Source: Diplonema japonicum (taxonomy: Eukaryota > Protista > Euglenozoa: Diplonemea). Taken from it: 64,000 bases of DNA. Position 1 is the first letter of the stretch; every line of letters starts with the position of its first letter. A program made the translations under genes and the position numbers. The stretch is from NCBI GenBank assembly GCA_964019335.1, contig OZ025754.1, positions 220,816 to 284,815 on the forward strand, in the 5' to 3' direction. The notes below the pieces were generated by a model. That model made no database searches, was not told the origin of the DNA, and was given only the letters and a program-made list of their open reading frames with translations. This document shows positions 1 through 64,000 of this stretch, in pieces.

Positions 1-743
1 TGAAGGCTAAGGCATTGAGGCATATCTTTCTTCGGAAAATTCATCACCGTGGTACATCACTTCTTTTCGTATTCGCATTGCGTTTTCGTTTCTTCCATAT
101 CATGTTCGTCTTCTGTTCGTCCACACCCTCTTTTATTCCCTCGAGGGTTGGTCGTTCTCGGCACATCCGTCCTCTGCGGTATCTTTTGATGTACCATCAT
201 TCCTTTTGGTTGCTTGCCAACTGCTCTTAGCCATGTCCATCCTAGCTTCAGTGGTTGGAGTACATTGCGCTTTACGTTGCTAACCGGTCCTACGGCTCTT
301 TTGCTGTGCACCTTCTTCAGCAACGCATACGAAAACAGAGAAAGTCAAAAAGGACCTTGTGTAGCGACGTGGGGTATATCGTTGCGGGCATCTCCGTCGA
401 CGGCAGCTGTTGCGGTGGTGGTTCCTGCTGTAAGCTAGTGTCAACGGTGGAGGGGGACTCTTTCCCTTGTCTGCGTCCATTCGGAGGAAAGAAGGGCTGT
501 GCTTGCTCCCGTTTCCCTTTTTTTCAAAAAATGCATGGAAACGCGTTTCCATGCCAGCATAGCCCTGGGGGGGGCCACCGCCCCTTAAAAAGCTCGAAAT
601 TCGTGTTTTTCGGGAAACGCACCCCTGGGTAAATTATACCCGAAAATTCCACCCAGATGCTAAAAAAAACAACTTTCCGCCGCTATTTGGGGGTTTTTGT
701 GGACTTCTATGTGACCTATTCACAATTTTGAGCGGGTGTGACA
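1..743. repeat. Dispersed duplication, copy 1 (runs off the window start)
   Basis: Near-identical to 10973-11715 (offset 10972). I saw one substitution, near 386. The ORFs inside have no recognisable motif. Confidence 0.95.
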
Positions 744-909
744 TAAATTTATTCGGTTCTTTTTTGAGTTGCTTTCTTTTTTTTTAAAAAGAAAGGGTAA
801 ACATTTCATATCTCCACAGCGCCGAGCATTCTTGTGTGGTAAGAATGCTTCGTGCACGTCTTTCTTATTTCAGAGAAGGAGGAGGAGAAAAAAGAACGTT
901 GGGTGTTCT
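742..909. repeat. ~168-bp direct repeat, copy 1
   Basis: CATAAATTTATTCGG...GGGTGTTCT recurs at 5367-5534; the two copies bracket the LINE region. Confidence 0.9.
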
Positions 910-1136
910 TTTTTTTTTTTTTTTAATCTAACTCGTAAATGAGTCGCTTTGTTGCTCTTGGGACGCTTCTAAGACCTGTGCCCTCACACGTATGTAGGGG
1001 TTCCCCTGCTGCTTCGTTTCCCACAGGCTTTTGTGGCTATTGTCTCCTATTTTTGCTTATTGAATCCCCCGAGGCACCACCCCCAGGCTTCTTTTTTGTT
1101 TTTTTTTTTTTTGTTTTTTTTTTTTTGTTTTTTATA

Positions 1137-1612
1137 TACTGTAAAACAAAAATCACCGGAAGATAAAATGTCCGGAAGAAAAATTGTCCGGAAGATAAAA
1201 TGTCCGGAAGCTCTGGCGGTCCGGATATTTTTTCTTCCGGACATTTTTTTCCTGGGACCCCCCTTTTTTTTTTAAAGGGCTGGACCCGAAAACAGATGAA
1301 ACTAGTGTCTGTAGCAAGAGAAAATCAAACGAAAATCAGAGAATTGAATTACGTACTTTTCCAGATCCTGATTGTTCGCTTCTACCACAAGCTTGTTGAA
1401 CCGAACCACTGTGTTTGCTTTAGGGTTGTTCTTATGCTTTGCGGGTTTGCGTCATGGAGCCAATGTCCAGTATATCAGACTGGAAGCACCGCTTTGGTAG
1501 CTCCAAGGTCGATCCCCCTGCCGCACCCGTTACTGCGGGTCGCAAGCCTCTTCTGAACAAGGAAGAAACAACAAAGCTCTTTGTTTGGATCCAGGTGCAG
1601 AACGGAAGGGGT
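1137..1612 (+). mobile_element. Putative 5' end of a pogo/Tigger-like DNA transposon
   Basis: Starts near TATACTGTAAAAC, has direct and inverted TCCGGAAG subterminal repeats (1155-1250), and encodes SSISDWKHRF...GRKPLLNKEETTKLFVWIQ, resembling a psq-HTH/CENP-B-HTH transposase N-terminus. It ends at the LINE RT junction. Confidence 0.45.
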
Positions 1613-4048
1613 TCCAGTTGCAGTGCAATCTCGTCTATGTAGCACAGGAATAATAAGGGTGATAGGACTGTTCCTTGAGGTACTCCTTCTTCCTTCTCGT
1701 GGAATTTTCCAGTTGTACCGTTCGTGTTCACTGCTGCTGTGCGCCCTTCCAAGAAGCTGCCGATCCAGTTCAGGAACTTTGCGGGTATCTTCATCTGTGC
1801 TAGCTTCTTCATCAGCTTCGTCTTGCTCACTGTATCAAACGCTTTTTCGAAGTCGAGGAAAATAGACAGGGCGACCTTGTTCTCGGACAAGCTGTGGCTG
1901 AGGGTGCGGGACAACAGTGCTATTTGTTCTACTGTGGTGCGCCCTGTGCGGAATCCTGCTTGTGTAAGGCACAGGTTGGGGGTATCTGCGTTCGCCGTGT
2001 CTTCGAGGATGTACTCTAGCCTTGTTTTGATGAGTTTCTCTGTCAGCTTGCACAGGTTACTGGTCAGGTCTATCGGTCTAAAACTCTCCTTCTTCGTTTG
2101 TTCTTTGCCGGGTTTAGGCAGTGGTTTTGTTATTGCTGTCTTCCACCTTTCGGGTACTTTTGCGTGTTTCCATGTTAGGTTCATCGTGTGCAGCAGTGCC
2201 TCTTTAGCCTTGGTCCCTAGTTGCTTGAGCATCTCGTTGTGGATGCCGTCTAGTCCTGGGCTCTTGTGTGTCACGAGGTTTCCGATCGCGAGTTCGAGTT
2301 CTACGTTGTTGAATGGCTGTTCAGACGCTGCCATGTCGTGTGGTGGGTCGACCGGCTCGTTTGTGAATTTTTCATGCTTGGCTTTGCTGACCGATGCGAA
2401 GTACTTGCCGAGTAGCTCAGCTTTGTCATAGTTGTCGTTGTACTGTACTCCTTCTTCGATCAGCGGGCAGTTTGTGGTATTTGTGTCTTTTCCCGTCATG
2501 ATGTCGATCATTCTGTGGACTGTTCCCACATTCTTCACATCTTTCAGCCCTGCCGTCGTTCGCTCCCACGCTTTCTCCCTTTCATGTTCGATGAGCAGCC
2601 TGATGCCTTCGGTTGCTTCTTTGAGCTCCATGTTTTCTTCGTCCGTGATTTCGGTGGTCTTTCTTTTCAATCTTCGGGCGATCTCGTTTCTTTTTGTCAA
2701 TGCCTTGCTGACCTCTTCCGTCCACCACTGCTTTTTATGCTTCGGCTGGCATTGCCGGACCTTCTTTATGTGCTTTTGTGCCATCCTTTTTATGGTTCCC
2801 GTCAGCCTGTCGGTTGCCTCTTCCGGTGTTTTGCAAGACAGTATTCTTTTTGCCTGTTGCTCCATGTCAGATCTGAATCCTTGCCAGTTTGCGGACTTCC
2901 ACGACCATATGTATTTTGTCGTTTGTTTTACGATTTGTGCGTCGAAGGGGATCGTGATGAGTATCGGGAAGTGGTCCGACTGCAGTTTTCGTCTAGGGAC
3001 TTCCACTTCGGTGGCCATTCGGGTGGTCCGATCATGATGTCCGGGCTGGACTTCTTCTTGCCTTGCATCCGTGTCACTTGTCTCGGGTCGTTCCATATGA
3101 CTCTGCCATGTTCTTCTGCCCAGGTGTAGAGCTCTTTGCCGCCCGCGCAAGGTTTTACTGACAGGTCCCATGTCCCCTCGTGGTGTAGATTAAAATCGCC
3201 TACTATGAGTGTGTTATCTCTTGCTGGTAGGTCTTCTGCCGCGAAGTCATCCTCTCTAACGTCAGCCCCTCCTGTTATTGGCGGTTTATAGATGTTGACG
3301 ATGTGTACTTCGGGGCCGTTCTTTGGAGTCAGGAAGACCGAGATTGATTCCGTTGTTTCGTTCGTACGGGTGGGGCCTTGTCGTGTTACATATTTCTCCC
3401 TCACTAGGATCGCGACCCCCCCGCCTATTGCCTCTTTATCGGCGCCTTGTCGAGCTACCGTTCTTTTCTGGCTGTATGTGGTGTAGCCGTTTAATGCTAT
3501 GTTCTCTACCCACACTTCTTGCAGGCATCTGAAATGGCTTTAAGTTAGGATGAAGAAGCGAAGAAATAGATAAAAAGGGGTGGGAAAGAATAAATACTGC
3601 ATACGAAAACAGAGAGTCGAGTAAAAAAGGGAAAAGGTGACTGACATCCTCAAGAGGAGCCTCCCACGTACCAGGAATTAAGCAGAGGTTGCTTCCATGG
3701 CCCGTATCAGTCTATCGCCAGAAAGAAAAATGAAAATAACATAACAAAGAGAAGGGGAGAAGAAACGGAAAAAGACGGCTTGGTCATCAGAGAATGTTGA
3801 CCCAAATGCGTCGGTGGACGCAGTTTAACGTCATACCCGGGACGGAAACCATGTTGGGAAAGCAGAAGGGAAGTTAAAAGTCCAGAAGTGGAAAAGGAAA
3901 AGGTGGAAACTAAAATCATAGGGTGCGAGGTCTGTGAGACCCTGCATATCACATCTACTGAATGTTTCTCCATGCCTTCTTCTATCAGTCGTCTGCTGTT
4001 CGTCCATTTCGCACAATTGTAGCTTATCACTCGCAGCTCAGGTTTCAT
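1612..4048 (-). pseudogene. LINE ORF2 (AP endonuclease + reverse transcriptase)
   Basis: Broken by an insertion (3529-3943) and a frameshift near 2980 (ENC/SDH), and truncated after LFLCYIDEIALQLE, before the xADD motif. Confidence 0.88.
3529..3943 (-). other. 415-bp insertion in the LINE endonuclease, flanked by a 4-bp direct repeat
   Basis: GCAT at 3525-3528 and 3944-3947. Removing 419 bp restores VDVIC-LQEVWVEN in frame. Confidence 0.85.
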
Positions 4049-5366
4049 TTCCGAGTCGGGGGTCTGTTTCGTTGTTTCTGTTTCGCCCGCCGTTTTTTCG
4101 GCTCCTTTTTGATGAGCTCCGTTCTCGGACCCGTTGCGCGGTGTTGTTTCCGGCTTCAAACTTTCTGTTTCGTTTTTGTTTGTTCCCTGCGCTGTTTTCA
4201 AAATTTCAATGCTCTTTTTTTCGGGAGTTTTGGGTTGGTGGGTTTGTTGGGGTTTGGGGGGAGAGACCCTCTTCTTTCAATCGACTAGATTGACCACCCT
4301 TTTGTTTGGGCTTTTGCTTCTCTTCCTCTGCGGCTCTTCTCTCCTCCTTCCTTCTTCATCTTCTTTTTGTCCACCTCTGGGTTCGTAATCTCTCCCTCTT
4401 TTTGGTCCTGTGGCCTTTCTTTCCTCCATTCTTTCTCGTATCTCGTTCGCAAAGCTGTGTTCTATCGCTGTGTCGGCCATTTTTGATTTTGGGCGCGAGA
4501 TCTCTGTGGGCGTTGAGGAGGGTGTGGCCTTTTGTGGAGCAGGTGTGGCCTGTTGTGGAGCAGGCGTGGCCTGTTGTGGAGCTGGCGTGGCCTGCTGTGG
4601 AATATACGCGGGAGGTCGCGCGTCTATCTTCTCCATCATGACTTTCATCATGTGGGTTATCTGTTGCAGAGCGTTGCTGTTCTCTGCCCTCATCTCCTCC
4701 ACGCTCTTCTTTCCTTCTTCCACCTGTTCTTCTACGCACGTTACCCGTTTTTCTGTGCGGCTTGTTGCATTTTCTAGTTGAGCTATCCTCTCTTTCATCT
4801 CTTCTAGTTCCTTTTCTTTTCTCTCTTGCTCATTCTTCTTTTCTTCCAGCTGTTGTCTTCTTTTCTCCTTGTACGCTTGTTCTTCTTAAAGCCTCCCTCT
4901 TTTCCATAAAACTTCATAAAACTTGCTCGGCTCCACTTTTGGACTTTTCCTCTTGTTCTTTTCTGCGTCACATCTACCACTCGTACGTCGGGTATGCTGT
5001 GGACTTGTTCGCCTGTGTGCGATTTGAAGGCGGGGGGCTGTGTCCTTTCGGTGCCTCTAGTGTGGCTGCTTGTCCTGCAACTTCTATCACCTTTCCTTTC
5101 CACCCCAACGTGACCATGTATTCTTGTAAGTATCCTGGTGCCGTTCCTTGCGGTAGTGGGTACAAAACGTACCACCACTTCTTCTCCCTTCCTTCCGTCT
5201 GTTCTTGTGTCTGTTCGTTTCTCTCAGCTGTTGGCATAACCGGAACTTCGTTTGTTTCCAGGCGGGGCCCCGTGGAGGCGTCCGGCATTGGGTTGTCTGA
5301 CATTTTTGTGTTTCTTGTGTTCTTTTACCCTTCCGCCCACACTGAAAGCATGTGTGCATGTTCTTG

Positions 5367-5534
5367 CATAAATTTATTCGGTTCTTTTTTGAGTTGCTTT
5401 CTTTTTTTTAAAAAAGAAAGGGTAAACATTTCATATCTCCACAGCGCCGAGCATTCTTGTGTGGTAAGAATGCTTCGTGCACGTCTTTCTTATTTCAGAG
5501 AAGGAGGAGGAGAAAAAAGAACGTTGGGTGTTCT
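5367..5534. repeat. ~168-bp direct repeat, copy 2
   Basis: Matches 742-909. Confidence 0.9.
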
Positions 5535-5709
5535 CTTCTTAATTAACGAATTTGGATGGATTTTTTTTTTTTTTTTTTTTTTCCAAAACTGTAAGGGTCG
5601 GGGTGCTCGGCTTATAACGTCAGCATCCTTGTGTCGCCGTATACCTGAGACCTAATAGTTTTGAAGAAAAAAAAGAAGGAAAGAAAAAAGAAAAAAAAAG
5701 AGAAACCGC

Positions 5710-6030
5710 TCACAACCCTTCATTTAAAGTGTCATAGGTTTCCGGCTTGTCTGTTATCTTGGATAGTTCACAACTGCGAGAAGTGTCACATTCTTTTCTT
5801 GGGGGCACGCTCCTCACAATAATGAAGTACACAGCGCAGCCCAGAAAAGCCGCCATAGTCGCTACAAGTCCTATCAGCACCACGCGTGTTGCCATGCTAG
5901 AGCCTCCCTCTGAACTGTTGTCATTCCATTCCGGCCCTTCTATACCTCCTGTCTTGTTGCTATTGTTGTTATCTCCAAGCCCCAAGCACGGGCACACCCC
6001 AGCGGCGAGTACTGTAAGGGCGGCTTTCAC
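5710..6030 (-). CDS. Small single-pass membrane protein (start uncertain)
   Basis: Signal-like N-terminus and TM segment VVLIGLVATMAAFLGCAVYFIIV. The start is GTG, with no upstream in-frame ATG. Confidence 0.4.
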   Translation of the reverse strand: MKAALTVLAAGVCPCLGLGDNNNSNKTGGIEGPEWNDNSSEGGSSMATRVVLIGLVATMAAFLGCAVYFIIVRSVPPRKECDTSRSCELSKITDKPETYDTLNEGL

Positions 6031-6769
6031 GTGGTAAGCACCTAAATATGTGTTTTAATGGCGCAGAAAACAGGACTATAAAAAAAAGAATTAATTGAAA
6101 TGTGTTTTGTCATGCAAAGCAAAAAGAAAGAGAGAAAGGATTGGAAAGAGAGCCCTTCCACGTGGAACATAACAAACATGGCCCCCTGGTGCAATAATCA
6201 ATGGCAGCTCGGTGCCTGCCAATAAAATATGATTCTCCTGAAAGAAGAAGACGGGCTCTAAGTCCCTCCCTCGCCTTGTTTAGGGACTTGTACTGTAACC
6301 CCATGGAATACTTGTATGGCTTCCCCCCCTTTTATCCCAGTCTTCCCTCATGATAAAATAAAACCACTTACACGCCCTCAAGTAATGCTCTAACGCCACT
6401 AGAGGTTCCCGATTTTTGGTAAACGCATAACTTGTTTAAAGAGAAGTGTTGTTTTTCACCTCGACCCGGACCAAAGGTCTTGCGGTGTTTTGGAGATCTG
6501 CATTCGTAAGATCTATTGTTGTATTTATAAAAGGGAAAAAGAAGGGGGCGCGGGTAGGGGAGGAGGGGAGACACTTTAAATATGGGGCCAGACGCGAAAG
6601 AGGAGGAGGGAACCAATTTCTTTCTTCCAACTCTTTTTTTTTGGGGGGGGAGCGGGTGAGGGGGGGGAGGCAAGTATAAGTTAAGCTAATACACTGCTTT
6701 CGTTTAACAGCCTTTCTCATTTTCCTCCGTCTAGAGGGGAAATATCTCAGAAATGCTTTGAAGAAAATA

Positions 6770-7970
6770 ATAGCTATTTATTTTTTGGTATAGCTATTTA
6801 CTGCCAACAAGTAATGACTTTACCGTTACCTCGAGGTTCCGCATTTTACCGTCGAGGGCCCGCAGGGCCCGAGATGGTAAAATGCGGAACCGAGAGGTCG
6901 GTAAAGCATTACTTGGCGGTAGGTAAGTGGTTTTATTTCACGACACTCTGAAATTACTTCACCACGAGGGGCACAACAGGGTGACAAGGGGTACAACAAG
7001 AGAGGGGTTACAAAGGTTACAATACAAGTTGTTTTTCCTCCTTTTGTTGACTAAGAGCTGCCGCTGTCGCTGGCATTGCCACTGTCGCTGGCATTGCCAC
7101 TGTCACCATCTCTAATCAGGCCTTCCCATACCTAGCGCGGCCGCTGGCTCCTTTTTTTCTGCTGCTTCGGTATTTTGAAGTCTTTTGGGGTGCTTGGGTA
7201 AGCTGACTAAGTTACCCTTACCCACAGAAGAGTTTTTTTTTTTTTAAATTCCACTTCCTTTTCGACTTGCTAAGGCCGTACCCACTAGGTGGGTTGGAAG
7301 TGTCTCGAGACGCTCACCCGGTTGCCCGAGTACTCATGACCGTATTGGTGTTCTCATTCCACAAGCTTTGCTGGTTGTTTGGCACTTTACACTTTTTTTT
7401 TTTTTTTTTGGCTACTGTGGGTGCCGGACCTCAGTATCCTTTTTTTTTTTTTTAGTATCACGTTATAGGGGTGGGGTAAAACTTGTTCAGGGGGGCTTTT
7501 TTATTTTCACTGCTGCGTCTGTCTCGTCGGCTGCTGTGGTGGGGGGTTGGTAGTGCTCTCTGTTTCTGCGAGAAACAGGATTGGGGATCAGGGATGGGAT
7601 CTCGGGATTCTGAATGAATCTTTAGTGCCTCAGCCGCCTTCTGATTGGCTTGTAGTTACCCACAGAAACTGGGAACAAGGCCTAGCCAAAAGTGGGCAAA
7701 TTGAAGTAGTCCAACTTGGAACTGAGCCGAGGCAAAAGTTGGCCAATAGAGCTGAACCTGGGGGGAAATAGCAAACTGAGAGGAAAAAGTAGCCCCACTG
7801 GGAACCGAACCGAGGCAAAAATTGGCCTACCGAGGCATATTATTTAACGGAAACCCCCTATTACTTCACGGAAAACAGGCCATTATTTCACCGTGAAGTA
7901 ATGAGATTTAGCGTGAAGTAATGGGCCCCCCAGTGCGTGAAGTAATTTCTGACGAGTGAAATAAAAAATA
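6770..7970. mobile_element. Non-autonomous Crypton-like insertion with a long hairpin
   Basis: Absent from the paralogous kinase 3' flanks near 40585 and 46995. Hairpin 6808-6915, imperfect inverted repeats 6931-6962 / 7937-7966, repeated GTGAAGTAAT motifs. Confidence 0.6.
7233..7345 (-). mobile_element. Poly(A)-tailed retroposon 3' fragment
   Basis: T-run followed by AAATTCCACTTCC...CATGACCGTA. Also at 11752-11864, with an internally deleted version at ~46700-46770. Confidence 0.6.
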
Positions 7971-8312
7971 TAACAACTAGAAAAAGCAGGATAAATTGAA
8001 GACAAGAAAACACTTGGTACTCCCATTTTTTTTTTTTTTTCTTTTTTCCTTCAAACTATATCTATTTCTTGTCTTCTTTCATGCAGGGTAGTCAGCAGGG
8101 TAGTCAGCTGCTTGATGTGTTCTCTCTGTTGCTGGGCCGCACTTCTCGCAAGTGCGTTGCTTGTGGTTTTCCTTCAACTGTTTGTGGTGCCCGGACTTCA
8201 GCTCGCTACGAGGGTGCCGTCATCTATGGCTGTAGGGGTCTTGTCAGCATCCACACACTGATCAGTACTTCTTCTCTTGCCTCCTGAGCCCCTCCTACTT
8301 ATAACAGTACAC

Positions 8313-9877
8313 TCACCACCGTATCCTTAACCTCTCAAGCTCCTTGGGGAGGCGCAAGCTCTTGTTGGCTATGATTGAGTGAAGGGAGGTGCACCCTTCC
8401 AAGAACCTATCGCCGATGCTGGTCCTCTTGGAAAGCGGTTCGAGATAGACAACCTGGAGGGATGTGCACCCACTCAAGAAGAAATTGCCGATGCTGGTGA
8501 TGTTGGAAAGCGGTGCGAGATCGACAGCCTGGAGGGAGGTGCACCCATACAAGAATTTAGAGCCGATGCTGGTGATGTCGGAAAGCGGTGCGAGATCGAC
8601 AGCCTGGAGGGAGGTGCACCCATACAAGAAGTGACTGCCGATGGTGACAGACCCTGGCCCTGTCACGGTGGGCAATGAGTCGAGAGAGAAGCTGAGTGAC
8701 CTCAGCCGATAAATAATTTTTTTGTTGAGGATAACTGCCAGGAAGAATTTAGCGATGTTGCCCCGCACGCCCTTCAGCACCACGTGTTCAAAGCCCAACA
8801 CAATGGGGACGTACCTCTCATCCACATGAACCAGGGAAGCCCCTGTGAAGTCAATCACCAAGGACGGTGGACATTTCTTCAGCATAGCAAGCAACTGAAG
8901 CTCGTCGTGCTTCACCACCACCTGCATCTTTCCCATCTTTCCCATGAACCCATCCATGCCTTCTTCCCACTCCACAACGAGGCCCTTCCTCTTCACTTCT
9001 TCCTCTGAGGTGAGCTGGCTTCCATCCTTCAAGGCTGCAACGGGATGATGCTGATGTTGGTTCGGATCGTGGTGGTGGTGGTGGTGGTCGATGTTGTTGT
9101 TGTTCTTGTTGTTGGTGTGCTCAGGGAAGACCTTCACCCGTCCCTTGTCTTGGAAGACAGTCTCGCTGTCGGCATCCACGAACAGATCGAAGTCGCTGCT
9201 GAAGACCTCCACCCTGCGAACCCGTCCCAGCCCGTCCTTTGCGAAGGCTTTCTCTGCCGCCACCCGAACCTCCTCCACACCCGACCCCACAGCCACAAGA
9301 AGGGGCCTCCTCCTCTCCTCACCACCGAAGTCCGCGAAGGCCAGAAGCATCATCATCATCGTCGTCGTCATCGCAGGTGGAGTCGTCAGCACAGAAGTAG
9401 AGAGGGGGCTGTTTGGGAATTGAGGGGGATCGTAGTACTTCGTCGTCGTCGTCATCGCAGGTGGAGTCGTCAGCACAGACAGAACCTCAGAAGCGGTCGG
9501 GCGTTTCGAAGGGTCCTCGCAGAGGAGGCGCAGCAGCAGGGTCCCCACCGACTCCCCCACGAGCTTCGGGAGGCGTCTTTCCAGCTCACCCATCACAAGG
9601 ACCCGGTTCATCTTCAGGTACTTCAGGAACCACCCCCTCAGCTTCTCATCCTCCAGAACGGCGAAGCACACGGTCACCCCGAGGGCCCACATGTCCACCT
9701 TGTTGGTGTACGGACCTACAAAGTCGGGTCCCATGAAGGCGGGGGTTCCCACAACGCTGTCGGCGGTCGCTCCAGAAAAACTATGGATCATGCTGCTGCT
9801 GCTGCTACCACTTGCACCAACAACAGCCCTCGACAGTCCCAGGTCAGCCAGAACGAACCTCGTCTTCCCTTCAGAGG

Positions 9878-9920
<43 letters not shown>

Positions 9921-10367
9921 GCTGTTGCTGTCGTCCACCATGATGTTCTGAGGCTTCACGTCCCTGTGGATCCAACCCTTCCCGTGCAAGTAGGCCAGCG
10001 CCTCAGCCACCTCCCGCAAGAGCCTCACTGCCTTCTCTTGAGAGAGAGGTCCCTCCCTCTCCAGGAGCTTCTGCAGGTCCCCTCCAGTGTACAAGGGCAT
10101 CACGATGTGGAGCTCCCACTGCGTCACCCCAGGAACCAGCTGCCCTGTCGTCCCGAAGTAGTCCACACACGGGACCACATTCCTGTGCTTCAGCTGCAGC
10201 ATGTTCTCTACCTCCTTCACCCCCCTTGTGTAGTCCTCCTTCGTCGCCGCCTTCACAACCTTCATCGCGAACTCCTTCCCGTCAACCTCCCTCACAGCCA
10301 TGTAAACAGACCCCTGGCCCCCTGACCCGAGGTGCTTCCCTTTCTTGTACTTCTCAAGGTTCTGCAT
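8313..10367 (-). CDS. Ser/Thr kinase - beta-grasp-like linker - BspA-type LRR protein, paralog 1 (4 LRRs)
   Basis: GSGGQG, AMK, HRDVKPQN, DLG, GTPAFMGPD and DMWALG motifs; poly-N insert; 25-aa FLxGCTSL repeats. Start MQNL is shared with the paralogs. Confidence 0.9.
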
Positions 10368-10972
10368 TTTACGGTGTGTTCTTTTTTTATTATTATATTG
10401 TAAATCTCCACTGTGTGATGGATTTCTTCCCCCCCCCCCCCCCGTGTTGAGAGAATGAATAAAGCATAACATGGAAACGAGCAAATGCGAATTCGAAGAA
10501 AAGTAGAGAGGGGGCTGTTTGGGAATTGAGGGGGATCGTAGTACTTCGGAGTTACACATGATTGTAAAATCATTTATTTGAAAGATAATTTCATCATAAA
10601 TATTTGTAACAAAAAGAAAGAAGAATGACTTTGGTTGCTTCATAAACCGCCTCTAGCGGATGTTGCTGCCCTTCTGTGCTGAAGGATGCATGGCTGTGGG
10701 AAGGGTGGACTGCGCTCTGGTAGGTTGTTGTGCTCTGTAGTCAGGCACGAAGGGGCCGGACCACTCTTTTCTCTGTGCAGTCGGTACTGCGCATTGCCTT
10801 TCAAGTATTTCGCCTGCTCCCATGAATGTTCATCTTCAAGTGCTTACGGAACCATCTTACTTCAGGCACTGTGTACTTGCTCCACAGCACAGGGCGCTAC
10901 CATGTTGACCAGCAGTTTCTGCACAATTTCTGGCTGCGGTACCTTGCAGTCTTTCGGTATTCCGGGATCCCA

Positions 10973-11715
10973 TGAAGGCTAAGGCATTGAGGCATATCTT
11001 TCTTCGGAAAATTCATCACCGTGGTACATCACTTCTTTTCGTATTCGCATTGCGTTTTCGTTTCTTCCATATCATGTTCGTCTTCTGTTCGTCCACACCC
11101 TCTTTTATTCCCTCGAGGGTTGGTCGTTCTCGGCACATCCGTCCTCTGCGGTATCTTTTGATGTACCATCATTCCTTTTGGTTGCTTGCCAACTGCTCTT
11201 AGCCATGTCCATCCTAGCTTCAGTGGTTGGAGTACATTGCGCTTTACGTTGCTAACCGGTCCTACGGCTCTTTTGCTGTGCACCTTCTTCAGCAACGCAT
11301 ACGAAAACAGAGAAAGTCAAAAAGGACCTTGTGTAGCGACGTGGGGTATATCGTTGTGGGCATCTCCGTCGACGGCAGCTGTTGCGGTGGTGGTTCCTGC
11401 TGTAAGCTAGTGTCAACGGTGGAGGGGGACTCTTTCCCTTGTCTGCGTCCATTCGGAGGAAAGAAGGGCTGTGCTTGCTCCCGTTTCCCTTTTTTTCAAA
11501 AAATGCATGGAAACGCGTTTCCATGCCAGCATAGCCCTGGGGGGGGCCACCGCCCCTTAAAAAGCTCGAAATTCGTGTTTTTCGGGAAACGCACCCCTGG
11601 GTAAATTATACCCGAAAATTCCACCCAGATGCTAAAAAAAACAACTTTCCGCCGCTATTTGGGGGTTTTTGTGGACTTCTATGTGACCTATTCACAATTT
11701 TGAGCGGGTGTGACA
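10973..11715. repeat. Dispersed duplication, copy 2
   Basis: Matches 1-743. Confidence 0.95.
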
Positions 11716-12243
11716 GAACCGGTACCTGCAGAATCCTGTATTGTGCACACATTTTTTTTTTTTTTAAATTCCACTTCCTTTTCGACTTGCTAAGGTCGCA
11801 CCCACTAGGTGGGTTGGAAGTGTCTCGAGACGCTCACCCGGTTGCCCGGGTACTCATGACCGTACTACTGTCACAAATGTGCAAGATTTTTTTTGGCCTA
11901 ATTTCGACCCCTTTGACCCCCCCCCCCCCCCCCCGTGTTGAGAGAATGAAAAAAGCATAACTTGGAAGGAAACATGGAAACGAGAAAACGCGAATTCGAA
12001 GAAAAGGAGAGAGGGGGCTGTTTGGGAATCCATCGAGGGGGGGCCACAAGTTCAACGGGAATGGGGAGGGATGTCAAGCATCTAGAATTTCGCGGGTCTC
12101 TTGCTGATTGAGAATGGGGATTAAGAGGTCATCCTACAGAAGGTGCGAAAATTTTTGCTCACATCTGATGTACTTACTCTTTATATTATGTTATCCCCAC
12201 CACCTGAAAAAGAAAGAAAGAAAGAAAGAAAGAAAGTAGGGTG

Positions 12244-12992
12244 TCAGAGTTCAAAGGGGACTTCTTCGTCAGCTGTGTCCTCTATCCCTATCCCTATGGT
12301 AAACTTATCCTTTAAGACCCCTGGGAAATTGTCAAATCCTCCACTAAAAACGATGGTTCTCAGGCTTGTGCACCCTGACAAGAAGTTCCTAGGTTTGTGC
12401 ACAACAACACAAAAGGATGAGCAACGACACCGACAAACCTGAGGCCAGTCAAGTTCATTGTTACTAGGTTTACGCACTCTTTCAAAAAGTGATGACCAGC
12501 GATGAGAACTTGACAGGCCATTGCACTGAAGTCGATGGTTTCTAGCTTTTCGCACTCCGACAAAACACGGTTACCAATAGAAGAAACATTGGGGAGGTGG
12601 AGAAGAACAGACGTCAGGTGCTCGCATTCCTCAAGAGTAACACAGCCTGTGGAGTCGGTGACAACGAGGAACCGAAGTCCGGAAGGAAGGTTTCCTGCAC
12701 ACAGGGACAGCCCTCCGCTGTAAGCCGCGTCCTTCTGAGTTCTCGCCCATTCAGATCCTTCAGTTTTACAGCTATTTTAGACCCCGCCTCCACATGGGCT
12801 TCACAACGAGACCGGTCTCCTGAACCTCCTTAGCATTGTTCCCGTCAAGGACCTCTCCCTCCCAAACCAGTTTGAACCTGCCTTCGAGTAAACCCGTAGT
12901 GCAAGCCGCCTTCTTGTATAAGTCCCCCACTGTTGCCTTCCCGACACTTCCACATCGTGGACCCCACCTCTTGTCTTCACGAACACTGTCAT
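12244..12992 (-). pseudogene. Ubiquitin-like + BspA-type LRR gene, multiply frameshifted
   Basis: MTVFVKTRGGVHDVEV / ATVGDLY...FKLVWEGEVLD (Ubl), then LSECEKLETIDF, FLKECVNL and FLSGCTSL, spread over different frames. Confidence 0.7.
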
Positions 12993-14567
12993 CTTGCTTA
13001 TCCTTCCCAAGCCCTGTGTGGGTGTCTTGAAACCTCATCATATGTTTGGTGTCGGGGCGAGAAGGGGGGGCGAGGGGTAGAATATTCCGGTGGAAAAGAA
13101 GTTAGCGGGAAGACAAAAAGAGGAACTGGCCGTTGTTTGTACGTGCCGGGTAAAACCTGGAGAAGTTTGTATACCCGAAACACGTTGCCAACGTTCCTTT
13201 TGTTTAGACAAGTCAAAGACTCGTTCTTGCAAAAGAAGAAGGAAAAAAAGAGAAAAAAAAGAGGGGAAAAGAGAAAAAAAAGATGGCTCTTGTCCTTTCT
13301 TCTCAATCTATTGTTAGACGAAAAGGCCTTTTTATTATTGGTAATGCGAGAAGTGGAAGAGATGAAAAAAAAATAAAAAAAAAGAAAAAGATGAGATAAA
13401 GGAGGTTCCTGTCTTGGAACGTCCCCCTTGTCCCTACTTATCTACCCCTTTCTCCCTTCTGGGCCAAAAAAAAATAATTCTTTATGACTATATGTCTTTG
13501 TTGTTCGCACGAGCAAAAAAGATTTTTAAAAGCTGCGAAAGTTTTTTGCTCGGCACAAGTTGCATAAAGTTATAAAATCATTTTTTGAAAGATAAATATT
13601 TGTAACAAAAAAAAAAAAGAGAGAGAGAAGAAAAAAAGAGAAAAGCACCCACTGGGACTGAGGCATATCGCCCCACTGAGTGCGAGTGACACCCAACCAG
13701 AGGTCAGAGAACGAGAAGAGGGAGAATGGCCGGACTTTGGGCTCCTGACGCACATGGGTCTGCAAGCCTACCCTGGACCTACCCCCAAGGTTGTTCCTCT
13801 GACCACCATCGAGTTATCACGGGAAACAAACAGTCAAAGAAAAAAAAAAGATTTTGACGATAAAAATTAAAAAAAGAAGGAGGGGGTCTAGGAAATTTCC
13901 CATGACGCCCCACCCCCCTTTCGGTTTACGCTCATACCCGCAAGTGCTTAAGCTAAGATGGGAGGGAGGGGGCTTGGCTTCACCACTTTCTTCCAACCAC
14001 CATATACATGCTTTGATAAAATCTGTATGCACGAAGCACGGAACAAAAAAAAAAAATACTTTTTGATAGCGAAGCGAAGTGTCCGCTCCACTCGCTTTGT
14101 TGTTGTTTGTCTCTTAATAAACTCACACCGCAAGGTAGAGAAAAAGAAATCGGTACTTTTTTTTTTTTTTTCTTTCTTTTCTACTGGGTATCTTTTGCTT
14201 TACAGTAGAAAAAAAAAAGAGAAAGAGAGAGAGAGAGAGAGAGAAAAAAAATAGATAGGTTATGTAATACCGTGGTTTCGTACTTAATATGGAACTTTTC
14301 TTTTTTCTTTTGGGGGGGGGGGGAAAGAAAAACTTTTTTTTCGTATGTAGAATTTTCTTTTCCCCATTCCATATTAAAAAATACAAAGCAAAAACGGTAC
14401 AAAGTTCAGGGGAATTAATTATATAATAGTTCAGTAGGAGATGGAGTTACATGGGAGGGAGGGGGGAGAGGATCACAATATAAAACCGTCCACATTCATT
14501 TTATTTTCTTTTCTTTTCTTTTCTTTCTTTTCACTTTAATATTCCAACCCCATTGGGAGGTTTGTAC

Positions 14568-16094
14568 TTAGCTCGCCACTCGCTCCATCAGGTAGACTGA
14601 ATTGCGCCACTGCCCACCGCAGATCTGTGCGTTGTCGCCCTTGCAGGGCTGGTCGCAGGACTCCTCAGGGGACTTCTCTGTTGGAGCGCTGTGCCCACAC
14701 CAGCATTGTGTCCGTGCCTGTAGGCCTGCGTACGTATACCCATTGTGCCTGCACACAGAAGTGCATTCCCCAATGTTATTCCCGCTGCTGGCGTAGGCAA
14801 GCAGGGGGAAGGTCGTGTGCCTTCTGTCCACGTAGCACCCTTCGTACCTTACAGCGTGTTCAATCTCAAGGTCCCCTTTCGCAGCGTACACACTGTGACG
14901 CCATCCGTCCCCGCAATTCTGTCTCACATCCCCGGCACAGGGCGCTGCACATGCTGACGACACCGTCCGCTCCGCACGGTCCACCACCTGCCCGCACCAG
15001 CACTCGTCGCCCCCTCTCAGCCCTGCGTACTTGTACCCCCTGTCGAGGCACATGTCCACACACGACACTGCCGTTGTCTCGCTGCCCCTCTCGATGAAGT
15101 CGAACTCTTCGCCGACCTTGAAGCACCCCACCAACGCAGGGAGCGTCCTCTCTGCAGCATCACCTTCAAGTGCAGTCCTGTTTTCCTCCGGGCTGTACCA
15201 GTCGTCGGGAGTGGTCATGTTGCCCTCGGGAACAGGTGTGCTGTCCTCAGGGACGTACGCCGTGGGAACAGGAGTGCTAGCAGTGGGAGCAGGAGTGCTA
15301 GCAGTGGGAACAGGAGTGCTAGCAGTGGGAGCAGGAGTGGTTATGCTGTACTCGGGAACAGTCATGTTTTCCTCAGGATTGTACCAATCATCAGGTGTGG
15401 TCACATTGCCTTCAGGAGTGGTCACATTGTCCTGTGGTGTGTACCAGTCATCAGGGGTTGTCATGTTGCTCTCAGGTCCAGTCATGTTGTCACTAGGGAT
15501 GTACCAGTCGCTTGGAGCAGTGCCCTCAGGAACAGGTGTGGTGTCCTCAGGAGCAGGCATGCCGCCCTCAGGAACCGTTACGTTTTCCTCAGGGCTGTAC
15601 CAGTCGTCGGGAGTGGTCATGTTGCCCTCGGGAACAGGTGTGCTGTCCTCAGGGACGTACGCCGTGGGAGCAGGAGTGCTAGCAGTGGGAGCAGGAGTGG
15701 TTATGCTGTACTCGGGAACAGTCATGTTTTCCTCAGGATTGTACCAATCATCAGGTGTGGTCACATTGCCTTCAGGAGTGGTCACATTGTCCTGTGGTGT
15801 GTACCAGTCATCAGGGGTTGTCATGTTGCTCTCAGGTCCAGTCATGTTGTCACTAGGGATGTACCAGTCGCTTGGAGCAGTGCCCTCAGGAACAGGTGTG
15901 GTGTCCTCAGGAGCAGGCATGCTGCCCTCAGGAACCGTTACGTTTTCCTCAGGGCTGTACCAGTCGTCGGGAGTGGTCATGTTGCCCTCGGGGATGGTGG
16001 GCAATGGGGTGCTGCCCTCACCGCCGCCCTCTGGATAGTGCCTACCGGTTTCTAGCAAGCTGCACAGCACACCCACTGCCAATGCGAGAAGCAT
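14568..16094 (-). CDS. Secreted/surface glycoprotein with P/T/D-rich repeat stalk and two WSC domains
   Basis: Signal peptide, NMT/NVT sequon repeats, and two YAGL...CWCG...C...C.GD....CG WSC motifs. Confidence 0.9.
   Translation of the reverse strand: MLLALAVGVLCSLLETGRHYPEGGGEGSTPLPTIPEGNMTTPDDWYSPEENVTVPEGSMPAPEDTTPVPEGTAPSDWYIPSDNMTGPESNMTTPDDWYTPQDNVTTPEGNVTTPDDWYNPEENMTVPEYSITTPAPTASTPAPTAYVPEDSTPVPEGNMTTPDDWYSPEENVTVPEGGMPAPEDTTPVPEGTAPSDWYIPSDNMTGPESNMTTPDDWYTPQDNVTTPEGNVTTPDDWYNPEENMTVPEYSITTPAPTASTPVPTASTPAPTASTPVPTAYVPEDSTPVPEGNMTTPDDWYSPEENRTALEGDAAERTLPALVGCFKVGEEFDFIERGSETTAVSCVDMCLDRGYKYAGLRGGDECWCGQVVDRAERTVSSACAAPCAGDVRQNCGDGWRHSVYAAKGDLEIEHAVRYEGCYVDRRHTTFPLLAYASSGNNIGECTSVCRHNGYTYAGLQARTQCWCGHSAPTEKSPEESCDQPCKGDNAQICGGQWRNSVYLMERVAS
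15180..15992. repeat. Intragenic tandem repeat, period ~360 bp
   Basis: 15361-15540 is identical to 15721-15900; nested 21-bp TPAPTAS units. Confidence 0.9.
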
Positions 16095-17168
16095 GTTGGA
16101 TGTGGTTGTTGTGGAAAAAATTCCTGTTGTGAAGGTCGGCCCAAGGCAAGGGCGAGAAAGAAAAAAAGAAATAACTCCACCGTACGCGTGTAACGAACCT
16201 GCTTATTTACTTCTTGTGGGTCGGTGTTGCTGCCTTTTGGTTGTGCAACAGGACTCCTCGGATCTCAGCCACCCCCATTGCATACCCGGCAAGGTAGTCA
16301 GGGTTTTTCCAATTCTGAACGTGGCGGTGTACGGGTGCAGGTTTAGCTGGCGCTGCATTTTTTTTTAGCACCGTGTTGTGCTTTGTTGCAGCTCCCATCT
16401 TTTTTTTTTCTTTCTTTTCTTATTTTTTCTCTTTTTTTTTTGGCTTTTCCAGCCCCCTCCTCCCCTCCCGCTGCCCCTCTGCTCCTGCTGGAGGCAGTAT
16501 ACATGAGACAGTAAATAACGAAAAGAAAAAGGGATACTTTTTTTTTTCTTTCTCCCTTATCCTCCTAAGGGGAAAAAAATGGAAAGTTGGTTAGGTGTTA
16601 GGGGGGGAAAAAAAAAGAAGAAGAATAAATTTTTTTAACCGTGTGCTAAAAAATGCAAAAATTAGATAAGTTAACAAACCGTCACAACCCTAACCCGGCC
16701 ATGACGACCGGCCGAAACCACGTGTTTGCAGCCCCGTGGTGGTTCCTCTAAAAACGGTGAGAGACATGGAATGACGTGGAATAAGGGATGCGTGCTCTAA
16801 TTGAATGCAGTATCACAGGTAAGCTGCTCTGCTGCCTCCAGTTCCTTTACGGCAACACTTCAACCCAGCGGTGTGGCAGCGTTAGGCAGGGGCCTGGAGG
16901 TTAGAGGGGGCCAACACGAGGTGACAAACATCAGAAAAGCAACTACAGGCCCAAAAGTCTTGCTGCCCCTAAAGAAAAAAAAATGGCAAAAAAATGGAAC
17001 AAAAAAAAGGGGGGGGGCTCGTTCTTCCCTTCCTTACGTCCTAACTGGGCGGGGAAAAAAAAAAGAAGAAGAAAACCCGGTGACGGGAGGGGAAGGGGGG
17101 GGGGGGGGGGGGGGAAGTACACTCCCTCTATCTTTTTTTTTTCCCCCCTATATTTTACATTCCTTGCC

Positions 17169-20027
17169 CTACCCTTCGTTCTCGGTATCTTGCATGGATA
17201 ATTCGATGGCTTTACGCAATGCAGCCTCCTCGTCCTCGTCCTCGTCGGGGTCTTGCCTGGCGGGGGTCATTGTCGCGTCTCCGTCCTTTGCGTCCTCCGC
17301 CATGGACACCCGGATAGCCTCTGCAAGCTCAGCGCTCATGTCCTCATCCTCCTCTGCATCTACCATCATGGACATCTTGATGGCTTCATCAAGCTCAGAG
17401 ACTTCCTCGGGTTCCTCGGGGTCTGCCTGTGCCATGATGTCCTCAGAGGGTGGGGGGTAGCTAGTGCTAGCGGGGATGGGTATGATCTCGTGAAGGGTGT
17501 CCGTCAACGGAGGGTCAGCAAAACCTGCCATCTCGGGAGGGTGTAGCTGGGAGGCAAACCCGTACCTTGCACCTATGTTGAGGGACAGGGCGAGGCACAG
17601 CTGCCTGCTGTTCGGCGGCAGATTCGTGATCGCCGTGAAGCTGTTGTTAAACCTTGTTGACGTGCAGCAAGCTGCGTCCACCTCGTACTGCACGACAGCA
17701 GCCTTCTGCGATGTGTTCTCCAGTACACACGAGAGCCCCGCACCCTTCTCCTGCAGCGTGCGAACCACAACACCGGGCGACAAGACTTGCCGCTTACCTT
17801 TTATGCCCGTTACCAGCACCTCAGCATGTTCCCGCCAGCTGCCCTTCACCTCTTCCACGAGCACTCGCTTCTCTGAATAGATCGCTGCCGTAACCTTTCG
17901 CAGCCGCTTCTTGTCTGTCGCAGCCTGCATGAGCCCTACCGTGTGCGGGGTCACCTTGTACCGGTACCCTGCATGGAACACGATTTCCAAGCTTACCTGG
18001 TCGGAGATCTGCCGTTGCGCGTATTCCATGGCCACCCACTCCCCGCTTGCTGTCTGTCTCGAAACGGCGAACCCGATGTCCACGTTAGAGGTCACCGCCT
18101 TCAGAGAGGTTTCACGGGTGACGTGTTTTTCCTGCCACAGGATGACGTCTGCAAGGGTGCGGGTGTAGGCTGTGATGATAAAGGACGAGCCTGGTGAGAG
18201 CTCTGAGGGCAGCCAGCCTGTGGAGGTGGCGTGGTGCCACTTAGTGGGGTGGACTCTGCACACGTCGATGGATGCGAAGTATTTCCGCACGTCTGCGAAG
18301 TCCATCCAGAAGATCGACATCTCGTCGTACATCTTGACGTTCGAGCTGTTCACCACACCGAGCTGCAGCTTCAGGTCGCGGTTCCATCCCGACCAGTCCT
18401 TGCCCCATGTGCCGGACCAGGTTCGGGGGGCGCGCTCGCCCCACGGGTTTCTGCACTGAACCATTCTGTGCACTTTGCCGTTCACAGTGATCTCCTTAAG
18501 CTGCAGAACTCCATATGCATGCGGTGTCTGCAGGCCAAGCACCTCAACAAAGGTCTCGCGAGTCGAGCCGCAGGCTTCTGCAGAGCACGCCATCCCCATG
18601 ATGTACCCTGCCTCGGACGCCGACAGCAGCTTCGACCACATCATGTCGTCGTCTGTCTCATCGTCGTCGTCATCAGACAGCTCGCCCAGCTCCACGTCCG
18701 GGTCCTTGCCCTGCATCAGGAGCTGCATCCTGTACGTCATGATCTTGTCGCGCCGTTCTTTCTTGCGCTGCTTTGTCTCTTCAGATATATGCATTGGCAT
18801 GGTTTCGCAGGCGTACCCCGTCAGCAGCTGCAGTGCCTCGCCCATGGTCCCCCCCGAGAGCGCGCCGTACGACCCGAACAGCTTGGCACAAGCCTTTTCA
18901 ACGAGGGGTGCCCACAGCGATTGCCGGCTGGTCTTTGCATAGCAGGGCAGCCCGCCACGTGCGTACCACACTGTGCTGCCGTCGATCTTCCCTTCCCACT
19001 GTTTCGTGCAAGGGAACGTGTCGTCGATCATCATGTTGCGCCAGGACCCCGAGTGGTGCAGCTGCACAAGGTACGCCCCCACAGGGTTGTACTCCTTGGT
19101 GAGCATGAGCTTCTCGATGAGCTGGGGCTTCGCTGCGACGCATGACAACGCACCGCCGAACCAGCAGTTCCCCAAGGCGCCTTGGTAGACGTCCTCGGGC
19201 CGTGCAGCCTCGCGGATGACCTTCCACGTCATGCCTGTTGTGTTGTTGGTGACGTCGTCTCGAAGGTAGTGCGTGCAGTTCCGTGAGGCGAGGGACTTCA
19301 CGTCGTTGACGCCTTGCATGGAGAACATGAACTCGCACTCTTTGCACGTCACGCCGGGGCGGAGCCATATGCTAGGGCGGTTCACTATGTTGACCTTCTG
19401 AACATGTGTGGGACGGCAGGGGCAGACAGAACACTTCATTGACTCGACAGCGTTGTTTTGCTGTGCGGCTTCCTCGCGGGACGTGGGCGGGGCAGGCACG
19501 TCGGGGAGGGGGTTGGCGTGCCCACATGAGGAGCACAGCCAGCGTGTGGCATCGTTGGGGTCTTGGTAGATGCTCTTCGGGACAGGCGGGAACTGGGGAT
19601 CGACATAAGGGTTCTCCGCCGAGTGGTACTGGTTGATGAGGTCCAGGGTGTCGCCGTCGATGTTGATGTTGTCGGAGTTAAAGCGCTCGAACTCCACCTC
19701 CTTCAGCTCGTCCTTGCCCCCTTGCCCTTCCTCTTCTTCCATAGACATCTGGATCGCCTTTGCGATCTCTTCGTCGTCCTCTGTCATGTCCTTTTCCACT
19801 GGTTCCTCCACCACCTCCCATGCACTATCGACACCACCCACCATCACCACCACCTTGTCACCTAGCGGCGGGTCCTCTTTCCTCACCACCTTCCCGTTCG
19901 CGATCAACTTCTTTCCCTCGAAGTCGATGCCTGCTTTCTCCATGGCTTTTCGGAGGGCCCACAGGCCTCCATCCTTCATTTCCAGTACATGAGACTGCTT
20001 CCCAGTCTTTACCTTCACCGTTATCAT
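17169..20027 (-). CDS. Calpain-like cysteine protease with N-terminal Ubl, Cys-rich insert and UIMs
   Basis: CysPc catalytic motifs QGALGNCW, HAY and RNPWG; Ubl N-terminus; UIM-like EIAKAIQMSM, LDEAIKMSM, LAEAIRVSM and LRKAIELSM. Confidence 0.92.
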   Translation of the reverse strand: MITVKVKTGKQSHVLEMKDGGLWALRKAMEKAGIDFEGKKLIANGKVVRKEDPPLGDKVVVMVGGVDSAWEVVEEPVEKDMTEDDEEIAKAIQMSMEEEEGQGGKDELKEVEFERFNSDNINIDGDTLDLINQYHSAENPYVDPQFPPVPKSIYQDPNDATRWLCSSCGHANPLPDVPAPPTSREEAAQQNNAVESMKCSVCPCRPTHVQKVNIVNRPSIWLRPGVTCKECEFMFSMQGVNDVKSLASRNCTHYLRDDVTNNTTGMTWKVIREAARPEDVYQGALGNCWFGGALSCVAAKPQLIEKLMLTKEYNPVGAYLVQLHHSGSWRNMMIDDTFPCTKQWEGKIDGSTVWYARGGLPCYAKTSRQSLWAPLVEKACAKLFGSYGALSGGTMGEALQLLTGYACETMPMHISEETKQRKKERRDKIMTYRMQLLMQGKDPDVELGELSDDDDDETDDDMMWSKLLSASEAGYIMGMACSAEACGSTRETFVEVLGLQTPHAYGVLQLKEITVNGKVHRMVQCRNPWGERAPRTWSGTWGKDWSGWNRDLKLQLGVVNSSNVKMYDEMSIFWMDFADVRKYFASIDVCRVHPTKWHHATSTGWLPSELSPGSSFIITAYTRTLADVILWQEKHVTRETSLKAVTSNVDIGFAVSRQTASGEWVAMEYAQRQISDQVSLEIVFHAGYRYKVTPHTVGLMQAATDKKRLRKVTAAIYSEKRVLVEEVKGSWREHAEVLVTGIKGKRQVLSPGVVVRTLQEKGAGLSCVLENTSQKAAVVQYEVDAACCTSTRFNNSFTAITNLPPNSRQLCLALSLNIGARYGFASQLHPPEMAGFADPPLTDTLHEIIPIPASTSYPPPSEDIMAQADPEEPEEVSELDEAIKMSMMVDAEEDEDMSAELAEAIRVSMAEDAKDGDATMTPARQDPDEDEDEEAALRKAIELSMQDTENEG

Positions 20028-20773
20028 AAAAGATTTTTTTTGGGGGGGGGGAACGGGGGTGTGTCTCGTCTGTGATGGTGGAATGAAAAAATAGTAATAT
20101 CGAGAATAGATGGGTTTTTCACGAACAAAAAAAAGGGGGAGGGGGTTGGAGGTGACAGGGGGGGGGGGGGGTTACAGGGAAAAACAAAAGAGGGTTTAAC
20201 GATGGTGGCATTGTGTTTTAGATTTTCAGGGGGAAGGGGAGGAAGGGAAGAGAGGGCAATCATGCGTCCAAGATTGGGAATCAGACAATTTAAGACGTAG
20301 TTTTGTTTTTTCCTTTTTTTTTTTTTTTTTTTTCTCTCTTTGCATGAAGGGGGGATGAGCCGAAAAAGGTGGGTGGGGCGGGGGGGGAAGACAGAAGACA
20401 GGAGGGGGAAAAAAAAATACGTTTGTCAGAAGAAGAAGAAAAACACTTTCGGTGGCCCCTCTCTCCCCAAGATATCAAAAATAAAAGAAATCGAAAAAAT
20501 AAAAAATAAAAACCATTCATTAACTTTCAACTTTTCTCCCCCGTTTTTTTTTTTTTTTTTTCCCAATTGTTGGCATTTATTAATCTCATATTCTCACCTC
20601 AATGCCCGGAGTATAAATAAAAAAAAAATCTCGCAAAAACAAAAAAAAAAAAAAAAAAAAACAAAAACAAAAAAAAAAAGAGCTAAGGGGGTGATATTGG
20701 GGGAAAAGAAGGGAGGGGGGGAAAAGACACTGTAAAAAAAAAAAAAAAAAAAACAAAAAAAAAAAAAAAAATC

Positions 20774-23700
20774 CTATTGCTGCTTGGAGGCCCTGCGCTG
20801 CACGGGTTTGGAAACAGGTTTCTTGGCAGCTGCCTTGGCGGAATCAGGGACAGAAGGACGCTTGGCGGGGGTCCTGGTGGCAGGAGGGGGGGAGGTGGCC
20901 CCGGGGGAGGTGGAACGTGCGGGGCTAACCTTCCCCGCTGCCTTCTTGGCGACAGGCTTCTTGGCAGGGGTGGATTTCGTCGAGGCATCCAGAGGCACGT
21001 CATGCCCTGCAGCCTTCCTCGCAGCCTTGAGCTGGGAACGCTTGTCTCTGTCGCCACCAGACTTCGCCGTCTTCTTCTCCGTCGCTTCAGTCACTTCGCT
21101 CTCCTCATCATCGTTGGCACCGAAGTTCGCCTTGGCAACCACATCTGACCTGCTCTCCATCAGCCTTTGCACAATGGACATCAGCCAGTTCTGGTTCTTG
21201 AGAGCCTCTTCCTTGCCATCCATCGGGGCTTTCTTCCACTTGGGTTCCAAGGTCGCATATTGGTCCATTGCGATGATCATGTACTTCAGCCCAAGATGAG
21301 CCTGCTTGAACAGCTTCGGTTCCATGTTCTTGATAGTGTCGGCGGGCAACAACCACTGCTGGCCGGCCTGGGGCAGGCGCTCCTGGTCCTCGTCGGTGCC
21401 GTGCCTGCGGATCTGCTCGGTGTGGGAGTCGCGCACTTTTGTGAGCCCGTTCGAGAACAGCTTCTGCGGGGAGTGGTTTGAAACAGCGTCCTTCTTCGCG
21501 CTCTTCTTGAACTCGGCGAACTTCCCTGTGATCTCCTTGCACTGGTTGATGGTGTCCATGTCGTACCTGCAACTGCACCCGTGGGCCTTAAGGTGCACCA
21601 GCAGGTCGTTCAGCTGCTCCTCTTGAGACTTCGAGCTGTCCACGGTGAAGGTGGACAGCAGTTCGTTCTTCAGACGGCTGTTCTCGGCAGTCAGGTCGTC
21701 GAGCTCCTTCTCGAGCTGGTAGATCTCGCGCTCGATGCCCTCCATCTCGGAGGTCACCTTCTTCTTCTCTTCCTCGATCATTTCGTCTGTGAAGGAACGG
21801 GACTCCGTCAGGAGCCTCTCGAGCTCCTTGATCTTCTCGTCGAGCTCCTGGATCTTGGCGTCCAGCTGGTCGGCCTTCTTCTTAGCAAGCCACTCGATGC
21901 ACTTCTTCTTGTACGCCCTCCTAAGCCCGTTGTTGGACGACTCCATCAGCATCTGCGCCACGTCTGCCTTCCTCTGCGCGTTTTTCTTCTTCGTTACCCA
22001 CCTTACTGCCTTTTGCAGGTACAGCAGCCTCAGACCGTTGTCGGAGGTTGATTTCAGAGCCCTCGCCACTTCTTCCTTCTTCGCCACGATCTTCTCCTTC
22101 CTGTAGAAGTCGATGAGCTTCTGGTAGTAGATCGTGAGGAGACCCTTCCTTGAGTGCGCGAGCATCCCCGTGGCGATGGTCTCCCTCTTCTTGTTCTGGA
22201 GGCACTTGAAGTACCACCTGATGCACTTTGTGTGGTAGACGCCCCTCAGCCCCTTGGCGGTGTTCGAGAACATGACATTGGCGAGGTCCTGTCTCTTGTT
22301 CTCCCCGTCGATGCGGTTCGTGTACTCGAGCAGCTTCCTGTAGTACACCACCTGCATGCCCTTCTTGGTGTTGCTTAGAATGGTCTCAGCGAACTTCAAC
22401 CTCCTGGTCCTCTCTCTCTCAACGCTGGCGAACTTTCGCAGCTTTTTGAAGTAGATCTTCACGAACCCCTGTGTGGTGGTGGCGTACAGGGTGTCGGCAA
22501 GAGCCTTGCGCCTGGAGTAGGCTTGGTGGGAGGAGAGCCACTCCATGAGCTTCAAGAAGTAGTGGGTCTTCAGCGTGACGAGCGAGGCGTCTGAGAGGGC
22601 CTTGATGATCCTCTTCTTCCTGTCCTTGTCAATCTTCTCGAGCTTGTCGCTCAGAGTCGCCTTGCGCTGCATCTCGCTGGAGTTGTCCAACATCTTCCTC
22701 CTCATGGCGGTGATGAGCTCGATGAGTTCCTGCTCCCTGGCCGTGAAGCCCTCGTCGTGGTTCCAGTCGGTCTCGGAAGACGCGGAGTCGGACTCCGTGT
22801 ACAGCAGCTTCACCAGTCCCTCCGAAAGATGCCACGACACGTGCCCGTCGGCAGCACCTTGCACAGCGCTCATGTTGTTCACGAAGGCACCACGGTGCTC
22901 GTTCAGCTCGCACACCTGCCAGTGGTCGGAACCGTCGGTAGGGCCGCCTGCCCTCCACACCCTGATGACACCGTCCACACCACCGGACCACACAGTGTTG
23001 TTGGCAACAACCAAGCACAACTGAGCCAGCGGCTGTGTGTGCTGCGACTTGGGAACCGCCGGGAACAGGGTGGTGATGGGGGTACCCTCGCTGGAGTCCC
23101 ACACTTGCACAAGGCCGTCGGCGGTCGCGGAGAACAGGTGCGACTTGTACGCAGCAAGGGCACGGACAGAGCCCCTCATGGTGATGGGGAAACCAGCACG
23201 AGTTGCCCTCTCTTTCCCCGCCTTGATGTCGAGGCACCTGATGGTGTTGTCGTCACCACCGGAGTACAAGAACCCGCCGTACTTGCCGAGCTCGTCACGC
23301 TTGTGGTACGACATGCAGCGCACGGCGTTCTGGTGGCCGGGGAAGATGTCCATGGCACGGAAGACGGTGCGGGTGTAATCCCAGCCCCAGACGTAGATCT
23401 GCCAATCTCTGCCACCAGAGAAGATCAGGTCCTGAGACTGGTGGGTGTCCGTGACGACCTCAAGGCAGGTGATGGCACCGGTGTGCTTCCTGACCTCACT
23501 GACAAGCTCGAAGTCTGCCTCGCCGGACTTGTTGACGGTCTTCACGGTGAGGGCGCAGTCGATGCCCTCACAGTTAGAACGGACGTCGTCTGAGGTCCTC
23601 GTGGGCTGGCCTTGGACGTGGGTGACCCTCATGCCCTCGGCGAAGCCAGCAAGGTCGGCGGCAGAGCCAGGCTTGACCTTTGCGATGACGTTGGTGTCAC

Positions 23701-24112
23701 CGTCGAAGATGAGCGGGCAGCGGCCAGCGTCACATGTGATGAGAAGGACAGCATCCGCCACCTCCCTGTACACCCTGATGTACCCGTCACTCATACCGGA
23801 GTACATGCAGTTGTCGTGGTAAAGCAGTGCGGACACGAACACGCCCTTCTTCTTCTCAAGGGTGCAGGTGGCCTCGCCGGTGGTAGCCTTCCTCACCGTG
23901 AGGTAGCCGTCCTGCTCTGCGGTCCACACCCTCAGCTTGTCCAGAGGCTGCCTCCCGTCGAACATTTCCAGGCACCTGATCTTGCTCTCGAACTGCCCCT
24001 GGTTCACAATGCCTGCCTTCTCCGGCTGGACGAGCCCAAACCTCTTCCTCGACGGAGAGTGGTGCGACTGCTGCATCACCTTCACATCGGTCACCTGCGA
24101 GAGGTACGCCAT
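20774..24112 (-). CDS. WD40 + PDZ-like + helical-repeat/coiled-coil protein (probably cytoskeletal)
   Basis: WD repeats (HTGAITCL, GHQNAV, SGGDDNTI), PDZ-like KPGSAADLAG, ~38-aa GLxxxYxxKL repeats, coiled coil and basic tail. Confidence 0.85.
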   Translation of the reverse strand: MAYLSQVTDVKVMQQSHHSPSRKRFGLVQPEKAGIVNQGQFESKIRCLEMFDGRQPLDKLRVWTAEQDGYLTVRKATTGEATCTLEKKKGVFVSALLYHDNCMYSGMSDGYIRVYREVADAVLLITCDAGRCPLIFDGDTNVIAKVKPGSAADLAGFAEGMRVTHVQGQPTRTSDDVRSNCEGIDCALTVKTVNKSGEADFELVSEVRKHTGAITCLEVVTDTHQSQDLIFSGGRDWQIYVWGWDYTRTVFRAMDIFPGHQNAVRCMSYHKRDELGKYGGFLYSGGDDNTIRCLDIKAGKERATRAGFPITMRGSVRALAAYKSHLFSATADGLVQVWDSSEGTPITTLFPAVPKSQHTQPLAQLCLVVANNTVWSGGVDGVIRVWRAGGPTDGSDHWQVCELNEHRGAFVNNMSAVQGAADGHVSWHLSEGLVKLLYTESDSASSETDWNHDEGFTAREQELIELITAMRRKMLDNSSEMQRKATLSDKLEKIDKDRKKRIIKALSDASLVTLKTHYFLKLMEWLSSHQAYSRRKALADTLYATTTQGFVKIYFKKLRKFASVERERTRRLKFAETILSNTKKGMQVVYYRKLLEYTNRIDGENKRQDLANVMFSNTAKGLRGVYHTKCIRWYFKCLQNKKRETIATGMLAHSRKGLLTIYYQKLIDFYRKEKIVAKKEEVARALKSTSDNGLRLLYLQKAVRWVTKKKNAQRKADVAQMLMESSNNGLRRAYKKKCIEWLAKKKADQLDAKIQELDEKIKELERLLTESRSFTDEMIEEEKKKVTSEMEGIEREIYQLEKELDDLTAENSRLKNELLSTFTVDSSKSQEEQLNDLLVHLKAHGCSCRYDMDTINQCKEITGKFAEFKKSAKKDAVSNHSPQKLFSNGLTKVRDSHTEQIRRHGTDEDQERLPQAGQQWLLPADTIKNMEPKLFKQAHLGLKYMIIAMDQYATLEPKWKKAPMDGKEEALKNQNWLMSIVQRLMESRSDVVAKANFGANDDEESEVTEATEKKTAKSGGDRDKRSQLKAARKAAGHDVPLDASTKSTPAKKPVAKKAAGKVSPARSTSPGATSPPPATRTPAKRPSVPDSAKAAAKKPVSKPVQRRASKQQ

Positions 24113-24736
24113 GTTGATTTCCTAGCTCTCTGTTGGTGTGCAGGGTGGATGGGGTGAAGCAAAAATAAAATAAATAAAGGTGGATTCGTGGTAAAAGAAA
24201 AAAGAGTAGGGTGAAATGGGGGGGGGGGGGGGGGGAGACAAAATCTACTAAGATTGGGCACCTAAAGATACCTTTTTCAAAGAAAAAAAAAAGGGGGGAA
24301 AGGGAAAAAGGGGAATCTAACCTAATTACCGATTATGAAAAAAAAACGAAAGGAAGTGTTTTCTATCCCCCCCCCCCGCCCCCCACATGAACAGAACACG
24401 TGCATGCATGAATGGACCAATGAGATTCCTTCTGTCCCTACCTACTATCTGGCGAGTCAAGGGAACGGACTTGAAACTGTCAGCGGGGAAAGAAGACCCT
24501 CCAAAAAAAACTTTAAAAAAAGGTCGTCTCCTTGAAACAAATTATGATAGCCAGTCCTCCAATCCCCCCCCCCCCCCCCCCGTTTAAATCAAAGCAAGTA
24601 GGTTAGGCCTAGAGGCCCTGCCTATTTCTTCTTCTCGCTCTTTTCTTCACGTTGCCTCTTTCTTTCTGCGGCGAGGGAGAAGAAAAAAAAAGAAACAAAG
24701 ATGCTAAATATGTGGTTGGGGGGGAGGGGGAACTGA

Positions 24737-24789
<53 letters not shown>

Positions 24790-24883
24790 AAAAAGAAAAC
24801 ACAAAAATCAAGGGGAGAAACCGTGAGAGTACAATAAATGGTGGGGGAGGGGAGGGGATACAACAAAACAAAACAAAGCCACA

Positions 24884-26848
24884 TCACGCAGTGCTGCCCA
24901 CGGGGCCCGTGACGTCGGTGATGAAAAAATTACTCGGGTGGTGGACCTTGTCGGCGTCAGTGGGAGCAGAGCGCGCAAGGGACATGACAAGCCCGGGTGT
25001 GCGCTTTGGTGAGGCGGTGAGGATAGCTGGAGTAGGGACGGTAGCGGTAGTAGCAGCGGAAGAAGGCGGCGAAGGAGAGGGAGATACCGAAGCAGTCGCT
25101 GCCCTATGAGGTACGACCGGTGGAACGTGGATGTGTGACACGGCCTGCGAAACAGCAGGCTTTGGAGGCAGGCCTCCACCTCCATACTGCCTTACCCCTG
25201 CCGACCCCACCCCACTGCTTACTCCCAGTGCCAGAGAAGACGAGAAGCGACTGCTTTTCGTGTGGTACTCGATGCATGCGTTTGCCTCTTTCAGTTTTTC
25301 CTGCAGCGTGTCCCTCTCAGCTGTGATGTTCTGCAGTTCCTTCTGCATCTCCAACCCTTCCCTCATTGCTTTGTTCAGTTCCTCCTTTCCTTGCCCCGAA
25401 CTCGATTTGGCTTCGCCCAGCTCCCTCGTCCTCTCTGCGAGATCCTCCATCAGCCCCTCTCGTCTCTGCTTCGACTCCTTCAGCTTCGCGTGCATCGTCC
25501 GTATGACGTGGTGCGCCTTTTTAAGCTCATCATTCCGCTCCTCCAGCGTCTTCATTGTCGTCTCTGTCTGCACGCGCCACGACCCCATCTCCGCCTTCGC
25601 CGCCTCCAGGTTTTGCAACGTGTTTTTGTTGTTCTCCTTTTCAACGGCTTGCAGCTGTGTTAGACTCTTCACCTTCTCTTCCAGCTCGACCCCCTTCAGC
25701 ATCTTCTGCTGTAGCTCCTTGTGGTCTGATTGCAGGTTGCTCTCCGTGTTCTCCAACTGCTCCTGAAGCCCCTCTGCTCTCTTCCTCGTTGTCTCCAAGT
25801 CCCTGGTCAATTCTGTGTTGGTTGCGCTTAAGTCTTTGTTCTTCAGCTCTGTTGCCTGCAGGCCTGTCTCTAGCTTTGCGGCCTGCTGCGTCTTATTTGC
25901 TAACTCGGCTTTCAGCTCCTCGACCTCTCGCGTGAACTTCTCGGTCAGCTCCCTGACCTGCGTCTCGTGCTTGTGCGTCAGTGTGTTGGTCTCCGTCACG
26001 TGGGACCTCAGCGTGTCCTGTTCCTTCTTCTCGTGCTCCAGCAATAGCTCGGATGTTGTTTTGGTATAGGTGGCCTCGTGGTGCTCTCTTTCGTGCCGCA
26101 GGGAGTTCGTCATCTCCGTCAGCGCGTCTGTGCGGTCCTCAAGGAGGCGCTTGGTGCTGTCGAGCTCTGCGGTGGTTGCGGTCAGCTCTCTGTCCAGCTT
26201 GGCAGCACGTGCAGCAAGGAACTGCTTCTGCCCTGCATCGCTCTCGTGCGTGACACTGAAACCCAGCACCTCACTGTCTCGGTACTTGTCGGACTTGCAG
26301 AAGGAGAACCGTCCTGTCGGCTGCGAGGGTGACACGCTAATGGCGAGCCTGCAGGACCTGGAGAAGACACCATCAGACACGTCGTCAATGGTGACGAGGG
26401 TCTTGCTCGAAATAGGTTGATGCTGCCTCTCGCGGAGAAGGTTCACAAGCACAGAAGGAAGCTTCACGAAGTCAAAGCGCAGCCCGTTCGTCTCCCTGAA
26501 CAGCGAGTAGTCGTCCTCAGTTATGGTGGCCGTGTACAGTAAGAAGGGGTCTGAAGGCGACGTCACACGCACGTGCACCTGGCGCTTCACGCTCTGCGTG
26601 CTTGCCGGCGGGGGTGCCTGTGTCGTGGGGACCGACATCGTCTCCACTGCTACAAGAGGGAAGCTCCCACCAGCCATCACAGCCACCACAAACACTTCAG
26701 TGTTTCCCTCCTTCCCTTCCCGCTGCACGACCACAGGCACCTGTCCCTCGAACAGCGTCGACACGTCATCGCCGTTCAGAGCCACGGGCACCCTCTCTGG
26801 CTCGCGGTCCCGTCTCCCACTGCACTGCTCCGTCTGCTGATACCACAT
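24884..26848 (-). CDS. SAS6: Centriole/basal-body cartwheel protein SAS-6
   Basis: Head motif TSPSDPFLLYTATITEDDYSLFRETNGLRFDFVKLPSVLVNLL, then a long coiled coil and a disordered tail. Confidence 0.88.
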   Translation of the reverse strand: MWYQQTEQCSGRRDREPERVPVALNGDDVSTLFEGQVPVVVQREGKEGNTEVFVVAVMAGGSFPLVAVETMSVPTTQAPPPASTQSVKRQVHVRVTSPSDPFLLYTATITEDDYSLFRETNGLRFDFVKLPSVLVNLLRERQHQPISSKTLVTIDDVSDGVFSRSCRLAISVSPSQPTGRFSFCKSDKYRDSEVLGFSVTHESDAGQKQFLAARAAKLDRELTATTAELDSTKRLLEDRTDALTEMTNSLRHEREHHEATYTKTTSELLLEHEKKEQDTLRSHVTETNTLTHKHETQVRELTEKFTREVEELKAELANKTQQAAKLETGLQATELKNKDLSATNTELTRDLETTRKRAEGLQEQLENTESNLQSDHKELQQKMLKGVELEEKVKSLTQLQAVEKENNKNTLQNLEAAKAEMGSWRVQTETTMKTLEERNDELKKAHHVIRTMHAKLKESKQRREGLMEDLAERTRELGEAKSSSGQGKEELNKAMREGLEMQKELQNITAERDTLQEKLKEANACIEYHTKSSRFSSSLALGVSSGVGSAGVRQYGGGGLPPKPAVSQAVSHIHVPPVVPHRAATASVSPSPSPPSSAATTATVPTPAILTASPKRTPGLVMSLARSAPTDADKVHHPSNFFITDVTGPVGSTA

Positions 26849-26988
26849 GTTTCCACCTTGGTAGAGAAGTTGTCGGGGGGGGAAGGGTCACAAAAAGGAA
26901 ACAATAAAAAAAAAGAAAAAAAAAACTGACTATTTTGTTTAGAAGAATAACGGTGTAAAAAAAAAAATTAAAAAAAAAAGAAAAATAT

Positions 26989-28272
26989 CTAAAGAGGCTG
27001 CACAGGGTCGGGAACGGGTACCTTGCAAGGAGTGCCGAGGGATGAGAAGCATCGGGCTTGCACGGCAGCCCGCACTGCATCGCCATATGGGTGCATGCGT
27101 GTGTCGGGGATGGTGGTCATGGTGTGCCAATCCAAGTAGACCTGTCTGGCTTGAGGTGCTGTGGGGGAGACCTCACGGCGGCGGCGGTGCGAGTCAAGTG
27201 TGAAATCACGTTGCTGCATATGCGCTACGAAGTACGACGGGCGGCAGCACGGAGAGGGGGCAACCTTCTTCATGTAAGTCCCCGCAAGAGCGTCCGACCT
27301 GCACCCGCAACACATGGGCAGCGTGTGCACAAAATGCGACCGCACCTTCACCGCAGGCTTCTTCACGCACCTTGCAAGCCCTGCCGCCTTTGAATTGCTG
27401 CAGAAGCTTCCTGAAAACCTTGTTTCCCTGAGGTACAACGTGCCGTTAGCGAAGCTGGTGGGAGGGGTTGCGCCGTACCCCATGTACCTCACGCAAAGGG
27501 TGAGCTCGTCCTTGTGGCGGAGCTCAGCAGAAAGCATCTCCGGTATGGTTTTGTAGAGGCCGGGGAAGAGGTACTCGTCCAGATCGGTGTGCAGCACGAT
27601 GTCAGAGTTGTTGAGCCGCTCGCGGAAGCAGCGCGCAATGGAACGCTTTTCAAAAGAAACGTGGTTCCCGCCTGCAGCCATCCACTCTTCAGACATAACA
27701 GACTCGGTAGGCTCGACCCATACACGGTCTGGGGATATGGGTCGCAGGGCAGCCTCCAGCCGTGTTCTCTGCTCCTTGTTGATAGGGTATATGTTGATGC
27801 GTGCCACGCCCAGCAGCAGGTGGTACACCGCCCATTCCTTCACAAAGAACTCTTCATTGGCTGCGATAGTGCTGCACATAACTACCACGGGAGTGTTCTC
27901 GATGCCTGCCTGTAAGCCGCCTCCTCCCACGTACCGCTCGCTGCCCCGTGTCCATGTCGTGTTTTTCGGTGGGCAAAACGGCAGCTCTGTCCACCTCCGT
28001 CCGAACTCGATGTAAGTGTCATAGTAACTACCCTTAAGCCGTTGTGCTGAAAGGGGGACGTTGCCTATCTTCTTGAAACAGCTAGCCTGGTCCTTCACCC
28101 CGATGTTGTTGAAACGCTGCGGCTGCGATGGCACGACAGAGGCCGCAGTGGGAACAGGAAGAGCGGGGGCTTCGTGTAAAGAACTGAAGCTCTCCGCCTC
28201 TTCCTCGTGGCAGTAGATCACCATGAAGAACAGAACCAGTCCAAACCCACACAGAAGCGCCTGCCGTAACAT
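26989..28272 (-). CDS. Type II membrane glycosyltransferase, GT92/DUF23-like
   Basis: N-terminal TM, NEEFFVKEWAVYHLLLGV, and DxDE motif TDLDEYL. Confidence 0.75.
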   Translation of the reverse strand: MLRQALLCGFGLVLFFMVIYCHEEEAESFSSLHEAPALPVPTAASVVPSQPQRFNNIGVKDQASCFKKIGNVPLSAQRLKGSYYDTYIEFGRRWTELPFCPPKNTTWTRGSERYVGGGGLQAGIENTPVVVMCSTIAANEEFFVKEWAVYHLLLGVARINIYPINKEQRTRLEAALRPISPDRVWVEPTESVMSEEWMAAGGNHVSFEKRSIARCFRERLNNSDIVLHTDLDEYLFPGLYKTIPEMLSAELRHKDELTLCVRYMGYGATPPTSFANGTLYLRETRFSGSFCSNSKAAGLARCVKKPAVKVRSHFVHTLPMCCGCRSDALAGTYMKKVAPSPCCRPSYFVAHMQQRDFTLDSHRRRREVSPTAPQARQVYLDWHTMTTIPDTRMHPYGDAVRAAVQARCFSSLGTPCKVPVPDPVQPL

Positions 28273-28679
28273 GTGCCACCACCTTGGTACCCTCCCCCGC
28301 TTGATGAAAGGTAAGGCTTAGGGGTGAATAAGCAAAGGAGAAGGAAAAGGAAAAGGGAAAGCAGAATATAAAAAAGGGGACGAGGGAAAAGGGGGCGGAA
28401 ACGTGAGTTTTTTTCTTACACGAGGGGGACTCCCCCCTCCCATTCATGTTTTCTTTTAAATCTACACACTCGAAGAGAAAAAAAAAGAAAGAAGAAAAAA
28501 AGAGAAAAAAAAGAGAGAGAAAAATAAATAAAAAAAAAGATTTACCTGCTGTCGACCTCTTCCGACCCCCAACACCCTTTTCTCGTTCTCGTAGTGGAAA
28601 TGGGAAAAATGAACCGTGAAGGCAAAACGAAATAACGAGAAAAGGGGGGAGGGGGGACGGTTTTTCTACAGGTAGGCTA

Positions 28680-29249
28680 CTACAGGTACGCGGGCATGGT
28701 GGGGAGGGGTGTTCCTCTGCATCTGCTGATGTTGCTGGTCAAAGCTTTTTGCGCTTCGATGTCCGCACGCAGACCCTGAATGGCGAGGAGGAGGGTTTCC
28801 TTTTGGCAGTTCAAAGACTTGGTCTCAGCGTGTAGAGCAGCAAAAGTGCTGTCGTTGTCATGTGCCTTAATGGTGATGGTGGTAGCGAGCTTCTCTCGGG
28901 TGGCAGCAAGCTTTTTATCCCGCTTCTGGTTTTCCTCGTTTGTGCGTGCGGTCTTGTCCATGTTACACTGGTACAAGTCTGCCGACGAGACGACCACCTT
29001 GTGGAACTTCTCACATGATGCGCGCACTGCCTGCATCTCCTTATCCCTCGTGTCTTTCTCGATCTTCCTCAGTTTGCTCTCCCTCTCCTTCTCCGCCTTC
29101 CCGACCGTTTGCATCACCTCCGCCGACTGCTCATCCACACGGCTTATAAACTTCATAACCTCCTTCAACTCCGGCAGCTTCTTCTGAAGCCCCTCCACAG
29201 CCTGGTGCAGCTGCTTCGCCATCTGGTCGTCCCTCGGCCTCTTCGACAT
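28680..29249 (-). CDS. Coiled-coil hypothetical protein
   Basis: ATG ORF in cluster orientation with heptad-like composition. Confidence 0.7.
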   Translation of the reverse strand: MSKRPRDDQMAKQLHQAVEGLQKKLPELKEVMKFISRVDEQSAEVMQTVGKAEKERESKLRKIEKDTRDKEMQAVRASCEKFHKVVVSSADLYQCNMDKTARTNEENQKRDKKLAATREKLATTITIKAHDNDSTFAALHAETKSLNCQKETLLLAIQGLRADIEAQKALTSNISRCRGTPLPTMPAYL

Positions 29250-29548
29250 TTTTTTTTTCTTTCTCTTCTAAAAAAACTTTTAAAAGATGCAAAAGGGGGG
29301 AGGGGTACAAAAAAAATACAGGTCGTGCTGGGTCAGCGCTGCGAGGGCGATAAGGAGTGGGAAGGCGCGATGGGCAGGACTCATATCAGTGCAGCCACTT
29401 CTGTAGATCTATGAATGACAAGGAGGCAATGTTGAAGCCATGCGGACCTTCACATACATCGCTTCGAACAGGGATCGCCGCCACAGAAGCTCCTGCTCGA
29501 GGACCAGGAAATTAAGAAAAAGAAGAAAAAAAACAATACATCAAACGT

Positions 29549-31399
29549 CTAGTTGTAGTGTCGGGGGGGGCTTCTTATATCAATAGGTGACGAGTTATAG
29601 CCGGAGGGCTTTCTCGGGTCAGGGAGGTCCTTCATTGGGAGCAAAGCATAGTCGGCCCGTGGGGGGTGCCGTGAAGCAGGAGACTTAGGCCGTGGCCGAC
29701 GGGAAGAGGAGTAGGCACGCTGCTTCTTCCTTGATTCCTCGAGGTTGGGGTCGTGATGCTTCACAACATGCAGATCATGAGAGGGAAGGAGGTCCATGGC
29801 ACAGTTCCTGGAGCGGCTGGAGTGCAGGGTGCGCTCGGGCTTCGCAGGACAGTCCGCATCCCCCTTCAGCGAGTCTACCATTCTAACAGGCTTGGTCCTC
29901 ACAGGCGAAGCGTACCGCATGGGCGGCTGCCCACCCATCACACGCTTTCTCAATGCGAGGTTCTTTCGCATGGATTCCACTTTCCGGCCGTCACTCGCCA
30001 GCGTTCCCTTGGAAAAGTCTTGCTTTTTTGCAACTTTCTTTTCGCTCTTCTTCTTTACGGGCGAGGCTCTCCTTCTTCCCAGCGAGGTCGTTCGAGGGGG
30101 GACAGGGAGCACCCCGTCGGAAGGGTGGTACCGGTGTTCAGGCGAATGAACTGTTGACATTGAGGTCGGTGTCGGCGGCTCGAGGTCGAGCACCTGGAAC
30201 GCAGGGCTGGGCGCACGAGGGGGCGGGACAGGGAGGGACCTTTCCTCCACGCCGGCCCAGTCCAGCTCGGAGAAGAAAGCGAAGCTTTTTAGCTTCTGAA
30301 GAGAGAAGCCTTCAGTGGCGTCAACATCGAGCGTGAGCATGGCTTCGAGGACCTCGCAGCAAGCGGATGACACAAACGGCGGCAGCACCAGCCTGGCCAC
30401 GCCATCGGGGTTAGTCAACGCCCACCTGGGGTGCTCACCGAATACAAGGAAGTACAAGATCCCGGCCAGGCCCCACCAGTCGGACGGCCTGCGGTGATAC
30501 ATTTCAATAGAAGGGTCCAGACGCCGCATGGGTGTCCAGACAGTGGAGATCCCGAGCCCTGTCAGAACGGCAGTGCCATCGGAGGCGACACGGATCTTCT
30601 GCGGGTGCATAGCGTGCGTGGGTGCCATGTTGATGCTTTCTATGTAGTTAATAGCGATGGCAAGCTGCGCGACCTGGTGGCGTGCACGGTCCTCGCCGAC
30701 ATTGCCAGCCAAGGGGTCCGGCAGCCACTCGGAGACAACCCAACTTTGCACCATTCCAAGCTTGTTCTCTGTGGAGGTCTGGAAGACTACTGTGTTGATG
30801 AAGGGGCAGCCAGACGTCACGTGGATCGTGTTGTTCAGCAGGGCATGTTCCGTTGCTAGGTACCGTGTGATGATGAGCCGTGCTGCAACGGGGTGTCGGT
30901 AGCCCTTCAGCGTGCACATCCGGATCGAACCAAATGAGCACAGTGCAGGCCTCGTGTCGTGCGAGAACTGCAGATCGGACAGCGTGTGCTCTTCGTCGCT
31001 CTCTGTTAGATTTGTCACAGTGTTCAGCACGAACTTCTCTGTCTCTCTTGCAGGTTTCACTATGAAGGTCTCTTCGCTCTCGTCGTCTTCAGCTGCTGCA
31101 GCGATGCATCGAACCCACTCACTAGGCGAGGCAGTGTGGAGCACAACTATCCTTCTGCCCTCCAGCACCATACGCATTGCCAGCCCGGGGTCCTCGTCTG
31201 CATCATCCAAGTGTATGAGATCCCCCGGGTACCCCATCTCTTCTTCTTCTGTCTTCCCTGCGAAGTGCACCAGCACCCTCCCGTACAGCTCGAACCACCT
31301 TTCCTTGTACACCACCGCGGACTCGGGCCGCATTCCCACTAAGTTCGTCTCCATCTTCATCCACCCTTGCATCAGCGGCATAGGCCTCGCCGGCTCCAT
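29549..31399 (-). CDS. PH domain + degenerate AGC-like kinase (pseudokinase)
   Basis: PH-like GWMKM...KERWFEL. Kinase C-lobe SDWWGLAGILY and FFSELDW, but HRD and DFG are replaced (MHPQKI, TGLG). Confidence 0.7.
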   Translation of the reverse strand: MEPARPMPLMQGWMKMETNLVGMRPESAVVYKERWFELYGRVLVHFAGKTEEEEMGYPGDLIHLDDADEDPGLAMRMVLEGRRIVVLHTASPSEWVRCIAAAAEDDESEETFIVKPARETEKFVLNTVTNLTESDEEHTLSDLQFSHDTRPALCSFGSIRMCTLKGYRHPVAARLIITRYLATEHALLNNTIHVTSGCPFINTVVFQTSTENKLGMVQSWVVSEWLPDPLAGNVGEDRARHQVAQLAIAINYIESINMAPTHAMHPQKIRVASDGTAVLTGLGISTVWTPMRRLDPSIEMYHRRPSDWWGLAGILYFLVFGEHPRWALTNPDGVARLVLPPFVSSACCEVLEAMLTLDVDATEGFSLQKLKSFAFFSELDWAGVEERSLPVPPPRAPSPAFQVLDLEPPTPTSMSTVHSPEHRYHPSDGVLPVPPRTTSLGRRRASPVKKKSEKKVAKKQDFSKGTLASDGRKVESMRKNLALRKRVMGGQPPMRYASPVRTKPVRMVDSLKGDADCPAKPERTLHSSRSRNCAMDLLPSHDLHVVKHHDPNLEESRKKQRAYSSSRRPRPKSPASRHPPRADYALLPMKDLPDPRKPSGYNSSPIDIRSPPRHYN

Positions 31400-31913
31400 C
31401 TTGGCAGGCCTGGCATGGTGATGCTTAATTGAAAAAGCCTAAGCTTCGCCTCTTTGTCTTCTTTTATTCTTAACATAAATTAACAGTACGAAGGCGACGC
31501 AGGGCGTATGGGGGGACGAGGAGGAGGAGCGGGAAAGGGGAAAGAAAAGGTGCGGTTTTTGCACTAGATGCAGAAGAAGGGAGAGAGAAAAAAAAGAAAG
31601 GGATAATAAATAACAATTAACCCCCTTACCGCTCCGCCTAAAAAGTAGTAAGAAACACGTCTAAAAATATTTCAAAAAAAAAATAATGGGGAGGGGAGTG
31701 AGAAATTCCAAAATAACAAGTTTTTTCCCCCTCTATTCATTTTCCGCCGTCACTGGGTTTGGTTCGAAACTTCATTTACCAGTAATGACAAACGAGGAAA
31801 AAAAAAGGGGGGAGGGGAAAAAGAACGAAAACGAAAAAAAAAAGGGGTAAAACAGATCTACTATTTTGTTGACAATAGGTTAAGGGGATATATATATTTA
31901 TTTTTCAAAAGCC

Positions 31914-34352
31914 TCAGGTTGAAACAACACCACTACCTGCACCACCACGATGGCCGAGCTGGTAGTCCGACATGCCTGTGGGGACGTGCCGTGTGGGCTC
32001 TTCACTTGTGTCAGAGTCGCTGCTGTTTTCACGGGGCACAGGTGCAGGGGCAGTAGTAGGGGTGGGGCCCGCAGAGTGCGACTGCGCAACCACCGGAGGG
32101 GCAGCTGTTCCCGCAAGCCCCGGTGCTGGCACGGGCACCTTTTCAGACAAAAGGCTGGTAACAAAGATGGTGAGGTACCTCAGTTTTCCTTCATCAGAAG
32201 TCCCGAAAAGTGCCTCTGCGTACTGCTTTGCAATGCGCTCCCACGTGCCCTTCGCCGGGACGGGGGCAAGTGCATCACACAGATGGTTGCACACCAGCCG
32301 GGCTGCGATAACATTGGCTTCCGAGAGGTGCTTTTCCCACCCAGCACGCTTCACAACCCCCTTTTGCTTCACAACCTTTTTGCACACGTACTGCGGCATG
32401 ATGCCCACACCATTGTAATACTTGCACAGCTCCATCAGCGCAGCCGCATGCTTCTCGTTAAGCCGTTCCGGTCCCAGGCGTGGGTTCCCTTCACATATGT
32501 TTTGAAGGACGTCGCGCTTCTCGACTGATGACACCGCCACCCCGTTGGGCCCTAGGAAGTTGTAGCACCAAACGCCGTCTAAGTTCAGCTGTGTGTTCAA
32601 GCTCTCCGTCAGCGTCCTCACACAGCGCAGGCACGCGTCCTCGCCCAGCTTCAGCACGTACTTCCCGTCTATCGTGTTCGCTTCCTTCTGCGGCTTCGCT
32701 TGCTTCTCCTTGCTGAACAGCCTGCTCTTCCAGCTCTTCTTCGCCCCCTTCTCGTCCTGCTGCGTCGGCGGATCGTCTTCGCTGGAGTCCGTGTCGCGTT
32801 CCTCGTGTTTCGATTTTTTCTTCTCCTTCTTACCCTTCTTTTGTTGCGGTGCCGGCGGTGCATCTGGCTCGCCCTGCGCTGGTGTGGGTGAATCGCTGTC
32901 GCCTGCTTTGTTTTTCGCCCTGGCAGGCAGCAGTCTCTTGAAAAAACCCTTCTTCTTCGCAGCAGGCGCAGTGGCAGGGGCTGTGCTCAGTTCAGGAACA
33001 AGCTGCAAGCTCTCTTGCGGTGGGATCTCGGGCTGGGTGTGGCGTAAAGGGAGGCTAGACGGGGCAAGGACAGGGGCCGGGCTCGGGTTGGGCCTTGGGA
33101 GGGGCTTGACCTGCGGAGTGGGGGACGGGGTGCGCTGCCGTGTCGAAGCCAGTGTTTGAGAAGGTGCTTGAGCCGGCGCCTGAGGGGGTGTTGAGTACTG
33201 CCGTTGTTGCGAGACCTCCAGCGCCCCCTGTGCGCGCTGCACCTCATCCTTCAACGCCGCTATGTTGCTGTCCGACGTTATCTTCTGATATTGAAGCTGC
33301 TCCTCCAGCATCTTCACCTTGGTCGAGTGACTGATAATCGCCTCCTGTGCAGCACCAGCTGCGGCTGCCTTAATCTCGTTTTTATGGATCACGGTGGTCT
33401 GGATGTCCTTCTCATCCTTCAGCAGCATCTTGAAGTCGTTGATAAGCTGCTCGTGCTGCCCCTTCATGGTCTGGTACTGCTGGGCTACCTCGGCAGTTAT
33501 GTAACTAAGATGGTGCCCACCTTGCGCTTCGTACGGCATCTGCGTGTACCCATACGAGGCCAGCATGTTCTCGTAGGCGAGCTGCCGTACTATTTCCTCG
33601 TACTCGCCGCGCAGCTTGTCTTGGTGCCGCCTTTCGTCACGATGATCCCTTCTGGACCGCATGTGTGAGGTGGAGGCCTTCCGACGGCGACGGTTCGATG
33701 TTTTCTTGTGGGACGCAAGATTCCGGTGTTTAGAAGCAGGCCTGTGTCTCTCGGGATCTGAAGAAGAAGAGGAAGATGTATCTGAGAGAGGGGAGGCAGA
33801 GGCTGATAAAGGGGACGACGACAAGGAGGACACGTCCGCATCGCTGTCGCTGGCGTTGAGATCGCGCAGCAGCCTGAGGCCTTCGGCAACGCTCTCGCTC
33901 CTCGTGCGGCTGCTATTCACCCCGAGCATCTCGAGGAGGGTGGAATCACGGTCAGCGTGCACCTTTGAGTAACTATTATGACCCTGTCGTTCTGTTGGTG
34001 CTGTGGGATAACTAGTCCGGGGGGCGGGGGTGGGGACGAGACCGGAACCCAAAACACTCCCGAAGGTGCGTCTCTGCACAGGGTACGTGGCGGCAGTGTG
34101 GCGGTCGGGAGCCGAGCTGATCCTGACCGTAGCCCTTTCAGGCGTGTTCCCAAATAAGTTTGAATAACTAGTGCTCTTGCTGCTGTCCGTCACATCAAAT
34201 GACTTGTCCCCTTCTTCGCAGCTGAACTCCTGCTCCGACCCGGGCACCGTAGGGCAGGGGGAGTACGGGCTGATCTGCTGCGCCGTCATCCCAAGCACTT
34301 CAGCCACCTTACTGGCGTCATAGCTCATCTGGACACCACCCGCCTGTTGCAT
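31914..34352 (-). CDS. Low-complexity protein with a degenerate RhoGAP-like C-terminal domain
   Basis: Long ATG ORF. The C-terminal pattern LNLDGVW...AAALMELCK...LSEANVIAARLVCNHL...IAKQYAEALFG follows RhoGAP spacing. Confidence 0.6.
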   Translation of the reverse strand: MQQAGGVQMSYDASKVAEVLGMTAQQISPYSPCPTVPGSEQEFSCEEGDKSFDVTDSSKSTSYSNLFGNTPERATVRISSAPDRHTAATYPVQRRTFGSVLGSGLVPTPAPRTSYPTAPTERQGHNSYSKVHADRDSTLLEMLGVNSSRTRSESVAEGLRLLRDLNASDSDADVSSLSSSPLSASASPLSDTSSSSSSDPERHRPASKHRNLASHKKTSNRRRRKASTSHMRSRRDHRDERRHQDKLRGEYEEIVRQLAYENMLASYGYTQMPYEAQGGHHLSYITAEVAQQYQTMKGQHEQLINDFKMLLKDEKDIQTTVIHKNEIKAAAAGAAQEAIISHSTKVKMLEEQLQYQKITSDSNIAALKDEVQRAQGALEVSQQRQYSTPPQAPAQAPSQTLASTRQRTPSPTPQVKPLPRPNPSPAPVLAPSSLPLRHTQPEIPPQESLQLVPELSTAPATAPAAKKKGFFKRLLPARAKNKAGDSDSPTPAQGEPDAPPAPQQKKGKKEKKKSKHEERDTDSSEDDPPTQQDEKGAKKSWKSRLFSKEKQAKPQKEANTIDGKYVLKLGEDACLRCVRTLTESLNTQLNLDGVWCYNFLGPNGVAVSSVEKRDVLQNICEGNPRLGPERLNEKHAAALMELCKYYNGVGIMPQYVCKKVVKQKGVVKRAGWEKHLSEANVIAARLVCNHLCDALAPVPAKGTWERIAKQYAEALFGTSDEGKLRYLTIFVTSLLSEKVPVPAPGLAGTAAPPVVAQSHSAGPTPTTAPAPVPRENSSDSDTSEEPTRHVPTGMSDYQLGHRGGAGSGVVST

Positions 34353-35196
34353 TGTATTTGGCCAAGGATTAGAAAATCTGTAAATGTTGAATAAGAAGAA
34401 GGGAGGGAATGGATGGGAGGGAAGTCAGACATAGGGTCTTTTCTCTTCATATTCATTCTAGAGGGAACCAGACTAGGGAAGGGGGGGGGGGGGGGGAGGA
34501 GAAAAAGGCCATCAAAAAATAATCAATTTCTTAACGTCAAGACACCACACGGCCAACCGCAGTCGGCTCCAAAGTACACGGGAGTTGTAGTCAGGCAACA
34601 CATTCTTTCTTACCAATCGAATTCATCCTTTGCAAGGGTAGTGTACTATCTCAGCTTTTTAGACCTCTATAAGCGCCACAGGTGAGAATACTATTCCTGT
34701 TCAGCCCGCTCATCCCTCTCTTTTTGTTCTCAAGCTCTCTCTGATAATGATACCTCTGCCTTCCTTTTCTTTTTTCAGTTCTGGACCAACTGTACTGCTA
34801 AAGGGAAGGAGGGAGGGGGACGAAAATACATAAACGCACTCCGATTTACCGGAAAGGGGGAGGGGGAAGGGAAAAAAAAGGGGGGAAGACAGACGGGAGG
34901 AAAGAAATAAATGTTTCCACTCGAGTGGCACTGCACAAATTAAAATATCTCATTAAGGCTTGTGAAAGACAAGAAGAAACGTAGGAGGAAAAAAAAGGAA
35001 GAAGAAGAGAGGAACTATCCATTAATGTAGGTTTCCCTTTTTTTAAAACTCCTCAAAGTCCCACCTCCCCTCCCCCTTTTTATTTTCTTCTCACAAAATA
35101 GCAATTCAAAACAGGTCCACCTAAGGGCCTCTGGAATCACCATTTAGTGAAAAACAAATCAAAAAAAAAAAAGAAAAAACTTAATTAGCTGCCCTC

Positions 35197-36099
35197 TCAC
35201 ATTTCCATGTCTGGCATGTCAAAATCGGCGAATTGGTACGGGGTACCAGACACATCCTCACTGCCGCCCATACGCCTGGCTTCCTCAAAGGACGGAAAAG
35301 GGGCAGGTCTAGCAAGCCACTCCCGGTGCTTTGAGTACATATACTTGGAACGGTACCATGGGACGATGGTGGGAGGCGACCCTGCAGGGATAACCTCGGG
35401 GAGGGAAAGGAATGAGATCCATAAGTACGCACGGGGCTCTGGGTACGTAGACGGCCCCCCACGGTGCACAATGTTGGAGTGCATGACTAACATATCACCA
35501 GCCTTGAGCAGGGCAAGCTTTGCATGGTGGCCATCTCTCTCCATCAGATGGTCTTCGCAACCTTTGCTGCAGTATGTGTCATGAAAGTCTTTTGTATGTG
35601 AAGACAGGAAGATCTCGGTGGGGCCCATTTCGACAGTGATGTCCTGCAGAGCAAGCAGGATGGAGTACATTTTGGAAGAATCTTCAATGTCGTAGTGAAA
35701 ATCTGCATGCGTGCGCTGTCTGGTGGCACCGTTGAGGTTCACCAAGCTGCATAGTTCGTAGAGTACGGAGTCCCCTCCCATGAGCGTGCTGAAGACTTTC
35801 TCGACCTTCCCCAAGGCTTTCCTTGTAGTGTTCAGAACTGGGAGCAGAAGAGGGAGTTGTACGTTGTGGTGAGTCACGCCTTCCTCTGGGAGGCCCTCTA
35901 CTACGAAATCGTAGAGCTGTTTCACTTCATCCTTTCCGGCCACCCCGTCTACCCTTGCTACGCCTGCTTCTGCGATCTCCTGAAGGATCCTCTCGTCCCC
36001 GTCCACCCCTTCCCCAAATCCCTCCATCTTCCCTGTGTTCCCCACGTCCACAGCACCCGCCACCATGCTCATCAGCAGAACACATTGCAATCGGATCAT
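35197..36099 (-). CDS. PhyH-family 2OG-Fe(II) dioxygenase with signal peptide
   Basis: QRTHAD, ALQDITVEMGPT, LKAGD...HRGG and R motifs. Likely start MIRLQC. Confidence 0.85.
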   Translation of the reverse strand: MIRLQCVLLMSMVAGAVDVGNTGKMEGFGEGVDGDERILQEIAEAGVARVDGVAGKDEVKQLYDFVVEGLPEEGVTHHNVQLPLLLPVLNTTRKALGKVEKVFSTLMGGDSVLYELCSLVNLNGATRQRTHADFHYDIEDSSKMYSILLALQDITVEMGPTEIFLSSHTKDFHDTYCSKGCEDHLMERDGHHAKLALLKAGDMLVMHSNIVHRGGPSTYPEPRAYLWISFLSLPEVIPAGSPPTIVPWYRSKYMYSKHREWLARPAPFPSFEEARRMGGSEDVSGTPYQFADFDMPDMEM

Positions 36100-36341
36100 G
36101 TTTCTTTTTCCTTTTCCCTTTTTTTTTTCTTTTTTTTTCATCTCGATTTTTCTTTTTTTTTTTTTTTTTTGGAGGTGTTAAAAAGAAAAGAAAGAAGAAG
36201 GGGGAGAAGAAAAAAAAGGATAATATGGGTGAAATAGGCCAGTGATAAACTGAAGAAGACAACGAAAGAGGAAACGTCTTTTTTTTTTTTTTTTTTTTTT
36301 TTTTTGTTCCCTTTTTTCTTCTTTTTTTTTTTTGTTTTTTT

Positions 36342-36376
<35 letters not shown>

Positions 36377-36695
36377 AATAAGAACCCCAAACCAACTACG
36401 AATAAAAGAAGAGAAGAAGAAGAAGGGAAGGGTAAAGACCCCCTAAGGAGAAGAGATAAGGACGTTTTTCTTTGTCCTGGTAGCCTCGTTCCCTCTGGTT
36501 GGCACCTTGCAAAGAAAGAAATACCATTTTATATCCCGCTTGTCCCCGAGCGACATATCTTCTGTTGGACCCCCCCCCGCGTGGTGGGAGAAGAACAAGA
36601 AGGATGTCATTTTAAACATGTAGTACCTCGGACGCAAGGGGGAAAAGAAAATGAGGACAACTTATTGAAATAATTGTACCAAAGGAAAAGCAAAT

Positions 36696-39600
36696 CTAGA
36701 GGAGGATGTGGATGGACTCGGAACGTTCCGGCGGCTCGCCATAAACATTGAGAGTGACGTAAGGGTTGCTGCACTGGGTGATGCCCTTCATGATAGGAAC
36801 GGCCCCCGAGGGGGGGGTGTTGTTTGAAGGGACCAACGGGCTGGCCTCGATAGCGGCGAGCATGGTGATGATCTCGCACATAGTGCACCGTTCAAAAGGG
36901 CTGTCGGCCCAGCAAGACAGCACCACTTTGTTCCATATCAGTTCACCCAGGGAGCTCAGGGCGTCGGGCTTCGCCGGTTTGCTGCCTTGCCTGATGGCCT
37001 TCTCGATGCTTCGAAGGCCTTCTTCATCGGCACCGACCTCCCAGAAAGGCTGCTTGCCTTCAAGCACCTCGTACACCAGACACCCGAAGGACCACACATC
37101 ATGGGTTGTCTGTGCAATCCTCCGTTCTTGAAATGACTCGGGCGGCGACCACGCAACTGGCACAGGGCTCCACACAGCACTGCCTACAGTTGACATGAAA
37201 CCCATGTCGCCTAGCTTGAAGACCTGGTTGTCATCAACAAGCACGTTCCTTGCTGCGACGTCCAGGTGCACAAGGCCCCTGTCATGGATGTACGCCAGGG
37301 CACGTGATATCCCTAGAAGCGAAAGCGCTGCCCGTTCTCTTGAAATGTCGCATTTGAAGTCCGTTAGAGCGCCGTGTGCGCAGTACTCCGTGATGAGGTA
37401 CAGCTTGTTGTCCTGCTCCGTCCACCCGTAGAAGGTCAGGATGTCCCTCTGCCGCAGCGAGCACAGCAGGTTGATCTCCTTTGTGAAGTTGTCGCTCACC
37501 GTCTGCTTCGCCTCCTTCACTGCGACAGTCTCCTTCGTCACCTCGTACAAAGCTTTGTACACGATGCCAGACATGCCCTCACCCACAGCCTCCAAGCAGG
37601 ACAGCTTTGCCCAGCTGATCCCCCCTGTGGGCAGCATCTCGACCTCTTCTTCGTTCAGTAAACGGACCGCGCCCATTTCCACAGCGTCTTTCTTTCGTCG
37701 CTTTATAGCACAGGCAATCGATATGCAGAGCAAGAGGCCGATTATGACACTGAGGAGTGGCACCATGCTGGAGGACTCCGTCGTGTCGGAATGCTCGCGT
37801 AGCACGCACTTCGCATCAGCGGAAGCGGCAGCAACAGCTATGTGCTTGAACATTCTGTACGAGTGGCCGCCCTGCAGCAAGTTGTCATTAAACGTGAACT
37901 GCCTGTCCAGCCAGAGGAGCCCTGGGGATGAGGGTGCTTGCGACCACGACCAATTCCAATCCTGCCACCTTGCAGGGATGGCAGCCAGTGCGCCAAGGGG
38001 AACGTCGTCGCCGTGGGTGTACTGCTGTAGACAGCTCGTTACGGCCGACCTACATTTGGATGCGTTCAAGCTGTTGTGCACAGCAGCAAAGACAAGCGGT
38101 GCGACGTAGAAGAACTGCGGGCAGGGGTTTTGTATACGGTTCATGATGTCGTCCGCCAGCCTAAACATCAACTGCTTGGCTGTGCTCAGCTGCTCGGCAG
38201 ATGCAGTCGCTACCTCATAGTAGTACTGCAGCGCTGGGGCTGCTTCCAGAAGGTATGAGTTAAGCTTCCGCTCACTGTACCTAGCTGGCATGTCCAGCAA
38301 CATTTTGTTGGCGGTGTCCCGGAACAGTGCCCCATAACCAGGTATGTTGTGGAAGACCTGTGCAGCTCGTGTCATGACGTCGAGCCCGCACGTGTACGGC
38401 TCGTCGGGGTCCCGGAAGCGTTCGACGAACCTAGCAGCCTCGTACAGCACATCCGCTGCCCTGTTGTCGCCTGTCATGTAGTAGTAGGTTTCAATGCCGC
38501 CTACGAAGATGTACTCCATTAAGTTTGCACTGCCGCCCCAAGGCCCGCAGCTGTGTTGGTGAAACGACCCCACAGCATGGTACGAGTTCCCTCCCGTGCC
38601 CGGCGTGCTTTTCGTCGAAGCGTAGCCACCGAAGTGCACAGCAGTGAGGTCCATGGTGTGCCGAGAGAAAGCTTCAGCGTCCACGAACGTGTCTCGCTGC
38701 TGGTCTCGCATGTACTGCACCCACAGGGCGTTGAGAGGGTCCCCCGCGTTCGCAGACCACTCGTCGTCCCACGTCCATGACCCTATCTCGTTCCCTTTGA
38801 AGCTCCGCCGCACCCCACCGTACACGTCGTGGCCGTACCATTCGAAAAGCTGTCGGTTGTACTTCATGAAGTCCGTGACCACACCCAGCGCCCTGCCTAC
38901 CTGGTACTTGCACACGCTGCTGTCCAAGTCCTCCTGGAAGACGAAGTTGCCCACACCCATGGCGGCCGAGTACCATTCGGGGTCCGCCATCAGCATCACA
39001 GTCCCTGCTTTTGCTTGCAAAGCAAGCGGCAGCAGTTCATCCGAATCAAAGGTGAGCCAATAATCGCTTGATTTTGCGACACCTTGCGCGCCGACGTTGG
39101 TGTTGTTCGTCGGGCACCTGTTCGACAGATTCCACGGAGCCACGCTTGAGGGGTACAGCTGCACGTCGATGCCCTCCTCCTCCGCCAGCAATGCCTTCGG
39201 GTGGTTCCGCGCCATGTCTCGCAACACGACACCCACGAATGCAGACCCATCGCTTTTGCCAGCTGTGCCCAGTGTAGCAGCAGTCCTAGACAGTCGACTT
39301 CCGTTTCTATTCGTTACAGCGTATGCACTGTATGAGTACTGTAGCAGCTCTGCTTCGACAGCCGTCACAACGCCATTGAGTGTAGTGCTTGTCATGGAGG
39401 GGAGGACTGGCAAGCGCATGCCATAGCCGGAGAGGAGACTGTTGGTTCCATCGCCCGTGTGGACGTACGTGTGCGTCACTTTGATGTACCGCCCGTTTCG
39501 GTAGAAGCGGAGTCGTGTGATGAAGGTGCCCTCATAATCCCCGTCGGCGTTGATGTGGGTGCCGGAGACCTTCACCGATGCTGTGATGTTGTTCTGGTCT

Positions 39601-40250
39601 TCCACGACAACCTGTAGATTGTATGGGTGGTAGTTGTTGAAGCTGGAGCCATCTTGGCTGCGCACGTAGACGTCCATGGGGCTGCCAGGAGCAGGTGGGT
39701 CTTGATCATGACGCAGCAACGACCCATAAAAGGTTCCATTGGTTATGACCCATGGTCCGCGGAGGTGCTCGGCACCTGGTTCAGGTGGAGAGATGAGTTG
39801 GGAACCGTCACGGAGAAGCACTTGGTGCAGCACGCCGCCGTAGGTTTTGGGAACTTCGACTTGCAAGGTGTTCGTTACGATGGTTACCATGTCTGAGTTG
39901 TCTGTGATGGTGATGCCGTGCACTTGACGGGGCTGCGCATAGCGACACAAGGTCACCTTGCCATTACTTGTTTGGCTGCTCATCTCAACATCAAGAAGCA
40001 CCCACCTCACACTTCCATCCGACCACGCGGCAGCACTCCTCCACTGTGCCGCCCATTCTGTCCCTTCTGTTCGAATACCCAGCACGTCTCCCTCAAACAC
40101 AGTGCCCTTCTGCACCGGTACACCGCTTCTGATGTATCGCTGTACCATGTCGCCATCCATGCCCACGATGCCTAAAACTACCAGTGGCTCGCATGTGTCT
40201 GCCGCCTTCACGAAGCACAATAGTACTAGACCTATGGCATGGATACACAT
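36696..40250 (-). CDS. Receptor kinase: YetA/PcRGLX (PL26)-like ectodomain + TM + tyrosine-kinase-like domain
   Basis: Signal peptide; GVPVQKG...WSDGSVRWVLL N-terminus and YYYMTGDNRA toroid; TM VIIGLLLCISIACAI; GEGMSG, VAVK, HLDVAARN, DMG, PVAWSPPE and DVWSFG. Confidence 0.82.
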   Translation of the reverse strand: MCIHAIGLVLLCFVKAADTCEPLVVLGIVGMDGDMVQRYIRSGVPVQKGTVFEGDVLGIRTEGTEWAAQWRSAAAWSDGSVRWVLLDVEMSSQTSNGKVTLCRYAQPRQVHGITITDNSDMVTIVTNTLQVEVPKTYGGVLHQVLLRDGSQLISPPEPGAEHLRGPWVITNGTFYGSLLRHDQDPPAPGSPMDVYVRSQDGSSFNNYHPYNLQVVVEDQNNITASVKVSGTHINADGDYEGTFITRLRFYRNGRYIKVTHTYVHTGDGTNSLLSGYGMRLPVLPSMTSTTLNGVVTAVEAELLQYSYSAYAVTNRNGSRLSRTAATLGTAGKSDGSAFVGVVLRDMARNHPKALLAEEEGIDVQLYPSSVAPWNLSNRCPTNNTNVGAQGVAKSSDYWLTFDSDELLPLALQAKAGTVMLMADPEWYSAAMGVGNFVFQEDLDSSVCKYQVGRALGVVTDFMKYNRQLFEWYGHDVYGGVRRSFKGNEIGSWTWDDEWSANAGDPLNALWVQYMRDQQRDTFVDAEAFSRHTMDLTAVHFGGYASTKSTPGTGGNSYHAVGSFHQHSCGPWGGSANLMEYIFVGGIETYYYMTGDNRAADVLYEAARFVERFRDPDEPYTCGLDVMTRAAQVFHNIPGYGALFRDTANKMLLDMPARYSERKLNSYLLEAAPALQYYYEVATASAEQLSTAKQLMFRLADDIMNRIQNPCPQFFYVAPLVFAAVHNSLNASKCRSAVTSCLQQYTHGDDVPLGALAAIPARWQDWNWSWSQAPSSPGLLWLDRQFTFNDNLLQGGHSYRMFKHIAVAAASADAKCVLREHSDTTESSSMVPLLSVIIGLLLCISIACAIKRRKKDAVEMGAVRLLNEEEVEMLPTGGISWAKLSCLEAVGEGMSGIVYKALYEVTKETVAVKEAKQTVSDNFTKEINLLCSLRQRDILTFYGWTEQDNKLYLITEYCAHGALTDFKCDISRERAALSLLGISRALAYIHDRGLVHLDVAARNVLVDDNQVFKLGDMGFMSTVGSAVWSPVPVAWSPPESFQERRIAQTTHDVWSFGCLVYEVLEGKQPFWEVGADEEGLRSIEKAIRQGSKPAKPDALSSLGELIWNKVVLSCWADSPFERCTMCEIITMLAAIEASPLVPSNNTPPSGAVPIMKGITQCSNPYVTLNVYGEPPERSESIHILL

Positions 40251-40703
40251 TAAGGGATACACCTGTAGTGGGCATCAGAAAACAATAATGTTACAAGGAA
40301 ATACAATTTTCTTTTTTGGGTCTGGTCTTCGGGGGTAAGCTGTTGGAAAAAAAAAAAAAAAATCGGGGGTCACCTGGCACTTGGGGATAGCTATGTGGGC
40401 CGGGCGCGAAGGAGGAGCAGGAGGAAGGAACCAGTTTTTTCTTCAACTCTTTTTTTGGGGAGCAGGTCAAGGGGGGAGGCAAGTATAAGTTAAGCTAATA
40501 CACTTCTTTCGTTTAACAGCCTTTCTGTTGTTCCTCCGTCAAGAGGGGAAATATCTCAAGAAAAGAGGGGCGGGGAAATGCTTGAAGGAGATGAAAAAAA
40601 ACAACCAGAAAAAGCAGGATAGATTGAAGACAAGAAAACACTTTTGGTACTCTTTTTTTCCTTTCTTTCACACGGATCTATTCTTGTCTTCCTTCTCACT
40701 ACT

Positions 40704-42319
40704 TTATTGCCTTAACTTTTCAAACTCCTCGGGGAGAGGAAAGCTCTTGTTGGCTTTGACTGCCTGAAGGGAGGTGCATCCTTCCAAGAAGCTATGGCCG
40801 ATGCTTGTGATGTTGGAAAGCGGTGTGAGATCGACAACCTGAAGGGAGGTACACCCTTCCAAGAAGTCGTAGTCGATGTTGGTGATGTTGGAAAGCGGTG
40901 GGAAATTGACGGCCTGAAGGGAGGTGCACCCTTTCAAGAACCTACCGCCGAAGCTGGTGATCTTGGAAAGCGGTGTGAGATCGACAACCTGAAGGGAGGT
41001 GCACCCTTCCAAGAAGTCGTTGTCGATGCTGGTGATGTTGGAAAGCGGTGTGAGATCGACAGCCTGAAGGGAGGTGCACCCTTTCAAGAACCAAATGCCG
41101 ATGCTGGTGATGTTGGAAAGCGGTGAAAGATCGACAACCTGAAGGGAGGTGCACCCTTCCAAGAAGCCTTGGCTGATGCTGGTGATGTTGGAAAGCGGCG
41201 CTAGATCGACAGCCTGAAGGGAGGTGCACCCATACAAGAAGTTGAAGTCGATGTGGGTGATGTTGGAAAACGGTGTGAGATCGACAGCCTGAAGGGAGGT
41301 GCACCCAAACAAGAAGCTAAAGCCGATGCTCGTGATGTTGGAAAGCTGTGCGAAATCGACAGCCTGAAGGGAGGTGCACAAAGACAAGAGGTTTTTGCCG
41401 ATGGTGATAGACCCTGGCCCTGTCACGGTGGGCAGTGAGTCGAGAGAGAAGCTGAGTGACCTCAGCCGACAAGAGGTCCTGTCTTTGTATTTGCTTGCCA
41501 GGAAGTTATCAGCGATGTTGCCCCGTACGCCCTTCAGCACCACGTGTTCAAAGCCCAACACAATGGGGACGTACCTCTCATCCACATGAACCAGGGAAGC
41601 CCATGTGAAGTCAATCACCAAGAACGGTGGACGTTCCACCAGCTTATCAAGCAACTGAAGCTCGTCGTGCTTCACCACCACCTGCATCTTTCCCATCATT
41701 CCCAAGAACCCCTCCATGCCTTCTTCCCACTCCACAACGAGGCCCTTCCTCTTCACTTCTTCCTCTGAGGTGAGCTGGCTTCCATTCTTCAAGGCTGCAA
41801 CGGGATGATGCTGATGTTGGTTCGGATCGTGGTGGTGGTCGATGTTGTTGTTCTTGTTGTTGGTCGTCATCATCATCATCGTTGTCGTCGTCATCGCAGG
41901 TGGAGTCGTCAGCACAGACAGAACCTCAGAAGCGGTCGGGCGTTTCGAAGGGTCCTCGCAGAGGAGGCGCAGCAGCAGGGTTCCCACCGACTCCCCCACG
42001 AGCTTTGGGAGGCGTCTTTCCAGCTCACCCATCACAAGGACCCGGTTCATCTTCAGGTACTTCAGAAACCACTCCCTCAGCTTCTCATCCTCCAGGACGG
42101 CGAAGCACACGGTCACCCCGAGGGCCCACATGTCCACCTTGTTGGTGTACGGACCTACAAAGTCGGGTCCCATGAAGGCGGGGGTTCCCACAACGCTGTC
42201 GGCGGTCGCTCCAGAAAAATTATGGATCATGCTGCTGCTGCTGCTGCTACCACTTGCACCAACAACAGCCCTCGACAGTCCCAGGTCAGCCAGAACGAAC
42301 CTCGTCTTCCCTTCAGAGG

Positions 42320-42356
<37 letters not shown>

Positions 42357-42812
42357 GCTGTTGCTGTCGTCCACCATGATGTTCTGAGGCTTCACGTCCC
42401 TGTGGATCCAACCCTTCCCGTGCAAGTAGGCCAGCGCCTCAGCCACCTCCCGCAAGAGCCTCACTGCCTTCTCTTGAGAGAGGGGTCCCTCCCTCTCCAG
42501 GAGCTTCTGCAGGTCCCCTCCAGTGTACAAGGGCATCACGATGTGGAGCTCCCACTGCGTCACCCCAGGAACCAGCTGCCCTGTCGTCCCGAAGTAGTCC
42601 ACACACGGGACCACATTCCTGTGCTTCAGCTGCAGCATGTTCTCTACCTCCTTCACCCCCCTTGTGTAGTCCTCCTTCGTCGCCGCCTTCACAACCTTCA
42701 TCGCGAACTCCTTCCCGTCAACCTCCCTCACAGCCATGTAAACAGACCCCTGGCCCCCTGACCCGAGGTGCTTCCCTTTCTTGTACTTCAAAAGGTTCTG
42801 CATTTCCTGCAT
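40704..42812 (-). CDS. Kinase-LRR paralog 2 (9 LRRs, linker domain absent)
   Basis: Kinase near-identical to paralog 1; nine 25-aa LRR units. Confidence 0.9.
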
Positions 42813-43245
42813 CTTTTCTTGTTTTAGTATGTTCTTTTTTTAGTAAATTCTGTGTGATGGATTTCTCCCCCCCCCCCCCCCCCAAGAGTTTTTTAAGCCC
42901 CATATTCGCTAAGTGACCCGCCCTATGTCTCAAAGGGATTACAGGGGGCTATAGGGGAAAAAATGTCAAAAATGCCCAAAGGTTCATTGAATTTTTTTTT
43001 CCAAAAAATCCATATGTCGAACATGAAAGAACGGTGAGTTCCAAGGAAGTTCCAAAAAAAATTTGGCAAAAAAAAATTTTTGGGGGCAAACCAAAATGAC
43101 CTTGGAAGTCGCCATTTTGAGTTTTGGCCATTTTTACAAACTTTTGCACCTGGGCACTTTTCCCTTTGAAAAACATGGTTAACAGGGTTCGATCCCAGAA
43201 GCCAGCATCTTCCTGACCAGTAGTTCAGCGGAAAATATTTGGAAG

Positions 43246-43323
43246 GCCAGGGTGGTCTAGTTGGGAGGGCTTTGCCCTGCACCTAGGCGAAGCGGGTTCG
43301 AACCCCACTCCGGCGGATTTTTT
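43246..43323 (+). ncRNA. Degenerate tRNA-like Pol III unit inside the transposon left arm
   Basis: A box TGGTCTAGTTGG, B box GGTTCGAACCC, imperfect acceptor stem GCCAGGG/CTCCGGC, then a T-run. Confidence 0.5.
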
Positions 43324-43475
43324 AGGTACACCAGGAGGAGCCTGTACCGGTATTTCTGCTTTTGTAAGCTTGTGGGAGTCTAGTTGAGAAAAGTGCGGTT
43401 TTTGAGGGAAGGACAGCTCTTAACATTGCAAGATTGTTAGTTGTTAGAGAGTAAAAGCATAATAGGGGGTGTAAA

Positions 43476-45841
43476 ATGGTTTTCAGTGCCCGTATCTGTA
43501 GAGACTGCAAGAAGACATCGGATGAGGTGACCCTCCTCTCCACAAATTGCGTTCCGCAGAACATGGTCGAGTTTCTGCGCCTGCCTCAACCCCGAGGCAA
43601 TAATAAAAGCCAGGCGGCGCAAAAGCGAAAGAGGAAGCGGGAGGCGGAAGAGCCAGCCGGGGATGAGGGAGTACTGTGCGAGGCGTGTGCTGGGAAAGCT
43701 GTGCTCAAACGGAAAGAGTGCGTTGCCTTCTATTTCGGGTGCCGAGATAGGGTAAAATGCAACGGCAACGCTGCGACCCACGGGCATGTGTCCATCGGGT
43801 GGCCGAGCTGGCTTGAGGAAGGACCGCTGTGCTCTCGTCATTACAACATGAAAGAGCAGAAAAATACAGCTGCAGGGAGGAAGAAGCGGAACAGCGGGGC
43901 AAAAAAGGCGCATATCCGTGAACAGAGCCTCGCAGATTACGCTGTTGAACAGTTGTATCAACAGGAGAGTGCTCTGTACGACGAGACCAGCCGCAAGACT
44001 CGTAACTGCATGACGGCTTTGCTGGCCCGTGCAAAAAAGCACTTCTTAGCCGAATCCCCTAACGGGCGCCCCCTTCGTATCCCCGCACGTGTCCGAAGGC
44101 GAATCAACCGCTGGCGTGACACTCGATTTCGGAATGATAAGTACTCGTTTCTCGCAAGCCCCGTCACAGGGCTCACCATAAACGAACTCGTGAAGCAGTT
44201 TTGGAGCGAGAACGTCTGGGAGGATGACTGGCGTACGACCTGTGGAAAGAAGGGAGAGAAACATGTAAAGTGTTACCCCCTGCAACCTCCCAAAATGCTT
44301 CACGATAAGTTTATTGCGAAGTATCCTCTTGAGAACAGCCCCCGTCGAAGCAAGCTTGTTTCGTACTCCTATTTCCTCAAGTCCCGTCCCAGCTACGTTG
44401 TCCTGAAACTTCCGAAGGGTGGCCACTACTGCCCCATACGAATACAGGCAGAGCTCCTCATCCGCGACCTCCGCGCTCACCCCGGTCTTGCCGGCCTGCC
44501 AAGGAAGCCCTCTGAGTTCCTCGCCACCATTCTCTGTTGAGAGCTTTGGTCCCGATTGGCTGCCTTCCGCAAAGTGTGCTGCACAGCTCTGCGACAGTTG
44601 CCGCGAGTTAAGAACATTCGACTCGTCGATTATGGGGACCGACACAGATCCGGCCGTCATCACGAAGTACAAACGGGTGGAGATGACGGGGCAGAAGGGA
44701 AAGAAGGTTGTGGTGACCTCCGAAGAAGGTACCGTAGGGGAGTTTGTGCAGGAACTGAAGAGACAGATGCGCCTCTACGCCGTCCACCACAGGGCAACGT
44801 GCCTACAGTCCAAATGGCATAGTCATTTGAAAGCGACGTTGCCTGTGGGGCAGAAATTATTTCTGCTGGACTATAGTGCACGGTATAATTTCCTGTCACG
44901 TGGTGGTTCGGCTAGCGCTAACTGGTGCACTGCCCAAGCTGCTGTCCTCGTGGTTGTTCGAGTGCAGAGGGAGGAGAACGGATTGATCACGTATCATACG
45001 ACCTACTTCATTTCTGATCACATGAAGCAGGATCACGTATGGACCATCACCGCTCGGGCGCCTGAAGGAGGAGTTCCCCAGTGATGCGACAACCCATATC
45101 TTTACTGATGGTGGTCCTCACTTCAAGTGCAGGCATGTGCTTGCCTGGTTGGCGGGGCTGGACAGGAAGGTGGTATGGAACTTCTTTTCCACCACCCACG
45201 GGAAGGGCCTCTACGACTCAGAGGGAGGGGCCCTCAAGCACCATGTGGACAACAAACGCTCCTACTTCAAGGAAAAACAGGCCGGAGAAATCATAACTAA
45301 CCCCAGCCCTCTCATTGAGAATGCACGGGACATGTATGATGAGGCCACGAAGTGGTGCAAAGTCCCCCCAAGGAAGAAATGCGACAACCGCGTCACCAGT
45401 CGCAACTGCGTGTTCCTCGAGTCTGGACGGGATTTCATGGAGGGGGCATCTGTGGTGTCTAGTAGGAAGTTTCCTGGCATCCGTGGGCACCACCAGTTCA
45501 GGTCTGAACCCTTACAGAAGAGCATCAAGGCATTCCTCACCAGTTGCTTTTGTCTCTCTTGCAAGGAACTGGATTTCGAGAACTGCATCGCGACCCCCGA
45601 GACGTGGAAGCCAGAGCCTCAGGAAACTCGCCGTGGTTCGCATGCGCAGACTGCTCAGGAGTCCGACGACCAGCCTGACGACGGAACGGAGACAGACTAC
45701 GAAACAAGTAGTACCTCCTCCTCCTCCTCCTCCTCCTCCTCCTCCTCTTCCTGCTCTTCTACTTCGGGTGGTGAGTGTGTCAGAACGCTTGACGTTGAAG
45801 CGTCTGAAGAAACAACAGATTTTTCTGGTGACCCAGAATAG
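43476..45841 (+). pseudogene. Sola2-type DDD transposase with two frameshifts (~44535, ~45052)
   Basis: LDYSARY, FTDGGPHFK and WNFFSTTHGKGLYDSEGGALK lie across three frames; C-terminal CFCLSC. Confidence 0.82.
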
Positions 45842-46034
45842 TGAGTCCCCCCACTCTTCAGTGTTAGTGTTCTAGTTTCTTTCATCATTATTCTGTGTTT
45901 ATTTCATCACAGGCATTAATGGGCTGAGGCACGTCGTGAGTGTGCAGTGGGGGATTTGCGGTGTGGAAAGTAGGGAACTTACATCATCCACTATGCTGGA
46001 TGCGTGAGTGAAGATGGGGGTCAGAGTTTTGAAT

Positions 46035-46123
46035 TCCTGTGTGGTAGAGTGGTTACCGTGCTCACCTTTCAGGCCCCCTTGTTCCAGGAGTCGCGGGTTC
46101 GAATCCCGACGCAGTGGTTTTTT
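46035..46123 (+). ncRNA. Degenerate tRNA-like Pol III unit inside the transposon right arm
   Basis: A box TGGTAGAGTGG, T-arm CGGGTTCGAATCCCG, then a T-run. Confidence 0.5.
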
Positions 46124-46697
46124 CATCAGGGTTCGAACCCCACTTGTGCCGTGTTTTTTCCACCGGAGCTGCTTCATTTTGTATAGTACAAAGTAAGGCA
46201 AATCACCAAAAAAAATTTTATTACAAAAAAAAATTCCATATGTCGAACATTGGGCCCCGGACGCAAATAAATCCATTCCAGCCCTAGAAAAAGCAATTAG
46301 AAATTTTTTTAGCTCTTCAAAATGCGAGTTCTGGTGGGTCACTTAGCGAATATGGAGCGTAAAAAAAAAACTCAGAAGCCAGCTAGGACCCCTATTTCTA
46401 GGGGATTGATTTTTTTTTTCTCTTCCCTACCTCGCCTTGTTTAGGGACTTGTAGTGTAACCCCATGGAAAACGTATGGTTTCCCCCTTTTATCCCAGTCT
46501 TTCCCTCGTGGCGGAGTAATTTCAGAGCGTGTGTGCGAAATAAAATGACTTACACGCCAAGTAATGCCATTAGTAACACCATAGAGGTTCCCGATTGTTG
46601 GTAAGCGCAAAACTTGCTTAAAGGGAAGGCTTGTCACACACCTCGACCCGGCTAAAGGTCTTGCAGAGTTTTGGAGATGTGCATCGCAAGAACTATT

Positions 46698-46744
<47 letters not shown>

Positions 46745-47294
46745 CCACTTCCTGGTGGGTTGGAAGTGTTGTTAACATAAAGGGGGGAAAAAAAGGGGGC
46801 GCGGGTAGGGGAGGAGGGGAGACACTTTAAATATGGGGCCGGACACGGAGGAGGAGCAGGAGGAGGAAGGAACCAGTTAGGGGGAGGCAAGTATAAGTTA
46901 AGCTAATACACTTCTTTCGTTTAACAGCCTTTCTGTTGTTCCACCAGGGGAAATATCTCAAGAAAAGAGGAGTGGTGAAATGCTTGAAGAAATGAAAAAT
47001 AACAACCAGAAAAAGCAGGATAAATTTAAGAAAAGAAACACATTTGGTACTCTTTTTTTCTTCTTTTCTTTCACACGGATCGTTTCATGTCTTCCTTCAT
47101 CGACTTTGCTACATCGGCAGCGTAAGTGCGTTGCTTGTGGTTTTCCTTCAACAGTTCGTGGTGCCCGGATTTCAGCTCGCTACGAGGGTGCCGTCATCTA
47201 TGGCTGTAGGGGTCTTGTCAGCATCCACACACTGATCAGTACTTCTTCTCTTGCCTCCTGAGCCCCTCCTACTTATTACAGTACACTCACTACT

Positions 47295-49171
47295 TTATCG
47301 CCGTAACTTTTCCAGCTCCTTGGGGAGAGGAAAGCTCTTGTTGGCTTTGACTGCCTGAAGGGAGGCGCACCCTTCCAAGAACCAATTGCCGATGCTGGTA
47401 ATATTGGAAAGCGGTGAGAGATCGACAGCCTGAAGGGAGGTGCACTCTTCCAAGAAGCTATCGCCGATGCTTGTGATGTTGGAAAGCGGTGAGAGATCGA
47501 CAGCCTGAAGGGAGCTGCACCCTTTCAAGAAGTCGTAGTCGATGCTGGTGATGTTGGAAAGCGGTGGTAAATTGACAGCCTGAAGGGAGGTGCACCCAAA
47601 CAAGAACCTCTTTCCGATGCTGGTGATGCTGGAAAGCGGCGCTAGATCGACAGCCTGAAGGGAGGTGCACCTTCCCAAGAAGCTAAAGCCGGTGCTGGTG
47701 ATGTTGGAAAGCGGTGTGAGATCGACAGCCTGAAGGGAGGTGCACCCAAACAAGAAGCTATCGCCGATGCTCGTGATGTTGGAAAGCTGTGCGAAATCGA
47801 CAGCCTGAAGGGAGGTGCACCAAGACAAGAAGCCATCGCCGATGGTGATAGACCCTGGCCCTGTCACGGTGGGCAGTGAGTCGAGAGAGAAGCTGAGTGA
47901 CCTCAGCCGACAAGAGGTCCTGTCTTTGTATTTGCTTGCCAGGAAGTTATCAGCGATGTTGCCCCGTACGCCCTTCAGCACCACGTGTACAAAGCCCATC
48001 ACAATGGGGACGTACCTCTCATCCACATGAACCAGGGAAGCCCCTGTGAAGTCAATCACCAAGATCGGTGGACGTTTCACCAGCTTATCAAGCAACTGAA
48101 GCTCGTCGTGCTTCACCACCACCTGCATCTTTCCCATCTTTCCCAAGAACCCCTCCATGCCTTCTTCCCACTCCACAACGAGGCCCTTCCTCTTCACTTC
48201 TTCCTCTTCCGAGGTGAGCTGGCTTCCATCCTTCAAGGCTGCAACAGGATGATGCTGATGCATCTTTCCCTCCTTGCCTTCTTCCCACTCCACCACCTGC
48301 ATCTTTCCCATCTTTCCCAAGAACCCATCCATGCCTTCTTCCCACTCCACAACGAGGCCCTTCCTCTTCACTTCTTCCTCTGAGGTGAGCTGGCTTCCAT
48401 CCTTCAAGGCTGCAACGGGATGCTGATGTTGGTTCGGATCGTGGTGGTGGTGGTGGTGGTCGATGTTGTTGTTCTTGTTGTTGGTGTGCTCAGAGAAGAC
48501 CTTCACCCGTCCCTTGTCTTGGAAGACAGTCTCGCTGTCGGCATCCACGAACAGATCGAAGTCGCTGCTGAAGACCTCCACCCTGCGAACCCGTCCCAGC
48601 CCGTCCTTTGCGAAGGCTTTCTCTGCCGCCACCCGAACCTCCTCCACACCCGACCCCACAGCCACAAGGAGGGGCCTCCTCCTCTCCTCACCACCGAAGT
48701 CCGCGAAGGCCAGAAGCATCATCATCATCGTTGTCGTCGTCGTCATCGCAGGTGGAGTCGTCAGCACAGACAGAACCTCAGAAGCGGTCGGGCGTTTCGA
48801 AGGGTCCTCGCAGAGGAGGCGCAGCAGCAGGGTCCCCACCGACTCCCCCATGAGCTTTGGGAGGCGCCATTCCAGCTCACCCATCACAAGGACCCGGTTC
48901 ATCTTCAGGTACTTCAGAAACCACTCCCTCAGCTTCTCATCCTCCAGGACGGCGAAGCACACGGTCACCCCGAGGGCCCACATGTCCACCTTGTTGGTGT
49001 ACGGACCTACAAAGTCGGGTCCCATGAAGGCGGGGGTTCCCACAACGCTGTCGGCGGTCGCTCCAGAAAAATTATGGATCATGCTGCTGCTGCTGCTGCT
49101 ACCACTTGCACCAACAACAGCCCTCGACAGTCCCAGGTCAGCCAGAACGAACCTCGTCTTCCCTTCAGAGG

Positions 49172-49208
<37 letters not shown>

Positions 49209-49655
49209 GCTGTTGCTGTCGTCCACCATGATGTTCTGAGGCTTCACGTCCCTGTGGATCCAACCCTTCCCGTGCAAGTAGGCCAGCGCCTCAGCCACCT
49301 CCCGCAAGAGCCTCACTGCCTTCTCTTGAGAGAGGGGTCCCTCCCTCTCCAGGAGCTTCTGCAGGTCCCCTCCAGTGTACAAGGGCATCACGATGTGGAG
49401 CTCCCACTGCGTCACCCCAGGAACCAGCTGCCCTGTCGTCCCGAAGTAGTCCACACACGGGACCACATTCCTGTGCTTCAGCTGCAGCATGTTCTCTACC
49501 TCCTTCACCCCCCTTGTGTAGTCCTCCTTCGTCGCCGCCTTCACAACCTTCATCGCAAACTCCTTCCCGTCAACCTCCCTCACAGCCATGTAAACAGACC
49601 CCTGGCCCCCTGACCCGAGGTGCTTCCCTTTCTTGTACTTCTCAAGGTTCTGCAT
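47295..49655 (-). CDS. Kinase-LRR paralog 3 (7 LRRs, duplicated linker module)
   Basis: Same kinase; HPVAALKDGSQLTSEEEVKRKGLVVEWEEGM module duplicated; seven LRR units. Confidence 0.9.
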
Positions 49656-51354
49656 TTTACGGTGTGTTCTTTTTTTTTTATTATTGTAAATCTCCACTGT
49701 GTGTTGAGAATGAAAAAAGCATAACTTGGAAGGAAACATGGAAACGAGCAAACGGGAATTCGAAGAAAAGGAGAGAGATCACAAGTTCAACGGAACGGGG
49801 AGGGATGTCAAGCATCTTGTAGAAATCTGCAACTTCGCGGTCAGTTTCTTGCTGATTGAGAATGGGGATTAACTTAGAGTGAGGTCATCCTACAGAAGGT
49901 GCGAAGGTTTTGCTCAACACAAGTTACAGATGATTGTAAAATCATTTTTTGAAGGGAAAAACACTGTTCATGGTAAGCAAATATCTTTAACCATTAAAGG
50001 ATGGGGGTTTTTGGGCAAAAAAAAGGTCACCATCGACTTTTTTATTTTCTAAAATTAAAACATCCTCGAGCATGCAACCATATAATGACGCTTGTGTAAA
50101 AGAAAATACATCACCCAGGAGGGACAAAAAACACCCCCAGACGCCCCTCAAAGGCCCTGGGAAGTGAATACAATAAGGATCTTTTTTTTTTTTTTTTTTT
50201 TTTTTTTTCACACTCAAAAGGGGTGCCAAAATGGGGCTGGACGGACGCAGATGCCTACAGGGGGTTTTGTAAGTTTGAAAACCGAAAATTCCGGATGCAA
50301 ATTTGGCTCCGCGGTGTTCTTGGTGTTCAGGCTCCCTGTCTGCCAGGGCTGGCCCACCATGGCTGTTTCACCGCCTTCTTTGGGGCCGTAGACTTTTGTT
50401 ATCTCCCTAAACTCCTTGGCGTCCGCCGTAAAATTGGTGATATTTTGATAAACAAGAGAGGTATGTATGGGGGAAAAGTGCATGCTCAGTGTTGGGGGGG
50501 GGGGGGGGGGGGGGTCCGGAATAGTGATTTTATCCGCCTCTTTTCACCCATGGGACGGAAAAGCCCCCGCCTTGCCGATCGCGATGGAAGACACGGTTTA
50601 TGGTTCCCATGCCCCACCGGATCGTCTTCTACTCCTCTTTTCACTTTTTTTTTTATTAGTAAATTAAAACTTCTTTAACAAGGCGGGAGAAAAAAAAAAT
50701 CTGGCATGCACAAAAAAGTGGTGATAAAGATTCGAGTTCGTGAATCACTTATCGATAGAGGAGAAAAAGGTCTCTTTCTTCTCTTTAATTTTTCTCTTTT
50801 TCAAACCTCCCTTTGATGATAAAATAAAAATTTAAAATTTGGTTGCCGTTCTCTTTCTTTATTTTTCCTTTTATTTTCTCGCGAACCTGATGCAAAATAT
50901 AATAAACTAGGGAGGAATGAATCTTTTCTTTTCTTTTCTTTTTTTTCGGGGGGGGCCAAGGAAGGGGGTTGGGTTGGGAGAAAGAAAATAAAGAAGAAAA
51001 GAAAAATAAAAAGAAAATAAAAGATATGAATTAAAGGGAGTCTTTGTGAGACGCCCTCTCGTACTCTTCGTCTACCTGCACCTTCCCCCTTTCTGCAGCG
51101 GTTTCTCCTCCGTTGGTGGTCTTGCCAGCCCGGCGTGAAAAAAGAAAAAAAAAAGAAAAAAATAGGGAAGGCTTCCATAGATCACCAGCTATGGAAGCCT
51201 GCCCGATAAACCCACCCGTCAGCAAACAAGCTGTAGAAGGAAAACTTCTAGTTAAGCCAAAAAGTGAAAGTAAATAAATAAGTATTAACTTAAAACCATC
51301 AGCAAGCAAACTGTAGAAGGAAAACTTCTAGTTAAACCATAAGATAAAAAATAA

Positions 51355-51382
51355 CACTCTATATTCGCTAAGTGACCCACCA
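51355..51382. mobile_element. Solo Sola-like terminal fragment
   Basis: ATATTCGCTAAGTGACCCACC matches the TIR of 42886-46373. Confidence 0.7.
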
Positions 51383-52446
51383 CAGTGATGGGTGAATCCT
51401 AATTAGGACTAATCCGGACTGGACCGGACCAGACCGGATCCGGTGTGAATTTCGACCCAATTATGCCAGACTGACTGGACTGGACCAGACCGGACCAGAC
51501 TGGACTGGACTGAACCAGACCGTACAAGATACAACCACAACACCACATCCCCCCCTTTTTTTTGCTGCAGAGTTCAAACATATAAACAGATGTCTACAAG
51601 AAAAGATGTTACACAGGTACTGAGAGACAACAACAACAACAATGAGAAACGAAGAAAAAAAAAAAAAAAAAAAAAAACTTTTATCTTCTTTTTCAGGTGG
51701 TGGGGATAACATGAAAATATAAGAAAAACATCAGATGTGTTGTTTGCTGTTGACCTCCATGTCATCACCAGTAGTGCCCAAGTGGGAGAACATAATGCAG
51801 ATGCTCAGGGTGATGAATTGGCAGCAAACTGCATGAGCACAGAATGTTGGTTGCCCTGGGTAACGAGGAAACATCAGATGTGTTGTTCACTGTTGACCTC
51901 CACGTCGGTCATCACTGGTAGCACCTGAGTGGAGGAACGTATTGCAGATGCTCTGGTGTTGAGCTGCACACTGCACACATTAAGGACACGACACGGAATA
52001 TTGTGCTGTCAGTGTTGTGGTGATATAGTCACCACTTTCAACCTTGATGATGCAAAGAGGAAAAAAAAAAAAAGGTAAGGAATTCCCTGTTCCACCAAGT
52101 TCTGGTTCCACTGGTTCCACCGTTCCACCAAGCTCCGACTTTTCAGTTTGGTGGAAGGGAACAACCATGGCTGGGGTTGAGCTGAACACTGCACACATTA
52201 AAGACACAACATGGAACACAGAAGAAGCTGTGGTGTACCCCCTGTAATCAAGTAGTCTTGTGCAGGTCCTTTAACTCATATATCTCTCACCATGGCCAGG
52301 TTGTAGCTTCTTCTGCATTCCATGTCGATCACCACAGCTGGGTTACATCCAAATACAACATTTCCAGACATATGTACACTGGAGTAGATAGGTGCAAATT
52401 GCTTGATGGAGCTGTGCATGTCTGTGGTACAAAGAAGAAGAAGAAG

Positions 52447-52482
<36 letters not shown>

Positions 52483-53076
52483 TGTCCAAAAATATTTGAA
52501 AAAAAAGTGTTTGCAGGTGTGTCAAAAATTGCAGAAAATTTTCGAGTCCAGTCAGTCTGGTCAGTCTGGCCAATCTGGTCAGTCTGGTCAGTCTGGTAAA
52601 TTGGGTACACCAGACTGGACCTGCTTAGGTGTGCAAAAAAATGTGAAGACAAGAAAAAAAGAAGGGAAAAAAAAAAAGGTAAACACATCATGTATGTCAA
52701 AAAAAATCAAGGATTTTTTTCTCTTTTTTTTTCCCCCATTTTTTTTTTTTTTTTTCCAAAGGGATGGGTTACATCCAAATACAACATTTCTGGACATATG
52801 TACATACCTGCAGCTGCAGTGCACTGGAGTAGATAGGTGCAAACTGCTTGATGGAGCTGTGCATGTCTGTGGTACAAAGAAGAAGAAGAAGAAAAAAAAA
52901 AAAAAAAAAAAAAAAAAATCGTTGTCCAAAAATATTTGAAAAAAAAGTGTTTGCAAATTGCAGAAAATTTTCGAGTCCAGTCAGTCTGGTCAGTCTGGCC
53001 AATCTGGTCAGTCCAGCCAATCTGGTCAGTCTGGTAAATTGGGTACACTGGACTGGACTGGATTCACCCATCACTG
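51383..53076. mobile_element. Non-autonomous hAT-like TIR element
   Basis: 17-bp TIR CAGTGATGGGTGAATCC / GGATTCACCCATCACTG, CTGGA/CCAGA subterminal repeats, internal duplication (~52340-52620 vs ~52765-53060). No TSD found. Confidence 0.7.
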
Positions 53077-54485
53077 GTTGCCATGTCATCTGCAAACAGT
53101 GATGTAATCAGTCCAGTGTCCACACCTGCTTTGTGCAATCTTGTTGCTATGTCATCCACATAGCAGATAAAAAGCAGTGGGGAGAGGACTGTCCCTTGTG
53201 GAACTCCTTCTTCTTTTTCATAGAAGTCGCCTCATTGGTGTTCCATGAGAGGTTAATTGTGTGGAGGAGGGCTGCTCTGGCCATTGGCCCTAATTGCAGC
53301 AGCATCTCGTTGTAGATGAGGTTGATTCCAGGGCTTTTGTGCGTCTTCAGTTGTGACATTGCATGTGCCAACTCATGCTCGTTAAATTTCATTTCCGATG
53401 CGCTTGTTGCCTCTGGCATCGTGTCTGTTGTTGCTTTCTCAGACTGCCCGTTACAGGTCTTACACACATCTGCATAATGTTTCCTGAGTACATTGGCTTG
53501 CTCCGTTGCTGCGAAGATCACTTTGTTGCCTTCAATCAGCTTGCAGCTCCTGTTCTTTCCTTCAACCCTCCCATCTATCACCTTGATGCAGCTGTAAATT
53601 CGTCCCAGCCCCTCCTGTGTCATCCCTTCCACCTCCTTCTTCCACAGTGCTTCCTTCCACTCATCCACTAGTTTTTGCACCTTCTCCCTTTGCTCCTTCA
53701 CCTTCTTGACCTCTTTGTCTGTCACCTCTTCCTTCTTCCTTGCTGTTGTCTGATCGCCTTGTTCCACTCTCTGATCGCCTCCCGGATCTCCTCCGACCAC
53801 CAACACTTGCTCCACTTCTGCTTCACGGCTTGCCACTTCTGTGGGATCGTCATCTTGGCTGCCTCCAGGATTGCAGCTGTCATTCTGTAGAGTGCCTCCT
53901 GTGCTTCATTGCACCGCAGCACCTTCTTTCCCTTCGTTTCCATGTATGCTGTGTACCTGACCCAGTCTGCTTTGTTCCAGCACCACACCTTTTTTCCTGT
54001 GCCTTGCTTTTGCATTGTGCCTTCATAAGGTACTTTGATCAGGATGGGTGTGTGGTCTGAGCCACAGTTTTCGAGTAGTTTCCAGCTTGCTGCTACTCCT
54101 TGTGGGGCAATTGCTATGTCTGGACTTGACCTCTGCTTTGCTTGGATTCGTGTTGGCTGCTTGGGGTTGTTCTGAATCCACATTCCTACCTCCGCCACCC
54201 ACTGGTATAAGAGTGTGCCACCGTGGTCTGGCTGTGCTTGCAGGTCCCAGGCTTCGTGGTGAAGGTTGAAGTCTCCCACCACATATGTGTTTGCTCCACA
54301 TGGCAGCTCTGTTGCCTCAAAATCATGTTGCCTGTCATCCTCTTTTGACTTTGTGAACGATGGTCTGTACACATTTGAGATTGTCAAGTCTGCTCCATTG
54401 CCTTGTTTCACTACTACATCGATCCACTCTGTCACTTTTCCTTTGTAGGTGACACCTTGTTTTGCGATCAGTGTGTCCTTGACCA
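53077..54485 (-). pseudogene. Degenerate APE-RT LINE fragment related to 1612-5366
   Basis: SNVYRP, GDFNLHH, SSPDI, GSDH, KSPG, internal deletion, then GVPQGTVLSP...LFADDMA cut by the hAT-like TIR. Confidence 0.85.
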
Positions 54486-54514
54486 GTGTTACAACTCTGC
54501 CTCCCTCGATGGGC

Positions 54515-54735
54515 TCACTTGGAGGGGTGTGAAAAACTGGAAACCATCAACTTGAATGCGATGACCAATCTTTCTTCCATTGGTCATAGCTTCTTGGAGG
54601 GGTGTGAAAAACTAGAAACAATTGACTTGAATGCGATGCCCAATCTTTCTTCCATTGGTGATAGCTTCTTGGAGGGGTGTAAACAACTAGAAACCATCAA
54701 CTTGAATGCGTTGACCAATCTTTCTTCCATTGCTG
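54515..54735 (+). pseudogene. Isolated BspA-type LRR fragment (3 units)
   Basis: LEGCEKLETINLNAMTNLSSIG-type unit three times, 75-bp period. Confidence 0.75.
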
Positions 54736-54959
54736 GGAAATCTTTAAAAAAGAAAAAAAGAAAAGTCGGTGTTGAGAAGAAGAAAAAAAAAAAAAGAAGG
54801 GGGAGAAGAAAAGGAGGAACATTTTGAAAAAAAAACACCCTGGTGCTGAGAAACATCTTTGTGGAAAAACCAATGGAAAGCAATCCAATACCTCGATGAC
54901 ACAGACCTGCCCCCTCTGCAGCTCCACAACAACCATCTAACCTGCTGAAGTAGCATGCT

Positions 54960-55075
54960 GATCAGAAGGCGGCTGACACTTGTGATTTAATCAGAATCCC
55001 GAGATCCCATCCTGATCCCCAAATAGAGAGTGTACCATCCTGTTTCTTGTGGAAACAGAGAACCCCTCCCCACCA
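54960..55075 (-). repeat. Diverged inverted copy of part of the 6770-7970 element
   Basis: ATCAGAAGGCGGCTGA...CAGAATCCCGAGATCCCATCC is the reverse complement of sequence in ~7560-7645. Confidence 0.65.
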
Positions 55076-55418
55076 CAGCAGTCGACCAATCAGGCACAGC
55101 AGTGTGAAAAAAAAAAGCCACAGGAAAAAAAAAAAAAAAAAAAGATGCAGCAGTGTGAAGCAACCCTCCAAAAAAAAAAACAAACAAACATTTCCCCACC
55201 CTGATAACGTTTCCGAAATATAGGGTCAGTGCTGGGGACCAGGACCAGATGTCCCCAACACTGACCCTATATTTACCCACTTTCCTCACTTCTACCTACA
55301 TTTTCTACCTAGCATTTTAATTAATAACAATAAATATTCACCCACATTATTCTCCTTTTTTCTTATATTCTTTTTGCTTTTTCGATTTGAACGTAGCATC
55401 AGCTAACTACAGGGTAAA

Positions 55419-56110
55419 ATGAGAGTTACTGTCTGTCTCATGATGTGCCTTGCTTTGGCAAGGGCAGATGTCCCTGTGGACTTGGTACACCAAGTACCTG
55501 ACTTCCAACCCACTCCCTTCAAGGTGTACTCTGGGTTCCTCACGGTAAAGGGCCCCTTCAACCTCACTGATTATGACGAGCTCAGGATCCACTATCAACT
55601 TGACTGCTCTCAGAGGTCAACTCAGGACCCAGTGGTTACATGGCACCAAGGTGGCCCTGGTGGCAGCTCTATGATCGGCGGGTGGACTGAGATGGGTTAC
55701 TTCCAGGTGGCAGACTCCGGTCCCTTTGTGAACCCCCATGCATGGAACAAGAGGGCTAACATGCTGTACCTCGAGTCCCCCGCCAGGTCTAACGACCCAA
55801 TTGGTTTCTCCACCTGCTCCAGGAGAGGCGAGATCCAGAGGACCTGCCAGTGGAACGACAGGTCGCAGGCCGAAGCCTACGCACACACTCTGACTGCCTT
55901 CTTCACCACATTCCCCGAATTCAAGAACAATGAACTGTATCTCACTGGTGAGTCCTACGCAGGGCAGTACATCCCCAATATAGCATACTACATCACCACT
56001 AACATGCCCACCGCCTTCAACCTTAAGGGCATTGCCGTCGGCAACGGATGCTGGGGTGGCACCGAGAACTCTGTCGTGTGCAACGGACCTCATGCCGAGC
56101 GCAACGATGG
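55419..56110 (+). pseudogene. Serine carboxypeptidase (S10) N-terminal half, interrupted by a retroelement
   Basis: Signal peptide, YSGFL, WHQGGPGGSS, LYLESP, TGESYAGQYIP and GIAVGNGC. Similarity stops at HAERND. Confidence 0.9.
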
Positions 56111-59100
56111 CATGCAGATTACACCCGACATGGTGGCCAAGGCCCCCCACATCTGCAGCCAGAGGTGGCTCTCTAGGGTGCTTGATGAGAAGGCGCTGGA
56201 GGACCTCTTGGCGAAAGCAGATGCACGCTCGAGAGCGAGGTTGATGTCGGAGTCAATGCACTATGCGGGGGCGTGGTTGACGGCGACGCCTGACTTCTAC
56301 AACCAGCTGTTGGACAACGAGTTTGGGGCTCTGATCAAGTGGTGGTTGGGGGCTCCGGTCTACAAGCAGGGTGAGAGCTGCCACGACCCGAGGTGCAAGA
56401 CTGAGGGGATGGACGTATGGGGTGACCATGCCCAGGGATGCGACAACGCCAGGATTGCGAGGCACAACCGGGTGAAGGAGACCATCCACAGACACTGTCA
56501 GTGGGCCGGGGTGAGCGCAACGATGGAGAAGACGGGGCTGATCCCGGGGTCGTCCCAGCGCCCGGCGGACGTGTTCTTCCCAGGTGGGGTGGGGGGTTCC
56601 CGCCCAATGGCTATGGACGTGGTCATCGTGCACCCGAGGAACGAGTCTTGTGTCAACCAGGCGGCGAAGACTGCGGGGTACACAGCGGCGAAGGCGGAAC
56701 ACTACAAGCGCCAGAAGTATGAGGCGGAGCTCGCCAAGACACGCGTGGCCTTTGTACCTTTCGCGATGGAGACCTTCGGGGGGTTCGGGGAGGCAGCAGT
56801 CTACCTCACGAAGAAACTGTCCAGGAGCATAGCTGCGCGGGCTCACGGACAGAGTCTCGATACACAGGCGTGTGGTCCAAGAGGTGTCAACGGCCATGAT
56901 GAGATCGATAGCAGGGGCGCTGTTAGTCAAAGGGCCTGTACAGTTGGATCCAGGGCCCCCGGTACCGGACGGCGAAGAGGAAAAAAAGGACAACGAGGAA
57001 GCGAACAACGAACCCAACACTGAATCCAACACTGACCTCACAGAGGACTCCTTCGGCAATGAAAAAACCACCGAAGCTGAGGAGTCGTCCGAGAGGGAAG
57101 TGAAGGGACAGGGAGGCGGACCCCCAATCACGGTGGCCCACCAGCTGGATGCCCTTCTGGAGCAGACGAAGAAGGACCTGGACGCCCGAATGCAGCAGCA
57201 GCGAAAGGCGGAACCGGTGGAGGGTGGAACACAAGGGAAAGCGGGAGCAGGACTCGAAGCAGCCTCGCCGGGAGGAGAAGACACGGAGATAGCCGGAACA
57301 GGATCCAGCGAGAGGGCTGGGCAGGGAGGGGAGCTTGACCCGAAGGCCCAGGAAGATGGGAAGAGACAAGGGGCGACTGACGCTGCGGTGAACCAGACCT
57401 TGGACCAGTGTCCTAAGGGGGATACGGAGGCCCAGAGGGACTCGAACAAGGGGGACCAGAGTGCGACAACTGCTACGAGGAAGATGACCGTGAGCGAATT
57501 CTGTAGGGAACAAGCTGCGAAGAGACAGGGCGGTGGGAGGACTCTGAAGCCGCAGGCGGATGACGCCCCCGAAGGGACCAAAGAGGGCGGGAACGCACCG
57601 AGCGGAGGCAGCCAGTCGGGGCCTGACACACCTAGGGGTGGGATCCAGACGCCGGAGGGAGATCAGCTGATGGGAGTCGGGGCACCGGAAAGGGAACAGC
57701 AGGTGGAAGTAGGGGGAGACTTCGTTCAGCTTGACCCGATTGATGTGGTGATGGGCATCCCAATTCCGAGAGCGATGGTGCCACTGAGGGCGAGGCCGGG
57801 GGACCGACTGCTCAAGTTCATCATCCAGTTCGAGGGCCGGGTGGAGATCATCCTTGAAGAAGGAACGGACCCTGGAAGGGAGAGGACTGAGGAGATGCTT
57901 CTTGCGAAGGCCGAGTCGCTGGGTGTTCCACTGGAGGTGGCTATGGCTGGCCAGATTGGTATCGCTGGACTTGGATACATGATGGTAAAGCAGTACTTCG
58001 CAAGCTTGGAAGGTGGGTCGGACGGAGAGCGCCGCAGCCGCATTGTGGGTTGTGAGGTGCAGAAGTCGGAAACATACCGCGAGTTCGAGTTCCCGAGGAC
58101 GGTCCAGGATTTCCAGATCACGTATGCGTGTGGGTGTTCGGCGGTGCAACCTGTTCGTTTCAAGGGTGGCGTGCTCAAGGGGACTCTGGAAACGGCATGG
58201 AGGGTGGTCAAGTTGCAGACCCGGGGGTGCAGACACCACCCGACACCGGGGAAGGAAGGGGTAGTGGGCATTGCGGCGGGAGCCGGCGCTACCAAGGTGA
58301 CACTACGTGAGTTCTTGGAGAGGTGCGACGCAAGGATAAGGGCCCCAGTGGGAAAGGTCAAGGACCTGATCAAAGTGAAGGCGTGGGTGAGGGATGGAAG
58401 GAAGGTCACCCTCGACGTCTACGAGGGGAGGGGGCCCTGCGAGAAGGAGACGAGGCGCACTGTCCAGGACCATCTGCGGAAGATGGGTGTTGAAGAGGTC
58501 GACCTGCAGTCAGCGGTGGTGACGGTCCCGGGGTTGTTCGAGGACGTCTCCTTTGAGAGGTACCTTGGGCTGTTGGCCCGGAAGAAGGAGGAAGACAGGG
58601 AGAGGCGGCCTGAGGTGGTTGCCACGGACCTCCCCACCCTGGAAGAGCTGAAGTGGAGCAAGAAGGACAAGAAGCGGGCCCGGGCCCGATCGGCCAGTAC
58701 TGACTCGGATTGTGTGGAGGGTGGCTACATCTATCTGAAGGGTACGGGGGCGGATGGCACCGTGGTCGAAGCCAACATATGCAGGGGTGAGCTCAAGGGG
58801 ATGACCGGGCCCCAGTTCAAGTTCTTGGCGGAGCACAGGTTGATGGAAGAGCTGGGGAGCGACGACCTGGTGCGGGACACGGTCAAGGTGCGCAACAAGG
58901 AGAACTGGGCCCCGGTGAACAGTGCGGTGGCTTGGCTGCAGCTCGAGTCGGGGAGGGCACGGGTGGGGCCCATACCCCACAAGAAGAGGTCCAAAGGCTC
59001 GCTGGCCAGATAGGCCAGCGGGGGTGTGGGGGGCTGTTCTCCCCCCCCCCCCCCCCCCGCCATAGGAAGATGTGAAACTTTTTTTTTTTTTCTGAGAAAA

Positions 59101-59165
59101 AAAAAAAGGGAAAAATAAAAGAATAGGGAACAGGTGCTACAACGGCCAGGCTAGATAGAATCACT
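56111..59165 (+). mobile_element. 5'-truncated CRE/SLACS-like non-LTR retrotransposon: CCHC + REL endonuclease + long C-terminal extension
   Basis: AGAWLTATP, C...C...DVWGDHAQGC, RHNRV, RPADV, MDVVIVHP, KRQKY and PFAMETFGGFG; frameshift near 56840 into VQEVSTAMMRSIA; open to 59013. The 3' boundary is approximate. Confidence 0.88.
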
Positions 59166-59837
59166 TAGATTTTTTTTTTTTTTTCCTTTTTTTTTTTCTT
59201 TTTGTTTTTCTTTTTTTTTATTTTTTTATTTTTCTGTTTTTCTTTTTCTTTTTGAAGTGGAACCATCTCGGTCGACGTTTTTTTTTTTTTCTTTTTTCTT
59301 TTTTCTTTTGTGGTGATGTGTTTTTCCTGTTTTTGATTTTCTTCTTCCCCCGCTCTATGCTTTTTCGCATGGACATTGGTCACTCTGCCCCTTTCCCCTT
59401 TTTTGATTCTCCCTCTTTCCCTCCTAAATTTTACCCCCTGCCCCACTCATTCCTCCCTAGTATGTTTTTGAATTTGCCTCTTCTTCTTTTAAGCCTTTTT
59501 TGAGATTTTTATTTTTGAATTTTTATCATTTGGAGTTGCTTCTTCTTCTTCCCCTCTCCCTCCCATAAAGAAAAAGAGAAACCCATGCCTTCCTCCCAGG
59601 TTGGAACTTGATTGTCTGTTTTGGAATATTTTTATTTTCTCTTAAGATTTATCGTGCCTTGTGTGTCTTTTGAAGAAAAAAAAAAAAAAAAAAAACATTC
59701 TCAAGTCCCCCTTTTTATTTATTTTCTCAAGGTGACCGCAGCCACAGCCCGCAGGAGCAAGCCCGCAGCCCGCAGCACGCGCCGAGACCCACCCAACCAG
59801 GCAATCTGGTTGGGCAGTATGAATCCCCACCCCCTAG

Positions 59838-62800
59838 ATCCCCCCACCCCCCTTTAGAAAAAAAAATAATAAAATAAAAAAATCACTAGCAGAGACCGCG
59901 GTTTTGACCGCCGCTGCTACAACCACGGCCGCCCCAGCCACCCTGAACGCCGCAGCCGACCCTGCCGCCCTGATCGCCGCAACTGAGACCGCCGCAGCCG
60001 CCCCTGCCGCAGCCACGACCGCCCCTGCCGCAGCCGACCCTGCTATTGTTGAAGAGGGAAGAAAAGAGGGAGAAAAAAAGGGGTGGGTACTGGTGTATGG
60101 TGAACACCCTCCCGGGTTGAGGACGGGCCCGGCCCCTGCCTTCCCGAAAGCCCTGCTTTCAGGAAAGTGGGAGGCCCTGTCTGGGAACTCAGGGAGGGAG
60201 ACCCTCCAATACGGGTACCGGTGGGAGGGGACGAACGCCAAGGTGCGCCCCACCACGGGGATCCCAGGGGGGGCGGAGGGGTGGGTGAGGGAGGTGGCCG
60301 CCGCCGCAGGGCTCGAGGTGGTCCCCAACCAGGTACTTGTCAACAAGTACAAGTCTGGTTGTGGGATTGCCGCCCACAAGGACGACGCGAGGCTGGGACC
60401 GATTGTCCTAGTCCTCTCGTACGGAGCCGAGACCACAATGGTCATGAGGAGGGGGGACAGGGTGGCGAAATACCTGGTGCCCCCCTTCTCATGGGCATTG
60501 TTGGAAGGTGAAGCGAGACACCAGTGGACGCACCACATCCCGTCCGGGATGTCCACTGGTGTCAGGGTGTCGATCACCCTGCGTGCGGTAGGCCCCAAGC
60601 TCACCCGCACACCCCAGGAAGACCCATCCCCTGGGTTAACAGACGAACCCCCTTTTTTAGATCCCCTTTTTTGTGGGCAAGGGGGGGTGGCACTCCCAAG
60701 AGAGGATAGTGCCCCACCCGCCCCCCCTTTTTTTTTAGAACCCTCTTCGGAGGAAAACAGACCCTCTTCGGAGGAAAATAGAGAGAAAGGGGAAGAGGTG
60801 GCACTCCCGAGAGAGGGTGGTGCTCCTCCCCCCCATTTGTCCCCCCCTTTTTCATTTTTAGAGCCCTCTCCAGAGGAACCCTCCACGGAGGTAAAAAACA
60901 GACCCTCTTCGGAGGAAAAAAAGGCAGAGGGAGAGACAGCACGCCCGAGAGAAGGTAGTGCCCCTCCCTCTCTGCCCCCCATTTTTTCTGGACCCTCTAC
61001 GGAGGTGTACACCCTGGTCCCCAAGGGCCGGGGGCTTTTTTTGAGGGTGGAAGGGAAAGAAAAAAAAAAAACAAACAAGGAGGAACCTTTTTTCTTTTCA
61101 AACAACCAGGGGGACCCAGCACCCACCCCCACCGCCCGCCTAGGTGTGGTTGGGGCGGAGGCTGCGAGCGACGTGAGAGCACCACTGCACACCCTTGTGA
61201 GAAGACAGAAAAGAGCCCCCTGGATTGCCATGGGTGGCAGGGAACCTAAGCCAGCGCCCAAGCGGAAGAAGAACAGGAGGAGGCACAGGAGCGAAACGGC
61301 CCTTCAGAGGCGTCGGGAGAAGAGGACCAAGGCGAGGGAGGGGGCGAGGGAGGCTGCCAGACAGGAGAAGAAAAGGCACCGTCGTGCGAGGAAAGAAGGG
61401 AGGAGGAGGGCCCGCAGAGAGGAACACGAGGCCGCCCTGGAACAGAAGCCAGATGACCCTGCAATGGGGCTGAAGCGGACCGAGGTGGGAACGCCTGGAG
61501 CCCAACCCCTGGCACCCAGAATCCCGGCACCTGGGGCTGCAACCGGCACAAGGAGGCACCGCAGACGGACGGGACACAGCAAGGAAGGGGTGAGATGGGA
61601 GCACCTGGGGGTGTGGGCCTGGGTCGCCCTGGTCTCCCTCTTGCTGATCCCAGGGGTGAGGCAGGTGCTGGGGGCGGGCATCGGGATGGCCCCCTCCTTC
61701 CTGCATGCGGCAGTGTTGTGGAAGAGGCCGGGGAGCGACAGGAGGACCACCCGCAGGTCAAGGGTACAGGTGGGGCCCCGAGGGGATGAATGGTCCGCCG
61801 GGGAGCTCGCTTGGCTAGCAGTAGGGGGCACTCTGGTGGGAAGCACTTCAGTTTGGATAGGGGGGCTGATGTCGCTCTGGGCCATGTCGGAAGTGATGGT
61901 GTGGAAAGCTGGTGCTGACCCGACCCAGAGATTCGGACCGGTAAAGCTGAGGAAGACAAGACGCGGATCGAGAGGTCACTACCTGCCGGTGTACTTGGGC
62001 CCGCCTAGAAGCTCAAGACGCAGAAAAAAGAAGGAAGACGCCAAGCAAGCGGCGAAGGAACGAGCCGAGACGGAGGATAAGCTCTTTCAGGCCGAACACC
62101 TGGACCCCTTTGCGGACTTGACGCTGGCAGGGGACGCGTTGCAAGGAGGTGGTGACCCTCCCCCCATGGATTTGGATGATGAGCACATGGAGGCGCAGAA
62201 GGAGGGGGAAAAAGAAGGATCAGACAAACATCAATGCCGGATGGAAGACTGCTCTTTCCGCACCAGTGTGGCAAGCTGTCTAGTTAAACACCTCAATGCG
62301 GTCCACCATCATTTTGTGAAACAAGAGCAGGCGAGGAGCATGAAGGTGAACCTCTGTGGAACGTGTGCTGCGGCGTGCTCGTCGAACCAGACGCACTGTG
62401 CACTACACAGGCAGCGGAATCTGTGGAACCCCGACAAACAACCCAGTCCCGGCAAGTCAGTGGACGAGATCATGAAGAGCTTCAAGCTGACGAGGAGATC
62501 GACGGAGAAGGACGGGAACTGCATGTTCCACGCCCTGGCCGGTTCGCTCGGGGAAGCCTACGGCGACCACACCCACATCAGGAGCGAGGTTGTAGAATGG
62601 ATGAAACACCGGGAGGAGCACTATGCCCCGTTTTGCAGTGAGGGTTGGGACCGGTACTTGGAAGGGATGGGCACAGCAGCGACGTGGGGAGACCACTTGT
62701 GCCTGGCAGCCGCAGCACAAGCGTTTGGCCGCACGATACTCGTGGTTGCTGGGGGGAACAACCCAGTCCTGATGATAGGGGAGTACAACTCCGACCACGA

Positions 62801-64000
62801 GAAGGTGGTGGTGCTGGCGTACAACGGCAACCACTACGAGTATGCAGTCGGAGAGGAGGAGTCGATGATGATGCTCCTTGATGAGTCCCAATCGGTAGCT
62901 CTACAAAAGGCAGGTAAGCAACCCTCCGAGGCCCCGGGTGAGGACATCGGGGAGTGGGACATAATAGACCGTGCGATCCCTGGATACGGGAAGGCAGGGG
63001 TGTTGGACCAGATGGGGGCAAGGAACCAGCAATTCCTGTACTGTCCGGTGGCGAACTGCGCTAGGTCGAAGTGCAAAAGCACGACCCCGTTCAACTCGAC
63101 AAGGGTATGGAAGTGTCACCTGGATGGGCACCTGGAGAGTGATGAGATCCCGGAGAGCGTTCTGAGGAGACTGGACCTCGAGAGGTGCCTGGTGTGCAGG
63201 GGCTGTGTGTGGAAGGGTCAGGGGTGCCACGACGAGTGCAAAAAGGCGGTGCGAAGGGAAGGGGAATACACGACCCCCCCGCCGGCCCCGACGAGGACCG
63301 AGTTACCCAGCCTGGAAACCATAGCCGCCATGAACGTCACGACCATGGGGTCGATCCCGACGAGCCTTCAAAGACTGTGGGGGCTTACCCTTAAGCACAC
63401 TCTGGGCCGAGCGGTGAAGGACAACACAGAGGAGGCTTGGCTGCTGGTGGCGATGCTCCCCAAAGCCTGCCTGTGGAAGAAGAGGGGAGGGAAGAAGCGG
63501 GACAAGGAGACGGAGCTGAGTGTCCAGGCCAGATTGGAGGAGTGGGAGAAGGGAAATTACATGGCCCTCTGGAATAAGCTGGAATCAGGTGAGAAGGGGG
63601 GACCTAAGAACGACGAGGTCTCTAAGGTCGCCAGGGCCACGGAACTGTGCAGCAAAGGGAGGTTCTCGGCAGGAAACGCGGCGCTTGTAGCCCAGGGGCT
63701 GGCGGAAGACAATGAGGATTGCTGGAGAGCGCTGCAGAGCAAACATCCAGAGCCACTACACCCCCAATGGGACAACCCGGCGAAGACGAAGGAAGCGGTA
63801 GAAGTCTTGCCAGAAGAAGTGCTGGACGCAATCAGGGGCTTCCCGAGGGGGACTGCTGCGGGACCGCAAACCCGCAAACCCGCAAACCCGCAAACCCGCA
63901 AACCCGCAAACCCGCAAACCCGCAAACCCGCAAACCCGCAAACCCGCAAACCCGCAAACCCGCAAACCCGCAAACCCGCAAACCCGCAAACCCGCAAACC
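59838..64000 (+). CDS. CRE-like retrotransposon polyprotein: AlkB, repeats, basic tract, hydrophobic segments, C2H2 ZnF, OTU, ZnF, RT N-terminus (partial)
   Basis: Manual translation finds no stop from 59838 to the window end. AlkB NQVLVNKY..GIAAHKD..WTHHI..RVSITLR; OTU DGNCMFHAL..WGDH..NHY; CRE-type MLPKACL, LQSKHP and FPRGTAAGP. The probable ATG at 59819 is one base out of frame across a homopolymer. Confidence 0.88.
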   Translation, partial: MPPPPFRKKNNKIKKSLAETAVLTAAATTTAAPATLNAAADPAALIAATETAAAAPAAATTAPAAADPAIVEEGRKEGEKKGWVLVYGEHPPGLRTGPAPAFPKALLSGKWEALSGNSGRETLQYGYRWEGTNAKVRPTTGIPGGAEGWVREVAAAAGLEVVPNQVLVNKYKSGCGIAAHKDDARLGPIVLVLSYGAETTMVMRRGDRVAKYLVPPFSWALLEGEARHQWTHHIPSGMSTGVRVSITLRAVGPKLTRTPQEDPSPGLTDEPPFLDPLFCGQGGVALPREDSAPPAPPFFLEPSSEENRPSSEENREKGEEVALPREGGAPPPHLSPPFSFLEPSPEEPSTEVKNRPSSEEKKAEGETARPREGSAPPSLPPIFSGPSTEVYTLVPKGRGLFLRVEGKEKKKTNKEEPFFFSNNQGDPAPTPTARLGVVGAEAASDVRAPLHTLVRRQKRAPWIAMGGREPKPAPKRKKNRRRHRSETALQRRREKRTKAREGAREAARQEKKRHRRARKEGRRRARREEHEAALEQKPDDPAMGLKRTEVGTPGAQPLAPRIPAPGAATGTRRHRRRTGHSKEGVRWEHLGVWAWVALVSLLLIPGVRQVLGAGIGMAPSFLHAAVLWKRPGSDRRTTRRSRVQVGPRGDEWSAGELAWLAVGGTLVGSTSVWIGGLMSLWAMSEVMVWKAGADPTQRFGPVKLRKTRRGSRGHYLPVYLGPPRSSRRRKKKEDAKQAAKERAETEDKLFQAEHLDPFADLTLAGDALQGGGDPPPMDLDDEHMEAQKEGEKEGSDKHQCRMEDCSFRTSVASCLVKHLNAVHHHFVKQEQARSMKVNLCGTCAAACSSNQTHCALHRQRNLWNPDKQPSPGKSVDEIMKSFKLTRRSTEKDGNCMFHALAGSLGEAYGDHTHIRSEVVEWMKHREEHYAPFCSEGWDRYLEGMGTAATWGDHLCLAAAAQAFGRTILVVAGGNNPVLMIGEYNSDHEKVVVLAYNGNHYEYAVGEEESMMMLLDESQSVALQKAGKQPSEAPGEDIGEWDIIDRAIPGYGKAGVLDQMGARNQQFLYCPVANCARSKCKSTTPFNSTRVWKCHLDGHLESDEIPESVLRRLDLERCLVCRGCVWKGQGCHDECKKAVRREGEYTTPPPAPTRTELPSLETIAAMNVTTMGSIPTSLQRLWGLTLKHTLGRAVKDNTEEAWLLVAMLPKACLWKKRGGKKRDKETELSVQARLEEWEKGNYMALWNKLESGEKGGPKNDEVSKVARATELCSKGRFSAGNAALVAQGLAEDNEDCWRALQSKHPEPLHPQWDNPAKTKEAVEVLPEEVLDAIRGFPRGTAAGPQTRKPANPQTRKPANPQTRKPANPQTRKPANPQTRKPANPQTRK
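63864..64000. repeat. Perfect (CCCGCAAA)n array, telomere-like
   Basis: About 17 units, running off the window end. Confidence 0.95.

Follow-up and report, generated by a model that had tools for sequence, protein, structure and literature searches.

AlkB oxygenase and OTU protease domains in the long reading frame of a likely CRE/SLACS-type retrotransposon of Diplonema japonicum

In our assessment it is moderately probable that the window (the 64,000-nucleotide stretch of Diplonema japonicum DNA analysed here) carries a multicopy CRE/SLACS-type element in which a single open reading frame (ORF) joins an AlkB-family oxygenase, an OTU cysteine protease, zinc fingers, a reverse transcriptase (RT) and a REL endonuclease, with AlkB likely dealkylating the element's own RNA or cDNA and OTU deubiquitinating its own complex. 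The unit would be present in multiple copies and measure about 9.1 kb, of which the ORF would take up about 2750 codons. Two copies lie head-to-tail in the window, a REL-bearing 3' half directly upstream of an AlkB/OTU 5' half (Table 1). Both window copies are broken.

Table 1. Features of the two element copies and their flanks (positions in the window).
Feature	Position	Strand	Basis or remark
Serine carboxypeptidase (S10) gene, interrupted at junction with upstream copy	55419..56108	+	Pfam PF00450
3' half of upstream, 5'-truncated copy: post-RT region, CCHC knuckle, REL	56109..56846	+	37-40% identity to relatives' REL regions
REL endonuclease core	56379-56618	+	motif match
C-terminal tail, about 720 aa	56847..59013	+	in-frame with REL in other copies; no known domain
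Likely 3' UTR of upstream copy	59014..59695	+	indels there not multiples of three; weak
A20 run, possible poly(A) tail of upstream copy	59676-59695	+	sequence
Putative 5' segment of downstream copy	59730..59857	+	loose end in 3 of 4 runs
Candidate GT-AG intron, 41 nt	59817-59857	+	splicing would connect ATG-bearing frame to long ORF
5' half of element ORF	59838..63866	+	1343 codons, no stop; cut immediately upstream of RT core
AlkB-family 2OG-Fe(II) oxygenase domain	60183..60584	+	Pfam PF13532, aa 116-249, E 1.5e-13
AlkB HxD (HKD)	60375-60383	+	sequence
AlkB distal His within WTHHI	60525-60539	+	sequence
AlkB RxxxxxR (RVSITLR)	60564-60584	+	sequence
Pro/Glu-rich internal repeats	60686..60988	+	self-match 69% over 198 nt
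21-nt tandem repeat in Pro/Glu-rich region	60740-60782	+	repeat scan
Arg/Lys-rich tract	61260..61430	+	sequence; similar tract behind AlkB in D. papillatum copies
Hydrophobic, membrane-segment-like stretch	61602..61694 (aa 589-619)	+	Kyte-Doolittle scan, threshold 1.6
C2H2-like zinc finger before OTU	62235..62306	+	aligned in D. papillatum
OTU cysteine protease domain	62511..62837	+	Pfam PF02338, aa 892-997, E 3.3e-12
OTU catalytic DGNC	62511-62522	+	sequence
OTU catalytic NHY	62829-62837	+	sequence
Two more Cys/His clusters	63042..63239	+	common to relatives
Conserved pre-RT region	63288..63866	+	SLACS-annotated proteins of D. papillatum and D. ambulator are 40-48% identical
GTAAGP motif	63849-63866	+	sequence
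Perfect (CCGCAAAC)n array, 17 copies of 8 bp	63864..64000	.	interrupts element; overlaps element by 3 nt

Translation of the window gave a plus-strand frame without any stop from 59838 to 63998, of which 1343 codons were native and the final 44 were read-through of the 8-bp array. This agreed with the uninterrupted frame of more than 1300 codons claimed by the first-pass annotation, whose positions for the AlkB, C2H2-finger and OTU motifs were likewise all correct when the sequence was re-read. The earliest in-frame ATG was codon 201 (60438), downstream of the AlkB HxD, so the ORF start lies outside this frame. In other copies an ATG directly precedes 59730; it is missing from the window. Since 8 of the 30 GT-AG pairs tried in a splice test gave an open join, the 41-nt intron is a candidate at most, and because the C and A runs at 59840–59885 were masked, splicing is indistinguishable from a one-base difference or a ribosomal frameshift. 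The lack of a start and the unclosed 3' end would account for the ORF having been overlooked by a gene caller. Of the CRE/SLACS-type RT N-terminus claimed earlier, the pre-RT region was present, but a Pfam profile search found no RVT_1 match in the window ORF; relatives matching both flanks continue into RVT_1, and the part present here is the region upstream of the RT core.

The Pfam matches to both AlkB and OTU exceeded the curated cut-off. The NxY, HxD, distal His and RxxxxxR of the AlkB family were intact, and a low-confidence model of the domain gave fold matches to AlkB structures. The motifs were also kept in the D. papillatum copies, the domain being 39% identical between species with every metal and 2OG ligand retained. 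One variant contig of run X10 altered the last Arg of RxxxxxR (60583). By sequence, the closest solved relative was human ALKBH8 (E 1.8e-9), which is also the NCBI name on two D. papillatum records. No AlkB relative was found among phage records and IMG/VR. A word-based search with the AlkB region against proteins of 762–2428 aa returned 0 matches among 2132 candidates; as D. papillatum relatives were later found in this size range, the blank was a sensitivity miss.

In the OTU domain both catalytic residues of an OTU deubiquitinase, Cys (aa 895) and His (aa 999), were intact. Its nearest solved relatives were OTUD5/OTUD3 (E about 4e-6), with viral L-protein OTUs ranking behind them (E about 0.02). 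The OTU-to-pre-RT region gave only one match, an unrelated one, among 6533 candidate proteins longer than 2428 aa. Two hydrophobic stretches had been described between AlkB and OTU; the one at aa 589–619 passed the Kyte-Doolittle threshold of 1.6, and the second, at about 61803–61907, fell below it.

The upstream copy bore out the earlier assignment to a REL-type retroelement: it contained the C-terminal CCHC knuckle and REL of the CRE clade, and the closest named protein matches were annotated 'SLACS 132 kDa protein'. The spacing of the RHN...E...PxD...D core fitted the published REL consensus (PMC12857005), the CCHC knuckle needed loosened spacing, and the REL core region had no Pfam match. 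The first-pass annotation had overlooked this REL-bearing copy and its long C-terminal tail. A loose end before 56109 was present in four of four runs, and the PF00450 match of the broken peptidase gene (E 7.5e-46) spanned 183 of 420 positions. At 56846 the window copy was two bases short; three of four runs carried both bases, the fourth being uncovered there, and read-through with an X at this position gave 968 aa with no stop. The tail had no Pfam, atlas or fold match, its single-sequence model was poor (pLDDT 39), and a ubiquitin-like fold considered for its last 80 residues was unsupported. The window has many long A runs, which makes the reading of the A20 run as a poly(A) tail a weak one; no target-site duplication was identified in the partly masked region, and 19 weak Rfam matches in 54000–64000 all stayed below the gathering score.

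The (CCGCAAAC)n array follows an internal break of the element, and the junction of the two window copies lacks the repeat. In D. papillatum, four models terminate in read-through of the same repeat, at a total of three other sites. The host telomere repeat was not found in the literature. When metagenome contigs were scanned for this repeat, 11 loci came up, none of them similar to the element or window except in the repeat itself, and the scan was uninformative. Telomerase healing by the G-rich strand was rejected as the source of the array, since the polarity does not fit, assuming that the left-hand genes lie towards the centromere.

Multiple copies were indicated by the depth of long contigs, which is not equivalent to copy number: in run X1 it was 2004–2701 on 56109–63860 vs. 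174 for the peptidase gene alongside, and in run X4 722–1020 vs. 19. Runs X1, X2, and X4 had similar depth throughout the unit, and at least half of the sampled words were present in 12 of the 24 listed runs; no RNA run was among those listed. Run X13 (share 0.30), which covers 6 of 30 bins of 58700–60700, was left out. In run X2, one contig extended 1147 nt beyond 63860 and another 218 nt ahead of 56109, giving a gap in the unit of 445 codons if their overlap is taken as 30 nt; this puts 474 aa where three relatives have 460–480. An RT core is predicted for the element in D. japonicum. The stretch from AlkB to OTU was covered by adjoining pieces, no single listed contig spanning both domains.

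No in-frame stop separated the domains, either in the frame or among the 61 listed coding variants, and the indels listed inside the 5' ORF half were +9, −12, and +3. In AlkB, 17 of 34 listed variants were synonymous against an expected fraction of 0.26–0.34 (p 0.002–0.03), compared with 6 of 27 outside it; since these variants are the best-supported 40 of 206 and 40 of 51, the synonymous count is no unbiased dN/dS, and the rough ratio of 0.34–0.50 is moderate only.

The AlkB domain was not a one-off capture, as its linkage recurred in other copies and in D. papillatum. AlkB, OTU, and RVT_1 occurred in one protein in KAJ9442719.1 and KAJ9464152.1, AlkB and OTU in KAJ9446222.1, and RT with a USP deubiquitinase located behind REL in KAJ9439003.1 and KAJ9464156.1. 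All of these D. papillatum entries are gene models whose introns are predicted, and the union of AlkB, OTU, RT, and USP, found together in no single record, comes from overlapping, near-identical models. KAJ9446222.1, named a tRNA methyltransferase by NCBI, is a piece of this D. papillatum element. Unlike AlkB, the 530-aa linker had no interspecies match. Relatives in four other clusters carried OTU and no detectable AlkB, so AlkB is not required for transposition. OTU was found in all eight sub-lineages examined and AlkB only in the Diplonema ones; OTU appears to be the older gain and AlkB a later one on the Diplonema branch. The region behind REL appears to be a swappable slot, which D. papillatum fills with a USP, two other relatives with a second OTU, and the window copy with the unassigned tail.

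The element is likely a REL-bearing, CRE/SLACS-type non-LTR retrotransposon, a placement drawn from NCBI names and sequence motifs. The tree built covered the pre-RT region and contained no trypanosomatid reference. The trypanosomatid members of the CRE clade (SLACS, CZAR, CRE1/2) have a single ORF with zinc fingers, RT, and a C-terminal REL, and show internal repeats, tandem arrangement, and a poly(A) end (PMC12278014). The element shared the single ORF, N-terminal zinc fingers, REL, internal repeats, tandem copies, and possibly the poly(A). Its predicted ORF of about 2750 aa is, however, over twice the 132-kDa SLACS protein, and differs from SLACS and CZAR in the AlkB, hydrophobic segment, and OTU before RT and the long tail behind REL; 'OTU', 'AlkB', and '2OG' have 0 occurrences in the main text of the CRE survey (PMC12278014). 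The window contained 0 matches to a 19-nt spliced-leader motif with up to three mismatches, and at this locus the junctions thus lack the spliced-leader sequence of SLACS, CZAR, and CRE1 in the strict sense. MoTeR, FoTeR, and Cnl1, fungal telomere-associated CRE-group elements with RT and REL in tandem and truncated copies, resemble the element in that a short repeat, C-rich on the sense strand, comes after element sequence, but there it follows the true 3' end and here an internal break; their ORFs are about 1150–1180 aa, and the available part of the report mentions no AlkB or protease domain (PMC12857005).

An AlkB-family oxygenase fixed in a retrotransposon beside an R/K-rich patch is also known from Phalaenopsis Gypsy elements, which differ in being LTR elements with a separate, paALKBH5-like ORF2 and 0 occurrences of 'OTU' in the accessible text (PMC9289625). 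Ubiquitin/SUMO-type cysteine proteases are likewise fused to transposition machinery in NeSL and Utopia-1_TSP (N-terminal Ulp1) and in Ginger1 and Helentron (OTU); the former, which are non-LTR elements, have Ulp1 instead of OTU, the latter are DNA transposons, and AlkB is mentioned in none of them in the portions available (PMC4640811, PMC2836005, PMC6431247, PMC4067079). The earlier statement that non-LTR elements are known with either domain singly was thus not borne out in these partly available sources, where AlkB belongs to an LTR element and OTU to DNA transposons. The combination of AlkB and OTU in a non-LTR element did not turn up in the literature searched.

REL elements use target-primed reverse transcription, and non-LTR proteins bind their own coding RNA. 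The element would copy itself in the same manner, with REL making a nick in the target and RT using the bound RNA as template, and AlkB with the adjacent basic tract would act on that RNA. AlkB could thereby reverse m1A, m3C, or etheno-type lesions, which block RT, along a template of 9 kb. The OTU domain may shield the large ribonucleoprotein from ubiquitin-driven degradation, or remove ubiquitin at the nicked target; the USP or additional OTU that recurs behind REL suggests ubiquitin as the target. Rather unlikely, in our view, is that OTU serves chiefly as a processing protease freeing the zinc finger–RT–REL part from a membrane-bound N-terminal part: it sits at the border of accessory and core parts, a hydrophobic segment precedes it in seven of seven OTU-bearing proteins scanned vs. 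one of five OTU-less relatives, and self-cleavage was proposed for Helentron OTUs (PMC4067079), but the deubiquitinases behind REL favour ubiquitin over one cleavage site. The two roles can coexist. For AlkB, an anti-silencing eraser of m6A on element RNA or of a modified base in target DNA, instead of damage repair, would be in keeping with the m6A demethylation by the orchid Gypsy enzyme in vitro (PMC9289625); we consider this improbable, as that enzyme is ALKBH5-like, and neither ALKBH5 nor FTO was among the 37 solved-structure matches of the element AlkB, the best being ALKBH8.

In flexivirus replicases of plant RNA viruses, as in the element, AlkB precedes OTU within a single polyprotein encoded by an RNA-based replicon (PMC544882). 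Joint capture from such a replicase is very unlikely, although viral AlkBs, including those of plant RNA viruses, appeared in the fold search, and the atlas feature neighbours were virus-labelled clusters, chiefly Uroviricota where the phylum is known. The viral fold matches were 8–22% identical, came from a low-confidence model (pLDDT 47) and do not discriminate, and the element ORF has retrotransposon domains as flanks and no methyltransferase, helicase, or RdRp. The distance of about 640 aa between AlkB and OTU and their different ranges, eight sub-lineages against the Diplonema ones, suggest separate gains. With the nearest solved relatives cellular (ALKBH8, OTUD5/3) and no IMG/VR or phage relative of AlkB, 'RNA-virus-like' was not supported as a statement of origin, and the flexivirus likeness is probably convergent. 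That AlkB is passive cargo, or the arrangement an assembly chimera, is hardly credible: neither window copy is whole, a repeat closes the window, and no listed contig bridges AlkB and OTU, yet D. papillatum shows the same order, with its AlkB 39% identical and the ligands retained, the frame is open, and depth is even over the unit in X1, X2, and X4.

More tentatively, and short of an even chance, diplonemids may harbour an undescribed giant CRE-group lineage, with RNA-virus-polyprotein-like ORFs of about 2750 to 3800 aa, that converged on a viral counter-defence kit as hosts restrict by RNA modification and ubiquitin, and that is tied to a (CCGCAAAC)n repeat forming the host telomere. Members of this lineage would be laid out with RNA-repair oxygenase, membrane segment, and protease before RT, and a swappable deubiquitinase slot (USP or second OTU) after the endonuclease.

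REL-type non-LTR elements are usually compact, and to our knowledge little is known about transposon control in this early-branching eukaryote group. Transposon-borne OTU, Ulp1, and USP domains were long ago proposed to act in transposition (PMC2836005); the element makes this proposal directly testable, since its domains are small and D. papillatum has been termed the model diplonemid (PMC10161547). The annotation of the D. papillatum 'tRNA methyltransferase' is corrected as well. The retention of AlkB across species, together with repeated gains of deubiquitinases of two folds, would indicate that retrotransposition is under pressure from RNA-base modification and ubiquitin.

Translation of the plus frame from 59838, which the first-pass annotation had read as uninterrupted, met no stop up to the end of the window, and every motif that it had quoted lay in its place. 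Pfam placed both claimed domains above their cut-offs: AlkB (PF13532, aa 116-249, E 1.5e-13) and OTU (PF02338, aa 892-997, E 3.3e-12). The native part of the frame, 1343 codons, agreed with the claimed length of more than 1300. Native sequence stopped at 63866, and the RT core was absent from the window. An AlkB/OTU element with the described architecture is very probably real. The (CCGCAAAC)n array at this break, C-rich on the element sense strand, interrupted element copies at four distinct internal sites in two species (the window copy and relative proteins P0003, P0155, P0008, and P0157); D. papillatum models had short arrays followed by other sequence. It may represent either the telomere repeat of diplonemids or the terminus of a different element.

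The first in-frame ATG of the long ORF was codon 201, 3′ of the AlkB HxD. Ahead of 59730, three of four sequencing runs had another, identical sequence carrying an ATG. Because this ATG-bearing sequence of other copies was not found in the window, the window copy probably lacks its own first codons. The frame of that ATG reached a stop at 59875 in the window copy, and removal of a 41-nt GT-AG segment with a pyrimidine tract (59817-59857) joined it to the long ORF; open joins also resulted from 8 of the 30 GT-AG pairs tried. The segment is a candidate intron, a one-base difference or a frameshift in the A9 run being equally possible. Residues directly before AlkB varied among D. papillatum models, and there are hints of splicing ahead of AlkB in that species too.

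Directly upstream of the long ORF lay the 3′ half of a second element copy, starting at 56109 mid-frame inside a broken serine carboxypeptidase gene. This gene (55419-56108) stopped at the junction with the 5′-truncated copy, and none of its 3′ part was seen after the element within the window. The upstream copy encoded a CCHC knuckle and the core of the restriction-enzyme-like endonuclease (REL), as recognized by a motif pattern with a loosened knuckle part, and its REL region was 37-40% identical to those of relatives. At 56846, three of four runs had two extra bases (the fourth had no cover there), and bridging the break with X gave 968 aa with no stop, indicating that the tail after REL is part of the element's single ORF. 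Depth in run X6 rose to 1428 at 59300-59640 vs. 26-67 on the AlkB region, which would fit either many 5′-truncated copies or a short repeat of its own.

Part of the stretch was present in 19 of 24 listed runs, and at least half of the sampled words in 12 (from five studies, one possibly the window's source); contigs were compared in seven of the 24. Contig depth over 56109-63860 was ~12-16x (run X1) and 38-53x (run X4) that of the flanking-gene contig, depth not being equal to copy number. The element is multicopy. All four runs compared at this junction showed a loose end ahead of 56109, implying that other copies extend further upstream. In run X2, one contig reached 1147 nt beyond 63860 and another 218 nt ahead of 56109. 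Assuming a 30-nt overlap of the two, the missing part of the unit is 445 codons, giving 474 aa between two landmarks that lie 460-480 aa apart in three relatives; the unit was thus estimated at ~9.1 kb, with an ORF of ~2750 aa. Adjoining contigs covered the AlkB-to-OTU stretch, none among those listed spanning both. The remaining window held long genes, mostly on the same strand (kinase-LRR repeats, calpain, SAS-6, and WD40), and related LRR DNA at 54518-54732 was extremely repeated in the runs.

Features located in the window, with strand and remarks
Feature	Position	Strand	Remarks
Tail frame, 726 codons	56833-59013	+	after REL
Perfect (CCGCAAAC)n array, 17 copies	63864-64000		3-nt overlap with the element, native part of which ends at 63866
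Three near-identical kinase genes, BspA-type 25-aa leucine-rich repeats at end	8313-10652, 40704-42839, 47295-49778	-	
Two decayed APE/RT non-LTR elements, other group	1432-3189, 53147-54546	-	RVT_1 E 2e-25; endonuclease E 7e-15
PcRGLX-like carbohydrate-lyase region + protein kinase domain, single 1192-aa frame	36696-40274	-	

A HMMER scan with aa 785-1342 as query returned 2502 matches at E ≤0.001; among the 150 of these that were listed, the top six were Diplonema papillatum and D. ambulator records, which points to a diplonemid as the likely host. Pfam detected AlkB in 1 of 44 of these listed matches and 2 of 30 cluster members. KAJ9446222.1 combined AlkB and OTU, and KAJ9442719.1 and KAJ9464152.1 AlkB, OTU, and RVT_1; the OTU of all three scored slightly below the curated cut-off, with Cys and His kept. 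In KAJ9439003.1 and KAJ9464156.1, USP (PF00443, E ~1e-7) lay ~900 aa past REL, with recognizable Cys, His, and Asp boxes. These overlapping, near-identical gene models imply a single predicted D. papillatum element of ~3800 aa with AlkB, OTU, RT, REL, and USP, all five occurring together in no single record. Of 7989 proteins of 306-2000 aa scored with a two-sequence AlkB profile, five matched, each from D. papillatum, and in one of the five the same AlkB was joined to a second subfamily. Four ENA clusters had OTU ahead of RT and no detectable AlkB, two of them with a second OTU behind REL. Among stored proteins with >300 aa before the pre-RT region (the conserved segment directly upstream of the RT core), 15 of 28 had an upstream OTU, redundant copies included.

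Among other CRE-type relatives (P0060, P0102, P0070, P0117, and P0006), the MLLE domain of poly(A)-binding protein occurred after REL (E 5e-13 and 3e-12) and Prim-Pol at the N-terminus (E 6e-5); a Tudor-like domain and a CCCH finger were further add-ons. The gene model of P0196 (DIPPA_31097) merges a tyrosine-recombinase-like ORF (aa 1-534) with the D. papillatum element at its 5′ end; this ORF had no Pfam match and by eye is presumably TATE/DIRS-like. This suggests that tyrosine-recombinase and AlkB/OTU element types adjoin in D. papillatum. P0197 (DIPPA_14024), the model of an unrelated membrane-protein gene, ended (aa 1314-1439) in a third version of AlkB that shared 79% identity with the one in the D. 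papillatum element.

Between the two species, AlkB was 39% identical, with NxY, HxD, His, and RxxxxxR all kept; the 530-aa linker had no match. Variants were listed as the best 40 of 206 and best 40 of 51 rows, with no stops among 61 listed coding variants. Synonymous changes made up 17 of the 34 listed in AlkB (expected fraction 0.26 for all changes, p 0.002; 0.34 for transitions, p 0.03) and only 6 of 27 outside it. One listed AlkB variant changed the last Arg of RxxxxxR. Listed indels measured +9, -12, and +3 within the ORF's 5′ half and -1 and +2 in the likely 3′ UTR.

The pre-RT tree (87 rows, quick search, without a named CRE reference; P0004 and P0008 omitted) joined the window copy to D. 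ambulator (SH-aLRT 96) and then to two D. papillatum subfamilies (94). One change separated eight OTU-labelled rows from eleven OTU-less ones, with support of only 79; the D. ambulator label was inferred from one transcript cluster name shared by an OTU piece and an RT piece. In the free OTU tree (48 rows, near-copies removed), the eight N-terminal element OTUs were not grouped, and forced grouping was not rejected (p-AU 0.75). Together, the pre-RT split and the unrejected grouping allow, rather than show, a single OTU gain followed by AlkB gain in the Diplonema branch.

AlkB is known in an LTR element (PMC9289625), OTU in Ginger1 and Helentrons, and Ulp1 in NeSL/Utopia (PMC4640811, PMC2836005, PMC6431247, PMC4067079); USP attached to a Trichomonas transposase is a published precedent. 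SLACS-like ORFs of D. papillatum are already in print, with no domain analysis found alongside. In searches of openly accessible papers, no non-LTR element, of the CRE group or otherwise, was found reported with AlkB or OTU, and no AlkB/OTU CRE-type element turned up in print.

The combination had been described as RNA-virus-like, after the AlkB plus OTU of flexiviruses (PMC544882). The closest solved relatives did not bear this out: human ALKBH8 for AlkB (E 1.8e-9), and OTUD5 and OTUD3 for OTU, viral L-protein OTUs ranking behind. The informatively named among the ten top OTU matches were fungal or protist. Pointing the other way, atlas neighbours of AlkB were virus-labelled clusters, and a weak AlkB structure model matched giant-virus and plant-virus AlkBs at 8-22% identity. 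The resemblance to flexiviruses is more probably due to convergence, and joint capture of AlkB and OTU from a virus is very improbable.

Target-primed reverse transcription is the mode of transposition of REL elements, whose proteins favour their own RNA. AlkB would reverse RT-blocking lesions on element RNA or fresh cDNA, a role proposed because ALKBH8-like enzymes of bacterial, protozoan, and mimivirus origin each repaired DNA in vitro (PMC4051686). None of 37 solved-structure AlkB matches was ALKBH5/FTO, and we doubt strongly that AlkB is an eraser of m6A or DNA marks. OTU, together with USP if present, would take ubiquitin off the complex or target site; that OTU is a self-processing protease seems unlikely. 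The whole reading, comprising the element, its architecture, and the roles we infer for AlkB and OTU, is moderately probable. That AlkB is cargo, or the arrangement an artefact, is scarcely credible. The element is kept in at least two diplonemid species, and is bigger and more modular than the first-pass annotation saw.
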